Assembly (NCBI GenBank): GCA_008632985.1
Contig: QPGO01000017.1
Location: 248,001-312,000 of the forward strand
Origin: Psammoneis japonica
Taxonomy: Eukaryota
Direction: 5' to 3'
Length of the DNA: 64,000 bases
Part shown: one piece after another, positions 1 to 64,000 of the stretch
Numbering within the stretch: the stretch's first letter is position 1
Layout of the letters: each line of letters begins with the position of its first letter
Made by a program: the position numbers and the translations under genes
Notes under the pieces: generated by a model
Database searches by the model: none
What the model was told of the DNA's origin: nothing
What the model saw: the letters and a program-made list of their open reading frames with translations, nothing else

Positions 1-399
1 CCAAAACCCCCAAACATGCTGACTGACTGAGACTCTTTGTGCAAATTCTGTGCAAGATTTTTCAGCCAGCAGCTGGCTGGAGATGCTCCCCAGAGATTGC
101 TCACCCTTTTCTTTGGCAGCACATCAGCTGGAAGAAGGGAGAGTGTTTCAGCCATTGGCTGGCTCAAATGTCTTTTCTTCATTTTGCTTTTGAGCCATGA
201 ATGTGCTGGCTGTGTTGATGGGAGATTTTCTTTGATGTTCAACAAAGCTCAAAACATTTGTTTTTCTGTGCAAAAAAGGGCATGCGTGTGCCACTTGAGT
301 CTGGAGCAAGTCCTCTGAGAGGGAAAAAGAGCACAGCTTTGTGGGGGGTGGAACACTTCTGCTCATTTGGCCCCAATCTCATTTCACTGAAAACACTGT

Positions 400-1600
400 G
401 AAAGACTGCTTGCCTCTTCCATCTCATCAAAATGGCAACACAGCTGCACTTGAAATGGCCAACAGGTCTGCTTGCCAATCTTGCTGGACTTCCCTGTCTG
501 CTTGTGTTTGTTTTCAAATGCATGGCTTGATGTCACATGTCAAGGTGCAACTCAGATTTCCCCTCAAGATTTGGCACAAGCTGCCACATTGGATCGATGC
601 AAAACAATGCAATGGGTTGTCCAAAGCCAACCATCTGTTGCCCAAATTTGTCATGATTGTCAAAAAAGGCAGCAAAGGCAGGAATGTCTGAATGAGCACA
701 AGCAACAATGGTTGCACAGCTGGCAATGCAGTGAATGCCAAAGTGCTGGTCACCAACCAACACTCTGGCATTGTGGTCTTTTGGCAAAGATTCAAGGTGC
801 TGTGAGAGAGGCTCCAACCTTCATTTTAAGCAAACACACTGGCCCACATGCATGCCTTTGCTTTGGTGCTCATTGCTTTTGGTTGGCCAGCCAAAGACAC
901 AGCAATCTTCAGCACAATGATGCCAATGCCAGCAGCAGCAACAAATGCCTCAAGAGCATCCAAATGGTCAACACATGTTAAAAACACCCAGTGAAATGCT
1001 CCATCCACAACTGCACGCAGTTCATTTGCAGTGCCAGGTGGACAAGAGGAGTGACCATCATTGACAACAAGGTCTTGATGCACAGACTTGAGGACTGAGA
1101 TGTCTCATGCTTTTTTTCATGGCTGAACTTGTGCCAACCATTTCTTGGAGCATCTTTGGTGGCAAGCAACTTGGAGCAGTTCATGAAGAAACGCTCTTGC
1201 AGGAAAAGCTGGCTGGCACATTTCCATCATAGACTCGCTGCTCTGAGATCTGGAACAAGTGAGTGGTTGTGACAGCACCTTCACAAGCTCTGATGTTTCT
1301 TCAGTCAAGTCAACACTTCTCAGTGCAGCAAAAGCATTTCATTGATTTCTTTCATGCCAAAGCAACTCTGAGGCTTGCAGCAAGGAAATCTTGCTCAGCA
1401 CTGGTGCCTCTCCGAGCCTGTCAACAAAAAAGCTGCAAGCTCTTCTCTGTAATTTCATTGCCTCAGCATGATGCACAAACCACCAAGTTGCAGAATTTGT
1501 CACCACTTCCAATCAATGCTAAAATGAGGTCAAAAGAATCCTTGCCCATCACTGCACCTCTCTGGGGAAATAAACCAAGCCTGATTTAAAGTGCCGCCAC
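400..1600 (-). mobile_element. Degenerate 3' fragment of a non-LTR (LINE) ORF2
   Basis: Minus-strand remnants resembling LINE ORF2 C-terminal motifs (SSCPPGTANE Cys knuckle near 1040; QCGSLCQILRGNLS near 560). Heavily frameshifted; borders approximate. Confidence 0.35.
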
Positions 1601-3613
1601 ACCTTTGCCCAGCAACGCTGGTGCTGGCCAACCCCCCCCACACCTCCAGCACACCCTGCAAGGGATGAGGCACCTGAGCCATTGTCTCCCAGGGGAGACG
1701 CCCAATTGAAATGGCTGGAAATGGCGTGTTTGCCATGTGCCAACAACTTCTTTGCTTCCTTCAAACTTTGCTGCAGGTGGGGCCAAACCATGGAAATCCA
1801 GCTCTGGATGCAAGTGGTGGAGAATGTCTGATGTTCTTCTGCCAAATCTGGCAAAACTCCTCAATCTTTGGCCAAGTGCTCTTGTCGCTCATTGCAAATT
1901 GCCATCAATTCATCTTTGGCCATGCGCCCATGAGATGACTTGCAAGAATCTACACTGTGGCCATGCATGAGCTGATTGTGTTTTCTCCTCCCACAATTCC
2001 AGCCATTGCTGCCACACAAACAATCCAATCTGAGCTGTCCAGTCAGGCGGTTGTTTGTTCTCAGCTTGGTGGCATTGACTGAGAATGCCCAAATTGCACA
2101 AACATGAGCATCCTGACCTGGCACCATCCCATGTCTGACTGTGCTTTCCACAGAGCTCTGCATTGGGGATCAACAACATCCTCAGGACAGGCTGTCTTGT
2201 TGTCAAACCAAGATTGCAAGGATTCCAGCAAGAAATCGCAAAGAGTGGGCATTGCGTCAATGTGATCACAGCACTTCTGCAGGCCTTGCAAAAATCTCCA
2301 ATGCCACACTTCCTCACTTGGACAGCAAAGAATTCCAATCCTCCATGGGATGTTTGTGTGTTGGGCAATGAGACGGGGATGCACTGGGTTTTGTGCAGGT
2401 TTGCAATCTTGTCAGTTGGAAGGAGATGGTGGATGAGTTCAACAGTGCCAAGGACTTGTTTGGACTGTCACTTGATGAGCACTGTGTGAGCCTGCCAGTT
2501 GGTCAAGTCCATGACTTCCGGATGCCATTGACTCCATTCCACAATGTGCTCTAGCAACTGGGGAGCAGTGGCAGTGCATCACATTTGCTGCTTGCAACTG
2601 GAAGTCCAAGCACCATCCTTGAGAACCAAGTGAGAATGGCAACAAGGGGACGGAAGCACTTGGGATGTGCAACAGGAGCAGCGACCTTGACATGTGCCAG
2701 CCTGTCAGCTTGGACATTCACCTTTGCATTTGATGGAAGGGGGTGGATTGGGTTGTTCCTGTCTTGGCATCCCTTGACCCATTTCACATTGAGGTGGGGT
2801 GAAAGGACCAACTTGGAATCTCTCATTGATGTGAAAGTGTGAAAAATTTCATTGATGATGTCCCAATCAGAGGCAAGTGCATTTGCTCTGTGGTGCTGTG
2901 TGTAAAAATTGCAAGAGTCATTTGATTTGTCCTCCAGAGAGCCAGAGCGGGAAGGGTGAGAGACAATTGCTTCAGACAACACACCAAAGACTTGTTCTTA
3001 CAGCAAAAGTCCATTTCATGAGCCAACTTGGATTGGCAATATTCCATGAATTGGCAAATGCAGCAGACAATGGAAAGGATTTTCTGCAGGCTTCTGCTTG
3101 GTGCAACAATGGTTCATTCCCAAATGCCAGCCCAGCACCCAGCACAATCCACCAGTGGGACACCTTGGAGTGCAACAGTCTGTCCAAATGTGGAGCCCTC
3201 ATTCACTGACCCATCACTTCCTGCAGAGTGAGCTCTGCAGAAACAAAGCAGTGCATCAAGATGAGGGGGGATGCGCGCAGGTCCAACTCAGCAAATGATG
3301 CTGACCCTCATTGTGGCAATGCCTGCAGCATTTTGAGAAACAATGCTGTGGCTGGCTGGGTTGCAGACAGAGACAGCAAGGTTTGTGGAAGATCAAATTT
3401 CCATCTCTCATTTTCAGTTGTTGACAGTTCAACACAGGGTGAGATTCATCTGATGGAGCAGGAGCTGTCTGTCTCAATCTCACAAATGGAGTCCGTTCTC
3501 TTGCCATTGACCGAGAAAATGTCACGCCCCACAAATCTTCTTGGGTGTGGGTGGTCCTCTGAAGGAGAGACACGTGCTGATGCCTGCACACACATCTGAG
3601 ATGGAGAGACTGG

Positions 3614-4060
3614 TGCAATGTGCAGCTGCTGACAAGAGTCAATGCATCACGGCGACGTGTCACAGGCTTTAAATGTCACAAAGGGCGTGACAAAAATGAC
3701 CTTTTGTCTGCGTGCATGCTGCATTGTGAATTCACAGCAGAGTGGTTCATCGCAACCATCAGGCAGGAGGCCAGGGGTTCAAAACCCTGAGTGGGAGTTG
3801 TCTGCAGCAACATTGATCACTGTCGAACGCACAAAACTCTGTGCAGTTCTGTGTGTTCCTTCGCACGCACCCACACTGTTCTGCCAAAACCATGCAGTGT
3901 CAGCACACGCCAGTGAAGAGCCGCACGGACACGTGATGCATGGGGAGGAGTGCAATGTGCAGCTGCTGATGAGAGCCAGCGCATCACGGCGACGTGTTGC
4001 AGCCTTCAAATGTCACAAAGGGCATGACAAAAACAACCTTTTGTCTGCATGCATGCTGCA
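3614..4060 (+). mobile_element. TRIM (non-autonomous miniature LTR retrotransposon), copy 1, 447 bp
   Basis: 110-bp direct repeats 3614-3723 and 3951-4060 with TGCA...TGCA ends; polypurine tract GGGGAGGAG 3942-3950; 4-bp TSD CTGG (3610-3613 / 4061-4064). Confidence 0.9.
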
Positions 4061-5509
4061 CTGGGGTCCCCTTTTACTTTCATCAGGTCCAGAACAAAGC
4101 CATCTGGCAGAGTTGTGTTGGAGACCAAAAGCACCTGCAAGTGGCGGCAATTTGTCCAATGGATTCTTGGTGAGTGAAGAGCTGAGACTGAACAGCAACA
4201 TCCGCAATGTGCTGGTTGGTTGTCTTGCTGCAGGGGAAGCACACCATCACAAGACAGTTGATCTTTGCCCTGGATTCTGTGTGAAAAAGAGCAAATGGAA
4301 GCAAACCAGCAGGATTGCATGTGAGGAAGCTCTGTGTCCACATCCCAAAAGAAACTCTTGCCTCTTGCCTGTGCCCAAATTCAGTTGAATCTAAGCAACT
4401 GAGACGCGCAACAGTTTGCAATGTTGATCCTTGCCAAGCTGCAAATTTTTCACTCCTTGGGAACATTTCAACAGTTGTTGCAGTTGCGCCATGGCACACC
4501 TTGTTTGACATCCAGGGATCAAAGTCCTCCTCTGCTGAGAGCTTGCGGACAGCTTTGCATTTCTGTTGCACCTGCATTTTGCAAAAACAGCTCACATTGC
4601 CTTCTGTTGGACTGTCTGCAATTCTTCGGCAAGGAAATTCAAGTTGGCCAATGCATGTGTCATGGAGGACAGGCAGCATGCATGGCAATGGTGCCAAGAT
4701 TTGGTCCTGTTGAGAGGACATGATCAAAGAAAAAGTGCTGCAGCATTGCTCTTCTTTTGTGGCTTCTGTGGCTGTGTCTTTTGGGTGTCAATGGGAGCAA
4801 CACAGTGCCCAAGAGCCTTGGAGGAGTGTGCACTGAGAGTTGTTTGCTGGGCTGGGAAGTGGGCCCATGTCTGCAGAAAAGATCTCAACTTCAAGATCAT
4901 CATGATGCAGGCAGATAAATGGCACACCATGTGCAGTGAAGTCCCGTTCAATTGCGTGAAATGAGCACTTTGGTGCTTCAAGTTTGTGCCCAGCAGTGTC
5001 AAGCAAATCGCGCTGGAGTTGGTTGTCTTGTTCAAGAGAGGAAGAGAGATCAAATGCAGCTGGTTGGGGACTTGCTCAGAAATCATCAACTCAATTGGAG
5101 GTGTTGTCAATGCAGCCTCTGTTGCGCACATGGATGAAAGAAAGCATTTGTTGCTCTTGCATCAAAGATGTCAAACAACTGGCTGCACAGCGCACTCCAA
5201 TGCCACAGAGAACTCCCTGTCCTGTGCCACAGAGGGGATGTTCAGAGGAGCATGAGTGACTTTGGTGTGCCAGGCCCAACAGGGCACAAAGCCAGTGCCG
5301 TGCGTGGCGAGGGACAGACATGTCAACTTCTGCCACTTCTGAAACCATGCTGTCACTTTGAGAACACAACCCCCCCACAACAGCCGGGGTGTTGCAATCA
5401 CAGCAAGAGGGGCAATTGTCATCACTTGTGAGCTGAGTTTTGGGTGAAGCCCTGGACATTTCCAACATCAAGTTCTCTGAGAACACGGGAGTTTGAGCAG
5501 ATGAAAAGG

Positions 5510-5956
5510 TGCAGCATGCATGCAGACAAAAGGTTGTTTTTGTCACGCCCTTTGTGACATTCAAAGGCTGCAACACGTCGCCGTGATGCATTGGCTCTTG
5601 TTGGCAGCTGTGTGTTGCACTCCTCCCCATGCGTCACGGGTCCATGCGGCTCTTTGCTGATGTGCACTGACACTGCACGGTTTTGGCGGAACAGTGTGGG
5701 TGCATGCGAAGGAACGTGCAGAACTGCACAGAGTTTTGCACGTTCGACAGTGATCAACGTTGCTGCAGACAACTCCCGCTCAGGGTTTCGAACCCCTGGC
5801 CTCCTGCCTGATGGTTGCGATGAACCACTCCGCTGTGAATTCATGGTGCAGCATGCATGCAGACAAAAGGTTGTTTTTGTCACGCCCTTTGTGACATTTA
5901 AAGGGTGCAACACGTCGCCGTGATGCATTGACTCTCATTGGCAGCTGTGCATTGCA
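5510..5956 (-). mobile_element. TRIM copy 2, 447 bp, opposite orientation
   Basis: Reverse-complement homologue of 3614-4060. LTRs 5510-5619 and 5847-5956; PPT (CTCCTCCCC on +) 5620-5628; own 4-bp TSD AAGG (5506-5509 / 5957-5960). Confidence 0.9.
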
Positions 5957-5958
5957 AA

Positions 5959-8765
5959 GGAACAACATCCACAGATCCCGAGATGCACATTTGGTGATTC
6001 TCCATGTTCTGTGCCAGCTCTCTCCACTTGAGGACACTTGCAACAATGTGAAAATTGGCCTTAAAAATGTGGGTCACCCACAAGCAGTGCATTTTGTCAT
6101 TCCTGGGCTCTTTGAATGTTGTCACATTGACAATGTCCTTCCATCAATCATGCAAACAACCCCACTTCAAAGTGCAGCTCATCAGATTGAGGCAAATTGC
6201 CAACAAGGTCTGTTGCATTTGGCCCAAGAATTCTTTGCTTGATGAAGGATGCCCTTGATCATCTTGATCTTTTATGTGAGGTGCAGGCATGTGCCAGATT
6301 TCAAGGAGGTTGATGTAGATTCAGACCACATCTTGAGTTTGGAAAAAAGAGAGGCTGTCAAAAGGTGACTCTGGACTGCGGGAGGAGTGCATCTGCAGAT
6401 GTTGGGTCAGCAAAGAGGTTGCCTCATTCAACTGACCTGTTTTGCACTCTCCATCAAAAATTGGTTCAGCCATGAATGCATTTCTTTTGCACCCTGGGTC
6501 TGCAGATGGGGGAGGGACAGTCAGTGGAGCACCTTGGGCTTGACCAAAATGATGTTCGTTGTGGGACTGCAAAGCTGCTGCATCATCTTCTGGAGCATCA
6601 TCAATGGCCCAGTTCTGGCATGTCTTGGGATCCTCATGTGGGTGCTCAGGTGCCTGAATGTTCCCAATGCCAGAGTCTTCATGATGGTGCTTGCAAGCAT
6701 TTGTCTTTTGGGAAACTCGCTTGGTTTCTTCTGCACAGCGCAGGTTGTGAAGAACTGTTGCCTTGGCCTTGGAGAGTTTTGCATCTTCCAATTCAAGTTC
6801 AGCAACATGAGAGTCTTGTTTTTTGTCTTGATGTTTTTGACTTTCTTTTGCAACCACTTGGCGGCACTCAGGACATGCCTTGCACAAGCAGCTGTGCATT
6901 CCTGTGTCATCGTGGGAAGCAAAAATGAGTCAGACAATTTGTGCTTAACTCAAAGGATGGAAGGAACCATGTCCATGCAGTTGCAGAACATTGGCGCTGT
7001 CCTGGATAGAACAAAAACTTGTTTTTGGAGATTTGCCAGCTCAACTGACCATTCAGGTTCTTTGCACCTGTGGCACTTCTTTGCTGTGGAAAGAGATGAC
7101 TGGAGCATGTTGTGGTCAAGTCATTCCACCAGTCAGTTGTTCGGAGCATCAGATTGGAGCAGTGCCTCTGATCAAGCAAGGATGTTGCATCCTTCTGCTG
7201 GAGGGCCCACAGCTTCCAGGTGTGTGGCAACATGCTTGCGGGAGTTCGCTTGAAGGTTTCAGAGCTGAAACCTGGGCAAATCTGCCAGGGGGTTCCCAAA
7301 CAAAGCAAGAGCATCAAAGTTCACAAAATGAGCTCTATGATTGGAACAACATCCACAAATCCCAGGGTTGCACATTTGGTGATTCTCCATGTGCTGTGTC
7401 AGCTCTCTCTACTTGATGCTTGCAACAATTTGAAAACTGGCCTGGCAAATGTGGATCACCCACAAGCGGTGCATTTTGTTGTTCCCAGAGGCTCTTTGAA
7501 TGTCATCACATTGATGATGTCCTTCCATTGATCATGCAAACAACCCCACTTCAAAGCGCGTTTCATCAGATTGAGGCACATTGCCAACAAGGTCTGTTGC
7601 ATTTGGTCCAAGACTTCTTTGCATGGCAAAGGATGCCCTTGATTGTCTTGCTCTTTTGTGTGAGAGTGCAGGCATGTGAGAACTTCCAGTGTCCAAGGTG
7701 CAACCCAGACTTCAAGGAGGTTGATGCAGATTCAGACTGCACATTGAGTTTGGAAAGAAGAGGCTGTCAAAAGCTGACTCTGGACCAGGGAAGGAGGAGA
7801 AGGAGTGCATCTGCAGATGTTGGATCAGCAAAGAGGTCACCTTGTTCAACTGACCTGATTTGCAGCACCCTTGTCCATCTGAAATTGGTTCAGCCATGAT
7901 TGCATTTTTCCTTTGCACCCTGGGTCTGCAGATGGGGGAGGGACAGTCAGTGGAGCACCTTGGGCTTGACCAAAATGATGTTTGTTGTGGGACTGCAAAG
8001 CTGCTGCATCATCTTCTGGAGCATCATCAATGGCCCAGTTCTGGCATGTCTTGGGATCCTCATGCGGGTGCTCAGGTGCCTGAATGTTCCCAATGCCAGA
8101 GTCTTCATGGTGCTTGCAAGCATTTGTCTTTCGGAAAACTTGTTTGGCTTCTTCTGCACAGCACAGGTTGTGGAAAACTTTTGCCTTAGCCTTGGAGAGT
8201 TTTGCACCTTCTAATTCAAGTTTGGCAACATGAGAGTCTTGTTTTTTATCTCCATGTTTTTGACTTTCTTTTGCAACTTGGTGGCACTCAGAACGTGCCT
8301 TGCACAAAGCAGTTGTGCACTCCTGTGCCATCGTGGGAAGTAAAAATGAGTCAGACAATTTGTGCTTAACTCAAAGGATGGAAGGAAACATGTCCATGCA
8401 GTTGCAGAACATTGACATCATCCTGGACAGAACAAAAACTTGTTTTTGGAGATTCACCAGTTCAGCCAACCATTCAGGTTCTTTGCACCTGTGGCATTTC
8501 TTTGCTGTAGAAAGAGACAACTGGAGCATGTTGCAGTCAAGTCATTCTGCCAGTTGGTGGTTTGGAGCATCAGATTGGAGCAATGCCTCTGATCAAGCAA
8601 GGATGTTGCATCCTTCTGCTGGAGGGCCCACAGCTTCCAGGGGTGTGGTGACATGCTTGGAGGAACTTGCTTGAAGGTGTCAGAACTGAAACCTGGGTAA
8701 ATCTGCCAGGGGTTTCCTGAACAAAGCAAGAGCATCAAAGTCCACAAAATGAGCTCTGCAATTGG
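5959..8765. repeat. Tandem duplication of ~1.4 kb inside the LINE (copy A ~5959-7345, copy B ~7343-8765)
   Basis: Both copies begin GGAACAACATCCACA.ATCCC and end CACAAAATGAGCTCT..ATTGGA, and share translated blocks such as DSGIGNIQAPEHPHEDPKTCQNW. Confidence 0.9.
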
Positions 8766-11700
8766 AGAGGAGATCCTGCACCCAAAAGCTTTGCACCCAC
8801 AAAGGTCAACAGCAGACAGGGCTCCAGGAGTGGCCAATGCACAGCCCAAGAACCTTCTAGATCCTCAAAAACAGGTGGAAAATTCAAGGTTTTGTGTTGA
8901 CAATGCATGACATCTGACATGTTAAATTGTTGAGCCACCATGGTGATCAAAGAATCAGAATTGTGACAAAAGTTGGCGTCAAAATCACCAAAAAGCATGG
9001 CTTCCTGGTTCTGTTCATCCCCAAAAAGTGCTCCAGAATGTGGGCAAGGTTGTGACAAAAGGCACGTTGTGGGTCAGGATTGGCTTGCCACCCTTGCTGT
9101 TGAAGTGAAGCCACCTGTTGTGCATGAGCAGTGGTTTTTCCTGCTGCCAATGAAGAGCAAGAACATGCACAACAACAAGATGCAAACATCACTTGTCAGC
9201 CGTGTTTTCCACAAAAAATTTGGATTGACCACCTCCCACCTCCCAAGGGGCTCTTTGAGTTGGGGGCAATGCCGTGCTGATGGGGAGTTGCATGACAGCA
9301 AAGATGTGCCACCCAGTTTGCGCAGAGCAGTGGAGGAGTCGTGGAAGACAAGCAAGCAAGTCTGCCATGATGAAGGGCTCATTTTGCTGCAGCAGAGCAA
9401 CTCTGATGGACTTGATGCTGTGTTGTGTCCAAGCATGTCTTGGACAAGCCAACAACATGTTGGCTTGAACTTCTGTTGCTGCTTGGGCACAATCATTGAA
9501 TTCTCTGCTGCACAAGTCAAAGGAGCACTGTTTGCATTAAATGCACACAGGCAAAAATGTGATCTGGATGTTTGGGTTCCATTTGATCTCCAACTGGTTC
9601 ATTGGCAGACAGATCAAAACAATCAATGATGCAAGAGGGGGGAACTTCATCCGGACAACAAATGGGGCCCCTGCTGTGCAGCAGGGTTGGCTGCAGTGGA
9701 AGGGGCTTCACCCCTCATCTTTGAGCTGTGCCACCTCAAAAGGAGACTTGAAAATGGACAAAAGTCTGCATTGTGGAAAAGAGGTGGGTTGGATGACTGG
9801 CCCCTTCTTGGAGAAATTTGCAGCACCAGAGTCATCAAGATCAGCATCATGCATGGTCGTGTTGTTGGGAGGTTTGGTGGTGGAAGACCCAGCAGGAGCA
9901 GAAACAGCAGCTCTCTTGCAGTGAGGCAATGCAGGAGCTGATTGAGCTGCTGGATTGGCAAGTGACTTGTGAATGACAGGCTGAATGGTGGAAACAAGAT
10001 TTGCAATGGATTCTTGTTGCATGAGCTCCAGAGCAGCAATGCGTTTGTCTTGCTCTTGTTGATTCTTGAGCATGAGTTGCTTCAACTCTGCAATTTTGTT
10101 TGTCTCAGAGGTCAGCTCCAACATTGGGGCAGCACCAGGGATTGCTGATCTGGGAGCATTCTGCAGAACTTGGGGACATGTCTGAAATCCACTGTGGACT
10201 CCCACACTCTTGGGAACTGGAGGATCAACAGACTGAGGTTGCTGCCATGGGGGGCTGTGGAGCCAGTTAGAGAAATGTCAGAGACATCCAGGGATGCCCA
10301 GCTTTGGATGCTTGTGCAGGTGATGGACTCAATGGTGTCTGACATGTTGTCATCAGTGCTCAGAATCATGTGACTGGGGTGTCCAACTGAGGGAACAGCA
10401 TCAGCTGGCAAATCATTCACCCAACTTTGAAGGTTGTCCAAAATGTGTTTCTTGGTTTGGCAAAAAAGTCCTTGTGCACAAGAACATTGTGCCTCAAAAC
10501 AGAGACAATGCACTTGGATGGCATGACATCAAAAACACCTGGCACTTGCTTGATTGTGTCCGACATGTGGAAGGAGACATTCTCCATGTGGCGCAACATC
10601 AGAATGACATGGGTCTGGGCAGATGTCTCATGTTGTGCTTGCAAACGGCTTTGTCAAACTCAACCGGTTGAGTGTGCCACCAATGGGGAAAAAATGAGAA
10701 CTAAAGGTTGCTCTTTTGGGACCTCCAGCAAGGCAGTGATCATGTCTTTTGTGCTGTCTTGGGCAGCTTCAATGGCACAGAAGGTTGGTTGCAGTGAATT
10801 GTCCTTGAGACAAGCGGCAGATTGGATGACAAGACAGAAGGGAGCACGTGAACAGCTTCAAGGAGGGGGCATTGCCACAAGTCATTTTTGCACCACATCC
10901 ACCGGGTGATGCTTCAGCAAGCAATCCATGAGGAAAGCAACACGGGAAAGATCAATGGCAGTTTTGTCCCGTTGATGCAAGCAAATGAAAATTCTGTTGT
11001 CCTTGAGAACTTCATTGACAAAGGGGATGTTCTCAATGTCCAACAAGGACAGAGAAGTGCAGATGCGGTGAGCAACAACAGAGGCAACAAGATCCACAAA
11101 TGTGATGGACAACAAAATGTTGCAAATGAGTGAGACCAGAGGTTCACTCAATGATGTTCACATCCAGAATTTCTGATCCACAGTTTGAAACAATCAAAAT
11201 TTTATCCATGAGAGGGTCCTGAGATGCTTTCTGTTGCAGGGTGTGAAGAATCGCAGTGTGACCCATGGCCGGTGTTGTGGAGGTGTTGTCATCAGCAGAG
11301 GCAAGTTCAAAACAATGAGTTGTCTCCTTGAGCACAGAGTGTTGGGTTTTCCTGACCCAGGGCCAGCCTGTGGCAGCAGGGGAGTCATCATGGTGATGGC
11401 TGTTTGGTGCAAAAGACATGCAGAATTCCACCTGGAAACTGCCAATGTGTGCTTGCAAAGAAAAGCACTGCACCTCTCTGGAGATGATCATCTGGCAGAA
11501 AAGAGACATTCTGACACTCAGAAACTGCACAGAACAAGTCTTTCAGAGCCAGCTGCAGCTGGAGTTTAATGTCTTCCCCTGTGCTCATTGCATTTGCCAT
11601 TGTTGTTGTTGTTGTTGTCAACACAATTTTGATTTCTTTTCATGCCCAGCTTCTTCTTCAAATGTCATCAAAGCACAAGTTTCCAGTGTGGCCAACAATG

Positions 11701-12258
11701 TCAGGAGCTCTTGAAGCTCAAACTCTGTGCTCACACTTGGCTCTTCCCACCAAGCTTTCTACAACAACCTTGAGCTTGATTGGACTTTTTGAACAATGTC
11801 AATGACGCAGTCTTGGATGGCCTCTAAAGTCTCTAAACAACTCAAGTCTCATGTGTGCTTGGTGAACACCCTGGCAGGAAGGAGCCACCTGTGCTGCAGC
11901 TTGACACAATGGCAGCATGAAGCAACATGGATTTCCAACACAATGCCAGACCTCATGACAAGCTCAATTTTTGCTGCTGGCTGCTTGGTTGTGCTTGGAG
12001 TCAAAGCACAAGTGCACTTGTTTGAGCTCACAAGATCAAGCAAAGAGAGTGGTGCACCCCTGGAATGAGAGTCTCTGCTCCTGGGTTTGGCAAAGGCAAA
12101 CAAGCTTTTCATTTTCAAGAGTCACGCAAAATCAAATTTGTGGATCAACCCTCCAATTGATGATCCATTCTGCTTGTGACTCATTTTTGGATGAGCCCTT
12201 TGACCAGTTTGAAATGTCTCATCCCACAGCCTGTTAAACAAATGACATCATTCTCCAA

Positions 12259-12547
12259 TTGAAAACTGGCAGATGCACAGTCATGAAGACATTGCAGACA
12301 TGAAGCCAATTCCTCATCAATTGATGCAATCAACTCCAATTTAAAGAGACTGCAAAATGTTCAGAGTCCCTCTGTTGAGTCATGCTGAAAGTCATCTGTT
12401 CAATGCTCAACACCAATGGAGAACCACTTCACTGCATGCTCACAATTTGTGAACTCACTTCACTGTGACAACTGAAGTCTCCATCAGCCCCAACACTCTG
12501 GTGAATGTTGTCAGCTCTGGTTCTGACACTTGGCAGTCAGGTGTTTT
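12259..12547 (+). repeat. Copia 5' LTR (hypermutated)
   Basis: Aligns with 24058-24300 (GAAAACTG..AGATG.ACAGTCATGA; CTCAACACCAATGGAGAACCAC; GCTCACAATTTGTGAA.TCACTTCACTGT); carries an extra internal segment of ~55 bp; lies just upstream of gag. Confidence 0.7.
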
Positions 12548-15017
12548 GGTGCACTTCCTCTGCACTGAGCAAGACAGAAGAGATGACCAGTCATCATGGT
12601 GTTTTCTCTGACACCTGCTCAGGCCATCACAGGCATTCTTGACTTTGTTGAAAAGGCACATCAAGCCATTTACAACAAGGCAGTCAAGACAACAATGGAA
12701 GCACAGGAGAAACCACTTCAATTCCTCAACAAGACCTCAAAGATTGAGCTGCCAAGAATGGTTGGGATGAAGATGATTTGTTCAACAAAGATTGTGTCAG
12801 ACACCACCAATTTGTTGACATGCTGTGGTCAGATTGAATTGGACCTCATCTGCAAATGCAAGTGCGTGCCCATCAACAAACCGGCAAGGCCAGCACAAGA
12901 CACAAGGATGCTTTGCCAGCTTCTTGTGAGCACACTTTCAGAAGAAGGCAATGCCATGATTCTGGTCTGGGAAAAGCAGCACAAGATTGTCAAGAACAAC
13001 AAGACACATCTGTTGGGAAACCTTCTGTTGAAGGCAACAATTCAAGAAAGTTGCTGGACACCAATGTGACTGCAATGAGCATCAAGATGAAGAAACTCAG
13101 CAATCTTGACAAACATCTCATCGCAGTGTCAAGTGACATTATCAAATTCAGCCAACATGTGCTGCTCTTGTTGCAAGCTCTCATGTCCCACAGACAATGG
13201 AAGACCTCCAATTGAACTTGTTCAAGGGATGCCTTGCAGCACCCAACAAAACATTCATTGATTGTGTCTGTTGCAAGCACAACAAGCATGACAAAGGAAA
13301 TGACATGGGTCCCAACGAACTGGTGAACCTCACAGTCAACAAGCAAAAAAAGATGGACAGTTGAGATGCAGGAATGGAGTGCACCATCCCTCAAGGAGGA
13401 GAAGATCCTGGCTCTAGAAGCAAAGACAGATGCCATCAAGAAATCATCTTGAGGCAAGAAAACCAATCCCAAGCAGAGTGGAAATCCCAGGAGTCAGAAG
13501 AAAGGAGGAAAAAACTTGTGGTCCCAAGCCTGGTTGGTTGAAGAAGGACAATAGACTCATGAACAATCAACTTCACAAGTGCCAATGTTGGAACAACCGG
13601 CCAAAATGTCATTGTCACAAGGACACGGGCAGAAAGTGTGATGGAAAGTGGCCCATCCACAAGCCATTGGCATGGAAGGGAAAGCCTTTGTTGCTTGGAA
13701 ACTTGGTGGTTCAAAACATCCTCCAGAAAAGAACAATGAGCCAGCAACAACCAAGAAGATCCAAAAAGACCTCAAGTCACTCAAGCCATGCATCAGAAGC
13801 TCTCACCACTGTTCTTGCAGATGAGATTGAGTCCTCTGACAAAGAATGGCTGGTGGAGCATGGTGACAAGCCAAACTGTGATTGGAGAATCCAGGGTGTC
13901 ACCATCTGCATGATGTTGTTTGCTGCATGGTTTGCAAGTGCCTTGCAGCCATGCCACTGTTGCTGCCACCAGTGCAATTTGTGTGGACCGCTGCAGCCTG
14001 CCGCTGGATCTCCATCACAGTTCATGAATTTTCAAGGGAAGTGGCTGCAAACACTCTTTCAAATTTGTCACTGGAGCTCATGTGTCACTGACAATTGTTG
14101 TTTTCTGTCTCATTGTTTCTTTTGGCAAGGACCCCAACAACCCCAATCTGCACTGTGTTCTATGATCCAAATGTTGGAAATGCGGACAATCAATGTGGAA
14201 GGCCCAGTCAAGCATGCAATGGATGGGAAAACAAATTGGTTGATTTGTTGAAAACAAGATCAATCAACTGTGCATGCAGCCAAGCAATCTCAAAGAGGAA
14301 GAATCAAGTGAGTCAAGGAACATCAAGGAAGATCAACAACAAATGTTGAACATGGTGCATTCAATGGGCATGATGGCAGCACTGGCAATCCCAGCAGTGT
14401 GCATGACAGCCCAGAATGATGCTCTCAAGCAAGAAAAACATGACTCAATTCAACACAGACTTGGGACCTGCAGGTGTGGACAACTGATGCACTGGATGTG
14501 CACCCAATGTGCAGCAGTGGACTTTGCAAGCAAGCTCATTCCAAGCAAGCAAGCTGCAAAAGGATTTGGGTCAAGAACAACAGGAGTTGTGATGGGCACA
14601 TTGATCTGGCCATGGTGTGATGACAATGGGGCTGCTCACTTGTTTAAGATCCCAAACTTGCACTGAGCACCCAATGGCAAAAGGTCCATCTGCCAAGTCC
14701 CCAACACTGGGTCAAAACACAAAAGGATTGCAAGCCAATTGAGGGTGTGGGAGAGAGCACAGACTCTGGGCAGTGCACCCAATGCTGGAGCCAGAAGAAA
14801 AACAAACTTGCTGTCCCCCCAAGCCCAGAAAGAAACAATGCAACATTTAATCTTGCTCCTGGTGATCAAAAGTTTGAAGCCTTCTGCACTGAATGTGGAG
14901 TCAATGATGCCATTGAAGACAACAATCCTGTCAAAGCAAGTGAGGTGAACATTGTGAGCAAAGAGGATGATGATGAGGAACAAGAGTCCAGTGATTCAGG
15001 GTTGGCAATGCACACTT

Positions 15018-15139
15018 GGCAGATGGTGGATGCTGGGTGGTGGGAAGTGGATGGCAGATGCTGGATGGTGGATGGTGGATGCCAGATTGTGGATGGCAGA
15101 TGGCGGGTGCTGGATGCTGGATTGTGGATGGTGGATGCC
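15018..15139 (+). repeat. 7-bp minisatellite (GGATGGT/AGATGGC variants)
   Basis: Roughly 17 degenerate tandem units, e.g. GATGGTG GATGGTG GATGCCA GATTGTG GATGGCA. Confidence 0.8.
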
Positions 15140-15642
15140 ATGAATCCAATCAAGGCTGTCTCATGACATGCCAAGTGAGACAAGCACACCTCAGGGTCAG
15201 AGGACAACACTCCAGTCTCCACTCTGTTCAATCTGGATGGACCATCTGAGGATGCAGGCAGAGCTTGTCTGCCTCAAGCCACAACAGACAAGGAAGATCA
15301 GCAAAGAGAAAAAGCATTTGCAGAGTTGTTGAGACATCATCAGAAACATGGGCATGGCTCATTCTGGAAACTGCAAATGATGGCAGAGCAGGGAGTCATC
15401 CCAAAACACTTGTCAAAATGCAGTGCACCTGCTTGCTCCTCATGCACACTTGCCAAACCAACTGAGCACAAGTGGAGAGACTGAAACAAGAAGGCTTGTG
15501 ATCCACAGAGCCAACTCAACCCAGACAAGTGGCATCAGTGGACCAAATGGTCTCACCCACACCAGGATTGATTTTGCAAATGGCAGGGTTCCCAACAACC
15601 AAGCTGAGGCACAAGTGCATGACAGCATGTGTCGACCAACCC

Positions 15643-16476
15643 TGACTTGTTCCAGACTCAGGTGGCATGCACATGCCCCTTTTCACACACAAAAAAAGTT
15701 TTTTGTGCTTCACACAACATCTTTTGCATTCAATTGTGATGATCACATTGGTGGCTTTCAAGCAAAATGAACAGATGAAGTCCAAGCCAACTAACAGCCC
15801 AAATGGCCACAGCTTTTGGTGACCATGACAGCCGGCTTTTTTGACCTTGTGGAAAATTGAATGATGCTGCAAGGCCCACAGCATTTTGCACAGTCTGTGT
15901 CATGATCAACAAGAATGAAAATGCTTGTTGCAGGCTGCAGCACAGCAAAAAGAAGTCCAGTCTGTCAGCAACAACAATTGAGTCTTGTGCCTCACTCACA
16001 ATTTGCCTTCAAGGACCAAATTTTTTTCATTGCCATGTGCATTTCCTCTGTGGCATCAACTGACACAAGTGTGTCAGTCATTTGTGCCAACAAATCAGTG
16101 AAACAGGGTTCAAAGTTGATGCCACTGTGTGGGCCGAGCTTCACTTCTTCTCACATCTGCCAAAACTTGTCAGTTGGTGAGTGTTTTGTTGAGTCTGTTG
16201 AGGTTAACTTGCACCCACATGTGTTGGCAAAAGACAGTTCATGTTGCACTTAAGACCAAATGTTTTTACACAAGAACATTGATTTGTGCCTTTCTGATCA
16301 CAAGTTGTGCATCAGAAAAGTGAGCTCTCATCTCATGGCGCCATTTGGCAATCAATGACTCAATCCATCCTTGGTTTTGAATGCATGGGCACACACATGA
16401 GAACTTTCTGCATGTGCCCATGACAACAAATTTGAAAATTGCGTTGCATGCAAAAACCCAAGTCTGGAACAAGTCC
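15643..16476. mobile_element. Non-autonomous TIR DNA element (MITE-like, 834 bp) inserted in the Copia integrase
   Basis: Perfect 15-bp inverted repeats GACTTGTTCCAGACT (15644-15658) / AGTCTGGAACAAGTC (16461-16475); flanked by ACCC on both sides; splits the integrase motif VDQ...(Y/C)VHLQKT. Confidence 0.75.
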
Positions 16477-19162
16477 ACCCCAGTTTCAGCTGTGTGCATT
16501 TGTTGCAAAAGACTGCAAGCATGGAAGAGATGTCAGAAGGCAAGAAAGCTTTTGAGTTGATGGCAAAAAATAATTGCAGAGTCAAAATCCTTGCTTGCCA
16601 TGCAGACAATGGGGCATTCAAGGCAAAGCAATGGGTCAAGCATGTTAAGACCAAGGACAAGGCCTGACATTTGCAGGCATTGATGCACACCACATGAACA
16701 GTGCAGCTGATCACTGCATCTGCAAACTGCAGGAACATGCCCACAGCATGCTCATGTGTGCAAACCAATGATGGCCCTCAAGTGTTGCCGCCAACCTGCG
16801 GCCATGTGCTGTCCAAATGGCAAACAATGCAGTCAATGAAATGCCCAGCTTCCAAAATCCAAACACTGCACTCCAACTCAACTGCACACACAAACAGATG
16901 TCTCAAGCAACCCCCCAAGCACTGAATTCCCTGTTTGGATGCCCGGTGCACGTGTGCTGGATGACCAGCTGCAAACAAACCACCCATTTTACAAGTGGAG
17001 GCAATGCTCGAAGGTCAGAGTGCACTTGGGGACAAGCCCAATGCACAACAGGAAAATTGCCTTGGTTCTCAACAGAGCAGCAGCACATTCAAGTCCCCAG
17101 CTCCATGTGAAGTGTGACCCCAGCTTCCACATGATAAAACAGGACAAGTTTGTTTCAATGTGGCAAACAAAAGCCAGATTTGTGAGTCAGAGGGAGGCGA
17201 ACAAACCAACCCAAGGCAAGAACAAGATGGCACTTGCACCTGAAGCCACCAACAAGCAGAGCATTCCTCAGCAAGAGTGGGCAATGCCTCCCTCAGAGGG
17301 AGCATCAAAGAAGAGGAAGTTTGACAAGAACCCAAACCATGCCAACATTCTCAACAAAACACTGGAACCACCCAAAGCCAATGAGCAACTGGCACAGCCA
17401 AATGAACAGGCAGAATCACTGGAAGTGCTTCCACAGCAGGAGGGTGAGTCTCACCCTCCCAGAGTGCCAAGGACACCAGATGTGACAACAAGATCAGGGC
17501 AAAAGAGCCGGCCAGTTGAGTGGCTGGCACAAGCAATGACAGCTGAGCTTGGTGCCAATGCCAAAGGGGACATTGAGAGAGAGACATTTTCACCAGCAGC
17601 TGTCTTTCCATGTGACAAATTGCCCACATTGGATGACACTGACCCTCTTCCAGCACATGAAGCTTCAACAGATCCCGACACCATGTGCGTGCACCAAGTG
17701 ATAAAATGACAAGATTGCAAGGAATTTGTTGAGGCAGTGTGCAAATGAGTTGAGGCACAAATGAAGAATGGAAATTTTGCCACAGCTCCAAGATTGATGG
17801 TGACTGACAAGAGAAGGAGATGCTTCCAGCTGCATGGCAGATGAAATGAAAGTGGAACGTCCTGACCCACACTGTCAAAAAAATGGAAGGCAAGATTGAA
17901 TGTGGACAGATGAGAATGAGAAAAGGGGCTGGCTGTGGCAAAACATGTGCCCCGGTTGCATCCCAGAACTCAGTGCACATGCTGCTTGCCATGGGAGCGG
18001 CACACAATTGGCACACCAAGCAACTGGATTGTGTGCTGGCATTCCCAGCATGAAGTGTGTGTGCAAATTCCAAAGGGGTTTGAAATCAACAAAGGAGATT
18101 CAAAAGACTTTGCACTGCACCTGCATTGGAGCCTGTGTGGACAGAAACAAGCCGGGCAAGTGTGGAACAAACACCTGGCTAACAAGCTGACAAAAGACCT
18201 GGGCTTGTTGGTCCAGTCCAAGGTTGATGAGTGTGCACTTCACCAAGGCAAAACAATGCACTTGCTGTGTGCCAACAATGGTCTGTTGGTGGGACCTGAT
18301 GAGGAAGAAATTGATCAAATCATTGAAGAGGTGAAGGCCACCAAACTGGACATCACAGCAGAGGGAGACATGCAAGACTTCATCCTCAGCATCAATGTTG
18401 AAAGAAAAAGTGGTGGTGCCATGCATCTTGTGCAACCACACCTCATTGACCAGATGCCAAGGGACATGAAGCTAGATGGCAATGATGTCAAGCCCAAGGA
18501 CACTCCAGCCTCATCCTCAAAGTTGCTGTCCAGGCATTCCAACTCAGAGCCCTTTGATGGACACTTCAACCATGGATCAATCATTGGCAAACTGAGCCAC
18601 AACTTCCAGCAGACCCTGGAATGGAACACAGTCAAGCACTCAAGTGGTCAGAACCCCATCTGAAGGGAACAAGAGACAAAGGCACAGTGCTTGTGCCTCA
18701 AAAAGGCAAAGACTCAGAAGTGCATGTCAATGCCAACTTCAGCGGCAACAGTTGGGGCCCTCAAGATGCAGCCGCCAACCGCAACACTGCCAGGTCCAGA
18801 CATGGACGTGTTGTCATAATGTGTGCCGGATGTCCTGTGCTTTGGAAATCTCAGCTGCAAACAGAAACTGCATTGAGTTTAACCGAGAGTGAGTGGTCGA
18901 CCATCACATGAATTGACAAGTGCAGCGCCTTTTGTTGTGGTGGAATTGCTCAAGGAAATGAAGCATGACAGCTTCCCAGCACACACCTGCAAACCAACGG
19001 TTCATTGTTGAGTGTTTGAGAACAACAGCGGAGAAGCTCTAGAAACTGCAAAGACCCACAAGTGTCGTCCAAGAACCAAACATTTGAGTGTAAAGCCGCG
19101 CTGCTTCAGGGATTGTGTGTCAAGGGGAGAAATGTCCACCCATCCCACAGACACAAAGGAGC

Positions 19163-19529
19163 TGCACTATGCTCGAAGAACGAGTGTAAACGAAAGTAGA
19201 ACGAAGTTCGAAAAGTGAAAATTATGAGATTAAATTTTGCTCTGTGATTTTTGGTTTCTCCGAACGAGTTCTCAATGGCCTAAAGCTTCTGTACTGTTTC
19301 TACAGACAAAAGGCCTTTCGGAGAATATGTTCGTGACAACAGATTGTCCGGATACGATTGCCATTGACACGTAAGATGTCAACATCGTCAATCGATCGTA
19401 TTTGCAATTCTCGACATCCGATCAACTCTGTGTGATCGTTCTGTCCTTTGTACGCATCCACGACTGTGGTACGATTGACATATAAATAATATATAATCAT
19501 AAATATGTATATAACAGTCGCATACTGCA
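19163..19529 (-). repeat. Gypsy 3' LTR
   Basis: Direct repeat of 23518-23884; terminal inverted repeat TGCACTATGC...GCATACTGCA. Confidence 0.95.
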
Positions 19530-22500
19530 TTCGCCTCCCTAATTGCACATTAGAGTCATTTGTAAGTGGATTATTCGACGGACATCGACAGTGTCAATAA
19601 TGTCTCCACTTTCACTGTATTGTGCCATTAGCAATGACTGTTGTTGTTTTGTATAGGCAATATAGGGCCGTTCCAATTTCCGAATGTCTTTTGAGAGTGA
19701 CATTGTTTGTTTCTCACTTAATATGTATATATATAGTATTACGTCGAGTATTCTCATTGACGTTCTTGTTGATATGAACACAAGGACTAATTGTCCTGGA
19801 GTAAGTGTTTTTCCTGACATCGATTGTACATAGCATCGTGCCCAGTACTTAATGTACGCTCTTAATTATGGCGTTCACTTACTTACTTGTGGATTTCATG
19901 TAGTTTGGCGGGCTTACTTTATATGCCATATTGCTCTGCTGCACTACCACGTTTCATAAGTAATAATAAACGATGGTCAAAGATATTATGACCATTTCGT
20001 CTTGATAATCAATCCTGTGATGGTTATGAATTCCATTATGGATTTTTTTTTTGTACTTCAACCATCTATCAGTTGGATTTTAATCGTTATTTGGACGTTT
20101 CTTTCTGACATACCGGTGTTATTTTGTCATTCCGAAGGCACTGGTTTCGTGCACTAAGTGGATAAATGTCCATTTTTCTTTTCTTTTTCTAGATCTTTGG
20201 CACATCTCGTGTGTCGACATGATGCACATTTTAATGTCTTGCCTCGTACATTGTACAATACAACCGTACGGGTGTTGTGAGATTGTCTTTTGCCAGTGTG
20301 AAGTGGATGCGCACAATGTGTGCCAATCTGTCACTGTTTTTTCCCAAATCGTCCTTTAAAAAGGCGATTTTATCCTTGTGACATGAGCATTTTTCGATCT
20401 CGCTCGCCTCCACGAAAAGTGTTCATATGACATGTCGCGTCCGACAATTTGGAGGGAATGTCTTTGTCCCGTTTTAACGGCAGGACATTGTCGTAGGATT
20501 CAATTTTCTACAGCAAGTCGGCTGATCGCGTCTGTCGCGACGATGTTCGCCTTGCCTTCATTGCACTCTAATTTGGGGCTGAAGTTGTCAACGCACGACT
20601 TTGTCCGTTGTGTCTTGTGATCTGCACATGTGTAAATCTGTTGGCCAAACAGCACATTTCGGAATTTTGTGAGTGTTTTCACTGTGGACAGAAGTTCTTT
20701 TTTCCGTTGCAACGCACAACATTGAAATCCGTGCATGATGACAACGCAGTTTTTGATTTGATGCGCTCCACATTTTCGGAGACTTTTCGTTCCGCACTTG
20801 TGCTTTTGCCGTTTGACCTTTGTTGAGGTGAATTTGGCCAGCATTGTGCAGGAGATCGTTGAGACTGCATGTCTCGACAACAGTGGCGCATGACAACGAG
20901 ATGTCGCAGTGTTCTTTGCGTTTTTCTCGTGTTGCGATTGCTTGAATCGCCTCCATTTTCTTTGCAATCGATTGCATGTCGTTGCGCACGGAAGTCTTGA
21001 CAGTTCATTTCAAGTTAAACAGTGAAGGACTTTTGTTGTCAACCTTCTAAGCGACTGTTCCAGTCGTTTGAATGCCGCACTAAGCTGTCACTTGTGCAGG
21101 TGACATTTTGAAGTTACTTTTGTCAGGCACAAACGATCACATGTGGTCGTTCTGACAACTTCAAACCTGTTGTGAGTTCACTCAAGTGTTGCACAAAAAT
21201 GTCTGGGGCTCTGTGGATTCTCATTGGAAGTCCGTGGCACTCATTTTCTCCCCACGGCATGATTTTCGTGTGAGCACGACGTGTGCTTTTTTTGTTTGAC
21301 ATGGTGGCATTCCATGTTTGAATCAAATGGATTGCATGTGTGAAACGTTCTTGCTTCAACAGTGTTTCCTGAATGTTGGGTAAAGGATGCACCACCTGCA
21401 TGAACCTCACACTGAGCTTCTGAGTGTCGGACGCAGTCGAACTCGACCTGTTTTCTTTGGACAATGAGTCTCAGAGCGACTCATTCAGAGCAATTTCATT
21501 CTCAAGACTTCAATCTTTCATGACAGGTCAAACTCCTTTTGATTGGACGCCTCCAAAGACTATGACAGGAGAAGGTTCTCACGCGTCGTGGAATCGCGTC
21601 AGATTTTCCACGATGAGATCCACTGGTTCTTCCCATGCATTCGTCTGAGGAACTTTTCAAAAAGATTTCAACCTCTTAAGAAGAAGATTGAGTTGGTTGT
21701 GTTCATTTGGGTTAGATGCATCGCCGTAGTTGTCACTTGATTAGGATCGATGACGTGACAATGTGAGTCGAGGACCATTGGTTCCGTCATTAACTCCATT
21801 CACGGCGTCACATTTTTCAATGTGATCGGTTTTCAGCTTGAAAACATCGGCATCGAAGAGTGCACGAACATTCTTCATAGGGCAATTGCTTCTTCCCATT
21901 TGATTTCTTCATTTGCGTAGTCCAATGTGACTTGCAGGACTGGACATTAAGTCGCGTCCCATGATCATATCATTTGAACCTGAAGAAAATTTGGTGTTTT
22001 CAACATGTGCTGTTTGAATGTCAGTATGCCTTAAATTTCGCATAGTGAGAACTGAATTCGGTGTTTACTATCAGTCGTAAAGAGCTCACCCTTGGTTTCC
22101 CAAGTTTTTGGTGGCGGATTCTTGTGTTCTCAACTTTCGCACGAATTTGCGCAAAATTATGGTTGACGATGTTCCGTTATCGATAGGAACACGTAGATGC
22201 TTTTTTCTCTCCTTTCCCAAGGAAGCATTCATATAAATGATGACTCCTGGACTAGTGTGAATTATTTCTGCCTTTTTTCTAGGCTTCCTAATATCCAGCA
22301 AAGCAAATAATTCGTGAATAGACCCAAATTATTCTTCGGATTCACTCTGGATCATCCGATCAAATTGGTATTTTTCTTCACTGAGGGTATCAGAATCTGT
22401 TTCTTTGCCCTTATGCTCTTTTTCTTTGTTCGAGGAACTCGCTTTGAGTATTTTTTGAACCGCCTGATCAACCATGACGTTCAACTCTTTTTTGCGAGCG

Positions 22501-23517
22501 GCATTTTCGTTATCGCGACGCGACCGCGTGCGATTGCCATTTGAACGGCGCATTTTTGGGTCTCTTTCAGAGTCACCCTTGCACTCTTTTGCTAGTTCAT
22601 TTTTAGAATAGCTTCAATCCGTGATGCAGGTGTTCTTTTTTCAAAGATAAGACCTTGCATTCACTTTGGATTGTTCTGGCACCATGTGGGAGACCATTTT
22701 TGGAACCAAAATTGGAACCTTTTTGATTGTGGAATCAACTGCGCTATCAGAGCCTGAATTGATATGTTTTTTTGTCACAGACGTCCTCGCCGACCTCTAG
22801 ACGACTCAAACCTCAATCAGCTCGTCAAGGGTATGATCCAGTGGTTCAATATTTTGGACAGTAGGCTGATGCTGCCATCCTTGCGGTGCGAGTGATAGCT
22901 GATAAATCAGCGCTCGGTTTCCCGCTAGATTCGACTTAGAATCCATCTGAGGGTCGTATAGACTCTCATCGTTGACCTCTTGGGTCTATCAGAGGCTTTC
23001 TTGCTGTTGAGCGGCTCTGGTTTCTTCAGGTCGTCTCGAAAATAATTTCCCTGATTCTGAAGTGCATTTCCTCGGAGGACATGAGTTATGAGACGCTTGA
23101 GGTACTTTCCAACGATTCCCTCTTGCTCCTTGGACTCGAGGATCATCGATTCGGTCTCAAAAAACTCTCCAATAGTCTCCCCTTGCATGGTAGACGTATT
23201 TCTCGGATCTGATCGACTCGGAACTTGCATTCTCTGCAACCATGACTTGGTGTAGATTTTTTGATAATGCGGTGTACTTGAGAGCCCTTGATCCTTGGGT
23301 GCTTGGAATAGACCGTATTAGAGCGAATCCTCTTGTTTGGTAGACGAAAAACAGCGTTCCATCTTGAGGTGCTGCTCGGCTTGAGCTTCTTCCGCTCGGA
23401 AATCGATTCCAGCAGAACTGATGCGATTCGTTCCTGTTTATAGAAGAATTTGCAAAGGCACATTAGTTAAAATTTTCATTTTCCGTGCTTTTTACCTTCT
23501 GTGGTGTGTATACACAA

Positions 23518-23884
23518 TGCACTATGCTCGAAGAACGAGTGTAAACGAAAGTAGAACGAAGTTCGAAAAGTGAAAATTATGAGATTAAATTTTGCTCTGT
23601 GATTTTTGGTTTCTCCGAACGAGTTCTCAATGGCCTAAAGCTTCTGTACTGTTTCTACAGACAAAAGGCCTTTCGGAGAATATATTCGTGACAACAGATT
23701 GTCCGGATACGATTGCTATTGACACGTAAGATGTCAACATCGTCAATCGATCGTATTTGCAATTCTCGACATCCGATCAACTCTGTGTGATCGTTCTGTC
23801 CTTTGTACGCATCCACGACTGTGGTACGATTGACATATAAATAATATATAATCATAAATATGTATATAACAGTCGCATACTGCA
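23518..23884 (-). repeat. Gypsy 5' LTR
   Basis: Direct repeat of 19163-19529; upstream of gag on the minus strand. Confidence 0.95.
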
Positions 23885-24057
23885 GAGCAACTTGCCGATT
23901 GTCTTGCAAAGCCGGTGAGTGCAGATGCACTTCTCTGGTTGCGTCCGCTGGCAATGGGGTGGCAAGCCCACTGCATTTCTACTGGGTGTTAAGTGCGATG
24001 TCCCAAATTACAGGTTCGGCGTCTGGCTGATTGGCTAGATCATGTCAAAGGGCAAAA

Positions 24058-24300
24058 TGTTGAAAACTGCGGTAGATGTACAGTCATGAGGACGTTACTG
24101 TACGGACACAAGCCAATTCCTCTGTTGAGAGCTGAAAGCGATCCGTTCAACGCTCAACACCAATGGAGAACCACTCCACTCTGAATGCTCACAATTTGTG
24201 AATTCACTTCACTGTAACAACTTAACTCTCTATCAGCCCTAATGCTCTGGTGAACGTTGTCAGCTCTTGGTCTGACAGTCAGTAATCAGGTATTTTAACA
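24058..24300 (+). repeat. Copia 3' LTR (little mutated)
   Basis: TGTTGAAAA...ATTTTAACA ends, preceded by purine-rich AAAGGGCAAAA; follows the end of RNase H; homologous to 12259-12547. Confidence 0.7.
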
Positions 24301-24608
24301 GCGGCCGGTGCTTGAGCAGGAGCCCATTGCCCTAATAATCAGAATATTCTGATTGTGGGCTCCTGGCTTGAAGTCTGTTGCTCTTTACAAAGCACTTTAC
24401 AGTCAGGAGCGTGTGAAGCAACCTTGCCGTATTGTATCAAAATTAGTTTTATGTTATTATCCACTTCGATGGCATTGAGTTTTATAACTGCACTGTAACT
24501 AGAAGTAGGCACTGATCTGTACGGTAGGAGGCGTCTACTCGCTACAGCCAGGGCACTCACGCTGCAAGCTCGAATCTTTTACGGTGCGCTCCCGCCTTCG
24601 CTCATTCG

Positions 24609-26615
24609 TTAAAGTTCCTCCACCGTAACGAATCCCCCAGCGCCTCCCGCACCACTTCTATCTCTGTGAAGCTGAAATGCCCAATCTAATTGGTCCATGA
24701 TAGGAATACACATTTTGCGCATTACCTCACCGCTTTCTGTTTGAGGCAACTCCTTTCTCATGCTTTCCATCTCTCGATACACTGCTTCGAGCCCTTGGAC
24801 AATACGCGCCAACTTCTTGCTGTTCTGGCTCATTCCAATGGAGTCTAGTTTCCGCAAACCATAAAAATGCCGAAGTAATTCCGATGAGCGACTGAAAAAG
24901 GTATGGAGTCTCCTTTTGAAATCTTCAGGAAGAGAATCAACAACCTGACGAGTGTCAGCATCTGTCTGAGAATCGATTGCCATTTTCTTTGTCAACGCAG
25001 CTAAAAGCTCTTGCCCTAGCTTGGGGGGAGGAAACGAATTATTCTGATAATTTGTCTGCGCGGTCCCACCATTGTCAAGGAGAGGAGCCGCCATAGTTTG
25101 CAACTTGGACGCCATGGCCTTTGCGAAAATGGCCTGTCGTTTCAACCTTTCTTCTTCCGATTCGTTCGAAGATTGCGCCCCCGTTCGTCGTCCGGAGTAG
25201 TATGCCTCGATGTTTTTCAGCGTCAGTTTCTCGTAAGCATCTTCTTCTGTGACGCCAAAGCCCTGAACGTGATTGGCATCATCTTCTGACGCATTGGCGT
25301 ATCCGACCAAACGCTTCATTTCTTGATGCACCCCGCCAAGCACTTTTGCATCGTCATCGTCTTGTATTGTTTGATCTACACTTTTTCGCGCAACCTCCAT
25401 TAGATTACTACCGGCTACAGCTTCGTCAGGGTTCAAGACCATTGCCCAATGCCGATTGTATTTTTTCACCACACGAGCACCTTTGCCGTCATCAGCAGTG
25501 TTTGGCGGAAAGTAATCTTTCTGTCCCTCGAGCAAATGTCCGCGCTCGGTTTCAGCCGTAGAAGAAAGATCAAACTGACCAACGGCCAATCGTGTTCCCC
25601 ACTTGCGTGCCAGGGCGCCTTGACCGTTTCCACCTTTGAGTTTGGCATCATACCGTGAAAAAATATCATCGCTACCGACTGCGGCCGCGCGAGCATCCTC
25701 TTGCTCCAAAGACTTCGCCGCCTTGGCCGCATCCTTTCCTGGGGCACCATGTTGATTCCGAGCTGCAGTACCTAGTCGGCCACGATCACGGTGAAAGTAT
25801 TCAGACTAAGAAAACCAAAAACATAGAAAAGGGTTAGGGTCACATGTGAGAAGCTACTTTCAAATTCGAAAGAAAACTCGACGGCTTACCTCCAAGTACT
25901 TTCGCCAGAACTGTTCATCACTTAGCTCAAGAGGGACTTTCTCTTCGTAAGCCTTGTGCACAGCCGGATATAAAATAAAGATCTGTCTCATTTCCTCCAC
26001 TCCCAGAGTGACACGCCCTTGTAGGGGCAGATATGACTGCATCAAGGATGAAGTGCCTGCTTTAGTCGTCCCGCATATCTTTGCGTACTCTTCTTCCAAC
26101 ATGCTTTGGTGCGTCCGCCAAAAGTCATCTTCAGAGACCGTTTTTGTTTCAGAGACAAGATACTGATGCTGAGCGCGAAGGTCCGGGTTCGACGCCAACA
26201 ATGTCGATCTCGTTACAGCCAGCGCGGTGGCATCCATTTCACCAAAGTCGGTAGTTATGGGCTTGGGCGGAGTCGACATTTCAGAGTGACGCCGTTTCTT
26301 ACCACCAGACGCCTTGAGGCGTTGCAAACGTGCTGTGACATCCTTTCGAATTCTGTCTAACTCAGACCTTGACTGAAACGTGAAAGTAAGACTCTTTCCA
26401 TTCTTGAGAACAAGCTTTAAAAGAGCTTTGGGGTGAGAGGCAGGACTGACTTGGTGCTTCGACACGTCCTGCCACGGCACTCCGACAGTTGCGTTCGCCG
26501 ATTTGAAGCTCAGCTGATCAGAAGCTAACAAGATTTCACCTTGTTGTTTCTTATAGAGAACCTGAGAATAGGTGGAGAATGTATCGAGCGCTGGATTCGC
26601 CGCCGCTACAGTCAT
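24609..26615 (-). CDS. GTF2H1: General transcription/repair factor TFIIH p62 subunit (PH + BSD domains), 640 aa, 2 exons
   Basis: Exons 26615-25890 and 25805-24609; GT-AG intron 25889-25806 joins EQFWRKYLE|SEYFHRDRG in frame; N-terminal PH (HQVSPASHPKALLKL) and BSD repeats (SEDDFW; IFILYPAV..AYEEKVP..LSDEQFW). Confidence 0.9.
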
Positions 26616-27310
26616 GCCGTCAAGGTATTGTTTTGGTTGCAGTGGCGGTGGTGCTCATTGCTCCATGTTGGCCGCGGTGTGCGGCGTGCGCGATGATTGC
26701 TTTGTTATTTTGGCTGTGATGAATACACCTTTTCAGTTGCAGATTTCGTTCCTAGACTCTTTTTACCAAAATTTTGTCTGCGTCTCTGAGTGAAACCTCT
26801 TCGAGAGATAGTAAATTTATGTTACCAAAAATTATGGTTATAATGAATAACGATAATAATCGATACTGGAGTCTTATTAGGAGAAAAATTGTAGATAAAG
26901 CTATTGAAGTTAGAGAAATTAAGATATATATCAATGTAGAAAATAATAGAAAGGAATGTGACTCTAGTACAGTACGCAGTGTACATACGGTAGGGCCCAT
27001 ACGTCGGATGGATACAGTACCGACTGACCGCTTTCCATTCATTTTCCCGCGAAAAATCAGCGAGCGAGCTACCACCGAGGCGACGGCGTTCCCACCATTG
27101 TGCGAAGCCTCGAAATAAAAGCGACTTCGCTTATCGACTCGTGCAAAAGAAGACGCAGCAAGGAGGCTACTGGATCGAAAGGAAAAGCTCCGTCAAAATA
27201 GGAGGACTCGACTGAAACTAACGGAGGTCCAGTATCGTCCAGTTTCGCTTCCGCATATTGCAATCGCATGACAAGAACGGCAAATCGCTGTTCGTGTGGA
27301 CTTGGTTTCG

Positions 27311-28162
27311 ATGGTACCCGATCCGTACAAGGCGTTGGGAGTTTCACATGAAGCTTCTCAAAGTCAAATTAAGGCGAAATTCCGAAGCTTGGCTCTTCAA
27401 TATCACCCGGACAGGTTGACGCGACAAAATGCTTCTCCTGAACAAGGCGAAGCTGCCACTAAGAGATTCTCTGAAATTGCAGCCGCGTATCAATTGCTCT
27501 CGGACCCAAAACGAAAGAGAGAATACGACCATGTGTACAAGTTTGGAGGATACGACGACACAACAGATAGTAGACATTCATCAAGACAACCGTATCAACC
27601 ACAAAGCGGTCACGCAAGTTCGAGCCAAAGGGACTCCCACCTGCGCAATGAAAAGCGAGAAAGGAACGGCATTGGCTACACAATCTTTGACCCCATCTCA
27701 TTTATTTGTTCACAAGGAAGGAATCAGTCGGCTGCAGTAGCAGGAATTCAGATTCCATCTCGAATGCATCTAGGAAGGCCACCACCAGGTGGAGGAGTGC
27801 GGTTTGCTTTCTCATTAGGACAGTACTCTACTTCGTCATCGGGAGAGACAAGGCATGTATCAAAAACAACTCAATTTGTAGAAGGAAGGAAATTTAGCCG
27901 AGTAGAAACTACTACGATCCATGCCGATGGACGAAAAGAAATCATTATTGAGGGCGATGATTACATTGAGCGACGCTATTGTAGGGCACCTCGTAAAAAG
28001 AGAGCACATAGTGGTTCGCCAAACGTTCGAAGCTGTTCCACCGGCGAGGATGTCACTCAACAGGAAGAAAATAGCTTACCATGGTATGTGAGTGCTTGGC
28101 ATGGAATTCGCGAAAAGGTATCCATGTGTCATAATCCCTGTGGGATAGCCTTGGCTCACTAA
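27311..28162 (+). CDS. DnaJ/Hsp40 domain protein
   Basis: N-terminal J domain DPYKALGV...LALQYHPD...AYQLLSDPKRKREYD; ATG at 27311. Confidence 0.9.
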   Translation: MVPDPYKALGVSHEASQSQIKAKFRSLALQYHPDRLTRQNASPEQGEAATKRFSEIAAAYQLLSDPKRKREYDHVYKFGGYDDTTDSRHSSRQPYQPQSGHASSSQRDSHLRNEKRERNGIGYTIFDPISFICSQGRNQSAAVAGIQIPSRMHLGRPPPGGGVRFAFSLGQYSTSSSGETRHVSKTTQFVEGRKFSRVETTTIHADGRKEIIIEGDDYIERRYCRAPRKKRAHSGSPNVRSCSTGEDVTQQEENSLPWYVSAWHGIREKVSMCHNPCGIALAH

Positions 28163-28325
28163 GGCTAGAGTAGCCGCAAAAAGAAATAGTTGACTCCTTA
28201 GACCTTGATTTCAACGAAAATCAAAACACATCATCCGTAGTACCGTATAAAATTGAAGAGTCAAACAGGATCGTGTCGTCTCGTTCAGGGGACGGTTCAG
28301 TGAAACTTGCTGCTTTCATGCAACT

Positions 28326-28943
28326 TCAAGCATCCTTCTCTGGCCAATCGTAAAGTTCCAATAGCACGTCCAATAGCTCCGGAAATGGACTGAAGAAATG
28401 AGAACGTCCGGGTAGCATATGATACGTATCTGTCAAGCCTAAACCATCCCTTATTCGTTCTGCCTCTTCCAACGGAATGAACGGGTCGTTATCAGAATGA
28501 AATTGATGCCACACCTTACAATTCGCTTTCATGCTCTCAAACAGATAAGGATTTTCTTCCTCACCACCTCCTTTTGATTGGGGATAGTAACCAGATAACC
28601 TTTTGCCTGCGTCTCCTAAATCACTGTATGTTGCAGCGACAAGAATTGCTGCGTGCACTTTTCTAGTTTCAGTGTAGCGTAATGTTGCTTGGGCTCCGGA
28701 ACTGTGTCCGACGATAACTATTTTCTCCGGAGAGTCTGGCGCACACTTGGTTGCAAGAGATTCGATAAAGGGTATCCAAACTTTCCTCTTGGCGCAGTAT
28801 GGATCTGGAAAGTCCTCACATAAACACGGTATACCTCGTTGCGTAAGTTCGTCGAAGAGATGGCCGTACCAATTCGATTGCCGAACATTGGTGCATCCAT
28901 TCCCCGGACAGATTATCACTGTAGGTAATCCAGATGGCTTCAT
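28326..28943 (-). CDS. RBBP9/YdeN-family alpha/beta hydrolase
   Basis: PGNG..NWY, nucleophile elbow GHSSG, HSDNDPFIP, GRSHF; first ATG at 28943. Confidence 0.9.
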   Translation of the reverse strand: MKPSGLPTVIICPGNGCTNVRQSNWYGHLFDELTQRGIPCLCEDFPDPYCAKRKVWIPFIESLATKCAPDSPEKIVIVGHSSGAQATLRYTETRKVHAAILVAATYSDLGDAGKRLSGYYPQSKGGGEEENPYLFESMKANCKVWHQFHSDNDPFIPLEEAERIRDGLGLTDTYHMLPGRSHFFSPFPELLDVLLELYDWPEKDA

Positions 28944-29528
28944 TGTTATGGAGTGCGATAGTAATTGGGGACTTGTCTTCAGTTTCAAAAATTCCTGTGA
29001 TCCACAGGCTACAGGAAGCGGGGAGCGGCGGTACTATGCCACGGTGAAAAGTTGTGACGCGATACGCGATCTTTTTTCGTTCTATACATCACTCCCCAGC
29101 GTTTGAAATCAAATTTTTGACCCGGTCTGACATCCGTCTGACATCCGTCTGACACCCGTCTGACATTTTTTTTTGTCAGACTACGCACAAAATACACGAA
29201 AAAAATTCGTTTTGAAACGCCCGTGAAACGCCCGTGAAACGCCCGTGAAACATTTTGCTTGAGAATTCTGTTCGCTGAGGATTGTTTTTGCGTAGGATTT
29301 CTACGGAGAGCTACGATGTACTGTGTCTCCCCACGTTATTTTGTGCTACAGTAGCAGCCGTGCTGTACCACCGTACGTCGTACGTGGAGCAAATCACGAC
29401 CACCGAACACCGACCAAATGAAAACACCGACACCGGCGCTGGTGACTGGTGAGTGGTGAGAATTCAGAATGTTGGCAGTCGTAACAGTAGAGACTAGAGA
29501 GTTTGGTTAGACGACACAAATCGTACCA

Positions 29529-30845
29529 ATGCCAAAGTCCAAGAACGATTCGTCCCACCGGTCTGATCGGAACGAAGCTCCATACAAGGAGCGAAAACGA
29601 AGCCGAGAGGATCACCATGGAGAACGCCGTGGTCGTGGCAAGCATCACCGCCGTCACGATGAAAAGCGCCATGACCGTCGTGCCAGTCGGGAAAGCCAGG
29701 ATGATACGACTCCATGCCCAACCTTTGATGCTATGAATCTCAAGCCTGATCTTTTGCGGGGAATTTACGCATACGGATTCGAGAAGCCATCTGCTATTCA
29801 ACAAAGGGCGATTCGTCCCATTGTGCGAGGTCGCGATGTAATTGCTCAGTCTCAATCAGGTACAGGAAAAACAGCAGTGTTTTCTATTGCATCGTTACAG
29901 CTTTTGGATGAAACGAGTCGTGATGTTCAGGTCTTGATTCTTAGTCCAACGCGAGAGCTGGCAGAACAAACACAGCGAGTGCTGCAGTCACTTGGCGACT
30001 TTCTCAACGTCAATTGCCACTGCTGTATCGGAGGTAAAAGCATGGGACTCACCCTCAAGGCTTTGGAGTCGGGAGGAATTCAGGTGATTTCCGGAACTCC
30101 TGGTCGTGTCTATGACTTGATAAGGCGTAGTGCGCTTTCTACCGACAACCTCAAGGCAATGATTTTAGACGAGGCAGATGAGATGCTAAATCGTGGTTTC
30201 AAAGAGCAGATCTATGACATCTACCGATACTTGCCGCCGTCGACACAGGTTGTGCTCATGAGTGCCACGCTCCCCAATTCAGTGCTCGATATTACGCGAA
30301 AATTCATGAACGACCCTATTCGAATTCTTGTGAAACGTGATGAGTTAACGCTCGAGGGAATCAAACAATTCTTTATTGCGGTTGAAAAAGAAGAATGGAA
30401 GTTCGATACGCTTTGTGACTTGTATGATACCCTTACAATTACGCAGGCGGTGATCTTTTGCAACACTCGATCCAAAGTCGATTGGCTCGCGGAGAAAATG
30501 AAGGAAGCACACTTTACCGTTTGTGCCATGCACGGCGACTTGGACCAGGAGGCGCGTGATGCCGTCATGGAAGAGTTCCGCTCTGGTTCATCTAGAGTGC
30601 TCATTACAACTGATCTTTGGGGAAGGGGAATTGATGTGCAGCAAGTGAGCCTAGTTATTTGCTACGACCTTCCCACCAACCGAGAGTTGTACATTCATCG
30701 TATTGGGCGCTCTGGGCGGTTTGGACGTAAGGGCGTTGCTGTGAACTTTGTTCGTACAGAAGATGTTAGGACACTGAAGGATATTGAGCAGTTCTATAGC
30801 ACGCAGATTGATGAGATGCCTCTCAATGTCAGTGATTTGATTTGA
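29529..30845 (+). CDS. EIF4A3: DEAD-box RNA helicase eIF4A-III (exon junction complex core)
   Basis: [51 protein letters not shown]; eIF4A-III-type [29 protein letters not shown]. Confidence 0.96.
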
Positions 30846-31354
30846 GACGGATCTTGCTCCTGCACCCGAGATTTTATTGTTGATAACCTGCTTACCGTCA
30901 AAACTAAGTTTGTCGCACACAAGGTCTATGGTATCTTCTAGTCTACTGTATCTACTCGTGCTTCCTTTTGACTGCCTCACATAATACACATCGTGAAATA
31001 TTAACAGGCTCCCAACATTGGTGGCAAAGTCAATCATGTGTCGCGTTTTTGATTCGAGATACGGTAGATACCGGTAGGTAGATAGATACAGTACTTCTAC
31101 TTCTACCTACATAAATAATGCATGCCGGTAACGGGTTTTGAGCGCACTGACTCAGCGAAGAGAGCACACACAACATCATCTTCTGCATCACTCATCACTC
31201 CCATCCCATCCACTGCATACTGCATCACGCATCCCACTCCCATCACTCATCACTGCACTGTAGGACGAGATAACGAGGCATTCTAGCCTTCCGCTGATCT
31301 ACCTAGACTGAAGAAGCAAACCGTACATTCTAAAGTATTTCCAAGTTCGTTAAG

Positions 31355-32128
31355 ATGAAAACTTCTTTCAGCTTCTGGATCTTTGTCGCGACACCGGTTC
31401 TAATGTCACTCCATGCGTGCGTGTGCTCGGCATTTGTCACGTCACTGCCAACAACGTTTATCTCCCGTCAAGGCGGTCATCTGCAAATGGCAGTGGAGTT
31501 GGAACCTGAACCCGAAGGAGGTGAAGAAATGCAGTCTATCGATACCATAGTTGGAACGCGGATGAAAAACATGGGAGAAACAGACGAAGTAAAAAGCGAC
31601 GACGGCCAAGTGTATGATTTCTGGCTTTCGACTGAAGCAAATGGTGCTTTGTTAAACGAGATTCGCATACAGATTGAAAAAGACGCCGCCAAGAATGTGA
31701 GAACTCAGAAAGCGCTTTTCGATCACAGCTTGGAATCCTTTCCAGGCACACCTCTCTCGGCGATACCAGCTCAATTTCTAATCTCATTTTTCTTTTCGTA
31801 AACCAATCTGCAGGCAAACTTTCCTGGGTTTCGCAAAGGTCAGATCCCCCCGTATGCTCGACCACAGATTATCGCATTTGCAGTTCAGGAGGGCCTCATC
31901 AAAACAGTAGAAGCCGCGGTGGCTGCGTACGGTCTCAAGGCACTTCCCGGCTCTGACGGTGAGATTAATGTCAACGAAGAAGTGAAGGAGATGTGCAAAG
32001 GATACAAGCCAGGGGACTCGCTTCAGTTCACCGTAAACTTTAGGGCAATCTTTGACCCAGAGAAGTCGGGCCGCGCTGTAGAAATAGCAGAAACAGTTTC
32101 AGAGGACGTGGAGACCAGCGCCGAGTAA
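31355..32128 (+). CDS. Plastid-targeted protein with trigger factor ribosome-binding domain, 218 aa, 2 exons
   Basis: Signal peptide ending CSA-F; exons 31355-31696 and 31814-32128 (GT-AG intron 31697-31813) restore the trigger-factor signature KN|ANFPGFRKGQIP. Confidence 0.82.
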
Positions 32129-32469
32129 TCGCCAAGTCGTGTATATCTCTCTGACCAAAGCTATACCGTGTTGCGCAATGATGTCAATGAACTTTGCAAA
32201 CTCGTACAGTCGTATGCTTGTGGGAGAACGCAGTTCGATACACCTGTAGTTCATGGAAGTCGCGCGATGAATGAAGTAAACAACTTCCATAAATATAAAC
32301 ATTGTATGGCTTTCGAAGCACCTACTAGTACGCGTTAGATGTAAAAATTTACATTAGCTTGAGCCAGCAGCACCAATGACATACCGGATTGGAAGGCTGC
32401 CACTTCTGGAGGCAATGTTTATTGTATAAGTACCGGTATCAGCGCTCTCCTGCAACGTAGGCAATGTTG

Positions 32470-33873
32470 TCATGGCCGTCCCATGACATAGCGAACTGGC
32501 GGTCGTCCACTTCTGGCAGCGATACTCAGTGTGTATGCTCCCATTCGATCAAAGATAAGAAAATCTCCAACTTGCATCGGTGGCAAATCGTAATCACGGC
32601 AAACTACATCATAGGGCTCACCGGATGGCCCATGCACCGTGCTACGACAAGTTTCATCGGTTGCCTGATCTCTTAATTTGAGCGGTATTGGCACAAAATT
32701 CTCGTGGCACAAAAGCACGTCCTTGAAGACGCCATGCACTCCTTGTGCAATGTAATAGTGCCGATGGACAATTCCTTCCTTCTCAACGACACGCACGCTG
32801 TAAATTCTGCTACAAACAGCAAAAGCGGCTTCAACAAAGTACCTCCCAGGTTCAGCGATAACTTGAATAGGTGATTCATTTGGAGGAAAAAGCTCTTCCA
32901 ATAGCGGTGTCACCAAGGCTGCAATAGTAGATGTACTAGAATCATCACGATGCTGGAGTGGAATTCCTTGTTGAATCCTCCCACAAAAACGGCCTTCATC
33001 ACCCCCAGCTCCGTCAAACCCTGGAAAACCACCTCCAATATCTAGAAGACGGCAGGGTGGATCTGACTGGATTTGATTGATCTTGTCCATAGCTTCCTTG
33101 GCAAGTCGAATTGCATTTACATAAGCCTGTGCATCGTGACATCCAGACCCACAGTGAAAGGACACTCCAATGATTGGTAGTCCGAGAGTCACGGCCTCTT
33201 TGACCAGAGAATCGACCAATGACGGAGGGACACCAAATTTTTCGCCAAGTGGAATACTCGATGTTGCATCCGGAACCAGGATTCGCAGCACCATTTCGGG
33301 AGGCAAAGGGTCATTGGCTGTACCATTACATCGCTTCTTGTAAGCACGATGCACCTTTTTCAATTCCTCGGGACCATCAAACGTTAGCGCGTCGACTTTT
33401 AATTCTAGCGCAGACTCCAAATCTGCCTCTGCTCGCTGTGGATTGGCATAAATACATCTCCGTGCATTGTCATTTGTAGATCCTAGAGCCAATTTGATTT
33501 CGGGGAGCGACGCACAGTCAAACCCTACTTGGTCAGACTGCTGTCCTAGCACAGAGGCAACCATCGAATCAGGGTTGCACTTCACGGCAAAGAATGGTTT
33601 AACCCGAGGAAAGAGACGATACCAAATCTCTAGTTTTCTGCGAACGACATTTAAATCACACAACACAAAGCCATCATCGAGCGAATCTTCTTCTTCCTGG
33701 GAGAGGCTCTTTTTGTTGATGAGTGACTTTACTTCGTTGAGAGCACATTCTGAAAGAGATCCTACTGATGGAGGAATCATGTGGCAGCAAAGGGGCAACC
33801 TTGTCGTGTCAATCCTTGACTCAGGCTGTTCCGATGCCGGGAGCAAGACATCAATACTTCGCAGCGCAGTCAT
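32470..33873 (-). CDS. Ornithine decarboxylase-family (fold III PLP) protein with atypical active site
   Basis: PFFAVKCN (PLP lysine), GFDCAS, YANP, KFG, GVSFHCGSG, LDIGGGF, AEPGRYF, MGAYT; first in-frame ATG at 33873. Confidence 0.9.
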   Translation of the reverse strand: MTALRSIDVLLPASEQPESRIDTTRLPLCCHMIPPSVGSLSECALNEVKSLINKKSLSQEEEDSLDDGFVLCDLNVVRRKLEIWYRLFPRVKPFFAVKCNPDSMVASVLGQQSDQVGFDCASLPEIKLALGSTNDNARRCIYANPQRAEADLESALELKVDALTFDGPEELKKVHRAYKKRCNGTANDPLPPEMVLRILVPDATSSIPLGEKFGVPPSLVDSLVKEAVTLGLPIIGVSFHCGSGCHDAQAYVNAIRLAKEAMDKINQIQSDPPCRLLDIGGGFPGFDGAGGDEGRFCGRIQQGIPLQHRDDSSTSTIAALVTPLLEELFPPNESPIQVIAEPGRYFVEAAFAVCSRIYSVRVVEKEGIVHRHYYIAQGVHGVFKDVLLCHENFVPIPLKLRDQATDETCRSTVHGPSGEPYDVVCRDYDLPPMQVGDFLIFDRMGAYTLSIAARSGRPPVRYVMGRP

Positions 33874-33901
33874 TATCCCCTGTAACGGAGACTCAAGAAG
33901 A

Positions 33902-33966
33902 TCACTGTTCAATCATCATTGTGAAAAGATGTCTCGACAGTTTCGATTGGCTCTACCAAAAGTCAT
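33902..33966 (-). promoter_or_regulatory. Two overlapping upstream ORFs in the ODC-like leader
   Basis: uORF1 33966-33916 (MTFGRANRNCRDIFSQ*) and uORF2 33919-33902 (MMIEQ*) overlap at ATGA; transcription start not known. Confidence 0.45.
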
Positions 33967-34292
33967 GAACAACGCAACGGCACACGGCACCGGCACGGAA
34001 GTAAGAGAGAAAGAAATACTGTAATGGAATCCGGTCGGAGGTCGGTCGGAGGGAGAAAACCGATTTCAAAATCAGATCGATCTCTCATTTTGAATTCCGG
34101 ATTCCTTTTGTCCTTGAACTGCTTGAAGCCGCGATCTTCTGGCTCACATCTCACGAAAAACGATATTCAGTACGATTTCAGCGTAGGATTCTACGTGAGT
34201 TCTTCGGGATGGCGCGAAATGATCGCGCATTTCGTTGGCTTGCGTCGTCATTCCCACTCTTCACACTCCGTGAGAGAAGACCACAGTAGACC

Positions 34293-34943
34293 ATGATGAA
34301 GCAAATCTTTGCCCTCCTTGCGCTCTTTGCGTCTGCATCCGCCTTCGTGCCGGCATCTACCTCGGCAGGTATGTTGCATACTCGAACATTGCGTTGGTGT
34401 TTTCGTTTGGACCGATGACTACTTCATTTCGGCCATGGTGTTTGTCAGTTTTCTCTTGGCGTAGAATTTGTACGGGGACGCACAGCAGTTTTCTGTGAAG
34501 AACCCGAGAAAAAGAAAAGCAGGTGTCGCACATTCTTCAAAATGGTGAAGCTGCGCCGCTGCTTGGCAAATCGGCAATGTTGAGCTGGAAATAACATGAA
34601 TTACTGTTGGCATAGTCTCACCCTTCTGTTTGTTTGTTGCTTCTTCACAGCCTTCGGCGTCGCCCGCCAGGCACCTGCTCTCTCCATGGCCATGAAGGCC
34701 CCGGAGTTCACCAAGGGAATTGCCGCCGCTGCCGCCGGAGTCATGCCCGCTATTCTTTCCTCTACTGCCGCTGTTGCTACCGAGGGAACCAACGAATGGT
34801 TCGGTGTTGATGATCTTCGTCTGCTTGCTATCCTTTTTGTTGGACACTGGGCCATCCTTTACCTCTGGCTCCAATCTTACGGGGACTACGACGAGAGTGA
34901 AGATTTCTTCGGCGAGATCGACTACACCCGTGCCCCTAAATAA
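34293..34943 (+). CDS. psbW: Photosystem II subunit PsbW-like precursor, 122 aa, 2 exons
   Basis: Exons 34293-34368 and 34651-34943 (GT-AG intron). Signal peptide ASA-FVP, lumen-transfer AVA-TEGT..FG, one TM helix, acidic tail. Confidence 0.8.
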
Positions 34944-35242
34944 ACTACTTCCACTCTCTCTGAGTCAAGCATTTGGATGTAATGTCTATAGACGAGCTTG
35001 AATTGGCTAATCGAGTACTCGCGTAATGGTAGCAATTTGGACCTACTAGTAAGAATAACGATTTGCCGAAAATGTGTTTTAATTTGTCTAAGCAGAAGAT
35101 TGCAAAAGAATGCGTATTGAACAACGGAACTCTAGAAATTCGTACTGAATGATGAGTCCTCAACAATACGTTTGTTCTTCACACTTTCACCATTCGTTTC
35201 AACAGAGAGTCTAGCCCCAAGTACCTACTACTACTGACCTTT

Positions 35243-37447
35243 CTAAACGTCCCTTTTCTTACGCCCTCGTGCCTTGAAAAAGTTGCGCCCCCGAGACCCG
35301 TCACCATCGTTGAAAAGGGCATCTGCAATCCTTTTTTCTTCGTCCAACTGACGTTGCTGCTGTTCAAGCTCATGCTCCATATCACTCTCCTTAGGAAGTA
35401 CTGACCGCAGATGGATTCGCGACATGGAGCCTGTTCTCGGAACGATGTTCTTTCGAAACCTCTTGTAGTTCACGACATTAGCTCGGGAGGGAGCTTTGGA
35501 TTGTCCCGAAGAAGAAGAAGCCTTCACAATTAGGCCCGACCTTTTCTCAGTAGGGGCAATCAAGAGCTTCTTTCCATCAAGCTCCTCGATCAGCTCCTCG
35601 TTGGGTCGCCTGTAGGATCGTCTCTTGGATCCAGATGGCGCAGCTACGAACCATCCATCAGCCGAAGTCGCGAGTTTCTTTCGTGGTCCTTGATGGTCCT
35701 CGTTCGTTTCCTCATTTTCTGTATCTTCGCTTCGCGTCTTCTTAGTTGCCAAAGAAGGACCGTCCTGGTCTTCCTGACTCCGTTTCCTTTTGGTGGTTCC
35801 CGATTCACGAGGTTGCTCCTCGTCGTCGTCTTCAACCTCGGCGGCTCTTGAAGGCTTGGATCGCTTGACAGGCTTCTCCGTTTCATCACTGGGCTGCTCA
35901 GTTGCGTTCACCTCCTTGCGCTTTTTGCTAGGCTTTGTCGCAATCCAAGAATCCTCTTCTTGGGGCACACCCTTGGCCGGAACTGCGGTTTCCTTGTCCA
36001 TGTCGTTTTGCTCGCCGCTTTGGTCGATGCCGGGTCGAGGCTGTGAAGGTTGCTCAACTTGGGTGCGTACCTCTTCGGAATCCTCAGTTGGCTTGGAAGC
36101 TTGGGAAGCGTCGAGAACTTGTGGACTTCGTTCATCCGCCTTGGCCTTGGAAGCATCATCGTCGCCGTGACTGTCTTGATCGAGTGGCTGTCCTATGGAA
36201 TTGCCCTCGTGGTCAACCAAAGGAGTTTGTTCCGAAATACCAGCAGCAATGATAGTTTGGGTGACATGGGGGATACCGCGTTGCTTCAATTCCTTGACTT
36301 GTTTTATGACCTTGCGAGACGTACTTTCAATGTAAAAGCAGCCCTTCTCGTTTTGCGTAACCTCGTCAACCTTGGACGCAAACTCCTTCCCTGTCAACCC
36401 GCTCAAGGAAATAGGCTTCGCCCCGGCCGCGATGCACAAAGATGCGATATCACTGGGTGCCAGTTGTAGCAATGTACAATTTGACCAAAGTCTAGGATTA
36501 GGATCCATACTCCAGAAACTTCGTTTCTTGCTCTCATCTCGAGCCCTGTAGTCGTCCGGTGAAGGAAGCTTGTCCGTTGCATTACGATCCAAAAGCTTTT
36601 GCAGATAGTCGGTGGTAACGATCGGCTTCTTCAAAGCCCAAGCGCCAAGTTGCTTTGCGACCGCGTCCAACGAATTTGAAACCAGATATGTCATTTCGTC
36701 CCAGGAATCTCCTGCGGACGCGCCAATCGCATAGAGACGATGGGTCCACAACTTCTTGACCGAGGGGTCCACCTTTGAAAAGATTATATTCAAAGGAACA
36801 CGGGTCAACCGAATCAGCGATCCATTCTGGCCACATTGAATCAAAATACTCTTATCAGGGATCGACAAGTCGTTCAAAACAAAGGGAGTCTCCGACTTCA
36901 ACCGCTTGAATACGAACTTATCTGGATTCGATACTAACTTGGTAGCGGTAGATGACAAGGGAATCCCAGAAAACGCAGCGTCGCCCTCATCTTCTGTTTC
37001 ATCCCCCGTCTCGTCATCGTCGTCTGCCTTGTCCGTAGCTTCCGGTTTTTGCTCACTGCGATTCACTGCGATAAAGGTTCCGAACTTACTCCCCAGTTCG
37101 TGTAGCGTGACACACATACCGTGCTCGGCACACGCTTCAGTCTCGTCTGGAGTACTCGGAGCTGCTGCAGCCGCCGCTATCACCTCACCATCCTTAGTCT
37201 TGAGTTGAGAATGATGACCTTTCGTCTTGGATACCAACGAGAGTCGAATGTGCTGTCTCGAAACGGATTTGTCCTGAGAAAACACAACGTCTACCCCTTC
37301 CCCGTGCTTGCGGCCGACTGACAGGAACGTTCCATCTTCGGATTGCGAGGTGGAGAGTGACACATGCATCGGCTCTACGGGAGAACGAGGAACGCCATTT
37401 TCAACGGAAGTAGTGTTGTGCGGAAAGACTTCAACGCGAAGCAGCAT
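35243..37447 (-). CDS. NBS1: Nibrin (NBS1), MRN complex subunit
   Basis: FHA motifs (VGR, SVSRQH, SKFGT), BRCT-like region (KPIVTTDYL), C-terminal Mre11-binding NYKRFRKN and acidic ADALF tail. Confidence 0.82.
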   Translation of the reverse strand: MLLRVEVFPHNTTSVENGVPRSPVEPMHVSLSTSQSEDGTFLSVGRKHGEGVDVVFSQDKSVSRQHIRLSLVSKTKGHHSQLKTKDGEVIAAAAAAPSTPDETEACAEHGMCVTLHELGSKFGTFIAVNRSEQKPEATDKADDDDETGDETEDEGDAAFSGIPLSSTATKLVSNPDKFVFKRLKSETPFVLNDLSIPDKSILIQCGQNGSLIRLTRVPLNIIFSKVDPSVKKLWTHRLYAIGASAGDSWDEMTYLVSNSLDAVAKQLGAWALKKPIVTTDYLQKLLDRNATDKLPSPDDYRARDESKKRSFWSMDPNPRLWSNCTLLQLAPSDIASLCIAAGAKPISLSGLTGKEFASKVDEVTQNEKGCFYIESTSRKVIKQVKELKQRGIPHVTQTIIAAGISEQTPLVDHEGNSIGQPLDQDSHGDDDASKAKADERSPQVLDASQASKPTEDSEEVRTQVEQPSQPRPGIDQSGEQNDMDKETAVPAKGVPQEEDSWIATKPSKKRKEVNATEQPSDETEKPVKRSKPSRAAEVEDDDEEQPRESGTTKRKRSQEDQDGPSLATKKTRSEDTENEETNEDHQGPRKKLATSADGWFVAAPSGSKRRSYRRPNEELIEELDGKKLLIAPTEKRSGLIVKASSSSGQSKAPSRANVVNYKRFRKNIVPRTGSMSRIHLRSVLPKESDMEHELEQQQRQLDEEKRIADALFNDGDGSRGRNFFKARGRKKRDV

Positions 37448-37938
37448 GGTTCACAACGCAATGTCAATGATCAATGACAAATGACAGGAATGCATTGCAA
37501 CAGCGGACAGTGGCAACGCAGATGAGATCAATGAGAAAGATCTGACTTTGACCTCTTCGATCCTTCCGCGCGCGGAAGGATGCGCGATATATTTACAGTT
37601 GGTCGAAGAGGTCGACAAAATTGCGGGAAAATGACGTATGTGTTCGGTGGGGCTGTACAATATGCGTATTCAAACCTGAAATATTTATATGACACGATTC
37701 AGCATGCGCCAGTGAGTGGCCCTGACAGCTCACAGCCGGCGGTGAGTGAAGAAAGCGATGAGATCTCGTGGCCTCTGTTGATGGACGGTGGCGAGCACCC
37801 ATTTACTTGCTGTATTTTCGACATCACCACGTCTGACTTGCTATGGAAAGGAGGATTGACTTCGCAATGAGACGTTCTCGAATAAACGACGCTTCAAATG
37901 TGCCAATAGGGACGCTTCATTGTCATGAATCGGTAGCG

Positions 37939-39647
37939 ATGGAGAACCGCATCGCTGATAAAAGGCGTCGGTGTTTTTCCTTCACAGCCACTCTTTTTAT
38001 CCTGGTTGCATCACTTTCACAATGTGAATCGTACATGAGCGCATCATCATCTCCGGCATTCAGAAGAACTCATAGTCAATCCCGAACTTTTTTGTCAGCG
38101 GTAAAAACAAAAAGCAGAAGACAAAAGCGTGATGTTTCCCGAGACACAATTCGCATAAACAAGCGCGACGCTTCGTTTGACCCGGTCCGCCAACATAATG
38201 CCATGACGCAGTTTACACCTCGATACTTGAAATACGAGAGAGACAAAGTGAGAGGTACGCAAAAGGGGGATGGTTATGTAGATCTTACAGATACAAAGAA
38301 ACCCGGTCCTTCCAAGGAAGAACAGCAGCACGTGACGAAGAAGATTGCACATCTCTTGAGCGAAGAAACCGACCAGGACGAAGAAGACGATGATGACTTG
38401 CTGTTGGGAGATATTGCGGACCGGCAAACCGTGAACTCGCTGTCTGACGCGGATAAGAGTCAAGCAACATATGCTGTCTCTAAAGCAAAACGGGACAAAG
38501 GTACTCAGGATTTGGAGCCGTCTCGACTAATGATGGGCCGAGGAGCAACAAGAAAGGGCAAGGTGACGGCTAATGTTCTCGAAACGGGACAGGATACGAT
38601 GAAACAATATGTCAAAAGCATGGGACAACATCAAGTTCTGAGCAAACAAGATGAAGAAGTTCTCGGAAGGCAGATTCAAATTCTCACAAAGTGGGAGGCG
38701 AAGCGCCAGGATCTGGAAGAAGAGCTTTTACGGTACGTGTTGCGTGCTCCTGCATTGCTTCGTTTACCGCTCGCGCACAACTAACACATGTCTCCTTCCT
38801 ATCGTTTTCGGTACACAGTGCTCCTACTTTTGCAGAGTGGGCAGAAGCTCTCGACACCACCGTACCTGCGCTCAAGAAGCAGGTGAGACGGTCACAGAAG
38901 GCAAAGGCTGCTCTAGTGGAAGCCAACCTTCGATTTGTTGTGACTGTGGCACGACAAACCGTCAAGAGCGGTCGTAGTGAGATCAACTTCCAAGATGCCT
39001 GCCAAGAAGGCATGATTGGTTTGGTCCGAGCCTGCGAGAAGTTTGAACCAGGTCTTGGAAATCGCTTCTCTAGTTACGCCGTTTGGTGGATCAAAAAGAT
39101 GATTCACGCGAATGTTTCGCAGCAGTCTCGGCAAGTCCACCTTCCCGCCAGAGTAATGCGCAAAATCAACGACATTCGAATTCAAGAGAAGGTGCTTCAG
39201 GACGAACTCGGTCGGAAGCCGCGAGACTCGGAAGTGGCGGAGAAGGTTGGTATTACTGTGGAGAAACTTGAGTTCTACCGAAAGTCTGCAAATGACGTGA
39301 TATCGCTTGACAAGAAAATTAAATTCAAAAAGGAAGGAGACGGAAACAACACACCAGAATTCCACTCGATCGTGAAGGATCCGAGTCAGTCTCCTACCGA
39401 AATGGTAAACAAGCAAATGCTCAAAGAGGACGTCCGTTCTCTTCTTCGTACATTGAGTCCCAAGGAGCAGGTCGTCATTCGAATGCGGTTTGGCCTTGAC
39501 AGTGGACCACCGCGAACACTGGAAGAGATTGGACACAAATTTTCAGTCGACAAGGAACGAATTCGGAAGATCGAGGTGAAGGCACTTCGAAAATTGCGTC
39601 AGCCATACCGCAGCCAGTCATTGCAATGCTACGTGTCGGAGTTGTGA
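37939..39647 (+). CDS. Nucleus-encoded plastid RNA polymerase sigma-70 factor, 2 exons
   Basis: GT-AG intron 38733-38818 restores ELLR|APTFAEWA; region 2 (LVEANLRFVV, QEGMIGL..A.EKFEP..G.RFSSYAVWWI), region 3, region 4 (TLEEIG..F...ERIRKIE). Start chosen before the hydrophobic signal peptide; in-frame ATGs also at 37843 and 37867. Confidence 0.9.
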
Positions 39648-39966
39648 AGAATACAAAACGTAACTCCTTGCTTTTCATCACCTGCTTTTCTCTTTTATTA
39701 TACTTGCATCCTTATCGCCGTAGGAACCTCTAGCTAGTAGTAGTAATACCGGTAGTACTTGGACAAGAGAAAACAAATCGAGTGAGTCTGCACGTTCTGA
39801 TTTGCGCGCCGTCGTCCGCGACGCCTCATTTATCTCGGAGGACGCCGCGAACACTCACGAACGATCTTTCCGCACAAGATCCGATCAAAAATCCAAAAAC
39901 AACAACTCCTCCGTCGAGACTAGTATTACCGTAGCAAGTCCCAAAGGCTTTCGAACATACTGTACC

Positions 39967-41154
39967 ATGCCATTCGTTGGACTTTCCGTCAAGGCCCGTC
40001 CTTCCGAGGACTGCGAAAAGACGTACAAGTGGGTTCTCACCTACCAGCTCCCCTTTGCCATTCAGAACGCTTGGAGGCAACCCTACGCCAAGACATACGT
40101 GGAGAAACTCCTCAAGGAGGCTCCTTCTGCCAAAGCAGCCGTGGAGGGAAAGTTGGCCGTCGTGACGGGTGTCACCATTGGTGGAGCCGGATACAATGCC
40201 GCTGAAGAATTGGCCCTACAAGCTGGTATGCATGTCATGTTGTTGGGACGGAACGAGGAAAAGCTCAACGCGGCCATGCAAGCCATTGAAAAGGAAGCTG
40301 CGAGACGCAAGTTAGACAAACCCATCTTGTACGAGACGCATTACGATCTCGATTCCCTCGCCTCGGCCAAGACTGCAGCCGATCATGTTACCAAACTCGC
40401 CAAGGAAAAGTACGACGGCAAACTTCACGTCTTGCTCAACAATGCCGGCATGGTGGCCGCAAAGCCCGCCTTGACCAAGGACGGCATTGAAGCCAATGTG
40501 GGTCGCAACTACATTACGGTGCACTACTTGACCGAACTCTTGTTACCAATTGTGAAAAACGCGGCTACTAAAAACTACAAACCCCGCGTTGTGGATGTGG
40601 CCTCCATTTCGCACATTTTTGGACCCGACTACCTGCCCGAGCGCCTTGTGCAATTTCCCAAGCAGGGAGGAGCTCCTGAGGGACGTGTAGAGGAACAAGA
40701 GGATGGAACGATTACCTTTCCGATTGATCCCTTCATGGAAGGTCCAGGGTACATGTACGGAAGAGCCAAACACATGGTCGTTCAAACGACGGCTTATCTT
40801 CAAAAGCAGCATCCCGAAGTCAACTTTACCTGTTTGCATCCCGGATCCATTGCTTCCAACTTTGGTGGGGATTTGGGCATTCTAGCCAAGATTTACTATT
40901 ACGGGTTCTACTTTTTCCAGTACGTCCCCTCCCAGGGAGCCGTGGCTGGATTGCGGGCCAGTCTCGATCCCGACTTCAATACTGAACCAGACCTGCAGGG
41001 TGCCTACCTCCATGCGGACGGCAATCCCTGGATTGCCAAAACACCCACCGCTGTTAATCCAGCCACCAACAAACCCTACACTCCTGAAGAGTATGCCAAA
41101 GCCACTGTCAAGGCGGCGGATGAGTTGATTAAAAAGTGTCTCTCTGCTTTTTGA
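39967..41154 (+). CDS. Short-chain dehydrogenase/reductase (retinol dehydrogenase/WWOX-like)
   Basis: VVTGVTIGGAG, LLNNAG, VASISH, YGRAK, LHPG; first ATG at 39967. Confidence 0.88.
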   Translation: MPFVGLSVKARPSEDCEKTYKWVLTYQLPFAIQNAWRQPYAKTYVEKLLKEAPSAKAAVEGKLAVVTGVTIGGAGYNAAEELALQAGMHVMLLGRNEEKLNAAMQAIEKEAARRKLDKPILYETHYDLDSLASAKTAADHVTKLAKEKYDGKLHVLLNNAGMVAAKPALTKDGIEANVGRNYITVHYLTELLLPIVKNAATKNYKPRVVDVASISHIFGPDYLPERLVQFPKQGGAPEGRVEEQEDGTITFPIDPFMEGPGYMYGRAKHMVVQTTAYLQKQHPEVNFTCLHPGSIASNFGGDLGILAKIYYYGFYFFQYVPSQGAVAGLRASLDPDFNTEPDLQGAYLHADGNPWIAKTPTAVNPATNKPYTPEEYAKATVKAADELIKKCLSAF

Positions 41155-42118
41155 AGACACTGTAGTTTTTATGGCTGTGAATATTTCAGATGATCTTTGG
41201 GACCTTAGTGCCAAAGAAGCTAGGGTTGCTTCAGAAAGTCGGCACATGGTGTCATGAGTCCGTCGACCTTGGAAATATGCTGGAGGATAAATTTGTAGTT
41301 ACTTGTAGAGCACTTTTGTACATAGCGGGGCACTTTGAACGACAAATCAGCCGTAACACCTCACTACCCAACTAATGGTCATTGCACCTCAGTAGACTCT
41401 AGGGCCCTAGTTGTAACTCGATGGTGTGTTATGGTAGTCTCTAGCTATTGTACCATACCTGGTAGCAGTTGGTTGTCTTTGTCTCAAAAAGTCAACTAGA
41501 GGTGCTTTTAGAGTTTGGGTTGGTTACCTACGGTATGTCGCTATTTGTTCGACAGATACGACTAAGCTTACAAGGGATAATACCGAGAGCTACATTACGA
41601 GTGTTTTAGCCAGCCTTCCCAAGTGGACGAATGTGTGTGGCAGTGACATTGTCATCTACCGGTGCGGTAGCTAGCCAGGCAGGGTAGAGGGATAATAAAT
41701 ACACTCTCTACTACTATCTAAGCTACTCTCTAGCTAGAGTAGAGTAGATTAGAGTACCGGTAGAGCTAAGCTCTATGTACGCTCTCTGTACTCCTACTCT
41801 CTACTCTAGAGTAGTAGCTAGAGAGGTAGAGAGCTAGCAGTACGGTCGGTAGGTCATCCCCCATGTGCTAAGGTTCCAAATTCCATTCCCATTGATAATG
41901 GTAGACGTTCATGAATAAAAATTCAACGAATCTTTGCGCATCTTGATTTCCTCTTGCCACACCCGCCGCAAGGAGTTCGCATCCTGCATCATCATTCTTC
42001 ATTGTATTTTCGCATTCCAAGTCAATCTGAATCTATTGCTGTTGCATGCTTGGAGCTGCCTCTTCGACCTGTCGCCTGAGTATCTCTTCAATCCACAACG
42101 TAGTGTGTGCTGTTGACA

Positions 42119-42885
42119 ATGGCAAGTGAATCGACACCGCTCGTCCCTCAGAATGGGAACACGACTTCTTCGGGTGGCAACGCCTCGAGCTTCTATTTCC
42201 TCGCGCAGGGAGACCGAGCTGACTCGTCCATTGGCGAAATCAGATCCGTGCAGGAGGGTGGGGAAGAGATTGACACCATTCCTGAAGGCTCGAAAGCGGA
42301 GGATTTCGCTGCCCGTCGTGTTCGGGGTTCTCCAGTGCTTAAGCGTCGCCTTACGTCCAGTGGCCGCAGCGTTAGTGAAAGGGGTGTGGTAGGATGGTTT
42401 AAGAAGCTCATCGGTGTGAGGCCGACTCCCTATGAGACCCATGGTACAGGTGTTGGAAGCCTGCTGATCGAGAGAAAGGCCCCGATTAAGATAGAACCGA
42501 AGGTGTTCTTCGTAAGTTTTATCCAAGAGCAAACGGTTGCGTCTCGCGTCTCGCGTATTGCTAATCTTTGTTTATCTTCGCGCAGGCCAACGAGCGTACC
42601 TTTTTGGCGTGGCTTCACGTATCTATTATGTTGGCGGGAGCATCGATCGCCATTGTGGCATTTGCGGACGCCAACCCGTGGTCTCAGTTGTACGGAGTCC
42701 TGCTTCTACCTGTTGCATGTTCCTTTATCTGCTACTCCATGTGGCAGTATGCCAGGCGTGCTGCTATGATTCGCCGTAGGGATCCTGGCCCATATGAAGA
42801 TACCGTCGGGCCCACCGTTCTTGGAATTATTCTGATGCTCTCGATTGTTGCCCAGTTCTCCATCAAGCTCTACTCCATGATGTAG
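42119..42885 (+). CDS. VTC1: Vacuolar transporter chaperone VTC1-like (DUF202) membrane protein, 230 aa, 2 exons
   Basis: Exons 42119-42511 and 42586-42885 (GT-AG intron) give PIKIEPKVFF|ANERTFLAW; three TM helices; GPYED..GP. Confidence 0.88.
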
Positions 42886-45800
42886 TACCGAACCCTTTGG
42901 GTTATTTGATCAGGCATTGTTCGTAGATATTGATACTCGTACGCCTGCTCTAGTACCATTTTGTTCTAATGTGCCGATGATTCACATGCTCAATATTATA
43001 GAACCATGAAACACTCATGCCTGTCACCTTGTCACTCACTCTAGAGCTATCAGGTACATTCTAGCAAAACACCAGCCCTGTGGTTCCGGCTGTAGCCCAT
43101 GTTTAGAATAGATGCTAGTGCTAAAGTGGTTTTCTAGAGCATGCTTCTACAATGCACCTGTGCGGTACGGTAGTCATACATGGCACAATAAACTAGGCTC
43201 TAATGTCTCTAGAGGGCCTGCTCTACCAGCACTCTAGTGCGGTGTCCTGTACAAGCTTTTGCAGAGACACGCACAAACTTTGGAGAATGCAATGATGTGC
43301 AGAGCAGCGACACATTCAACACTGACTTTCATTCCTTCAAAACAAGGTGTGTCCCTCACAACCCGCTGCAAGATCAGAAAAGCAAGAGAGAGAGAGAAAA
43401 TCCTCTTGCAGCTCTGCCACCATAAGTTTCCTTTCTTGTGGGGCAGGAAAGATCTCCCAGACACAGGCAACGGGTTTGTTGGGACCATTGCAAGGCACGA
43501 GACGAGGGAAGCTTGGGCTCAGTGGATTGACTGTGTGTGTCAGAAGATCAACTTTTTTACGTTGGAATTGCTCACTTTGAACAACAAACACAAAAATGCT
43601 TTTCAAATGGGGCATTTCCTTGGTTGCAACAGAGCACACAGTGGCACACACAGAGAATGCATCAAAGAAAATCACCTCTGCCAGTCTCCAACCATGAGCT
43701 CACATGTGAGCTGCCCTTGGTTTGTCTCAGCAGTGCAACTGTGCAAACTTGCAGAGCTGATTTTTTTGCCAGCCCCTTCATGGAGATGCAAGCAGAGAAA
43801 CAATTGTTGCATGGTGACAACAAAAGAGACTGATTGAAAGCAAAAATGAAAAAGTCAAGTGGGGGGGGCAATTCTCTGAACCAAACAATTGTTCTGTGCC
43901 AGCCCCATTTTTCTGGAGACAAGTCCCCCACATCTTCATCAGTTGAAGAGGAGCTGGCAGATGAAAGACAGCAGGGTTGGGCACCACAGAATTGGAAGAA
44001 ATGAGAGCCCCACAGCTGGCTCCAGCAGTGCCCAACAAAGGTTCTTTTGAGTCACTTCAGCCACCACCAAGACCCCAACCTTCTTGGCTGGTTGACTTCT
44101 TGCTGCCTCAACCTTTTGGACTTCTTCTTGCTGTCAACCTTTGCAGGTGGCTCCTGTGGAACTGGGCAAGCTTTGTTTGCAAACCCTTGATGTTGTCAGA
44201 GGAGCCCACCAGCATGTTTCTGTTTTAGTGGCCACAGGACACGCCACCCAGATGGTGGCAACAAGCCCCAAGACTTGGAACTGACCATTTCAACTGCCTG
44301 GATGATGCACAACCTTCAAGGTTGCCCTTCTAAATGCTGGGAGGCTTTTGTGTCAGAGCTTGTTGGTGACATCAGAAATTGCTTTCTGCCTGCGGCTCTT
44401 CTTGTTCTGGAGAGCCTCCCAGAAAATGTGGCCAGCTGACAAGGCAATGACAAGCAACCCCCTCAAAATGGCAAAGAAGTGGATGATGACTTGCTGAGCT
44501 GCCTTTTTCCAAATGCTCCACTTTGTGCTCTGTGCACTCACAAGCAACTCAGCAAAAGATTTTTTGTTGAGAACAGGTGTTGTGATTTCAGAACAAGTCT
44601 GTTGCACCGCTGCTGAGCATTTCCTCACTCAAAATGCTCAACCAGGTTGAAACCAAAATGCAGAAAGAGAAAATGATGAGGGTCTGATGCAGCAGCTAAA
44701 AAATTGGAACAAAGAACAAAACAAGCAAATGGCAAAATGAAAATGGGGCCAAACACAAGTGCTGCAGGAAAACCCACATCATGGTGCACAATTCTTGTGT
44801 TGCTGCAGCAAACAACTGAGCAAAATCAAGCAATGGACAGCAGATGAGAAATCTGTGCCACCCCATCCATTGAATCATTGGAGCTGTCAGCTGAGTCGGC
44901 TTGGCAAAGAACATGCAAGAGCAGCAGGATTGTCAGCCAGGTCAGCAGTTGAGCTGCAGAATCCATCGTCGGCCAGATGCATTTTTCCAACTGAACAACC
45001 AGCTCCCAAATCCATTGCTGGCATGCAGAGGCACTCACACAAACAACATTTGGCTGTTGCATGATTTCAGAAATGGGCCCACATTGACGTCAGCAGTCAA
45101 GGAACAAAACAGCAGCAAAGAGATGCGTTGTTGCCATGTCTTTCCACATTGACAATGCCACATCAAGAAGAAAGTTTTGCTCTGCTTGAATTTGTGCCTG
45201 AAGCAGCTGAGTCAAAGCAGAGCCATTCAGCTGCAAAGAAACAAGATGGCACAGTGGAGCAAATGCATGACTTGTGCTGACGGGGTTCTTTTTGAGTGTG
45301 CAGTTGCAGCTGTGGCACTGTTCTCAACTGCCCGCCACCAACATTCAAGGTGGCTGCTGGTGCTTGTGCAATTTTGCATGAGTTTCAGCATCACTGCAAT
45401 CTCTGAACCAAGTGGATCATGCCAAGAATCTTGTCACTTCTTGTGCTGTGCATGCCAACCCTGCAACAATGGCATTTGATGCCTCTTTGCACCATGCATT
45501 GATGCACCACTGTGGCAAAGAATGCCCCATTGTTGCTGTCTCTGAGGACTGTGGTTGCAATGATTTCCTCTGTGCTGCTGCTGTTGCATGTGTGAAAAGC
45601 AGCTGTCATGCAATTTGCTGTGCAGCTGTCCACATGACCACACAAACAGCAACAAACACAATGAGCACAAACAAAAATTTTGCACCACACCTCACAAATG
45701 CTGTGCTGCAAAGTGCTGCTTCTGTCATGAATGCTGGCACACACAGGTGCTGGTGACTGTGATGTCCACAGGCAACAAATGTTTGTGTGCAATGTGCTGC

Positions 45801-45904
45801 AGCAATGTTCAAACTGATTTTGTCAAATGACCACAACTCAAGAATGATTGGGTCAAAGCTGGTGTCATGTCATGGCCACAACTGTGATGAAAAAATGCTC
45901 TGGG

Positions 45905-48422
45905 GCACTCTTGTCTGGCAGGCAAGAATGGCTCAGAACATTTTTAGCTGGTCTGGAACACTCTTGTCTCTGAGCAACAATGCTCTTGTGTCCAGACAAA
46001 AACGTGCACTTGGCTTGCCTGGAACATTCCAGCCTGCTGGGCAACAACACAGTCATCTGGGCAAGAGTGCACAATTGACACAACTGTCTGGGCAAGAGTG
46101 TTCTTGTCTGTTCTGGAGTGTTCTTGTCTGGGCAAGGATGTTCTTGTCTGTTCCAGAGTGTTCTTGTCTCGGCAAGGACATTCTTGTCTGGGCAAGCAAG
46201 GATGTTCTTGTCTGGGCAAGAATGTTCTTGTCCTGGTCTGGAACACTCTTGTTGTGCAGGCAAGAACACTCTTGTCCAGACAATGACATTTTTGGCTGGT
46301 CCAGGACATTCTTGTCCAGGCAAGAACATTCTTTGCTGACAGACAAGCAAGCCAGCATCATGTGAATGCACTCAATCAGTCATGAGGACATTGCAGACAT
46401 CAAGCAATGGCCGCTGACAATTGATCCAGTCAACTGCATTTTCTTGGGGAGGTGTGAAATGTTCAGAGTGCCTCCATTTGTGAGAAAAGAGTGTGGGCAG
46501 TGAGGCTGCATTGGAGCTCTGCACAAGACAAAAGGGTTGTTCTTGTAACACATCTGCGCAAACAGCTGGGCAACAGATGGGTTGTTTGAAGTGTTCACAA
46601 CCAGTCAAGAATGGCCAGAAAATTTTTGGCTGGTCTAGAACACCCTTGTCTGAGCAACAATGCTCTTGTCCAGGTAAGAGCATTCTTGTTGTCTGGGCAA
46701 GAAAACACATCTCCAGACAAAAGCACATTTGACTTGCCTGGAGACACTCTTGCCTGGAGAAGAGTGCTCTTGTCTGGGCAAGCGCATTCTTGTCTGAGAG
46801 CAAGGATGTTCTTGTCTGGGCAAAACATTGCTGGCTGGTCTGGGACACTCTCATCTGGGCAAGAAAACTTTTGTCCAGACAAAAACATTTTTGGCTTGTC
46901 TGGAACACTCCTGTCTGGGCAAGAATGTTCTTGTTCTGGTCTGGAAAGCTCTTGTCCAGTCAGGCAAGAACATTCTTGTTGGCTGGTCTGGGACATTCTT
47001 GTTGGGCAAGAACACTCTTGTCTGGGCAAGAACACTCTTTGCCAATCAGGGGCACTCTTGTCTGGATGGCCCAGAACATTTTTGGTTGGTCTGGAACATT
47101 CTTGTTTGGGCAACAATGCTCTTGTCCAGGCAAGAGTGTTTTTGTCTGGGCAAGAAATTTTGCATCCAGAGACAAAAACACATTTGACTTGCCTGGAATG
47201 TTCTAGCCTGGGCATCAGGAGCAGCTGCAGTCTTTTTTCTTTTGTCTTAACTGGCCTCTCTTTCATTCTTTCCTCCCTCTGCAGGAGCTTCAACCTCCTC
47301 CTTCTCAGTTGGTTTGTGACTGCCCACAAATGGCTCCTCCTCCTCCTTTTCATTTCCCTCTTTCTGATCATCTTCCTTTTCAAATCCACTTGCTTCCATC
47401 CTCCTGCTCCTTTGCACCATCTTCAGGAGAAACCACAAATGGCATGATGGGGTTTTGCACTTCCATGGTGGTTTGCTTTCTCATGTCTTGTTCTTCTCAA
47501 AACAAAATGCACCAAATGGCTCAAACTGACAATGCACTGCTTGGCAGCCAAAGTTGTGACAAAAATGCAACAAGAGCTGCTGCTTTGGCAACATGGCCAA
47601 ACAGATCTTGCTGAACATTTCACACAATCAAGCTTCCCTTGCAAGTGTTCTGCGCAGATCAAAAATCACATTCTTGGCTCATCAAAAATGAATGTTCTGG
47701 ACTGCATTCCAGACCAGCCAAAGATGTTCTTGCCTGGACAAAAAGAATGTTTTTGCCCAGACAAGAGCACCCGGGGCAAGCCAAGAATGGTCTGGAGCAC
47801 TCTTGTCTCACAGGAGTGTTCATGGCTGGTCCAGAGCACTCTTGTCTGGGCAAGAAAATTTGCATCCAGACAAAATCACATTTGGCTTGCCTGTCCAGAC
47901 AAAATCACATTTGGCTTGCCTGGAACATTCCAGCCTGAGCAACAACATTTTGTCTGGGTGGGAGTGTTCTTGTCTGGGCAAGCACATTCCTGGCTGGCTG
48001 GTCTGAGACACACTTGTCTGGGCAAGAATTTTTTGCAGACAAAAACATTTTTGGCTTGTTTGGAACACTCCACCAGACAAGGTGACAGTGTTCTTGTCTG
48101 GGCAAGAATGTTCTTGTCCCAGTTCAGAACACTCTTTTCCAGGTAAAAACATTCTTGTCCAGACAAAAACTTTTTTTTTGCCAGTCAAAGACATTCTTGT
48201 CTGGGCAAGAATGTTCTTGTCACATTCTTTGCCAATCTGGGGTGCTCTTGTCTGGTGAACAAGAATGGCCCAGAACATTTTGGGCTGGTCCAGAACACAG
48301 AACACTCTTGTCTGGGCAACGTTGCTCTTGTGTGGGCAAAAAAATTCTTGTCTGGACAACAACATTTTTGGCTTGTCTGGAACACTCCAGTCTGGGCAAC
48401 AACGTTCTTGTCTGGGCAAGAA
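45905..48422. repeat. Satellite of ~20-bp quasi-palindromic units (TTCTTGTCTGGGCAAGAA) in three blocks
   Basis: Dozens of degenerate units in ~45905-46330, ~46610-47210 and ~47690-48422. Confidence 0.9.
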
Positions 48423-51400
48423 TGTAGAAAACAAGAAGAAAGCAAAGCAGTGGCAGTGAAGAACATCACTGCAAATGAACCTGGCAGCAAAGAAGGCAAA
48501 TTTGTGCATCAGAATTTCTTCACAGCAGCAACTGCAAGTTGGCTGTTTCACCCAGCTTTGTCCAAATCAAAGTCCTCAAATGACAAACACCTGGACAAGG
48601 CCAGCTGTGCAAAGGCTCTTGTGATTTGGTCATCCAAGAGTCACAACAGAGAAAGAGAAAAAGCCACCAAGGGCTGTGACCAGAATGAAAGCACATGGCA
48701 GTCACCAGCAAAACAGTCAGAAGCCTGCATTGCAAAATGACCCAGTTGCAGCCCATGCAAAAGCAGGTTGCACATGACAGTGTTGCCAAGTTGTCTGACT
48801 GCCACCTTCGCTCAAAATGGCAGATGTCACATTGTGCGCAGAAAAGCACATGCCCTGCAATGGTGTGGTGTGCTGCCATGCACATTTGCTCAACATGTCC
48901 TCAACAAGTTTGAGAAATGGGCAAAACCAAGACATTCCAACATGCTCAGCTTCAAAAGTGGTGGGCTGCTGCAGACAATGCAAACAATGTCTCACAGTCA
49001 GGAGGTGGGCAACAAAAGCAACAAGGGGCATGCAATGCTTCTGAATGCTGCTGGCTGAATGTCATGATGTCATGACAGTTGTTTGTTCCCCATTCATTGC
49101 AAACTTTGTGGTTGCTCTTGTGTGCTTTTCTTGTCATCTCATGGCATTTCATGGCAGCACACAGCTGGGCAAAGAATTCAGACAAGAAGGTTGGACAAAC
49201 AAACCCCAACTCCAAGCTTCAGGATGACATGTGGCAGCTCATCTGGTGGCTGGGTCAGGGCACACAAACATTGCCCTTTTCTTCACCACTTGGCAAGAGG
49301 ACCCATGGGAAGATCCTGGTGCTGAGTGCACTCCAGAAAAAAATGGCCATGGCTGTGCTCAAAGATGCCGTTGTTGGCTGAGGACACAATTGAGGAGGGC
49401 AAAGTCTTCAAGATTGCAGGAGAAGCAGATGAAGGTGGGCAAAGATGGGCAACTGGCAAGGACAAGGGGAGCCATGGCCAGAGGGGGGTCTGAGCAAGGC
49501 TGAAAATGCTGCTGTTGTCACCTCATTGACAGGGTCAGGAGCAATGGGGCAGCCACCACAACAAAAGCTGCCCTGGCAACAGCGAGTGTCACCTGGGGCA
49601 CTTGGGCTGCAAAGATGATGCCACCCAGAGGACACCATCAACAAAGGCAGAAGGTGAAAAAGGAGCTGACCACAAAGACAGCACCAACTGTGAAAAGCCA
49701 ACTTCTTGCAAATTGATGCCCCCTGGAGCTCACAGCAAATTTGGCAACAATGGCGCAACAGCGGTGGTGGGTGTTTGTGATTTTTCCTGATTTTCACCAT
49801 GCTTCACCATGGTGAAAACATCAAGAGCCACAAGTCTGTGAAGAATGTGGTGCGTTTGTCAACTCTCATTCATTTTGTGTTTGTTGTGCATCAAATGTTT
49901 GTGGACAGACCACTGCATTGTGGAAAAATGATGTGACTGCCATCATCATTGTGCTTCTTTGATCACGGTGCATGACATTCTTGCTTTTGTGCACAATCAG
50001 GTGTGAATGTGAACAATTTTTGTGTCAAAAAATGAACACTTCAAACAGCTTCATTCAGATGTCATGGCAACTCTCCTGGGACAAACACACAGGGATGACC
50101 CTCCTTGGCCATCACATCTTTGTCCCAACACAAACTCTGCAGCAGCTGCATGATTTCAAAAATTCATGCCTCAATGCCCAAAGCATTGCCACCATTGCCT
50201 TTGGCAACACTGTTGACAAACTCAGAAGCAAAATCAAGAGTGCACCAGAGCATCTTGAACAATCATTTTGACAAGGCTGGCCTGTCCTCTCTTTGCAAAC
50301 TTGCACACGCACTCTGTGGACAACACCTCATCCAACAAGCAACACCCAACCAAAGTCTTGAAATTGTCTTTTCCTCTTTTCTGTGACAGAAAAGGTTTCA
50401 ACACTTGCCTTTCAAACAAGCCCAAAGACATTGTGTGCCTTCCCCTGCCAACTCAGCCTGACATTTTGGAGTCAAGATCACGTGGGCTCCCATGCGATGC
50501 ATGCAATGCTGAGGTGGCACAGCTTCCTTCATGAAATCTCCACAAGAGAGGCAAGAAGCATCTCTGCAGGCTCTGCATTTTCTGCGCAGCACCCACACTG
50601 ATCTTCAATGCCTCCGTCTTCACACCTCAGATCAGCATCAATCAGCCCCCTTTAAATCAAGACTCATGGCATTCCTTCTGGTTTGCCACGCCACCAGGGC
50701 AGCATTTTCTGCACCCTCTTTTTGACTGGAGTGCTTGCTTTGTTGCAGTCATCCTGCAAATCCTTCTCGACACAGTTGGGGTCATCTGCCTTCAAGTCAT
50801 TTTCTGGCTCTTCCCCAAGCTTGTTGTGAACAGTTTTCCATTTGTCAGTTGTGATGTCATGCTTTTGTTGTGCAGCTGTTCATCCTTTGCCATCACCTGG
50901 TGAGGCCATTCACTGTCATCTTGCAACAGCATTGTTGGTTGTTGGTTGAGTGTCTCCAACTTGCAGCTGTTGTGCACTCTCATGCTGGGTGCCCTGCATG
51001 CCCTGCTGTCAATTTGGTGTCTTTCATCTTGCATTTCCCAGCCCACCCCAGGTTCATCTTGTGTGCCAACAAGCCATCCTCCCGCTGCTTTGAATGGCCC
51101 AATGAGTGGTGAAAAAAAAAGAACATGTGATCAAAGTCAGGACACATCTCAGCAAGTGCATCAACACACCCAGTCTTCAAGCTGTGTGACCACGTGGTCA
51201 TGCATCCAATGACCTTGGGGGTTGTGCTGCAAGCAGCACTCAAATTCGCAGACGAGTGGTGATGTTGTCAAATTTTTCTTGGTGTTTGACCCTCTGGCTT
51301 TCACTGCCTCATTTTCATTGCTGTGTTGCACAAAGTTTCCACCCATTTTTCTCATTGACTTTCTTGAGCAAGTCATCATCCAGACTTTGCAGCAGGCCAT

Positions 51401-52079
51401 GCTCCCCACTTGTGAAAAGAGAGAGCATTGTTCCAAGGTGGTTGGATCCAAGCCATGCCAGCCATTGGAAACTGTTTGAGTGCAGCAGCCTCATCTTCCA
51501 CAACATGGCTGGCTTTGCATTGGTGGGAAACTGATGGCTCAAGTGTCCACCACATTCTGGTGCTTTTGGATCATCAGATTGAGCGATCATGTTGTGAAAT
51601 CCACCACAGTCATCCACATGGAACTTGGCACATGCACTGCCGTCTCGAGCAAAGAGTGAGTCTGGACAGCAACAGCGGCAACGCGCATGCGCTTTTCATC
51701 CCGCCAAAGACCTTCCGCCCAATCCCCATGACATCTGTTTCTTGCCTGTGCTGTGTGCAATGGCAGATGTGATCATTCAATGATCGCTCGTGTTTAGAAA
51801 GTTTGATGAGTGTTTGTGAGCCCTGCACACCAATCAGCATGCAACATGGTGTGATGTTGGTGCCATCGCATTTTGTGAACAAAACCTGCCAGCCTCGCTT
51901 TTGCTGAAGATGCGCTTCGACAGACAACAACTTCCTGCAGGAGCTGTGTAAGACCTGGTGTTGTTGAGGCAATCCCGTCCAAGCAAGCCTTCGAAATGGC
52001 AATCATGCTGATCCTCTCACAATTCCAAACTTGACCACCTGATCAAGCAAAGACTCACGTCTTGCTGCTGTCAATCATC

Positions 52080-52727
52080 ATGCAGACCTCTCTTCTTCTC
52101 TTCACCATGGTGCTCTTCACCATCGTTGACGGTGCTGTTCCACTCCCCATCGAACATGCGCTCTTTGCCTTTGCCGTCTTCATCGCATTGAAGCAAGCCG
52201 TTCAATTTTCGAGCATCGACGAGACGTGCGTTGCGACTGTCCGAGTCCTTGAGACCAAGCCATCCAAGATGTTTCCAATCCAGTTTCCCATGGAGTGGTC
52301 GAACAATAGAAAGAGAAAGCGATCGAGCACTGTCAGCCATTCTGACGACGTTGAAGACTCTTCTCGTGAAACGAAAGTGCCCAAAACCGCCATGACCACT
52401 TGCAAACGCACCATCCGCAAAGTCCGCAAGAGCAAACATTCAAATGACAAGGAACGTGACTCTCCCTTTGACCGTCAAAAGATGCAAGCGCTGGCATGTA
52501 AAAATCTCATCAATGCCCATCGCTTTGGCACAAACGAAAAGCCCGCTGCTCAGAAGAAGCTCCGTCAGCGTCGACCGGCCAAAGATGTTCCGTCCGATTC
52601 TGCTCCGCATGCGTCAGGAAGTGCAAGCCGCCAAGCGCAAGGAAAAGGTCCAGGCTCGTCATCGCCAGGCACAATCCACATCGTTGTTGGGAAGTGGTCA
52701 AGGGAAGAATTCTGCTGTTCAACATGA
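52080..52727 (+). pseudogene. Gene-like ORF with hydrophobic N-terminus and basic tail, probably decaying
   Basis: CpG-retaining open frame with two hydrophobic stretches, but Tyr-free and TpA-poor; no family recognised. Confidence 0.3.
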
Positions 52728-53459
52728 GGAGGCATCTCTGATGCCTTGATTCACTGTGGTGAGGGAACCAACTGGAGCCACCCAGTCGGTCGTGACCAAC
52801 TCACCGAATCACAGAATCCACTCTCGATTGGAAGTAAAAATCCAGACAATGCCAAGCAATTTAGAACAAAAAAAGAGGTGCATGGAGCAATCCCACTCAA
52901 CATCAAATCTTCTGTTCGTTTTTTTAGACTGGAGAGCTGACTTTGTGGCGCTGCACACGTGCGCACGCGGGGCATGTTTGTTTCAACTCGTGTTTGACAG
53001 ATCCATCTTCCGTCATCTCAATCTTCTTTCTTGCCTTTTCATTTGCACGGCAGTCACCGACATTGGTCAACGAGTGCCACCAAGAGTCTTTGGTGTGGTC
53101 CATTGGTTGACTTGCAGCTTGATGGCTGTCCAATGGTTGCAGGTAATCCGGTTGGACCGACGTGTCACATGCCACAGTTCGAGACATTCTGTTGGAGCAA
53201 CACCCTACAAAATGTGCGCTTGAGACAAATCTTTGTCATTGTTGGAACTTCATCTCGCATCCAATTCGGCACCTCTCTAAGCACAATCTTGTTTCCCACC
53301 AAGGCGATGTTGTGTAAAGAGCGCGCAGCTTCTTCTCAGAGCAGAGTGCGCAGGTCGTGCGACCTGTGCACTCATTTCGGGCAACACTTGTGCAAAAGTT
53401 TGACAATTTGATTTGCTTGCTGCTGGGCTGCACTCGATTTCTCAGCTCACCTCTGATCG

Positions 53460-54340
53460 ATTGTGTGCAACTTGACAAAGTCAGGTCCACGAGGAACAAT
53501 TGACCAGCGGTTCAAATCTGGATGAGAGGCAAAACAGTGCATCTTGATTTGATCCACATTGACTGTGTCCGCAACTCCTGGTGTCTGGCAGATTTCTCAC
53601 ATGCAGTTGAGAATTGCCGGAGTCGAGGCAACGCTGTGTGTGTTGGTTTTAAAGCAGACAATGTAAACTTCATCGAACCGACTAATGTCACAAACAAACG
53701 AATGTCGGCTTCCGTCATTTGCAACCGGCAATGAATCGTTGCTTCTGAAGGGTGGAGTCAATTCGATCAAATGAATCCGTCAACTGCTCAATCGCCTCGT
53801 TGCAAGCCTGCTGCAAAGTTGCAAAGCCGCAATGGTGAACGCCGTCGTTGATGGTCAGATAGATCCAATCATTGACACTGTCAATTGCCATCTGCAACTC
53901 CTCAGGGTGGAAGTCAACGTCCGGATTCTTTGCAAAATTGTTGAACTCCGAGTTGAGAATGCATGTGATTTCCGAGGATTTGTTGCTGACAACAGCACTC
54001 AGCTTGGTGTCCCTCAGGATGGGGACCGTGTGCTTGCCATCTGCATCCTCAGCTTCTTCACACAAATCTCTCACACTGAAGGAACCAGAAAGAGGATCCG
54101 GGTCGTTGCCTGGGAGAGCCGCGGGGAAAGGCCCACCCATGCCTGCAGTGTTGTGAAATTCTTCTCCGCCAGGATTGCCAAACACCCACCCACGGTGTTC
54201 ATCGCTTTCATCGTTGGGCCTTGTTTTGTGCCAAACAGAGTGCACCACATTGACAGAAATGCTGTCTTCCAGTCCCTTTAGAGCCCGCATTGGCAGAGTC
54301 CGATGAGCCCATGGACATGCACAGGCAACATGCTAAAGTG
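53460..54340 (-). pseudogene. Glutathionyl-hydroquinone reductase (GST omega/Xi-like, YqjG/ECM4) pseudogene
   Basis: ACPWAHR, LKGLE..ISV, TVPIL.D, SN.SSEI, INDGV..CGF, TEADIRLFVTL, IK.H.F.SH..LN..SIVPRGP; frameshifts near 54290, 53715 and 53680; conserved Tyr mostly replaced. Confidence 0.88.
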
Positions 54341-55899
54341 CCGATTCTTTTCTGGAGGGAATTGCGCTCCTTTCTCTGTCACAATTCAGTTGCATCACAA
54401 AAGAGAAAAGCAAGAAGCAGCTTCTAGTGCATCAAAGTAACCTCCACACAGCATCTTGAGGAATGTCGCCCAGAATCAAAGTGTGGGTCGAAAACCAAAA
54501 GGCAAACACGTGGCAGCCGCGCAGTGGGTGCTTCGTTTCTGAGATTTTGTTGGTTTGTTTTCATCATGCGACACCTCCTCCCAACCCGTCTCTGGTGGTG
54601 AATGCAAGGAAGACAAAGCAGAAAGGAGCCTGCATGATTTTTGGCAAATTGTGGCCATTCGTCAATGAAAGCATCATCCATGCACCCATGCCTGAAGCAA
54701 CACGGATGCAACTGCACTTCCTTTCATTCGGCACCGGCAAAGGCTCGTCGGCATGGACGAGGCACGCCTCCCGCAAAGAAGGTCATTGCAGCAGCACTGT
54801 GATCTCGCTCAGAGACATCAAATGATTCAACTGACAAGACTGCCATGAACTTCTTCATCAATTGTCAAGTTGCAGCAGCCCGCACACTGCAACCTTGGGA
54901 GAGATGGCACTCCGTTGTTGTTGGTGCTGTGCAGGTCTGCTGGTGGGATGGCTGTGGCACCCGTCATGGTTGGTCGGGTGGGCTTGCGGCCTTTGTGATT
55001 TTTGAAATCCAGAATGCTGGCTGCTGGCAGTGAGAGGCGACAGACAGACGTGTTCATGCTTCATTCATCGCGTGCGTGTCGTGCGTCCTGCGCACGTGCC
55101 GCTGCATCATGCCACACAGACACACATCCATTGTTCCATGCCACAGAGACAAAGACTGACAGCAATGGCCAAACCCAGCAACCCAGGCTAAATCTTAAAA
55201 CAAAATGGACAAAACCACTGATGCCTCATGCTGTTGGGAGCAAACACACCCAAAGGTGTTTTGCAGCCTGGGCTGACCGACAGGTTGTTGTCATGCGCGC
55301 AGCTCAAAGCTGCTCTTCTTTCAAACAGTCTTTGTTGTTTGATTTAATCTTTGAGAGAAACTTCAAAAACCAGTCCAACCCAAACAAGTCAATCACCTTC
55401 TTTTCCTGCAAAAATTGTCGTTTTGTCTTTCCCAGCAAAAAAAGCTCTGCTGCACAGAGAGGAGGGGGGTCACAACATTTTTCTTGTGCCAACGACACCT
55501 CATCTTTCCCATGTCCACATCAGTTCCTTCCTTTTGAATGAACAGAACATGACCAACTTGTTTGTCAAAGGGGTCAGAGGCAGGTGGCTGCTCTCCAGCA
55601 GCAGCCAAGCTGGGAACTTCCAGAATGAGACACGAGTCCTCCCTGCTGGCAACTGGCAACAGGCAGCTTGGGGGTTGCAGCCAGAAACAAAAAAGCTTGA
55701 CGTCACTTTGCCCATCTGCCCATTGGGTGAAAAAAAGGCTGTCCTTGACATGTTGGATGTTCTTGTTGAGAACTTTTTTGTTCTCTCCAGGCTTGTTTGC
55801 CAGCAAACAAGCACACTTTTTGCACAGGACTTTCTGCGGGCAAGCAGATGCTCATGACCTGCCACACTCTTGTCGACTCCCAAAAATGTGTTGGAGGTG

Positions 55900-58800
55900 G
55901 CATTGTCAAGGTTTGTCATTCAACGCAGCAGCACTCTGCACATTTCTCTTTCTTCACTTGCCTCAACCACAAGACCAGCAGAGAAGGTCAGAGCCAACAT
56001 CAGCAGCACTCTCTGGAAAGTGGAGTTCTTGGGAGGGAGACTCGACAAGTCAGCAGAAGGATGCAGCCATGAGAAGTGCCAACTCCATTGATGATGTGGG
56101 GGAATGCTCAGCAGTGTCATGACTCTCAATCTTTTCCCACACTCTAGATGCTGCTGTCAGTTCTTTGGCTTGCATTGCAATGGTGTGGCGGTGCAACCAA
56201 GCTGTGAAAGCAAGCTGTCAAGTCACGTGACAGGAGCAACACACACTGCACATCATGGCTGTCATCAGTTGATGCAGCACTGGTCACTTCTGTGTTTGTC
56301 AACTCAGCACTGCTGCCAAAAAAGAGACAGCCCAGGTCAATGTGTCACCAACAAAGCCCCCCAGTCCACAGCTCCAGCCACTGTGTTTCCATGGGCTGTC
56401 CTCCTTCAGCCAATGCTTGCTTGGCTGGTGATGTGTCTCAGCTCAGTGTCCATCATCTTGAGAGAGCCACCTGGTGACAATGGCAGGTCTGCCATTTTCA
56501 TCTGTGAGTGGTCTGGTGGTGTTCATTTCTGTGCCATTTGCTTTTGAAATTGTCTGATGTGTGATGCAGGAGAAGAGCTGAGAAGTGCAACCCATTTTAG
56601 GTCGATGGGAAGCTGGCCCATTGTGCAGATTTGTGTTGTCATCAACAACTTCAAGTGCATTCTGGCAAAAGTTGCCAAGCTGGAAACTGAAACACAACTT
56701 CCATCTAAACTTGAGGAACAAATGGGCCATTGACTGCCCTTTGCAGGTCTCTCAAAACTGCAGCCGCAAGTGCTGTCAGTGTTGGAAAAAGAAGAAAAAG
56801 AAGAGGAAGTGCCAATTGAACTTGCTTGGGGTTGTTGAACAACCCAGCAAGGACACCTGTTCAGCTTCTGCTTCTTGCTGTGCTGCTGCATTTGTCAGCA
56901 AGTCTGCACTCTCATCTTGCAAAGCAGAAGCTGTTGTTGTCAGTTTCCACATCATGCCACACAGTGCCACTTGGTGAGCATCACGGGCAACACTTCATTT
57001 TCTTTCTTGATGACTTGAACTCCAGGTGTCAAAACAAGATGCTGTCTTCTTGTCTCAAAATCATTTCAAAATCCACAGCAGTGTGCTGTGCTGGACATTG
57101 GGAAAAGAGAAAACAGCAGCACATTTTGACCCAACTCACAGTTGAGGCTTGAAGCCCAGCATGAGTGCAGCTCTTGCACAACTCTTGAGATCCCTCCTTG
57201 ATGCCATTCTTTTGCTTTTTGCTGCAACACTTCCTGTGAGCCAACAGACTTTTGGGCAGGCAATTTTAGAAGCAGCCAAGCACTCCAATTTTGAAAATTG
57301 ACTCCAGTTTGGAAGAACTGGCTCCAATCTTGGAAAATTTCCTCTTTTCCACTCCCCAAACACCAAGCATTTAGAGCAAAGAAAAAATCAAAAGACACTG
57401 ACAAATTTCACATGAAAGTCAGTCTCCTTCAGATTTGAGCTCCCCCTGTTTGGTCATCAATGCCTCCCAAGAATCAGCACATCAAATTCATTCTTGCACA
57501 ACTCCACAATGTTGCTCATGTCTTTTTTAGAAATTTGCATCATTGCAATTTCCACAGACAGTTCAGGGGTGATCTAAAATGCCAGCAAACACAAAGACTG
57601 CTGAGCATGGGATGTTTGACTGAGCAGCATCCAATGAGTGTTCTCATGAGTTTGCCTGTGCCCAACTGGTTGGTGGCCCGGCATTTCTTTCAGCAAGGCA
57701 ATGGATGCATTGGGGAGTCAGCAGATGTTTTTTGTGTGGCTTTTTGTGAAACAAACACCATGTGCACCACATGTTGGAGCAATGCCAAACACACGTCAAC
57801 ACATTGCACTGACCTCTGTGCCAGGCTTGACTGTGAAAACACACACATTTGAAAACAAAGGGTTGAATCTGAAAAACATGCACCAACCTCAGTTGTGCTG
57901 TGCTGTGAATGAACAGTGAATCACACTTGCCCATGCACATCTTAAATTTTGCTTTGTGTGCTTTGCACTTCTCTCACACATTGCAAAAACTTGGCCAACA
58001 CAGTGTTTTAATCAAAATCGCACTTGGGAGTGATCCACAATCAACTGCAATGGCTGTGACTTCAACCAGTGAAGAGCAGCTTTTGCAGCAGGACATTGAG
58101 CCATGCTTTCATGAGTTGATTGCATTGCATTGTTCTGCATTGTGGGTCAACTTGGCACCATTGGAAATGCTGTTCAGGCTGCAAGAGGACCAGCTTGCAG
58201 CTTGCAAGCTGCAACCACCTTCAGCCACTGCAACTCTTTTGTTGCGAGTGCTTCTTCTCCACCTGCAGGAGCCACTGCCCTGCCACAGGCAACAACAAGT
58301 TCTGTGGTGGAAATGATGTGGGTGACAACAAGGACTGCAATGACAACGAACAGGCTGCAGTGCAACCTTGCACCATTTTGCTCTGTCAGGGAGGAGGTAA
58401 AAACCACACAGTGCCATTTTGCGGGCTTTTCCCACAAAGTGACAAGGTTGGATGTGCCAAACATGGCTGTTGTTGCTGCAAGATGGTGCTTGCAGCCAGC
58501 ACTTTGGACAACTCAGCCTCTTGCTGTTGTGGATGTGCTGGCACAAGTGTTTGCCAACCAGACTGTGCAAGACCTGTGCAGTTCCCTGACTGCCACATTG
58601 TCTGCAGCACCGATGATGCAGCCAAGGCACGTCTGGGACACCAACAATCTGGGACTGACCATCTGCCACAATCTGGGTGTTTGTTGACTGCAATCCCAGA
58701 TTGTTGTCAACTTGTGAGCCAAGTCTTTCCTCAAACACAATGTGAGAACCACACAAGTTTGCAAGCTTCTAAAGCCTGAATTGCTCCCCACTTTTAAGCA

Positions 58801-61800
58801 TGAACATTCTTGCACATGATGGTGATCCATGCCCCATTTGACATTTGCGGTTTCTTGTTCATTGAACACATTTGTTGCTGCTTGCAATCCACCCCTCCTT
58901 GTCTGCCAAGTTGTCCTACATTTCATCTCTTTGCCATGTTGTTTTCAAATCCAAATTTGCAACTGCCACATGTTCTTGTTTTTAAATTGCTTTACAGAAT
59001 GTTTGTTTTTTCCATTTTTTGGTTTTTGTTGTTTGCTGCAATTTGCGTTTGCATGCCAGTTTGGTTGGTTGCCATGGTGGCAATTGCTTCCGCTCCATTG
59101 CTGGCAGCCACCGCCTGCAATGGCAGGTCCTCACCCATCGGCACTGCCCATCCTTCCTCTCTCTCTCTCTCCTTTCTCTTTTCCTTTCTCTTGCATTTCT
59201 TGTTTTCCTCCCCAGACAAGTTTGTCTTCTCTTGCCTTCTCTCCTTGAACCATGCACCAAATCCTTGGTTGTTCTCTCTGTCTTTCACCACCCACTGACA
59301 TGGATCATTGCACTTCTTGATCCCATCCTTGCTCCATCCTTGGCTCCTCTTTGCCAATTCCCCTGCTGCCTGTGCCGTGTGCTTTGCAGGAGCAGCATCT
59401 TGCACTGTCAGCTTCCTTCTCCTTGCAACGTTGTCTTCCTTTTCCAACTTCTCTGCAGTGTCCATCACCTTGTTGCAGCAGCTCAAGTGCGCTGGCAGAG
59501 CAAGCACCTCTGACAAAACGGAAAGCCATGGTTGAAGCAAATTGGCTGTGCTTCTGCCAAACTGCGCTTGTCCCACCATCATCAGCACCACAGTTTCCAA
59601 GAACCACATGCACGTGTCCTCATCAGCTCTTCCCTTCATCAAATCTTTGCACTCCACAAGCGACCCCTCCAAAGCAGCAACTGCACAGACAAAATCAAAG
59701 GAAGTGACACTCATCCATTGGACAATTGCCTCCAACACAATCAAACGCATGCACACAGTTGCTCACCTGTCATTCTCCTCCCAATGTTGTCCTGCACATT
59801 GATTGTTCCTCTTGCGGTTGAGTTTGGTTTTGAACACCTCTTTGCATTCTTCCCAGAAAGCCTCCGGTGAAGATGCCATGCTCCTTGGCTCCTGCAGAAC
59901 CATTTTCATGTGATCTCCTCCTGCGGCGGGTTCTCCATCAAAGATCATGAACTTGCCTTTGTCAGCATTGATCCTGTCAATTTCTTGCCCACTGCTGGTG
60001 CATGATCCAACACATGACATCCCTCTGTGGGAGTTGCCACTGAACTCGAATCCCCACCTGTGAATGGAGCTGGTTTAATTCCCCATGTTTGTTTCTTTGT
60101 GCATTGAACAAGGCCGCCACTGCAGGACTCATGGCAACTGTGTGTGACACCACACAGGCAAATCACAGGTCATCAGTTTGTCATCAACTCTTTGTCATGC
60201 TCTTCTCAACCTGACTCGCCACTTGAAGTTTCACTTCCTCCCTCTGTCATGCCTCCTGTGACAACTGTCTCCTCCATCTTTTTGTCCTTCCCAACAGCTG
60301 CCTCTCACATTGAACTGCCCTCCTTGCCCTGTTGGTTTATGAACAGGAAAGTTGTGAAATGAATGCACTTTGCATGTGATTTTCTCTGTTTTGTCATTGC
60401 TTGCATGTCCTCCCTTGATTCAAACAGGTGTTTGCATCATTTTTGAGTGCTTGTTTCCAACCCATGTTTGAATTTCTGTCAACCTTCCACCATTTTGAAT
60501 TGTGCTCCATTGCGAGCCAATCCAATGCCTCAATGAAGATTGCCACATTGTTTGAATTTCAAATCAATGTCAAAAAATGCATCTTGTGTGCTTGTCTTGA
60601 TGCATGGATTGTGTGTCTTTCCTGATGCAACAGCAGTTTCATTTGGTTTAAAAAATTGTGTCAAACCCTCTGTCATTTTACACAAATCCATGTCTCTCGT
60701 TGCCTCTTTTGTGTTCAATCATGTCTCAATTGATCATTCCCTCAACTTTCCCGACACCATCTCTCTCCAACTGCTCTCTCCATTGCCCAAACTGATCCAA
60801 CTCACTTCACAACAACGTGTGTGCACATGCATGAGGGAGTGCACCCGTCCACAATTTCGCACATTCTTTGTCAGTTCTCCAATGGTGCCAGTGCATCACA
60901 TTGTTGCTAAGACACAGTTGTTGTGAATCACTCCCATGGCAGGAACGTGTGTTCCCTGTGTTGCAGTGACATGCTGCCAATCGATCATCAAATGGGTCAT
61001 TTTGCTGGTGGCAGTGTGGAGTCACATGGTGGTGCAACAAGCTTTGCTGCAGCAATGGGGGCATTTGGGTTTGTCGGTGTTGGACCCAAGGGATGCAACA
61101 GAGGCAGAATCCAGAGGATGAGAGGAAAGAGATGTCCCGCCGGACAGGGAAGATGATTGGGTTTTGCAGCGCAACTGTGTCAATGGGGAAGGAAGAACAG
61201 ATGCAGCAGTGCAGCACCAAGATGGGTGACACTGCACATTGTTTTCAGAGTCAAATGCCTGCTGAGACTGCGCTTGGAAAGGAAACCAGTTCATTTGCAC
61301 CAAGGACAAACAAGACCATCAGACAACATTGCCGATGCACAGAGATGAAGGAGTGTCAAGAAAAGAATCAAACAGAACAGCATGTGCAGCAACAATCACT
61401 TGGGATGTGGCGACACAGGGCAGAAGCAAAGGACAAGAAAAAAGGTGCAATGGGGGGGGGCATTGTGGACAGAAGGATGGAATGGGCAGGGAGAAAAATT
61501 TAGAAGGAAAGCAGAGTCCACCTTGACGGATGCACGCGGCAGTTTTGATGCAGAAAATTGATTGACAGACCATCCAGAAACCAGAAATTAACATGAAATT
61601 AAACAAACACATCAGGCTTGTTGCAAGGGGGGCAAATTGTTGACTCGGGGAATGGAGATGTTTGTTGTTGAACATTTCACAAATGCAGACTTGACAAATC
61701 AGCATGATCTTGGATTAAATGGAGAACATGTTGGGCTTTGTTTCAAAAAATCTTGATGGCTGGTGCAACACCTGGATTGTTGGTGTCCCAGATGTGTTGC

Positions 61801-64000
61801 CACTGCAAACTGCACTTGACTCATTGAACCTGCAAAGGACAAAATTGCTCCAACCCAACAGGGCTCACCAACTTTCAAAAGGCATTTGAAATTGTGCAGA
61901 AATGCACTCAACACAAGAGGAAGGTCTGGTTGATTTGCTGGAAAGCATGGCTTTTGTTTCATTTGCACAACTTTGCTGCCAAGTGTTGACAAGATTGCCA
62001 ATCCACAGAGAAGACAGCAATTGCCCAGTGTTCTCAGCACTCTTCCTCAAGCAAGATGACACCAAGATTCTGCAAGCAAGACACACTTCCAACTCAGATT
62101 GTTGAAACATGAAATCAAGTCACTCTGACAGGTGCTTGCACTTGTCTCTTGGTGCCAGAGAAGCTGGGGAGCTCTGACTTTCAACTGGGCTGCATTCTGT
62201 GTGTCCTTCAACTGCCAACTGAAGCAGCTTTTGCTGACAGGTGCAATCAAAGGAAAGGTGGTGTGTGCACAATGAATGGATCCTTCAAAGATTCTTGAGC
62301 AACAGCAGCAACTCCCTTCCCTTGGCCACCACACTCACAGATGCAAAAGGGGGAGGACCCAAACTCCAAGACAAAAGGTCAACCCAGCACCAGCACTGCA
62401 CTGGGGAGAACTTGATGGCATTTTTGGTGCATTGCATCATCCAACCTTTCTGTGCCAATGTTGCCAGATCCAGAAAAGAAAACAGCAAACCTGGGATGCA
62501 ATTGTTGTGTGACCCTCCAGGCATCATGATTTCAACAACCCCGCACAAAGAAGCCACACCCTCATCTTGCCAATTCAAACGTTGAACCGGCAAGTCAATG
62601 TTGCCAAAAAGAAATCCTGTCAAGCTTCCTGTGTTGCTTGAAACACTTGCCTTGGTGGTCTGTGTGATGGCTGTGGGTTGTGGAAGGCATCAATGTAAAC
62701 TGGTGAAGACTTGTGCGACAACATGCACATGCCAACGCCAAACAACAAATCATGCAATCCAAATGATTCACTCCAAAAAGTGAGATGAAATGACAAAGGC
62801 AAGAAATTGGTTGATGGCAAAACTGGTCTTGCAATGAGTTGCCCAGCAGTGAGCCACGTCAAAAGTCAAGTGTCTTTTCTCCAACTTGCTGGGGGGGGGG
62901 CTTGTGATCTCTGTTTTCTGGGTCTTCTGTGCTGCAGCTCCAACATCAATTGGTGTCATCTGAGCCACTCACCAGCTCATGTTGTCCCTTGAAAGTTCAA
63001 AGGACACAGAGGCAAAAAGAGGCTCTGTTGCATGAGGAACCCTTGGAAGTGCAGCAACAACTCAATGTCAAGATGGATTTTCTGGCAAAGGCATGCCAGA
63101 AATCACCAAATGTGGTGCTGAATGTGGGGCTTTGAATGCTCTGAACAAGAAAAGCACAGCACATTGGCCTTCAAGGTGCAGCTCTGAAGCATCTTAGGGC
63201 CAGTGTGCTGAAAATTCTGTGTGTGGCTGCAGGGTGCTGCTGCACCAACACAGGCAAATTTTCAAACAAGTTGAGCATGAGGGAAAGGTGCAACTGCACT
63301 GCAAACTTGGTCATTCATTGGGATGTTGAAGACAAATGCATTCATTGCCCAGTGCATGAGTTGCAGAGCTTGCACATGGAGCTCTGCAGGCCCATGTCAC
63401 ACAAAATCCCACCACCTGGCTGGGGGCTGGAGTGTGTGCGCAACACTGCAGACATGTTTGGAGAGATGAGGTGCACAGGACTCAGATGGCTGCCAGCCAC
63501 CAGATCTCATTCAGCAATTGCAGAACATTGCAAGAGACACACAGAGATGTTGAACATGTGTTGCTGACTCACCCACCACTCAGAACCTGTGCTTGCAGAG
63601 CAGCACTGTTGGACAATGCAGGAGGAGGTTTTGATTGAAGAGGAAGAAGGGGAGAGTGTGCATGCTCATCAGCACAAGAACCAGCATGCCGCCCATCTTC
63701 ACCATCTCATGAGACAGCATTCCAGATCCTTGGAGCTGGTCCAAGCCACAGATGTTGACTTCAACTGACAATGGCTCAAACAAGCCACATTTGCAGATGA
63801 GCACAAAGGCTGCACTTGGCCAAAATGCGGGTTGGCTGGCAAGCCAACTGTGTGACTGCATGTTGCCAATCTGCCCCAAACAACCAATCGCTCACAGCAT
63901 TGTGGTTGTGCATTTGCTTTGACACTCTGCACCCATCCATGATTGTCAGGACTGTCAGGCAAGACGAGCCAAGAGGGATTGAAGAATTGAACATTGAGAA
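55900..64000 (-). mobile_element. Degenerate transposon-derived DNA (possibly CACTA/Plavaka-like DNA transposon remnants)
   Basis: Protein-like remnants such as WFLETVVLMMVG...KHT...GWSKDGIKKCN...V.KDR (59.3-59.75 kb) and further fragments at 61.7-62.8 kb; same TpA/CpG-depleted composition as the proven TEs. Family assignment is tentative. Confidence 0.35.

Follow-up and report, generated by a model that had tools for sequence, protein, structure and literature searches.

How does a stretch of diatom chromosome come to lose nearly every TpA while the genes beside it keep theirs? The question arises from a 64,000-nucleotide stretch of the genome of Psammoneis japonica (contig QPGO01000017.1, positions 248,001 to 312,000; here called the window). 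At positions 1-19162 the observed/expected counts were 65/1299 for TA, 166/1094 for CG, 2136/1160 for TG and 2203/1225 for CA, and at 43001-64000 they were 83/1430, 287/1199, 2244/1264 and 2380/1356, respectively. The gene zone in between (19163-43000) gave 995/1667 for TA and 1344/1320 for CG. The two blocks have an observed/expected ratio of approximately 0.05 for TA and approximately 1.8 for TG and CA, low TpA being coupled with high CpA and TpG, and CpG amounts to 15-24% of expectation. Y-R dinucleotides taken together keep the same level (blocks 0.2385 and 0.2375, genes 0.2361, related elements 0.2380), as predicted by pure interconversion through transitions, and the GC content of 0.45-0.52 is not reduced. 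Nearly every TpA in these blocks of silent, transposon-rich diatom chromosomal DNA has been turned into TpG or CpA. Both edges are abrupt: after a TA at 19091, TA is dense from 19168, and at the other edge it is dense until 43250, with the next TA found only at 43423. The window comprises:

1..19162, no strand assigned: hypermutated block 1, made up of degraded transposable elements nested in one another (TpA 5%, CpG 15% of expectation)
43251..64000, no strand assigned: hypermutated block 2, with the signature of block 1, continuing past the window end
24600..43000, no strand assigned: unaffected diatom gene block of normal composition, used as internal control (genes for TFIIH p62-like, DnaJ, DEAD-box helicase, ornithine decarboxylase, sigma-70 factor, SDR and other proteins)

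Within the 64-kb window the signature is limited to discrete blocks that hold remnants of Copia and of other elements; the genes at 24600-43000 are normal. The counts confirm an earlier, sequence-only reading in that a TpA-poor, TpG/CpA-rich block lies beside normal genes and that the first TpA is at 827, preceded by CpG only at 285 and 595. Its extent of 1..19162 describes a real block, but the signature is not confined there and returns in the second block from approximately 43251 to the window end.

The effect on coding capacity was followed in a Copia element:

14437..19161, plus strand: remnant of an old Copia-type polyprotein, aligning with residues 69-1290 of a relative of 1315 aa
23885..24560, plus strand: continuation of the Copia element past a later insertion (C-terminal codons 23885-23962, then the 3' LTR region)
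12365..12551, plus strand: repeat fragment, likely the Copia 5' LTR (0 TA, 0 CG)

None of the 27 conserved Tyr residues is kept in the remnant; 12 are now Cys and 10 His, while other conserved residues persist (Cys 12/13, His 16/19, Pro 38/38, Trp 15/17). These 22 transition outcomes compare with one TAY-to-TTY transversion (Phe), and Ser, Asn or Asp was not found at these positions. CGN codons for Arg are gone and read TGY, CAY, CAA or TGA; only AGR Arg persists. The motifs LCGQKQAG (at 18133), QLDCVLAF (18021) and QLADCL (23894) read NVYGQKQAG, QLDYVLAF and QLADYL in the family consensus. All Tyr-loss motifs quoted earlier exist, including CGTGQG at 5214-5231 on the minus strand, but QLADCL lies outside the 1..19162 to which the set had been assigned. 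The partner of the 12365..12551 fragment, at 24115-24300, retains 7 TA and 4 CG; in the fragment six of these TA read TG or CA and three of the CG read TG. The continuation is partly converted, with a TA count of 9/22.1 within the initial 338 bp and of 35/47.2 for the full 676 bp. Copia relatives elsewhere have TA ratios of 0.34-0.90 (73 loci) and a median Tyr retention of 0.92 (71 loci); the relatives are not themselves TpA-free, a state that would have refuted the sequence-only reading.

Further evidence came from four features in which conversion is recent, partial or directed at a gene:

19163..23884, minus strand: young LTR element inserted into Copia (LTRs 19163-19529 and 23518-23884; 4-bp target duplication GAGC)
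20300..22000, no strand assigned: patch within the young element (TA 23/125.4, CG 85/85.0)
51501..55300, no strand assigned: segment with TpA loss ahead of CpG loss (TA 21/234.5, CG 167/240.1)
53468..54446, minus strand: host-type Xi-class glutathione transferase (glutathionyl-hydroquinone reductase) pseudogene, approximately 63% identical to diatom proteins

In the segment 51501..55300 TpA loss runs ahead of CpG loss, as follows from the counts listed; TpA loss is separable from CpG decay and faster. The CpG-to-TpG/CpA decay is an ordinary, slower process that is superimposed; TpA conversion is distinct from it, much faster and restricted to certain loci. The earlier statement that deamination of 5-methylcytosine accounts for the CpG loss and not for the TpA loss thus holds, the latter being larger and separable. 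Recruitment to methylated DNA, which had been suggested, is unsupported, since two segments lost TpA with CpG intact or nearly so. The young element bears an RNase H-like remnant on the minus strand, and Cys stands in place of Tyr at conserved RNase H positions of the patch. Its LTRs are identical at 365 of 367 positions; both differences, a small count (n=2), are TA changed to TG or CA in the LTR adjoining block 1. Conversion has thus started to reach this very young insertion and is possibly ongoing. TA counts flanking the insertion were 3/21.7 on the left and 9/22.1 on the right, a step that is not significant and from which no timing is drawn.

The glutathione transferase pseudogene keeps 151 of 186 conserved columns. 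Only 2 of 12 conserved Tyr residues remain (6 Cys, 4 His), but Gly (13/13), Val (12/12), Ala (11/11) and Phe (10/10) are complete; its lesions are a single CGA-to-TGA stop at 53599 and a single frame shift near 53680-53720. The process affects a host-type gene copy inside the block, beyond transposable elements. The repeat-specific targeting assumed by the sequence-only reading therefore stands insofar as the blocks are repeat-rich, but not as an exclusive rule, because this copy is converted as well.

Duplicated sequences within block 1 allow copies to be compared directly:

3614..5956, no strand assigned: inverted repeat pair (arms 3614-4062 and 5508-5956)
5959..8799, plus strand: tandem duplicate (copies 5959-7378 and 7343-8799)

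The inverted arms are 88.6% identical as DNA and 99.3% identical in purine/pyrimidine code. Of their 51 differences over 449 bp, 48 are transitions, among them 15 TG/CA doublets; about 13 of these doublets are estimated to be TpA-derived, roughly all TpA expected there. TpA conversion in this pair is near-complete, and sites other than Y-R contribute 7 differences to the 449 columns. In the tandem duplicate, transitions make up 128 of 159 differences, with 24 TG/CA doublets. Differences between paralogous copies do cluster at TpA, whereas rates not elevated there would have refuted the sequence-only reading, and they indicate that conversion took place in situ, after insertion and duplication. 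Recoding into purines and pyrimidines recovers repeat homology in converted DNA.

TG and CA outcomes are equal, and neighbouring outcomes are uncorrelated (runs z of 0.33 and -2.13; lag-1 autocorrelation of -0.005 and 0.031). Conversion acts one site at a time, equally on both strands. Its rate depends on the base 3' of the A, being highest at T-A-T and T-A-C, intermediate at T-A-G and lowest at T-A-A; TTAA survives for the most part. Among surviving TA, 33 of 127 are TTAA, compared with 2.6% of TA in the control zone, and ATAC and GTAC do not occur; VTAA sites give VCAA far more often than VTGA. All 10 context classes are accounted for by an additive model of per-strand effects, on the presumption that ancestral TA contexts were like those of the control zone or of related elements. 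TpA is self-complementary, and A-to-G on one strand is indistinguishable from T-to-C on the other.

We propose, with a probability of roughly 0.8, that silent, transposon-rich diatom DNA undergoes a TpA hypermutation that is the counterpart of a process in Bigelowiella natans and probably proceeds by adenine deamination. The core of the sequence-only reading, A:T to G:C change at TpA on either strand of repeat-rich DNA and apart from CpG decay, is supported, and all three conditions that would have refuted this reading were decided in its favour. Most likely, adenine would be deaminated enzymatically to hypoxanthine in chromosomal DNA and replication would fix the change as G. The leading guess for the enzyme is a DNA adenine deaminase, and candidates would be of the TadA/ADAT2 type or another deaminase of the CDA fold, with recruitment to DNA that is silenced, repeated or foreign. 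The target would lose all Tyr codons, the TAA and TAG stops and its TATA-box and AATAAA-type signals, and mobile elements would be disabled without any stop codon being made. We infer the chemistry, and likewise the targeting rule, which may be repeat homology, chromatin state or small RNA. The tRNA substrates of TadA/ADAT2-type deaminases have an invariant U before the target A (U33-A34), as T precedes A here, and the bacterial TadA substrate U-A-C-G agrees with the favoured T-A-C. Eukaryotic ADAT2/3 differs: it also accepts a target A that is followed by another A, and in the window T-A-A is the least favoured context.

The same targeted process could start from thymine: the T of R-T-A would be modified or oxidised, mispair with G and become C. 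A TET/JBP-type dioxygenase, for instance, could yield 5-hydroxymethyl- or 5-formyluracil. Since TpA is self-complementary, sequence data cannot tell such a change from adenine deamination, and all context results translate exactly (T-A-Y = R-T-A). In dinoflagellates 5-hydroxymethyluracil is enriched at TpA, and 5-formyluracil can mispair with G. Nothing here indicates such a base or enzyme in diatoms, however, and thymine oxidation is usually followed by repair or leads to a wider spectrum than the 22 transitions and 1 transversion at conserved Tyr; we consider a thymine origin unlikely.

Alternatively, transposon transcripts could be hyperedited from A to I by ADAR- or ADAT-like enzymes and the edited copies reverse transcribed and inserted. 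ADAR and fungal editing are known to prefer U before the edited A, a preference taken up in the discussion of bioRxiv 10.64898/2026.01.13.699255, and RNA editing could account for a converted patch in a young element with almost untouched LTRs. That patch, however, is raised in both TG (169/128) and CA (138/83). Further, a pseudogene that is not a transposon is also converted, in-place duplicates later diverged through TG/CA doublets, and two LTR-like fragments of one element are in different states. Editing of a single strand predicts runs of like outcomes, but TG and CA are equal and uncorrelated, and the order Y > G > A at +1 is unlike the ADAR pattern, in which a 3' G is favoured. RNA editing is largely refuted for the blocks and, as an explanation of the signature, very unlikely.

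Sequencing, base-calling or assembly errors at modified bases of heterochromatin were considered as well. The sole DNA run found was made from the sample that also yielded the assembly, with no library type recorded, and a comparison of contigs is therefore not fully independent. A k-mer assembly of this run gave the block letters identically and at single-copy depth: across the listed pieces 36001-47935 and 48090-49824 the rebuilt contigs deviate in no letter, save 1 in one record. Their depth was 60-77 compared with 60 for neighbouring genes, and strand-specific misreading would halve it; the longest rebuilt contig of 315 kb implies accurate reads. Moreover, the pattern halts at an LTR insertion with intact target duplication, is graded in partial segments and spares TTAA preferentially. 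An artefact, against which the sequence-only reading had asked for a check, is not supported and highly improbable. Block 2 is partly multi-copy genome-wide, with a summed contig depth of up to 1158 versus 60 for unique DNA. Some parts of the block sequence are thus multi-copy and others at unique depth, and conversion itself reduces similarity between copies.

Error-prone patch repair of the Pol-eta type at WA motifs, recruited to methylated DNA, had been named as a candidate, and A-to-G at TA is indeed a hotspot outcome of this polymerase. The fit is poor: AA is undepleted (observed/expected 1.0-1.6 in the blocks), conserved Tyr gave 22 Cys/His versus 1 Phe with A:T transversions almost absent, and TpA is lost where CpG is intact, which leaves this repair hardly credible. 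Inherited composition of the element families or selection against TA, without hypermutation, could appeal to a TpA that is mildly low everywhere (0.60 in the gene block, 0.34-0.90 in related elements), but conserved Tyr became Cys or His, destroying function, relatives retain TA and Tyr, and copies differ by TG/CA doublets, so that on these comparisons the idea is refuted and has next to no chance.

The TpA conversion has a close relative in the literature. The sequence-only reading knew of no described system of this kind, but one is now on record: Mettrop et al. (bioRxiv 10.64898/2026.01.13.699255) report that in B. natans integrated DNA of giant viruses and virophages undergoes TpA hypermutation. 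According to the main text of this preprint, 231 of 302 new mutations in mutation-accumulation lines, the GC-biased ones all at TpA, arose at approximately 1000 times the baseline, with the process active in some lines only; the footprint extends to reverse-transcriptase and DDE-transposase coding sequences. Its authors propose an ADAT2-like deaminase and cite reports of DNA activity of amphioxus and trypanosome ADAT2. Both systems convert TpA to TpG/CpA only, on either strand, in discrete non-host regions of an otherwise normal genome, and the long-term TpA depletion with CpA and TpG gain is found in our window too, where the change classes are almost exclusively of this type. In contrast to that rhizarian host with viral inserts, the stramenopile carries the signature in retrotransposon-rich blocks and a host-type pseudogene; the TA ratio reported for the NCLDV region is 0.45 compared with approximately 0.05 here, near saturation, and in the diatom TpA loss overlies strong CpG decay. 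The +1 preference, strand independence and TTAA survival found here do not appear in the Results and Discussion of the preprint. A literature search found no report of TpA hypermutation in a diatom.

Other known systems agree in part. RIP of ascomycete fungi is a locus-restricted burst of C-to-T/G-to-A transitions, typically CpA to TpA, which lowers GC and is triggered in the sexual cycle by duplication above a length threshold. It resembles the present case in its restricted transition burst, ruined repeats, sharp edges and dinucleotide-specific footprint, and in that gene copies are possibly reached by leakage or targeting. RIP makes TpA, however, whereas the diatom process destroys it, raises GC and makes no stop codons; RIP was rejected, as TpA is nearly absent instead of in excess, CpA/TpG is doubled and GC is 0.45-0.52. 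Deamination of 5-methylcytosine is seen in the CpG decay and the altered CGN Arg codons of the blocks, but TpA is out of its reach, and in two segments it trails the loss of TpA; as the full cause it was rejected because the loss is not confined to CpG, and it explains part of the signature only. ADAR (A-to-I on dsRNA) and APOBEC (C-to-U on cDNA) likewise represent host-driven hypermutation of selfish retroelements in animals, and ADAR shares the U/T before the target A. They act before integration and leave strand-coordinated clusters, whereas chromosomal DNA is changed here symmetrically, site by site and nearly completely; ADAR-type hyperediting copied back was rejected, with neither coordinated A-to-G clusters nor a 3' G preference found.

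For A:T-to-G:C hypermutation targeted to chromosomal DNA there is a single precedent, the 2026 preprint on a rhizarian alga (bioRxiv 10.64898/2026.01.13.699255). The recurrence of the B. natans signature in a stramenopile, and at saturation, argues either for an old and widespread process or for more than one origin. We raise only tentatively the possibility that an adenine-editing defence enzyme, ancient and active to this day, is common to diatoms and chlorarachniophytes, acts on chromosomal duplex DNA in a T-A-Y context and is recruited to silenced or invading sequences. If so, mobile elements and integrated viruses would be stripped of all Tyr codons, of TATA and poly(A) signals and of two out of three stop codons, and immunity of this form would be widespread in the SAR supergroup and have shaped large genome parts unnoticed. 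Any candidate enzyme has to act in place on the chromosome, on both strands equally and at independent sites, with the order T-A-Y > T-A-G >> T-A-A, faster than and separably from CpG decay, and also on a host-type copy. A natural duplex-DNA adenine editor would be of interest to genome engineers. Protocols for transformation, genome editing and mutation accumulation exist for diatoms, and the question is therefore testable. In a Pfam profile search with 220 ORFs of at least 90 aa, 2 reached the cut-off of a transposon family and 2 others matched weakly; converted regions are nearly invisible to such searches. Without TAA and TAG, these regions give rise to spurious long ORFs in annotation.

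Loss of TpA was found in two blocks of the window. In block 1 (1-19162) the earliest TA stands at position 827, as a sequence-only reading had stated; the coordinates given there cover block 1 alone, and block 2 starts at approximately 43251 and runs past the end of the window.

Dinucleotide counts in three parts of the window (observed/expected)
1-19162: TA 65/1299; CG 166/1094; TG 2136/1160; CA 2203/1225
19163-43000: TA 995/1667; CG 1344/1320; TG 1717/1531; CA 1620/1438
43001-64000: TA 83/1430; CG 287/1199; TG 2244/1264; CA 2380/1356

The edges of both blocks are sharp, within tens of bases. Just beyond block 2, at 43001-43250, CpG is already low (4/14.3) and TpA normal (20/16.9), so that the CpG-poor zone reaches approximately 250 bp past the TpA-poor zone there. 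The pyrimidine-purine total amounted to 0.2385 and 0.2375 in the blocks, 0.2361 in the genes between them and 0.2380 in related elements from elsewhere, and equal totals are what a pure interconversion of TA/CG to TG/CA via transitions predicts. The earlier observation is confirmed, and the inference drawn from it, a TpA-directed conversion in repeats, is supported by these counts, by the loss of tyrosines and by TG/CA doublets between paralogues, and we put the probability of a real, in-place, TpA-specific and locus-restricted process at roughly 80%.

The blocks are degraded mobile elements. Between them lie compact genes of an ordinary eukaryotic type, encoding TFIIH p62, DnaJ, ornithine decarboxylase, a sigma-70 factor, an SDR and a DEAD-box helicase; the best matches of the helicase are diatom proteins, with up to 87% identity. 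The features used below are:
14437-19161, plus strand: Copia-type polyprotein, corresponding to residues 69-1290 of a relative of 1315 aa
From 23885: continuation of Copia beyond a 4.7-kb LTR element that splits it at 19162/19163
19163-23884, minus strand: this inserted LTR element (the young element), with LTRs of 367 bp, 365/367 identical (99.5%), and a 4-bp target duplication, GAGC
53468-54446, minus strand: copy of a Xi-class glutathione transferase (glutathionyl-hydroquinone reductase) gene, approximately 63% identical to diatom proteins

The inserted element is very young yet defective: its ORFs are all short, and its RNase H region has a gap of 11 residues compared to relatives. When 220 six-frame ORFs of at least 90 aa from the blocks and the young element were searched against Pfam, only RVT_2 and GST_N_2 reached the family cut-offs; the scores for gag_pre-integrs and RT_RNaseH stayed under those of their families, six further weak matches look like chance, and most of both blocks received no family assignment. 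An ESM Atlas search with ORF 52035-52724 gave no usable match. Portions of block 2 occur in multiple copies in the genome. The stretch 45900-48430 within it is internally repetitive: direct matches are numerous (66-81% as DNA, 80-92% in purine/pyrimidine code), inverted ones are seen in purine/pyrimidine code, and the stretch probably represents the remains of a tandem array. Contigs of a public run labelled 'DNA?' (X2) skip 86 bases (38731-38818) and 74 bases (42511-42586) with GT..AG ends; since introns are skipped, the run behaves as a transcriptome, and two short introns are thereby confirmed, one near or within the sigma-factor gene and one in the gene at approximately 42104-42769. X2 has no contig over 43006-50000 and a further run (X3) has none anywhere, which says nothing on expression; among the runs listed for the sequence, none is labelled as RNA.

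Each tyrosine codon contains a TpA. Conserved columns of the Copia polyprotein were defined by at least 70% agreement among at least 12 full-length relatives. None of the 27 conserved tyrosines was kept; 12 read Cys (TGY), 10 His (CAY) and 5 another residue. Other residues were retained (Cys 12/13, His 16/19, Pro 38/38, Trp 15/17, Gln 20/21), and all non-Tyr columns together, with rows summed by hand, amounted to 386/520. Arg was kept only as AGR (12/31) and otherwise read CAA, CAC, TGC or TGA; the lost Arg codons are CpG decay. As a control, 73 related metagenome elements had a TA observed/expected ratio of 0.34-0.90, and once 2 with fewer than 5 conserved Tyr columns had been dropped, median Tyr retention in the other 71 was 0.92, with Cys plus His at most 3. 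Thus, the Copia family itself is not TpA-poor, and the case named beforehand as speaking against conversion, that related copies are themselves TpA-free, did not hold, since the relatives keep both TpA and Tyr. The metagenome scan revealed the signature at none of the related Copia loci, but its peptide patterns favour intact copies, and it is a control and not evidence of absence elsewhere. Two loci, L033 and L043, had the lowest TA ratios of the 73 (0.34 and 0.47), with CpG at 0.09 and 0.38 and raised TG/CA; since their conserved tyrosines are mostly kept (8/9 and 17/21), low TA there is mainly CpG decay.

Copies of the same repeat within the window had diverged in the same manner. An inverted pair (3614-4062 and 5508-5956) is 88.6% identical as DNA and 99.3% in purine/pyrimidine code. 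Transitions account for 48 of the 51 differences, and 30 lie within 15 TG/CA doublets, of which, judged by CpG counts, an estimated 2 or so came from CpG and approximately 13 from TpA. The latter mean that approximately 26 TpA were converted independently in the two copies after duplication, roughly all TpA expected in such a stretch. The pair still shares 13 CpG versus 1 TpA. A fragment outside the block (24115-24300) has 7 TA and 4 CG, its partner inside (12365-12551) has none, and 6 of the 7 TA are TG or CA there. Furthermore, paralogous contigs from a public DNA run (X1) differ from the window by transitions at 184 of 302 places, with CA/TG doublets at 43589-90 and 46852-3.

The glutathione transferase copy is a young pseudogene with damage concentrated at TpA. 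Every conserved Gly (13/13), Val (12/12), Ala (11/11) and Phe (10/10) is intact, whereas just 2 of the 12 conserved tyrosines remain (6 read Cys, 4 His); the copy also contains one CGA-to-TGA stop and one frame shift. A host-type gene copy was, therefore, converted alongside the mobile elements; it may have been targeted as a duplicate or have been a bystander inside a silent domain.

CpG decay is also present in the blocks, but the loss of TpA is separate from it and faster. At 51501-55300, TA had fallen to 21/234.5 while CG stood at 167/240.1, and a patch of the young element (20300-22000) had TA 23/125.4 and CG 85/85.0, with Tyr-to-Cys changes at conserved RNase H positions. The adjoining 19530-20299 is unconverted (TA 62/70.6), as are the LTRs, so the middle could have been targeted patchily in place or have been inherited from a template already converted. 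The LTRs differ at only 2 places, one TA to TG and the other TA to CA, and both changes lie in the LTR adjoining block 1; this small count suggests that the process is recent or still running. We also considered that the young element inserted before most of the conversion, but the step in TA across it (3/21.7 left, 9/22.1 right) was not significant and the right flank is partly converted as well, so no timing was derived.

A base-calling or assembly artefact had been named in the earlier reading as a possible refutation. X1, a run from the assembly's own sample that has a library type off record and was compared as contigs rather than raw reads, contains 99% of the sampled words of 38001-48000. 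Its independently built contigs carry the same letters over 36001-47935 and 48090-49824, with 0 differences save one letter in one record, at a depth of 60-77 compared to 60 over the adjoining genes; a one-strand misreading would split the depth in two. The in-place TpA pattern argues independently against an artefact. Since the contigs stem from the likely source sample and not from an independent one, an artefact of the chemistry is improbable but conceivable. The sole difference to the unique contig over the compared stretch, at 47250, is A in the window and G in the contig, within CTTAAC, and is no TpA conversion.

TG and CA were gained equally, hence symmetrically. The choice between them did not depend on the neighbouring site: 2181 runs were counted versus 2170 expected (z 0.33) and 2218 versus 2290 (z -2.13), and the lag-1 autocorrelation was -0.005 and 0.031 in the blocks and 0.006 in the genes. 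This indicates that sites are resolved singly, without strand-specific bursts, and none were seen along the blocks; since approximately half of the TG/CA sites already existed in the ancestor, the result speaks against strong coordination only, and weak coordination may exist. Surviving TpA are non-random: 33 of 127 stand in TTAA, versus 2.6% of control-zone TpA (24600-43000), none in ATAC or GTAC and 1 in ATAT. A per-strand model in which the rate of the A is set by its 3' neighbour fitted all ten context classes with two baselines, with exposures of 2.5-2.7 for T-A-T, 2.1-2.3 for T-A-C, 1.0-1.2 for T-A-G and 0.1-0.5 for T-A-A. VTAA became VCAA far more often than VTGA (GCAA +55.7, GTGA +1.9 per 10,000 four-letter words over control), showing that the spared A is the one before another A. 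Read on the opposite strand, R-T-A is favoured and T-T-A spared, and sequence alone does not separate adenine from thymine chemistry; deamination of adenine in DNA is the likeliest candidate. Pol-eta-type repair, the other enzyme class proposed beforehand, fits poorly, with AA untouched and transversions at A:T nearly absent. An ADAR-like process was dismissed, as strand runs are missing and the +1 preference is wrong.

Conversion of TpA makes no stop codons and erases two of the three.

Words per kb, both strands (block 1, block 2; genes)
TAA: 3.5, 3.2; 15.6
TAG: 1.6, 1.7; 20.2
TGA: 51.5, 45.6; 37.6
TATAAA: 0, 0; 0.22
AATAAA: 0.05, 0; 0.60

Inactivation would thus proceed via lost tyrosines, other missense changes and lost promoter and 3'-end signals. 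With TAA and TAG gone, open frames overlap throughout both blocks and on both strands, and block 1 alone contains 24 of at least 150 aa. Gene callers could take such frames for genes, and profile searches mostly fail there.

The direction of change is the mirror image of fungal RIP. The kind of process was described once before, months ago and in another lineage, and is not categorically new. Of 302 new nuclear mutations in Bigelowiella natans mutation-accumulation lines, 231 were located in an integrated giant-virus region and a virophage region; all but one were A-to-G/T-to-C, the GC-biased ones were all at TpA, and the rate was approximately 6e-7 per site per generation compared to 3.5e-10 elsewhere, in some lines only (bioRxiv 10.64898/2026.01.13.699255). 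TpA-poor, CpA+TpG-rich clusters elsewhere in that genome are enriched for reverse transcriptase and DDE domains, and an ADAT2-like deaminase was proposed; the paper makes no mention of diatoms (bioRxiv 10.64898/2026.01.13.699255). The present case carries the same signature in another supergroup branch; here the conversion has reached saturation and affects blocks of retrotransposons as well as a gene copy, and details of context and strand are new. Searches of full texts, subscription journals aside, yielded this preprint as the one relevant paper and no description of TpA hypermutation from diatoms or other stramenopiles.

A search of a representative library with ORF 20503-21009 of the young element gave 9 weak matches, too few to count tyrosines. 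Among 191 homologous proteins examined, none was Tyr-poor except two short ones. A metagenome protein matching 20503-21009 (P0304) has Cys at all three positions where its relatives have a conserved Tyr (NYT, LTY, LQY), and a second one (P0308) at one of the three; both may be TpA-converted copies of the young element family in environmental DNA.

Follow-up and report, generated by a model that had tools for sequence, protein, structure and literature searches.

Rewriting of TpA in resident DNA of a diatom acts in patches and tends to halt before working genes

The closest described counterpart of the pattern analysed here is the TpA hypermutation of integrated viral DNA in the alga Bigelowiella natans, in which TpA becomes TpG or CpA (Mettrop et al., bioRxiv 10.64898/2026.01.13.699255). 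This preprint gives a de novo rate about 1000-fold over background in mutation-accumulation lines (bioRxiv 10.64898/2026.01.13.699255). RIP of ascomycetes is described with leakage gradients at borders with single-copy DNA (PMC2973834). In the diatom Phaeodactylum tricornutum, CoDi Copia elements are reported to carry DNMT5 CpG methylation together with H3K9me2/3 and H3K27me3 marks (PMC9998398). Our literature search found no diatom report of the TpA signature; its only published case there was a single rhizarian alga.

We analysed a window of 64,000 nucleotides from the diatom Psammoneis japonica (contig QPGO01000017.1, positions 248,001 to 312,000), in which an earlier note had compared two Copia LTRs. 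In silent DNA of this genome, nearly every TA has been rewritten to TG or CA. Our reading, to which we assign a probability of roughly 65%, is that episodic, TAC/TAT-biased A-to-G change on both strands of silent DNA and a slower CpG decay saturate all but a rim of 150-800 bp beside active genes.

One Copia insertion beside the TFIIH p62 gene

A single Copia element, the source of both LTRs, inserted next to the TFIIH p62 gene of this pennate diatom, and the locus comprises the following features (window coordinates):

12226..12231, + strand: left target-site duplication (TSD), decayed, ACAGCC, with 2 CpG-to-CpA changes relative to the right copy
12232..12551, + strand: fully converted 5' LTR of the host Copia element, aligned parts with 0 TA and 0 CG
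12552..19162, + strand: broken Copia gag-pol body with an RVT_2 match in 17920-18660 and 0 of 31 conserved Tyr retained
15644..16475, no strand assigned: 832-bp insert with 15-bp terminal inverted repeats that splits the pol frame and is converted like its surroundings
18763..19162, + strand: CpG-retaining stretch, 12 CG per 400 bp vs an interior mean of 1.75
19159-19162 and 23885-23888: target duplication GAGC of the nested element
19163..23884, - strand: young nested non-autonomous Gypsy-like LTR element with 367-bp LTRs (19163-19529 and 23518-23884) that have 2 differences, both TA losses
20308..22008, no strand assigned: copy-private TpA-loss tract in the nested element, 38 TG and 50 CA, CpG nearly intact
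23885..23962, + strand: end of the RNase H frame of the host Copia element, resuming the frame cut at 19162
24057..24300 (start approximate), + strand: what is left of the host element's 3' LTR after two deletions, still with 9 TA and 4 CG that are gone from the 5' LTR
24301..24306, + strand: right TSD, GCGGCC
24609..26654, - strand: host gene encoding the p62 subunit of TFIIH, oriented towards the LTR, its 5' limit being that of the stop-to-stop frame

The LTRs come from one insertion because pol runs across the nested element (and, indeed, across the 832-bp insert) and a decayed TSD is present. This TSD, apparently of 6 bp, matches exactly at 4 of 6 positions, the other two being CpG-to-CpA changes; the probability by chance is 0.0012 for 6 bp and about 0.016 over lengths 4-6, and in two further full copies the TSD likewise matches at only 4 of 6 positions. 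Like Ty1/Copia elements of the CoDi type, the host element has direct LTRs starting with TG and a gag-pol with integrase before reverse transcriptase (RVT_2; profile match to PF07727, E=3.8e-8) and RNase H, though its 5' LTR ends in TG instead of CA and its 3' LTR lacks its start. Its pol is colinear with PF13976/PF07727 polyproteins along the whole length and 56-58% identical to intact polyproteins of ~1350 aa. Unlike intact Ty1/Copia elements it is dead and nested, with TpA o/e at 0.05 and CpG o/e at 0.11 over 12232-19162, and it is old because its LTRs are 7% diverged outside TA/TG/CA/CG.

These results correct several details of the earlier note, which had started the 5' LTR at 12259 instead of 12232, had found no TSD and had seen an extra segment in the 5' copy. 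That segment occurs in both LTRs of a sister copy on C68 and is therefore normal for the family; it is the proximal (3') LTR that lost sequence, in two deletions of ~50 bp of which one took the LTR start. The central observation holds: all 12 motifs that had been quoted lie in place, with 10 differences among them, and at 13 sites the proximal LTR has TA or CG where its distal partner reads TG or CA, with 0 in reverse (sign test, p=2.4e-4; alignable parts, 39 + 180 columns). TA is kept proximally and lost distally at 24073, 24079, 24096, 24215, 24231, 24240, 24283, 24291, and 24296, and CG at 24093, 24144, 24151, and 24255, of which 24073 and 24240 (2 of the 13) are possible gains in the proximal LTR. 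The pair further differs by three TG/CA swaps and 15 other changes, and the proximal LTR, with some converted sites and ordinary mutations, is an unclean "before" copy.

Short-read contigs of run X1, possibly the source sample itself, match the assembly over 11500-12413, 18000-19188, and 23859-26000 with 0, 0, and 1 other letters, so the LTR pattern is not an assembly artefact. From run X2 (one sample, recorded as "DNA?"), one contig skips the 84-nt p62 intron at 25806-25889 and one exact contig lies over 23922-24211; its contigs do not cover 11500-23115 and are uninformative there. Among the matches listed by a de novo search across 254 kb of C18, no other LTR pair was usable, and the C21 pair, with 24% other differences and no clean TSD, was not counted as a pair.

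Direction and timing of the change

The direction is from TA to TG or CA, i.e., A-to-G at TpA on either strand, and the change took place at the DNA level. This polarity follows from the conserved tyrosines of the host pol, 24 of which became Cys (13) or His (11), from single sites that read TG in some old-family copies and CA in others, and from the TA kept in gene-side copies. The earlier note would have abandoned its reading if the family consensus matched the TpG/CpA state; at 7 of 9 core sites TG or CA is indeed the majority though TA/CG is older, and such a majority-consensus test misleads because most copies are converted.

The change came after insertion and on DNA, since the eight young-family pairs in which conversion struck both LTRs share the TG/CA outcome at just 88 of 158 common sites, and between copies it is concordant at 59% of 4061. 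TG and CA are about equally frequent in hit young LTRs (377:381). ADAR-type RNA hyper-editing fixed by reverse transcription, which needs one strand and identical LTRs, was rejected on these figures, and so was inheritance of tracts from donor copies, for which no pair exceeded 80% concordance.

Tracts in young copies and rims beside genes

In the young family (17 copies), TA loss is found in copy-private tracts of 1.5-3.1 kb with sharp edges, inside which 1360 of 1906 TA (71%) are lost vs 225 of 3186 (7%) outside, and CG is nearly untouched (57 of 1393 lost inside, 46 of 2142 outside). Of 20 full-copy stretches, L101 was omitted for wrong LTR pairing and L089, L091, and L097 for having no pair within 3.8-6.5 kb. 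In this family, an episode strikes a patch of 1.5-3 kb in a single copy, converting ~70% of its TA and almost sparing CpG. The two outcomes are randomly interleaved within tracts (692 of 1329 vs 675±18 after shuffling), and a single processive pass along one strand is unsupported (p=0.19). LTR divergence is useless for dating insertions here because it ranges from 1 to 26 of 367 sites among sister pairs of this one young family, according to whether the pair was crossed by a tract. On C18, 99 of 254 1-kb bins (about 40%) have a TpA o/e below 0.2.

Eight of 23 young LTR pairs are strongly lopsided, and in two of these eight a TpA-normal flank lies beside the intact LTR. Conversion of young LTRs showed no tie to the TpA level of the flank (8/18 vs 26/50, p=0.78), nor a significant one with unique TpA-normal flanks only (4/14 vs 29/53, p=0.13); L117 (the same LTR as L141) and L118 (no flank) were omitted throughout, and L137 (flank shared with L140) from the unique-flank test only. 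L121, an LTR about 130 bp away from where a lipase reading frame ends, is converted with 4 TA left, which counts against a rim. Intrinsic immunity of LTRs was rejected, with 35 of 69 sampled young LTRs converted in a sample deliberately enriched by two converted queries. In 6 of the 8 lopsided pairs it was the 5' LTR that was hit, too few to judge a protection of 3' LTRs. Of the argument in the earlier note, a single element, DNA-level change after insertion and the direction from TA/CG to TG/CA stand, but asymmetry by itself does not imply gene protection, given that most lopsided young pairs have no TpA-normal flank.

Protection near genes does find support in the old Copia family, where gene-side LTRs keep TA in 4 of 4 cases vs 0 of 10 elsewhere (Fisher p=0.001; 7-13 TA per LTR core in all four vs 0-5 in all ten). 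This sample is small and was collected with a TA-keeping LTR as query; the gene-side C27 and C58 copies are solo or truncated pieces, 70-78% alike, and all four gene-side cases are 3'-type ends, so that side-matching with the two certain 3' LTRs leaves 2/2 vs 0/3. Left out of the count were the C54 copies (the same insertion as C18b) and C58:320508 (another repeat). Intrinsic protection of 3' LTRs was rejected, as conversion has reached three 3' LTRs of this family whose flanks are depleted. At our locus, where the p62 stop codon lies 308 bp from the LTR end, counts per 200 bp inward from that end are 8, 7, 2, 2, 0 for TA and 5, 8, 7, 6, 2, 0 for CG, and a graded CG rim is seen at 16 borders. 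Host DNA is affected as well: flanks are changed, and a dead duplicate of a host GTPase gene is converted except for the final ~240 bp, which adjoin the next gene and extend into it. For four LTRs, this gene duplicate and the 16 borders, repeated episodes saturate old elements save a rim of ~150-800 bp by the active gene, within which TA survives over a shorter distance than CG. Resident DNA is rewritten patch by patch, and the rewriting tends to halt a few hundred bases before working genes.

CpG decay is later and slower than TA loss. In the host RNase H end (23885-23962), CG is kept and TA is lost, the Tyr site at 23900 reading TGT. Before nesting, the CpG-retaining stretch at 18763-19162 was 0.4-0.8 kb away from the 3' LTR end on its inner side; a protective halo around young LTRs as its source was rejected, since 22 other copies showed none (2.0 vs 2.5 CG per 100 bp, p=0.50). 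Displaced by the nested insertion to a distance of 5 kb from the gene, this CpG-rich piece of the former rim is a fossil that allows the pace of CpG decay to be measured against the age of the insert.

Chemistry, rival explanations and known systems

Inside tracts, A-to-G change reaches 36.5% at TA vs 1.3-2.9% at AA, GA, and CA, with AA hit 26 times less than TA and context rates of 0.52 (TAC), 0.44 (TAT), 0.22 (TAG), and 0.19 (TAA). All transitions are slightly raised in tracts (AA 1.4 vs 0.7%, CG 4.1 vs 2.1%), and transversions are not. The 3'-pyrimidine preference fits TadA (PMC12296453, PMC8065034). A deaminase search of the genome found TadA- and ADAT2-like frames, among them those at C38:7.2-7.9 kb and C26:119.7-120.3 kb. 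These are of the kinds expected for tRNA editing in any eukaryote and presumably housekeeping enzymes, and deaminase and methyltransferase searches of the genome gave no unusual candidate, methyltransferases being scored as profile matches only (27 to PF00145). As the TAC/TAT preference suggests, the likeliest chemistry, at about even odds, is adenine deamination by a TadA/ADAT-type enzyme that would be brought to silent chromatin; CpG decay would most likely reflect methylcytosine deamination. As one weak hint suggests, the rim is most likely the edge of a silent chromatin domain, which may be held open by gene transcription or 3' read-through. Somewhat short of even odds, we would tentatively see here a dedicated diatom genome defence, i.e., a TadA/ADAT-fold DNA adenine deaminase recruited to silent chromatin that in each episode rewrites the majority of TpA across a domain of 2-3 kb, is excluded from transcribed DNA and is shared in kind with Rhizaria as a natural A-to-G DNA editor.

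Among other accounts, a different chemistry is the most serious, if still unlikely: error-prone gap filling (polymerase-eta-like, WA motif) or mis-repair of modified T/A at TpA would suit the slight rise of all transitions as patch repair and the lack of a specialised deaminase in the genome search. However, polymerase eta acts on TA as well as AA, at odds with the 26-fold gap found here, and neither the flat transversions nor the TadA-like 3'-pyrimidine preference favours this account. It is improbable that genes protect nothing and that tracts landing randomly on repeats missed the 3' LTR by chance. The private sharp-edged tracts of young copies, the six of eight lopsided pairs without a TpA-normal flank beside the intact LTR and the non-significant flank test agree with such chance, but the old host element is saturated for TA and CG over 6.9 kb, and survival at the gene end only (4/4 vs 0/10 copies) and the graded CG rim at 16 borders need lasting protection. 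Marginally less probable still is that the rim mutates equally and selection purges the changes because the LTR now contributes to the 3' UTR or terminator of the gene. This gene is of an essential type and reads towards the LTR, and 3 of the 4 gene-side cases are convergent with the neighbouring gene; yet the proximal LTR took two ~50-bp deletions and an insertion, ordinary private substitutions number 5 proximally vs 7 distally (outside the misaligned stretch near a deletion), and selection would need to single out TA and CG.

That the LTRs stem from sister elements and their differences predate insertion, as the earlier note had allowed, is very unlikely. Outside TA/TG/CA/CG, the distal LTR differs at 10 sites from the C68 5' LTR, with which it has one transversion in common, and at 13 from its partner; equal distances are, however, expected among copies of one burst, and unbroken colinearity with the C68 copy, pol continuity from LTR to LTR and the matching TSD speak for one element. 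Hardly credible at all is that the proximal LTR gained TA by fungal-type RIP (CA to TA) or that the changes arose in RNA or reverse transcription. TG/CA is the majority state among copies and two sites are ambiguous, but tyrosines turned into Cys/His, TG and CA are mixed at one site across copies, the two LTRs of a single copy changed independently of each other and on both strands, and host flank and host-gene duplicate changed as well; RIP itself, which raises TpA, is rejected at a TpA o/e of 0.05.

The locus places new constraints on any mechanism, which has to work in tracts of 1.5-3 kb without coordinating the strands, prefer TAC/TAT, proceed independently of CpG loss and stop a few hundred bases short of genes. 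Consensus-based repeat libraries are expected to be biased towards the converted state.

The process resembles RIP in its dense, dinucleotide-specific transitions on both strands that kill repeats and in its graded borders, but RIP changes C to T at CpA and creates TpA, which the diatom process destroys. DNMT5 methylation as described for P. tricornutum explains the CpG loss and offers a targeting mark for diatom Copia elements; it covers only CG to TG/CA, however, and TA loss precedes CG loss here. The closest match is B. natans: in the diatom, A-to-G/T-to-C change is likewise confined to TpA and to bounded regions on both strands of resident nuclear DNA. Both show TpA-depleted transposon domains and act episodically (there in some lines only, here in some tracts only), and in either case an ADAT-type enzyme is a proposal only, with an ADAT2-like candidate in B. 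natans. There, the process concerns a pair of large viral inserts in single copy and a few scattered depleted clusters, whereas the diatom, a stramenopile, is affected in LTR retrotransposons and dead host DNA and in about 40% of 1-kb bins on C18. Kb-scale tracts, gene-side rims, the 3'-pyrimidine preference and the later CpG loss have no counterpart in the available part of the preprint.

A Copia element at the edge of a gene block

The window (G000:C18:248001-312000) alternates between depleted blocks (1-19162 and 43501-64000; TpA observed/expected about 0.05, CpG 0.15-0.24) and the gene block at 24301-43000 (0.62 and 1.01), and 1-kb TpA values are bimodal along 254 kb of contig C18, with 99 of 254 bins below 0.2. 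The border carries these features:

12232-12551: distal (5') LTR of the host Copia element
15644-16475: MITE-like insert of 832 bp with 15-bp terminal inverted repeats, inside Copia pol
19163-23884, minus strand: nested LTR element, flanked by a GAGC duplication; its LTRs, 367 bp each, show 2 differences
about 24057-24300: proximal (gene-side) LTR remnant
adjoining the proximal LTR, transcribed towards it: TFIIH p62 gene (PH_TFIIH and BSD domains), stop codon 308 bp from the LTR end

The named relatives of p62 are from pennate diatoms (Seminavis 59%, Phaeodactylum 56%). We call the nested element putatively Gypsy-like on account of an RT_RNaseH remnant in a sister copy (E=4e-5, just below the cut-off).

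Several other repeats are found in this region. An inverted-repeat element at 3613-5956 (448-bp arms, 89%) is converted, i.e., its TA has become TG or CA, and is followed by a 1.4-kb tandem duplication (5959-8766; 87%). Degenerate tandem arrays lie within converted blocks at 45899-48425 and at G000:C18:387-393 kb, where CpG persists and TA is absent in the 390-391 kb part. Conversion has spared a coding tandem array at C18:338-344 kb, and repetition alone is therefore insufficient for it. Within the Copia body, a short GGATG-rich tandem repeat (15017-15137) coincides with very high contig depth in short-read run X1, and the left end of the MITE-like insert partly matches 245-312 in reverse.

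The earlier note had raised sister elements as a possibility, given an extra segment in the 5' LTR and a missing TSD. Neither point survives: both LTRs of the copy on C68 contain the segment, which the proximal LTR lost together with its LTR start, and the flanking hexamers are ACAGCC and GCGGCC, which differ by two CpG->CpA changes in the converted block. By chance such a duplication would arise with a probability of 0.0012 at 6 bp, or about 0.016 across lengths 4-6; the TSD length is not independently fixed, since only 4 of 6 positions agree in the TSDs of the C68 and C18b copies. The host element begins at 12232 with five blocks colinear with the full C68 copy, and intact Copia polyproteins align in order over 14.3-19.16 kb and again from 23.88 kb; in one of them (P0122), residues 1240-1322 align with 18904-19161 and residues 1319-1347 with 23876-23962. 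Colinearity, polyprotein continuity, flank duplication and the C68 LTR segment together make it very likely that both LTRs belong to one insertion. LTR distances fail to tell partner from sister, as expected for copies of one burst (13 and 10 differences other than TA/TG/CA/CG, respectively, from the distal LTR in 180 columns). Another Copia insertion is shared, with identical flanks, by two contigs (G000:C18:595-602 kb and C54:286-293 kb), as alleles or a segmental duplicate, and the few differences between these copies could date recent events.

Direction of change

The one-sided asymmetry described in the earlier note is borne out by 13 sites at which the proximal LTR has TA (9) or CG (4) and the distal LTR TG or CA, with none in reverse (p=2.4e-4); the same 219 columns hold 3 TG/CA swaps and 15 other differences. 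Polarity cannot be taken from the majority state of the family, the consensus that the note proposed, with TG or CA prevailing at 7 of 9 core sites among 11 other copies. Polarity instead follows from three observations. Some copies have TG and others CA at one same site, so that the earlier state was TA or CG; gene-side copies on C21, C27 and C58 still have TA or CG at the sites concerned (first LTR block judged by eye); and none of 31 conserved Tyr positions (covered by 8 or more of 30 intact relatives, with Tyr in at least 70% of those) is kept in the window, with 13 now Cys (TGY), 11 His (CAY) and the remainder in shifted frames, while Pro, Gln and Trp are retained at 89-96%. The first two observations fix 10 of the 13 sites and make 1 likely, with 24073 and 24240 outside both groups. 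The proximal LTR shows no general conservation, having two deletions, one insertion and 5 private ordinary substitutions versus 7 distally (misaligned stretch by the deletion left out). Change from TA/CG to TG/CA after insertion is practically certain.

Tracts, rims and gene position

The nested family (about 480 LTR candidates genome-wide) is young, non-autonomous and Gypsy-like with 4-bp TSDs; 20 copies were fetched (L087-L106), of which 16 usable full elements and the window copy make 17. Most of these lie inside already converted blocks, and 1 of 17 sits between two TpA-normal flanks. Twelve of the 17 carry a TA-loss tract of 1.5-3.1 kb, each at its own place and without gradual loss. TA cells were lost at 1360/1906 within tracts and 225/3186 outside, a contrast partly by construction since tracts are defined from TA data; the map of copies shows them directly. 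CG losses were 57/1393 and 46/2142. TG/CA outcomes agree at only 59% of 4061 shared hits between copies and, within copies, at 88/158 between paired LTRs (8 pairs, both hit), and tracts therefore originate after insertion, independently and at the DNA level. TG and CA are randomly interleaved (like neighbours 692/1329; shuffles 675±18). Measured against one little-changed natural copy, A->G within tracts affects 36.5% of TA, 2.9% of CA, 1.4% of AA and 1.3% of GA, with context rates of 0.52 for TAC, 0.44 for TAT, 0.22 for TAG, 0.19 for TAA and 0.57 for TACG. The process thus acts on DNA, on both strands, TpA-specifically, tract-wise and ahead of CpG loss.

The earlier note took the asymmetry to imply protection near genes. 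In the young family, conversion showed no association with flank TpA among 68 LTRs with flank (8/18 versus 26/50), nor clearly for unique TpA-normal flanks chosen by hand (4/14 versus 29/53, p=0.13). Strongly lopsided pairs make up 8 of 23, and in only 2 of the 8 is the intact LTR bordered by TpA-normal flank. One converted LTR has a lipase frame at a distance of about 130 bp, reading away from it. A lopsided pair alone is therefore the normal outcome of a tract edge, but gene-side LTRs of the old host family do keep TA: four cores with a gene 237-689 bp off retain 7, 13, 13 and 9, versus 0-5 in ten cores with depleted flanks (p=0.001). The nearest 200-300 bp of TpA-normal flank are TA-poor by converted LTRs in L121, L116, L139 and L110, like RIP leakage, and also beside some intact LTRs, so that such leakage is not established.

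Genes beside the four TA-keeping cores: p62; RF-1/MJ1316 protein; cNMP/ankyrin protein; fucosyltransferase
C18:217670-218344: dead gene-end duplicate of a GPN-loop GTPase, with the intact gene at C18:208922-209605 as true "before" copy

Inward from the window 3' LTR end, skipping the nested insert, counts per 200 bp are 8, 7, 2, 2, 0 for TA and 5, 8, 7, 6, 2, 0 for CG; on C21 they are 14, 6, 0 and 8, 7, 2, and the deep copies C68 and C18b have 0-2 TA throughout. The stretch 18763-19162 holds 12 CG, against a mean of 1.75 for 400 bp of interior (Poisson p=3e-7). Since this CG rim spans the insertion point and other copies of the nested insert have no CG halo, the rim is older than the insert. 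Across 16 domain borders in 200-bp steps, TA falls in one step (partly by definition) and CG runs 8.8, 6.2, 4.4, 2.3. In the GTPase duplicate, 8 of 9 TA are gone from the first 430 bp and 8 of 11 survive in the final 244 bp. An aspartyl-protease gene overlaps 100 bp of this final part, and 140 bp of it follow the stop of that gene. Lasting protection beside genes is our main reading, at a probability of roughly 0.75. Tracts would hit silent DNA randomly in the short term and only gene rims would outlast many rounds, which would reconcile the two families.

Possible mechanism and known systems

CpG loss would reflect decay of methylcytosine, a reading based on the 27 PF00145 matches in the genome and on Phaeodactylum, whose Copia elements are described as CG-methylated by DNMT5 in H3K9/H3K27-marked regions (PMC9998398). 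Cytosine-methyltransferase matches cluster at G000:C297 5.1-6.0 kb and 37-40 kb, C301:35.3-36.2 kb and C10:611-617 kb; several have stops, and some lie close to L034 (C297:18-23 kb), a stretch that has lost its TpA with CpG intact. These clusters may be integrated foreign DNA. The rim is probably the edge of this domain and would be kept by transcription. In run X2 (one sample, "DNA?" on record, contigs without strand), one contig lacks the 84-nt p62 intron and a second matches 23922-24211 exactly, near 23980 where TA returns, a weak hint that transcription keeps the rim.

For the TA change itself, adenine deamination by a TadA/ADAT-type enzyme has about even odds. Frames resembling TadA and ADAT2 exist in the genome, as do two A_deamin loci, all of kinds to be expected for tRNA editing. 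Native TadA is described as dependent on UACG (PMC12296453), and TadA-based editors as favouring TA and TAC, although the base that follows mattered little overall (PMC8065034).

A title-level literature search, mostly outside subscription journals, found no diatom report of TpA hypermutation. Fungal RIP, as described in PMC2973834, has border gradients as here, yet the opposite direction of change. The same signature as in Psammoneis japonica is described by Mettrop et al. (10.64898/2026.01.13.699255) for Bigelowiella natans. There, TpA->TpG/CpA hypermutation was measured for two regions of integrated viral DNA and was limited to some lines, and TpA-poor transposon domains were seen. To this known process, on which the supplements of Mettrop et al. 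may hold more regarding transposons and borders, the locus adds a border rule, its limits and tract structure.

Follow-up and report, generated by a model that had tools for sequence, protein, structure and literature searches.

Results and Discussion

The Gypsy element and its surroundings

The window, i.e., the whole stretch of 64,000 nucleotides analysed here, belongs to contig QPGO01000017.1 of the diatom Psammoneis japonica and carries eukaryotic genes as well as a sigma-70-type factor. For a gene located elsewhere in the assembly, the homologues with a name come from pennate diatoms. A gene block (24600-43000) that has kept its TA steps lies between two TA-erased domains, an old repeat domain on the left and a second one at about 43500-64000. 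A Gypsy LTR retrotransposon has inserted into a Copia element, close to the 3' end of the latter. The features of the locus are the following:

1-19162: old repeat domain, TA- and CG-erased (per 500 bp, TA 0-5; CG mostly 0-9, with two bins of 21 and 23)
12369-12547, plus strand: terminal repeat on the left side of the host Copia element, a putative LTR; TA and CG erased relative to its right partner
17920-18660, plus strand: remnant of a Copia-type reverse transcriptase (RVT_2) belonging to the host element
24119-24296, plus strand: terminal repeat on the right side of the host Copia element, a putative LTR; TA and CG retained
19163-23884, minus strand: Gypsy LTR retrotransposon; its LTRs are 367 bp long with TG...CA ends, and the target-site duplication measures 4 bp
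19159-19162: target-site duplication, left copy, 4 bp
23885-23888: target-site duplication, right copy, 4 bp
19163-19529, minus strand: 3' LTR (left), 367 bp, 26 TA and 22 CG; bears both derived changes
19328-19329, plus strand: TA>TG change (A>G on the plus strand), LTR positions 166-167; counterpart at 23683-23684
19362-19363, minus strand: TA>CA change (A>G on the minus strand), LTR positions 200-201; counterpart at 23717-23718
19530-19540, minus strand: polypurine tract adjoining the 3' LTR; same flank in most family copies
19569-22313, minus strand: broken pol in the order protease-RT-RNase H-integrase, frameshifted, integrase partly deleted
about 20225-22020: TA-erased interior tract with RT/RNase H/integrase remnants; 67/87 TA and 3/65 CG changed
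22332-23439, minus strand: broken gag-like ORF without Pfam match, sharing 35-40% identity with the first ORF of a related element
23518-23884, minus strand: 5' LTR (right), 367 bp, 28 TA and 22 CG; both TAs kept

The element was placed on the minus strand because pol is encoded there and because of the position of the purine tract. With Ty3/Gypsy (Metaviridae-type) elements it shares direct LTRs with TG...CA ends, a target-site duplication and a polypurine tract, and colinear tblastn recovers their typical order of protease, RT, RNase H and integrase. In this comparison, its pol shares 29-36% identity with that of a related element, a 1066-aa protein whose domains are, in order, Asp_protease_2, RVT_1, RT_RNaseH, Integrase_H2C2 and rve. 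A Pfam search of six ORF fragments from the window's element gave no match, and a sister copy (L035) matched RT_RNaseH (E 4e-5). Unlike in intact Ty3/Gypsy elements, the coding frames are disrupted even in the two least mutated family copies examined. Inspection by eye revealed no canonical tRNA primer-binding site in the element. No second copy of the right flank, allelic or with an empty site, turned up in a search.

Two LTR differences and a saturated interior

The two LTRs differ at exactly two sites, LTR positions 167 (G left, A right; 19329/23684) and 200 (C left, T right; 19362/23717). As the preliminary description had it, both sit in TpA steps, which read TA in the right LTR and TG or CA in the left, while all 22 CG of each LTR are unchanged. 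Transitions that toggle a TA are possible at 104 of the 367 LTR positions and those that lose one at 56, such that two out of two differences fall on TA by chance with p = 0.08 (toggle) or 0.023 (loss). By itself, the window pair is thus suggestive of a TA bias, exactly as cautiously as first stated. Polarisation with other copies points to TA as the ancestral state, in good agreement with the direction assumed at the outset: in the first 30 LTRs of the family, only the left window LTR has G at 167 (1/30), and C at 200 occurs in 6/30. Across 90 family LTRs, both sites are found as TA, TG and CA, never as CG.

That the window copy is barely touched does not hold for its interior. The tract at about 20225-22020 is near-saturated and unconnected to either flank; its changed TAs read CA in 40, TG in 26 and CG in one case. 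Elsewhere in the copy there are few changes. Both LTR differences represent stray hits on easy sites close to a patch, in a copy heavily struck inside.

Public contigs of one sample, the same as that of the assembly, support the left junction; the two variants are not assignable to the window copy in these data, which could be taken as a sign of a sequencing or assembly artefact. This explanation has next to no probability, given about 4000 changes, a graded context preference, copy-specific patches and a gene block (24600-43000) that is spared.

Sampling of the family

Family copies were collected in two ways. A similarity search with the window LTR contributed the best 40 of 483 candidates and favours intact LTRs. 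A search with a TA-free motif gave 164 matches in the genome; from 100 of these 164 the sample was drawn, comprising the LTR pairs and 20 of 28 single LTRs. A 4-bp target-site duplication is present in 36 of 37 candidate pairs. The exception, L031, was left out of the pair counts owing to its target-site mismatch and kept in the patch map, and patches and concordance were compared among 37 elements. Site tables are based on 90 full-length LTRs with an identity of at least 88%, excluding partial and older ones. The 11 lightly hit pairs were mostly chosen by similarity to the window LTR. Context effects were estimated by a competing-hazards fit.

TA counts per family LTR form a graded series from 1 to 32. 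Several older LTRs have 0-4 TA and 6-13 CG, the end state to be expected of TA erasure plus CpG decay.

Substitutions are concentrated at TA steps

Among the 542 substitution events in 36 LTR pairs, 454 are located at TA/TG/CA steps, i.e., 334 of TA versus TG or CA, six of TA versus CG and 114 of TG versus CA. The remaining classes are CG versus TG or CA (54) and others (34), with 40 gap columns in addition; five events are transversions. Young pairs across the family are TA-biased, as proposed: the 11 lightly hit ones contain 41 substitutions, 34 of which toggle a TA, against 28% expected (p 6e-13).

The specificity is best seen in nine pairs of a spared and an erased LTR. Here, A>G was counted at 192 of 508 A after T, 3 of 568 after A, 7 of 434 after C and 5 of 496 after G; outside TA this amounts to 15/1498, and A>G at AA is about 70-fold below that at TA. 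C>T affects 7 of 380 CpG and 5 of 452 CA sites, and transversions are absent (0/3283). Heavily hit LTRs (40 in number) show the same picture, with 907 of 1200 TA sites reading TG or CA, 49 of 840 CG sites changed and AA>AG at 9 of 2240 sites. Doubly changed steps (TA>CG) make up 43 of 3978 changed sites (about 1%). We regard it as close to certain that a TA-specific rewriting process is real.

TA is the ancestral state and each copy was rewritten in situ

The TA-rich copies have their TA sites in common, and the TA-poor copies disagree on whether a site reads TG or CA. At 114 sites, TG is found in one LTR and CA in the other LTR of the same element. From the shared TA sites and the TG/CA discordance it follows that TA is ancestral and that each copy was rewritten in situ, which rules out the polarity of classical RIP, an origin by editing of element RNA and the inheritance of tracts from a master copy already erased.

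In the opposite polarity, a RIP-like gain of TA from CA, or double CpG decay, would have mutated the TA-bearing LTR. A lone difference of TA versus TG or CA is indeed not polarisable, and the DNMT4 enzymes of diatoms show a relationship to RID according to the accessible text of PMC9998398. Family-wide polarisation refutes this scenario, to which we give practically no credence: TA-poor copies disagree where TA-rich ones agree, lightly hit copies have TA at the sites of 330 of the 342 pair differences, a gain of TA cannot generate TG-versus-CA pairs from TG or CA ancestors, and C>T in CA is as rare as 5/452.

Copying of older erased sequence was considered as well. If the patches were gene-conversion tracts or template switches from older erased copies, sharp blocks, recurrent edges and raised CpG decay inside them would be natural, and the LTRs of L031, the pair dropped for its target-site mismatch, are discordant in subfamily. 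We consider this explanation very improbable. TG-versus-CA concordance between copies averages 0.61 with a maximum of 0.81 (542 copy pairs), and blockwise means equal the shuffled null, so the erased tracts were not inherited. Blockwise peaks of 0.76, 0.78 and 0.88 compare with null maxima of 0.82, 0.79 and 0.82, and no donor-recipient pair emerged among the 37 elements; the 0.88 block, based on small comparisons and slightly above the null, may reflect occasional sharing of a tract between copies. Non-CpG C>T is not raised in erased stretches (0.7%, against 0.8% in comparison stretches), and donors would still need a process that erases TA.

The activity is recent and acted after insertion; the process may still be ongoing, as first proposed. 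According to the accessible text of PMC6604790, Phaeodactylum mutates at 4.77e-10 per site per generation with a GC-to-AT bias. At this rate, zero differences at about 310 non-TA sites place the window pair below roughly 1e7 generations, and five transversions in 36 pairs suggest a mean family age near 1e6 generations if about 40% of mutations are transversions. Dating by LTR divergence fails in this family, where pairs without transversions differ at 1 to about 30 sites.

Sequence context and strand symmetry

Retention of TA in saturated stretches ranges from 3% (ATAT) to 71% (TTAA). In the competing-hazards fit, an A at -1 raises the hit rate of a TA 2.6-fold and, relative to T at +1, the rate is 0.18 for A and 0.30 for G. 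The preferred context is ATAY, the worst TTAA. Both strands are affected, with 1870 changes to TG and 2065 to CA (raw binomial p 0.002); the ratio is 1.06 after context correction, with which an element-wide strand bias was dismissed. Neighbouring hits form no strand runs (0.474 versus 0.482 under the null).

A-to-I editing of element RNA prior to reverse transcription has in its favour that ADAT-type mRNA editing prefers U at -1 according to the accessible text of PMC11156358. Strand symmetry refutes it, LTRs belonging to a single element are not alike and may even read TG in one and CA in the other, and a duplicated host-type gene is hit as well. Editing at the RNA level is therefore hardly credible.

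Modification of DNA at TpA is another alternative. An enzyme recognising the palindrome could mark the TpA adenine in repeats (6mA or other), and the marked base could miscode or deaminate. Such double-stranded, methyltransferase-like targeting would fit the strictness of the dinucleotide specificity, the equal treatment of both strands and the absence of strand runs. Eukaryotic 6mA is mostly found at ApT and is not known to be strongly mutagenic, which speaks against it, as does the weak off-target class observed here, xAT (1.5-3.7% in saturated stretches). We rate this route as rather improbable.

Patches, flanks and CpG decay

TA loss per 250-bp bin is bimodal, with 177 of 647 bins below 0.1 and 231 above 0.8, and occurs in near-saturated, copy-specific patches of 1-3 kb. 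The correlation between bins outlines three blocks, namely 3' LTR plus UTR, RT-RNase H, and gag-5' LTR. Tract edges (57) recur near reference positions 1050-1220 and 1800-2850, with modest support (p 0.025 for the variance, p 0.41 for the maximum bin), and their positions are drawn to the gaps between sites.

In the window, the left LTR, which lost both TAs, adjoins the TA- and CG-erased block 1-19162. The earlier observation that hits fall in the LTR turned towards the erased domain is correct for this copy and fails as a rule. Spread from a flank into the facing LTR is not supported, given that among the 18 pairs in which both the flanks and the TA counts of the LTRs are unequal, 8 agree with it and 10 oppose it; flank and LTR TA are not correlated (Spearman 0.13, p 0.29), and four Fisher tests gave p 0.11-0.54. 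A bias between 5' and 3' LTRs, 119 versus 21 in the first, similarity-selected set, was discarded, as it disappeared when 36 pairs were analysed (Wilcoxon p 0.97).

TA loss runs well ahead of CpG decay, which upholds the initial proposal that the process starts before CpGs decay: in the window's interior tract 67/87 TA are changed versus 3/65 CG, and the 40 heavily hit LTRs behave likewise. Within the same copy, CpG decay is nevertheless higher in erased (121/1857) than in intact (10/1210) stretches (24 copies, Mantel-Haenszel OR 7.0). Diatom CG methylation is located on transposon islands, as far as the accessible text of PMC9998398 goes. Owing to both observations, the patches probably represent methylated or silenced chromatin. 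TA loss is confined to mobile and repeat DNA, the gene block 24600-43000 being spared, and a duplicated host-type gene copy within an erased block carries TA changes, too.

The co-location of CpG decay and TA loss (OR 7.0) is also what patches of error-prone repair synthesis of the Pol eta type in methylated repeats would give, and Pol eta mutates A/T at WA according to the accessible text of PMC6037775. WA includes AA, yet AA>AG is found at 3/568 sites versus TA>TG at 192/508. Moreover, transversions are lacking (0/3283), and repair patches should leave strand runs, none of which are seen. Repair synthesis is thus an unlikely source.

DNA adenine deamination as the candidate mechanism

We propose that a host process turns A to G in chromosomal DNA at 5'-TA steps on either strand, acting inside kilobase patches of silenced repeat DNA after insertion. 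A TadA/ADAT2-type enzyme, recruited to repeat chromatin, would deaminate A to inosine, and replication would then fix the change. Once one strand is fixed, the partner A would no longer follow a T, such that a TA would end as TG or CA and rarely as CG. Ordinary methyl-CpG decay would follow more slowly in the same patches and produce doubly erased old domains.

To targeted DNA adenine deamination with a TadA/ADAT2-type candidate enzyme we assign a probability of about 0.5. ADATs require U at -1 and were repurposed for mRNA editing in fungi according to the accessible text of PMC11156358. The genome has an ADAT2-type gene (L107), in which HAE, PCxxC and Asn are present, and a TadA-type gene (L104). 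Both are housekeeping genes, which counts against a deaminase, and no deaminase expansion was seen in two family searches of the genome (9 and 5 matches). Two further matches (L102 and L103) presumably are dCMP deaminases and another (L110) presumably RibD, judged by their motifs. Two more points count against a deaminase: the absence of strand runs is unlike processive attack on one exposed single strand, and the pyrimidine preference at +1 is opposite to that of fungal ADAT mRNA editing, which prefers A or G (PMC11156358, accessible text).

It is a doubtful but conceivable extension that an old genome defence of the SAR group, a kind of RIP in reverse, is common to diatoms and Rhizaria, with a DNA adenine deaminase guided in trans to transposon blocks by small RNA or sequence-defined chromatin. 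If true, this would explain why independent insertions, whatever their flanks, are erased in three blocks that are semi-independent and have recurring edges.

Relation to known systems

A literature search for a TpA signature in diatoms or in LTR elements and other transposons, which took in few subscription papers, returned a single relevant text, a preprint on Bigelowiella natans (bioRxiv 10.64898/2026.01.13.699255). Its accessible text describes TpA-restricted hypermutation of integrated NCLDV and virophage DNA; the signature was measured in mutation-accumulation lines, at an about 1000-fold rate in living lines and active in some lines only, and ADAT2 was proposed. Both systems show TpA>TpG and TpA>CpA, regionally, far above background and aimed at foreign or mobile DNA, and in both ADAT2 is a proposed candidate enzyme. 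In good agreement with this, A>G/T>C falls almost solely on TpA in our data (192/508 versus 15/1498 at other A), both strands are affected, and mobile DNA is hit while the host gene block is spared. The differences concern the host (a diatom of the Stramenopiles versus Rhizaria), the target (multi-copy LTR retrotransposons versus a single-copy 186-kb viral insert) and the depletion (near-saturated, copy-specific patches of 1-3 kb versus a partial one, Rho 0.45). The rate was measured directly in B. natans; an ATAY preference and co-located CpG decay are found here, and the accessible text of the preprint does not mention diatoms, LTRs or CpG.

What is added here is a family-wide test revealing in-situ origin, no flank rule, no strand runs, sparing of AA and co-located CpG decay. 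With it, TpA-directed A>G hypermutation would be known from a second lineage and, as far as the literature searched shows, for the first time from diatoms and from LTR retrotransposons. If chromosomal DNA is indeed edited at adenines by a natural enzyme, this would be of interest for genome defence and base editing. The graded family series, the motif and the patch maps make hypotheses on enzyme and guide testable.

A-to-I mRNA editing by Tad2-Tad3-Ame1 in filamentous fungi likewise involves a repurposed tRNA deaminase with U/T at -1; unlike here, its target is RNA, the changes are non-heritable and purines are favoured at +1 (PMC11156358, accessible text). Somatic hypermutation by Pol eta at WA shares A>G at TA with our data but affects AA, too, in the accessible text of PMC6037775. 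In the diatom, AA is spared (AA>AG 3/568), so that A>G at TA and AA alike is not the pattern seen.

RIP in Neurospora and other ascomycetes introduces dense, dinucleotide-specific transitions into repeats after insertion and is tied to methylated chromatin. RIP changes C to T and creates TpA, whereas the diatom process changes A to G and removes TpA; the direction observed is loss of TA, not a C:G to T:A change raising TpA. A genome search gave 27 PF00145 matches.

Genomic setting of the Gypsy family

The Gypsy family to which the window copy belongs resides mostly in already erased DNA, since 51 out of 72 flanks of its copies carry fewer than 15 TA per kb. In the window, the first 95 bases of the Copia host element right of the Gypsy insertion (23885-23979) are free of TA, and the edge of the old erased domain is thus probably located just right of the insertion site. 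Within the same window, a tandem array of degenerate 20-bp repeats (45900-48430) is almost devoid of TA and CG.

Patch patterns were observed along the family copies. In eight of them (L062-L065, L067, L069, L074 and L077), the RNase H-RT block is spared and both sides are erased, while six or seven others, including the window copy, exhibit the opposite pattern at the 3' end. One family copy carries a related Gypsy, in which TA erasure occurs in the 5' half and is absent from the 3' half.

L040:4651-9815 (contig C38 of the assembly G000): related Gypsy nested inside a family copy, with an open pol of 1066 aa

Erasure in a host-type gene and in stop codons

A TA-erased, largely CpG-intact stretch surrounds a host-type gene copy in the window, which was compared with its paralogue on contig C194.

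Window 53718-54332, minus strand, within 51500-55500: glutathione S-transferase-like host-type gene copy

64 TAs are found only in the paralogue and three only in the window copy. Duplicated host-type genes can thus be hit by TA erasure, too.

Among 150 scored reverse transcriptase matches (RVT_1) in G000, most in-frame stops are TGA, as would be expected if TAA and TAG are subject to erasure.

Deaminase domain and methylase matches

Two domains share one open frame on contig C79.

L106:313-1785: zinc-dependent deaminase domain and 2OG-Fe(II) oxygenase domain

Furthermore, G000 contains 27 C5 DNA methylase matches, clustered on few contigs (C297, C301, C10 and C28); several are near full length and several contain stops.
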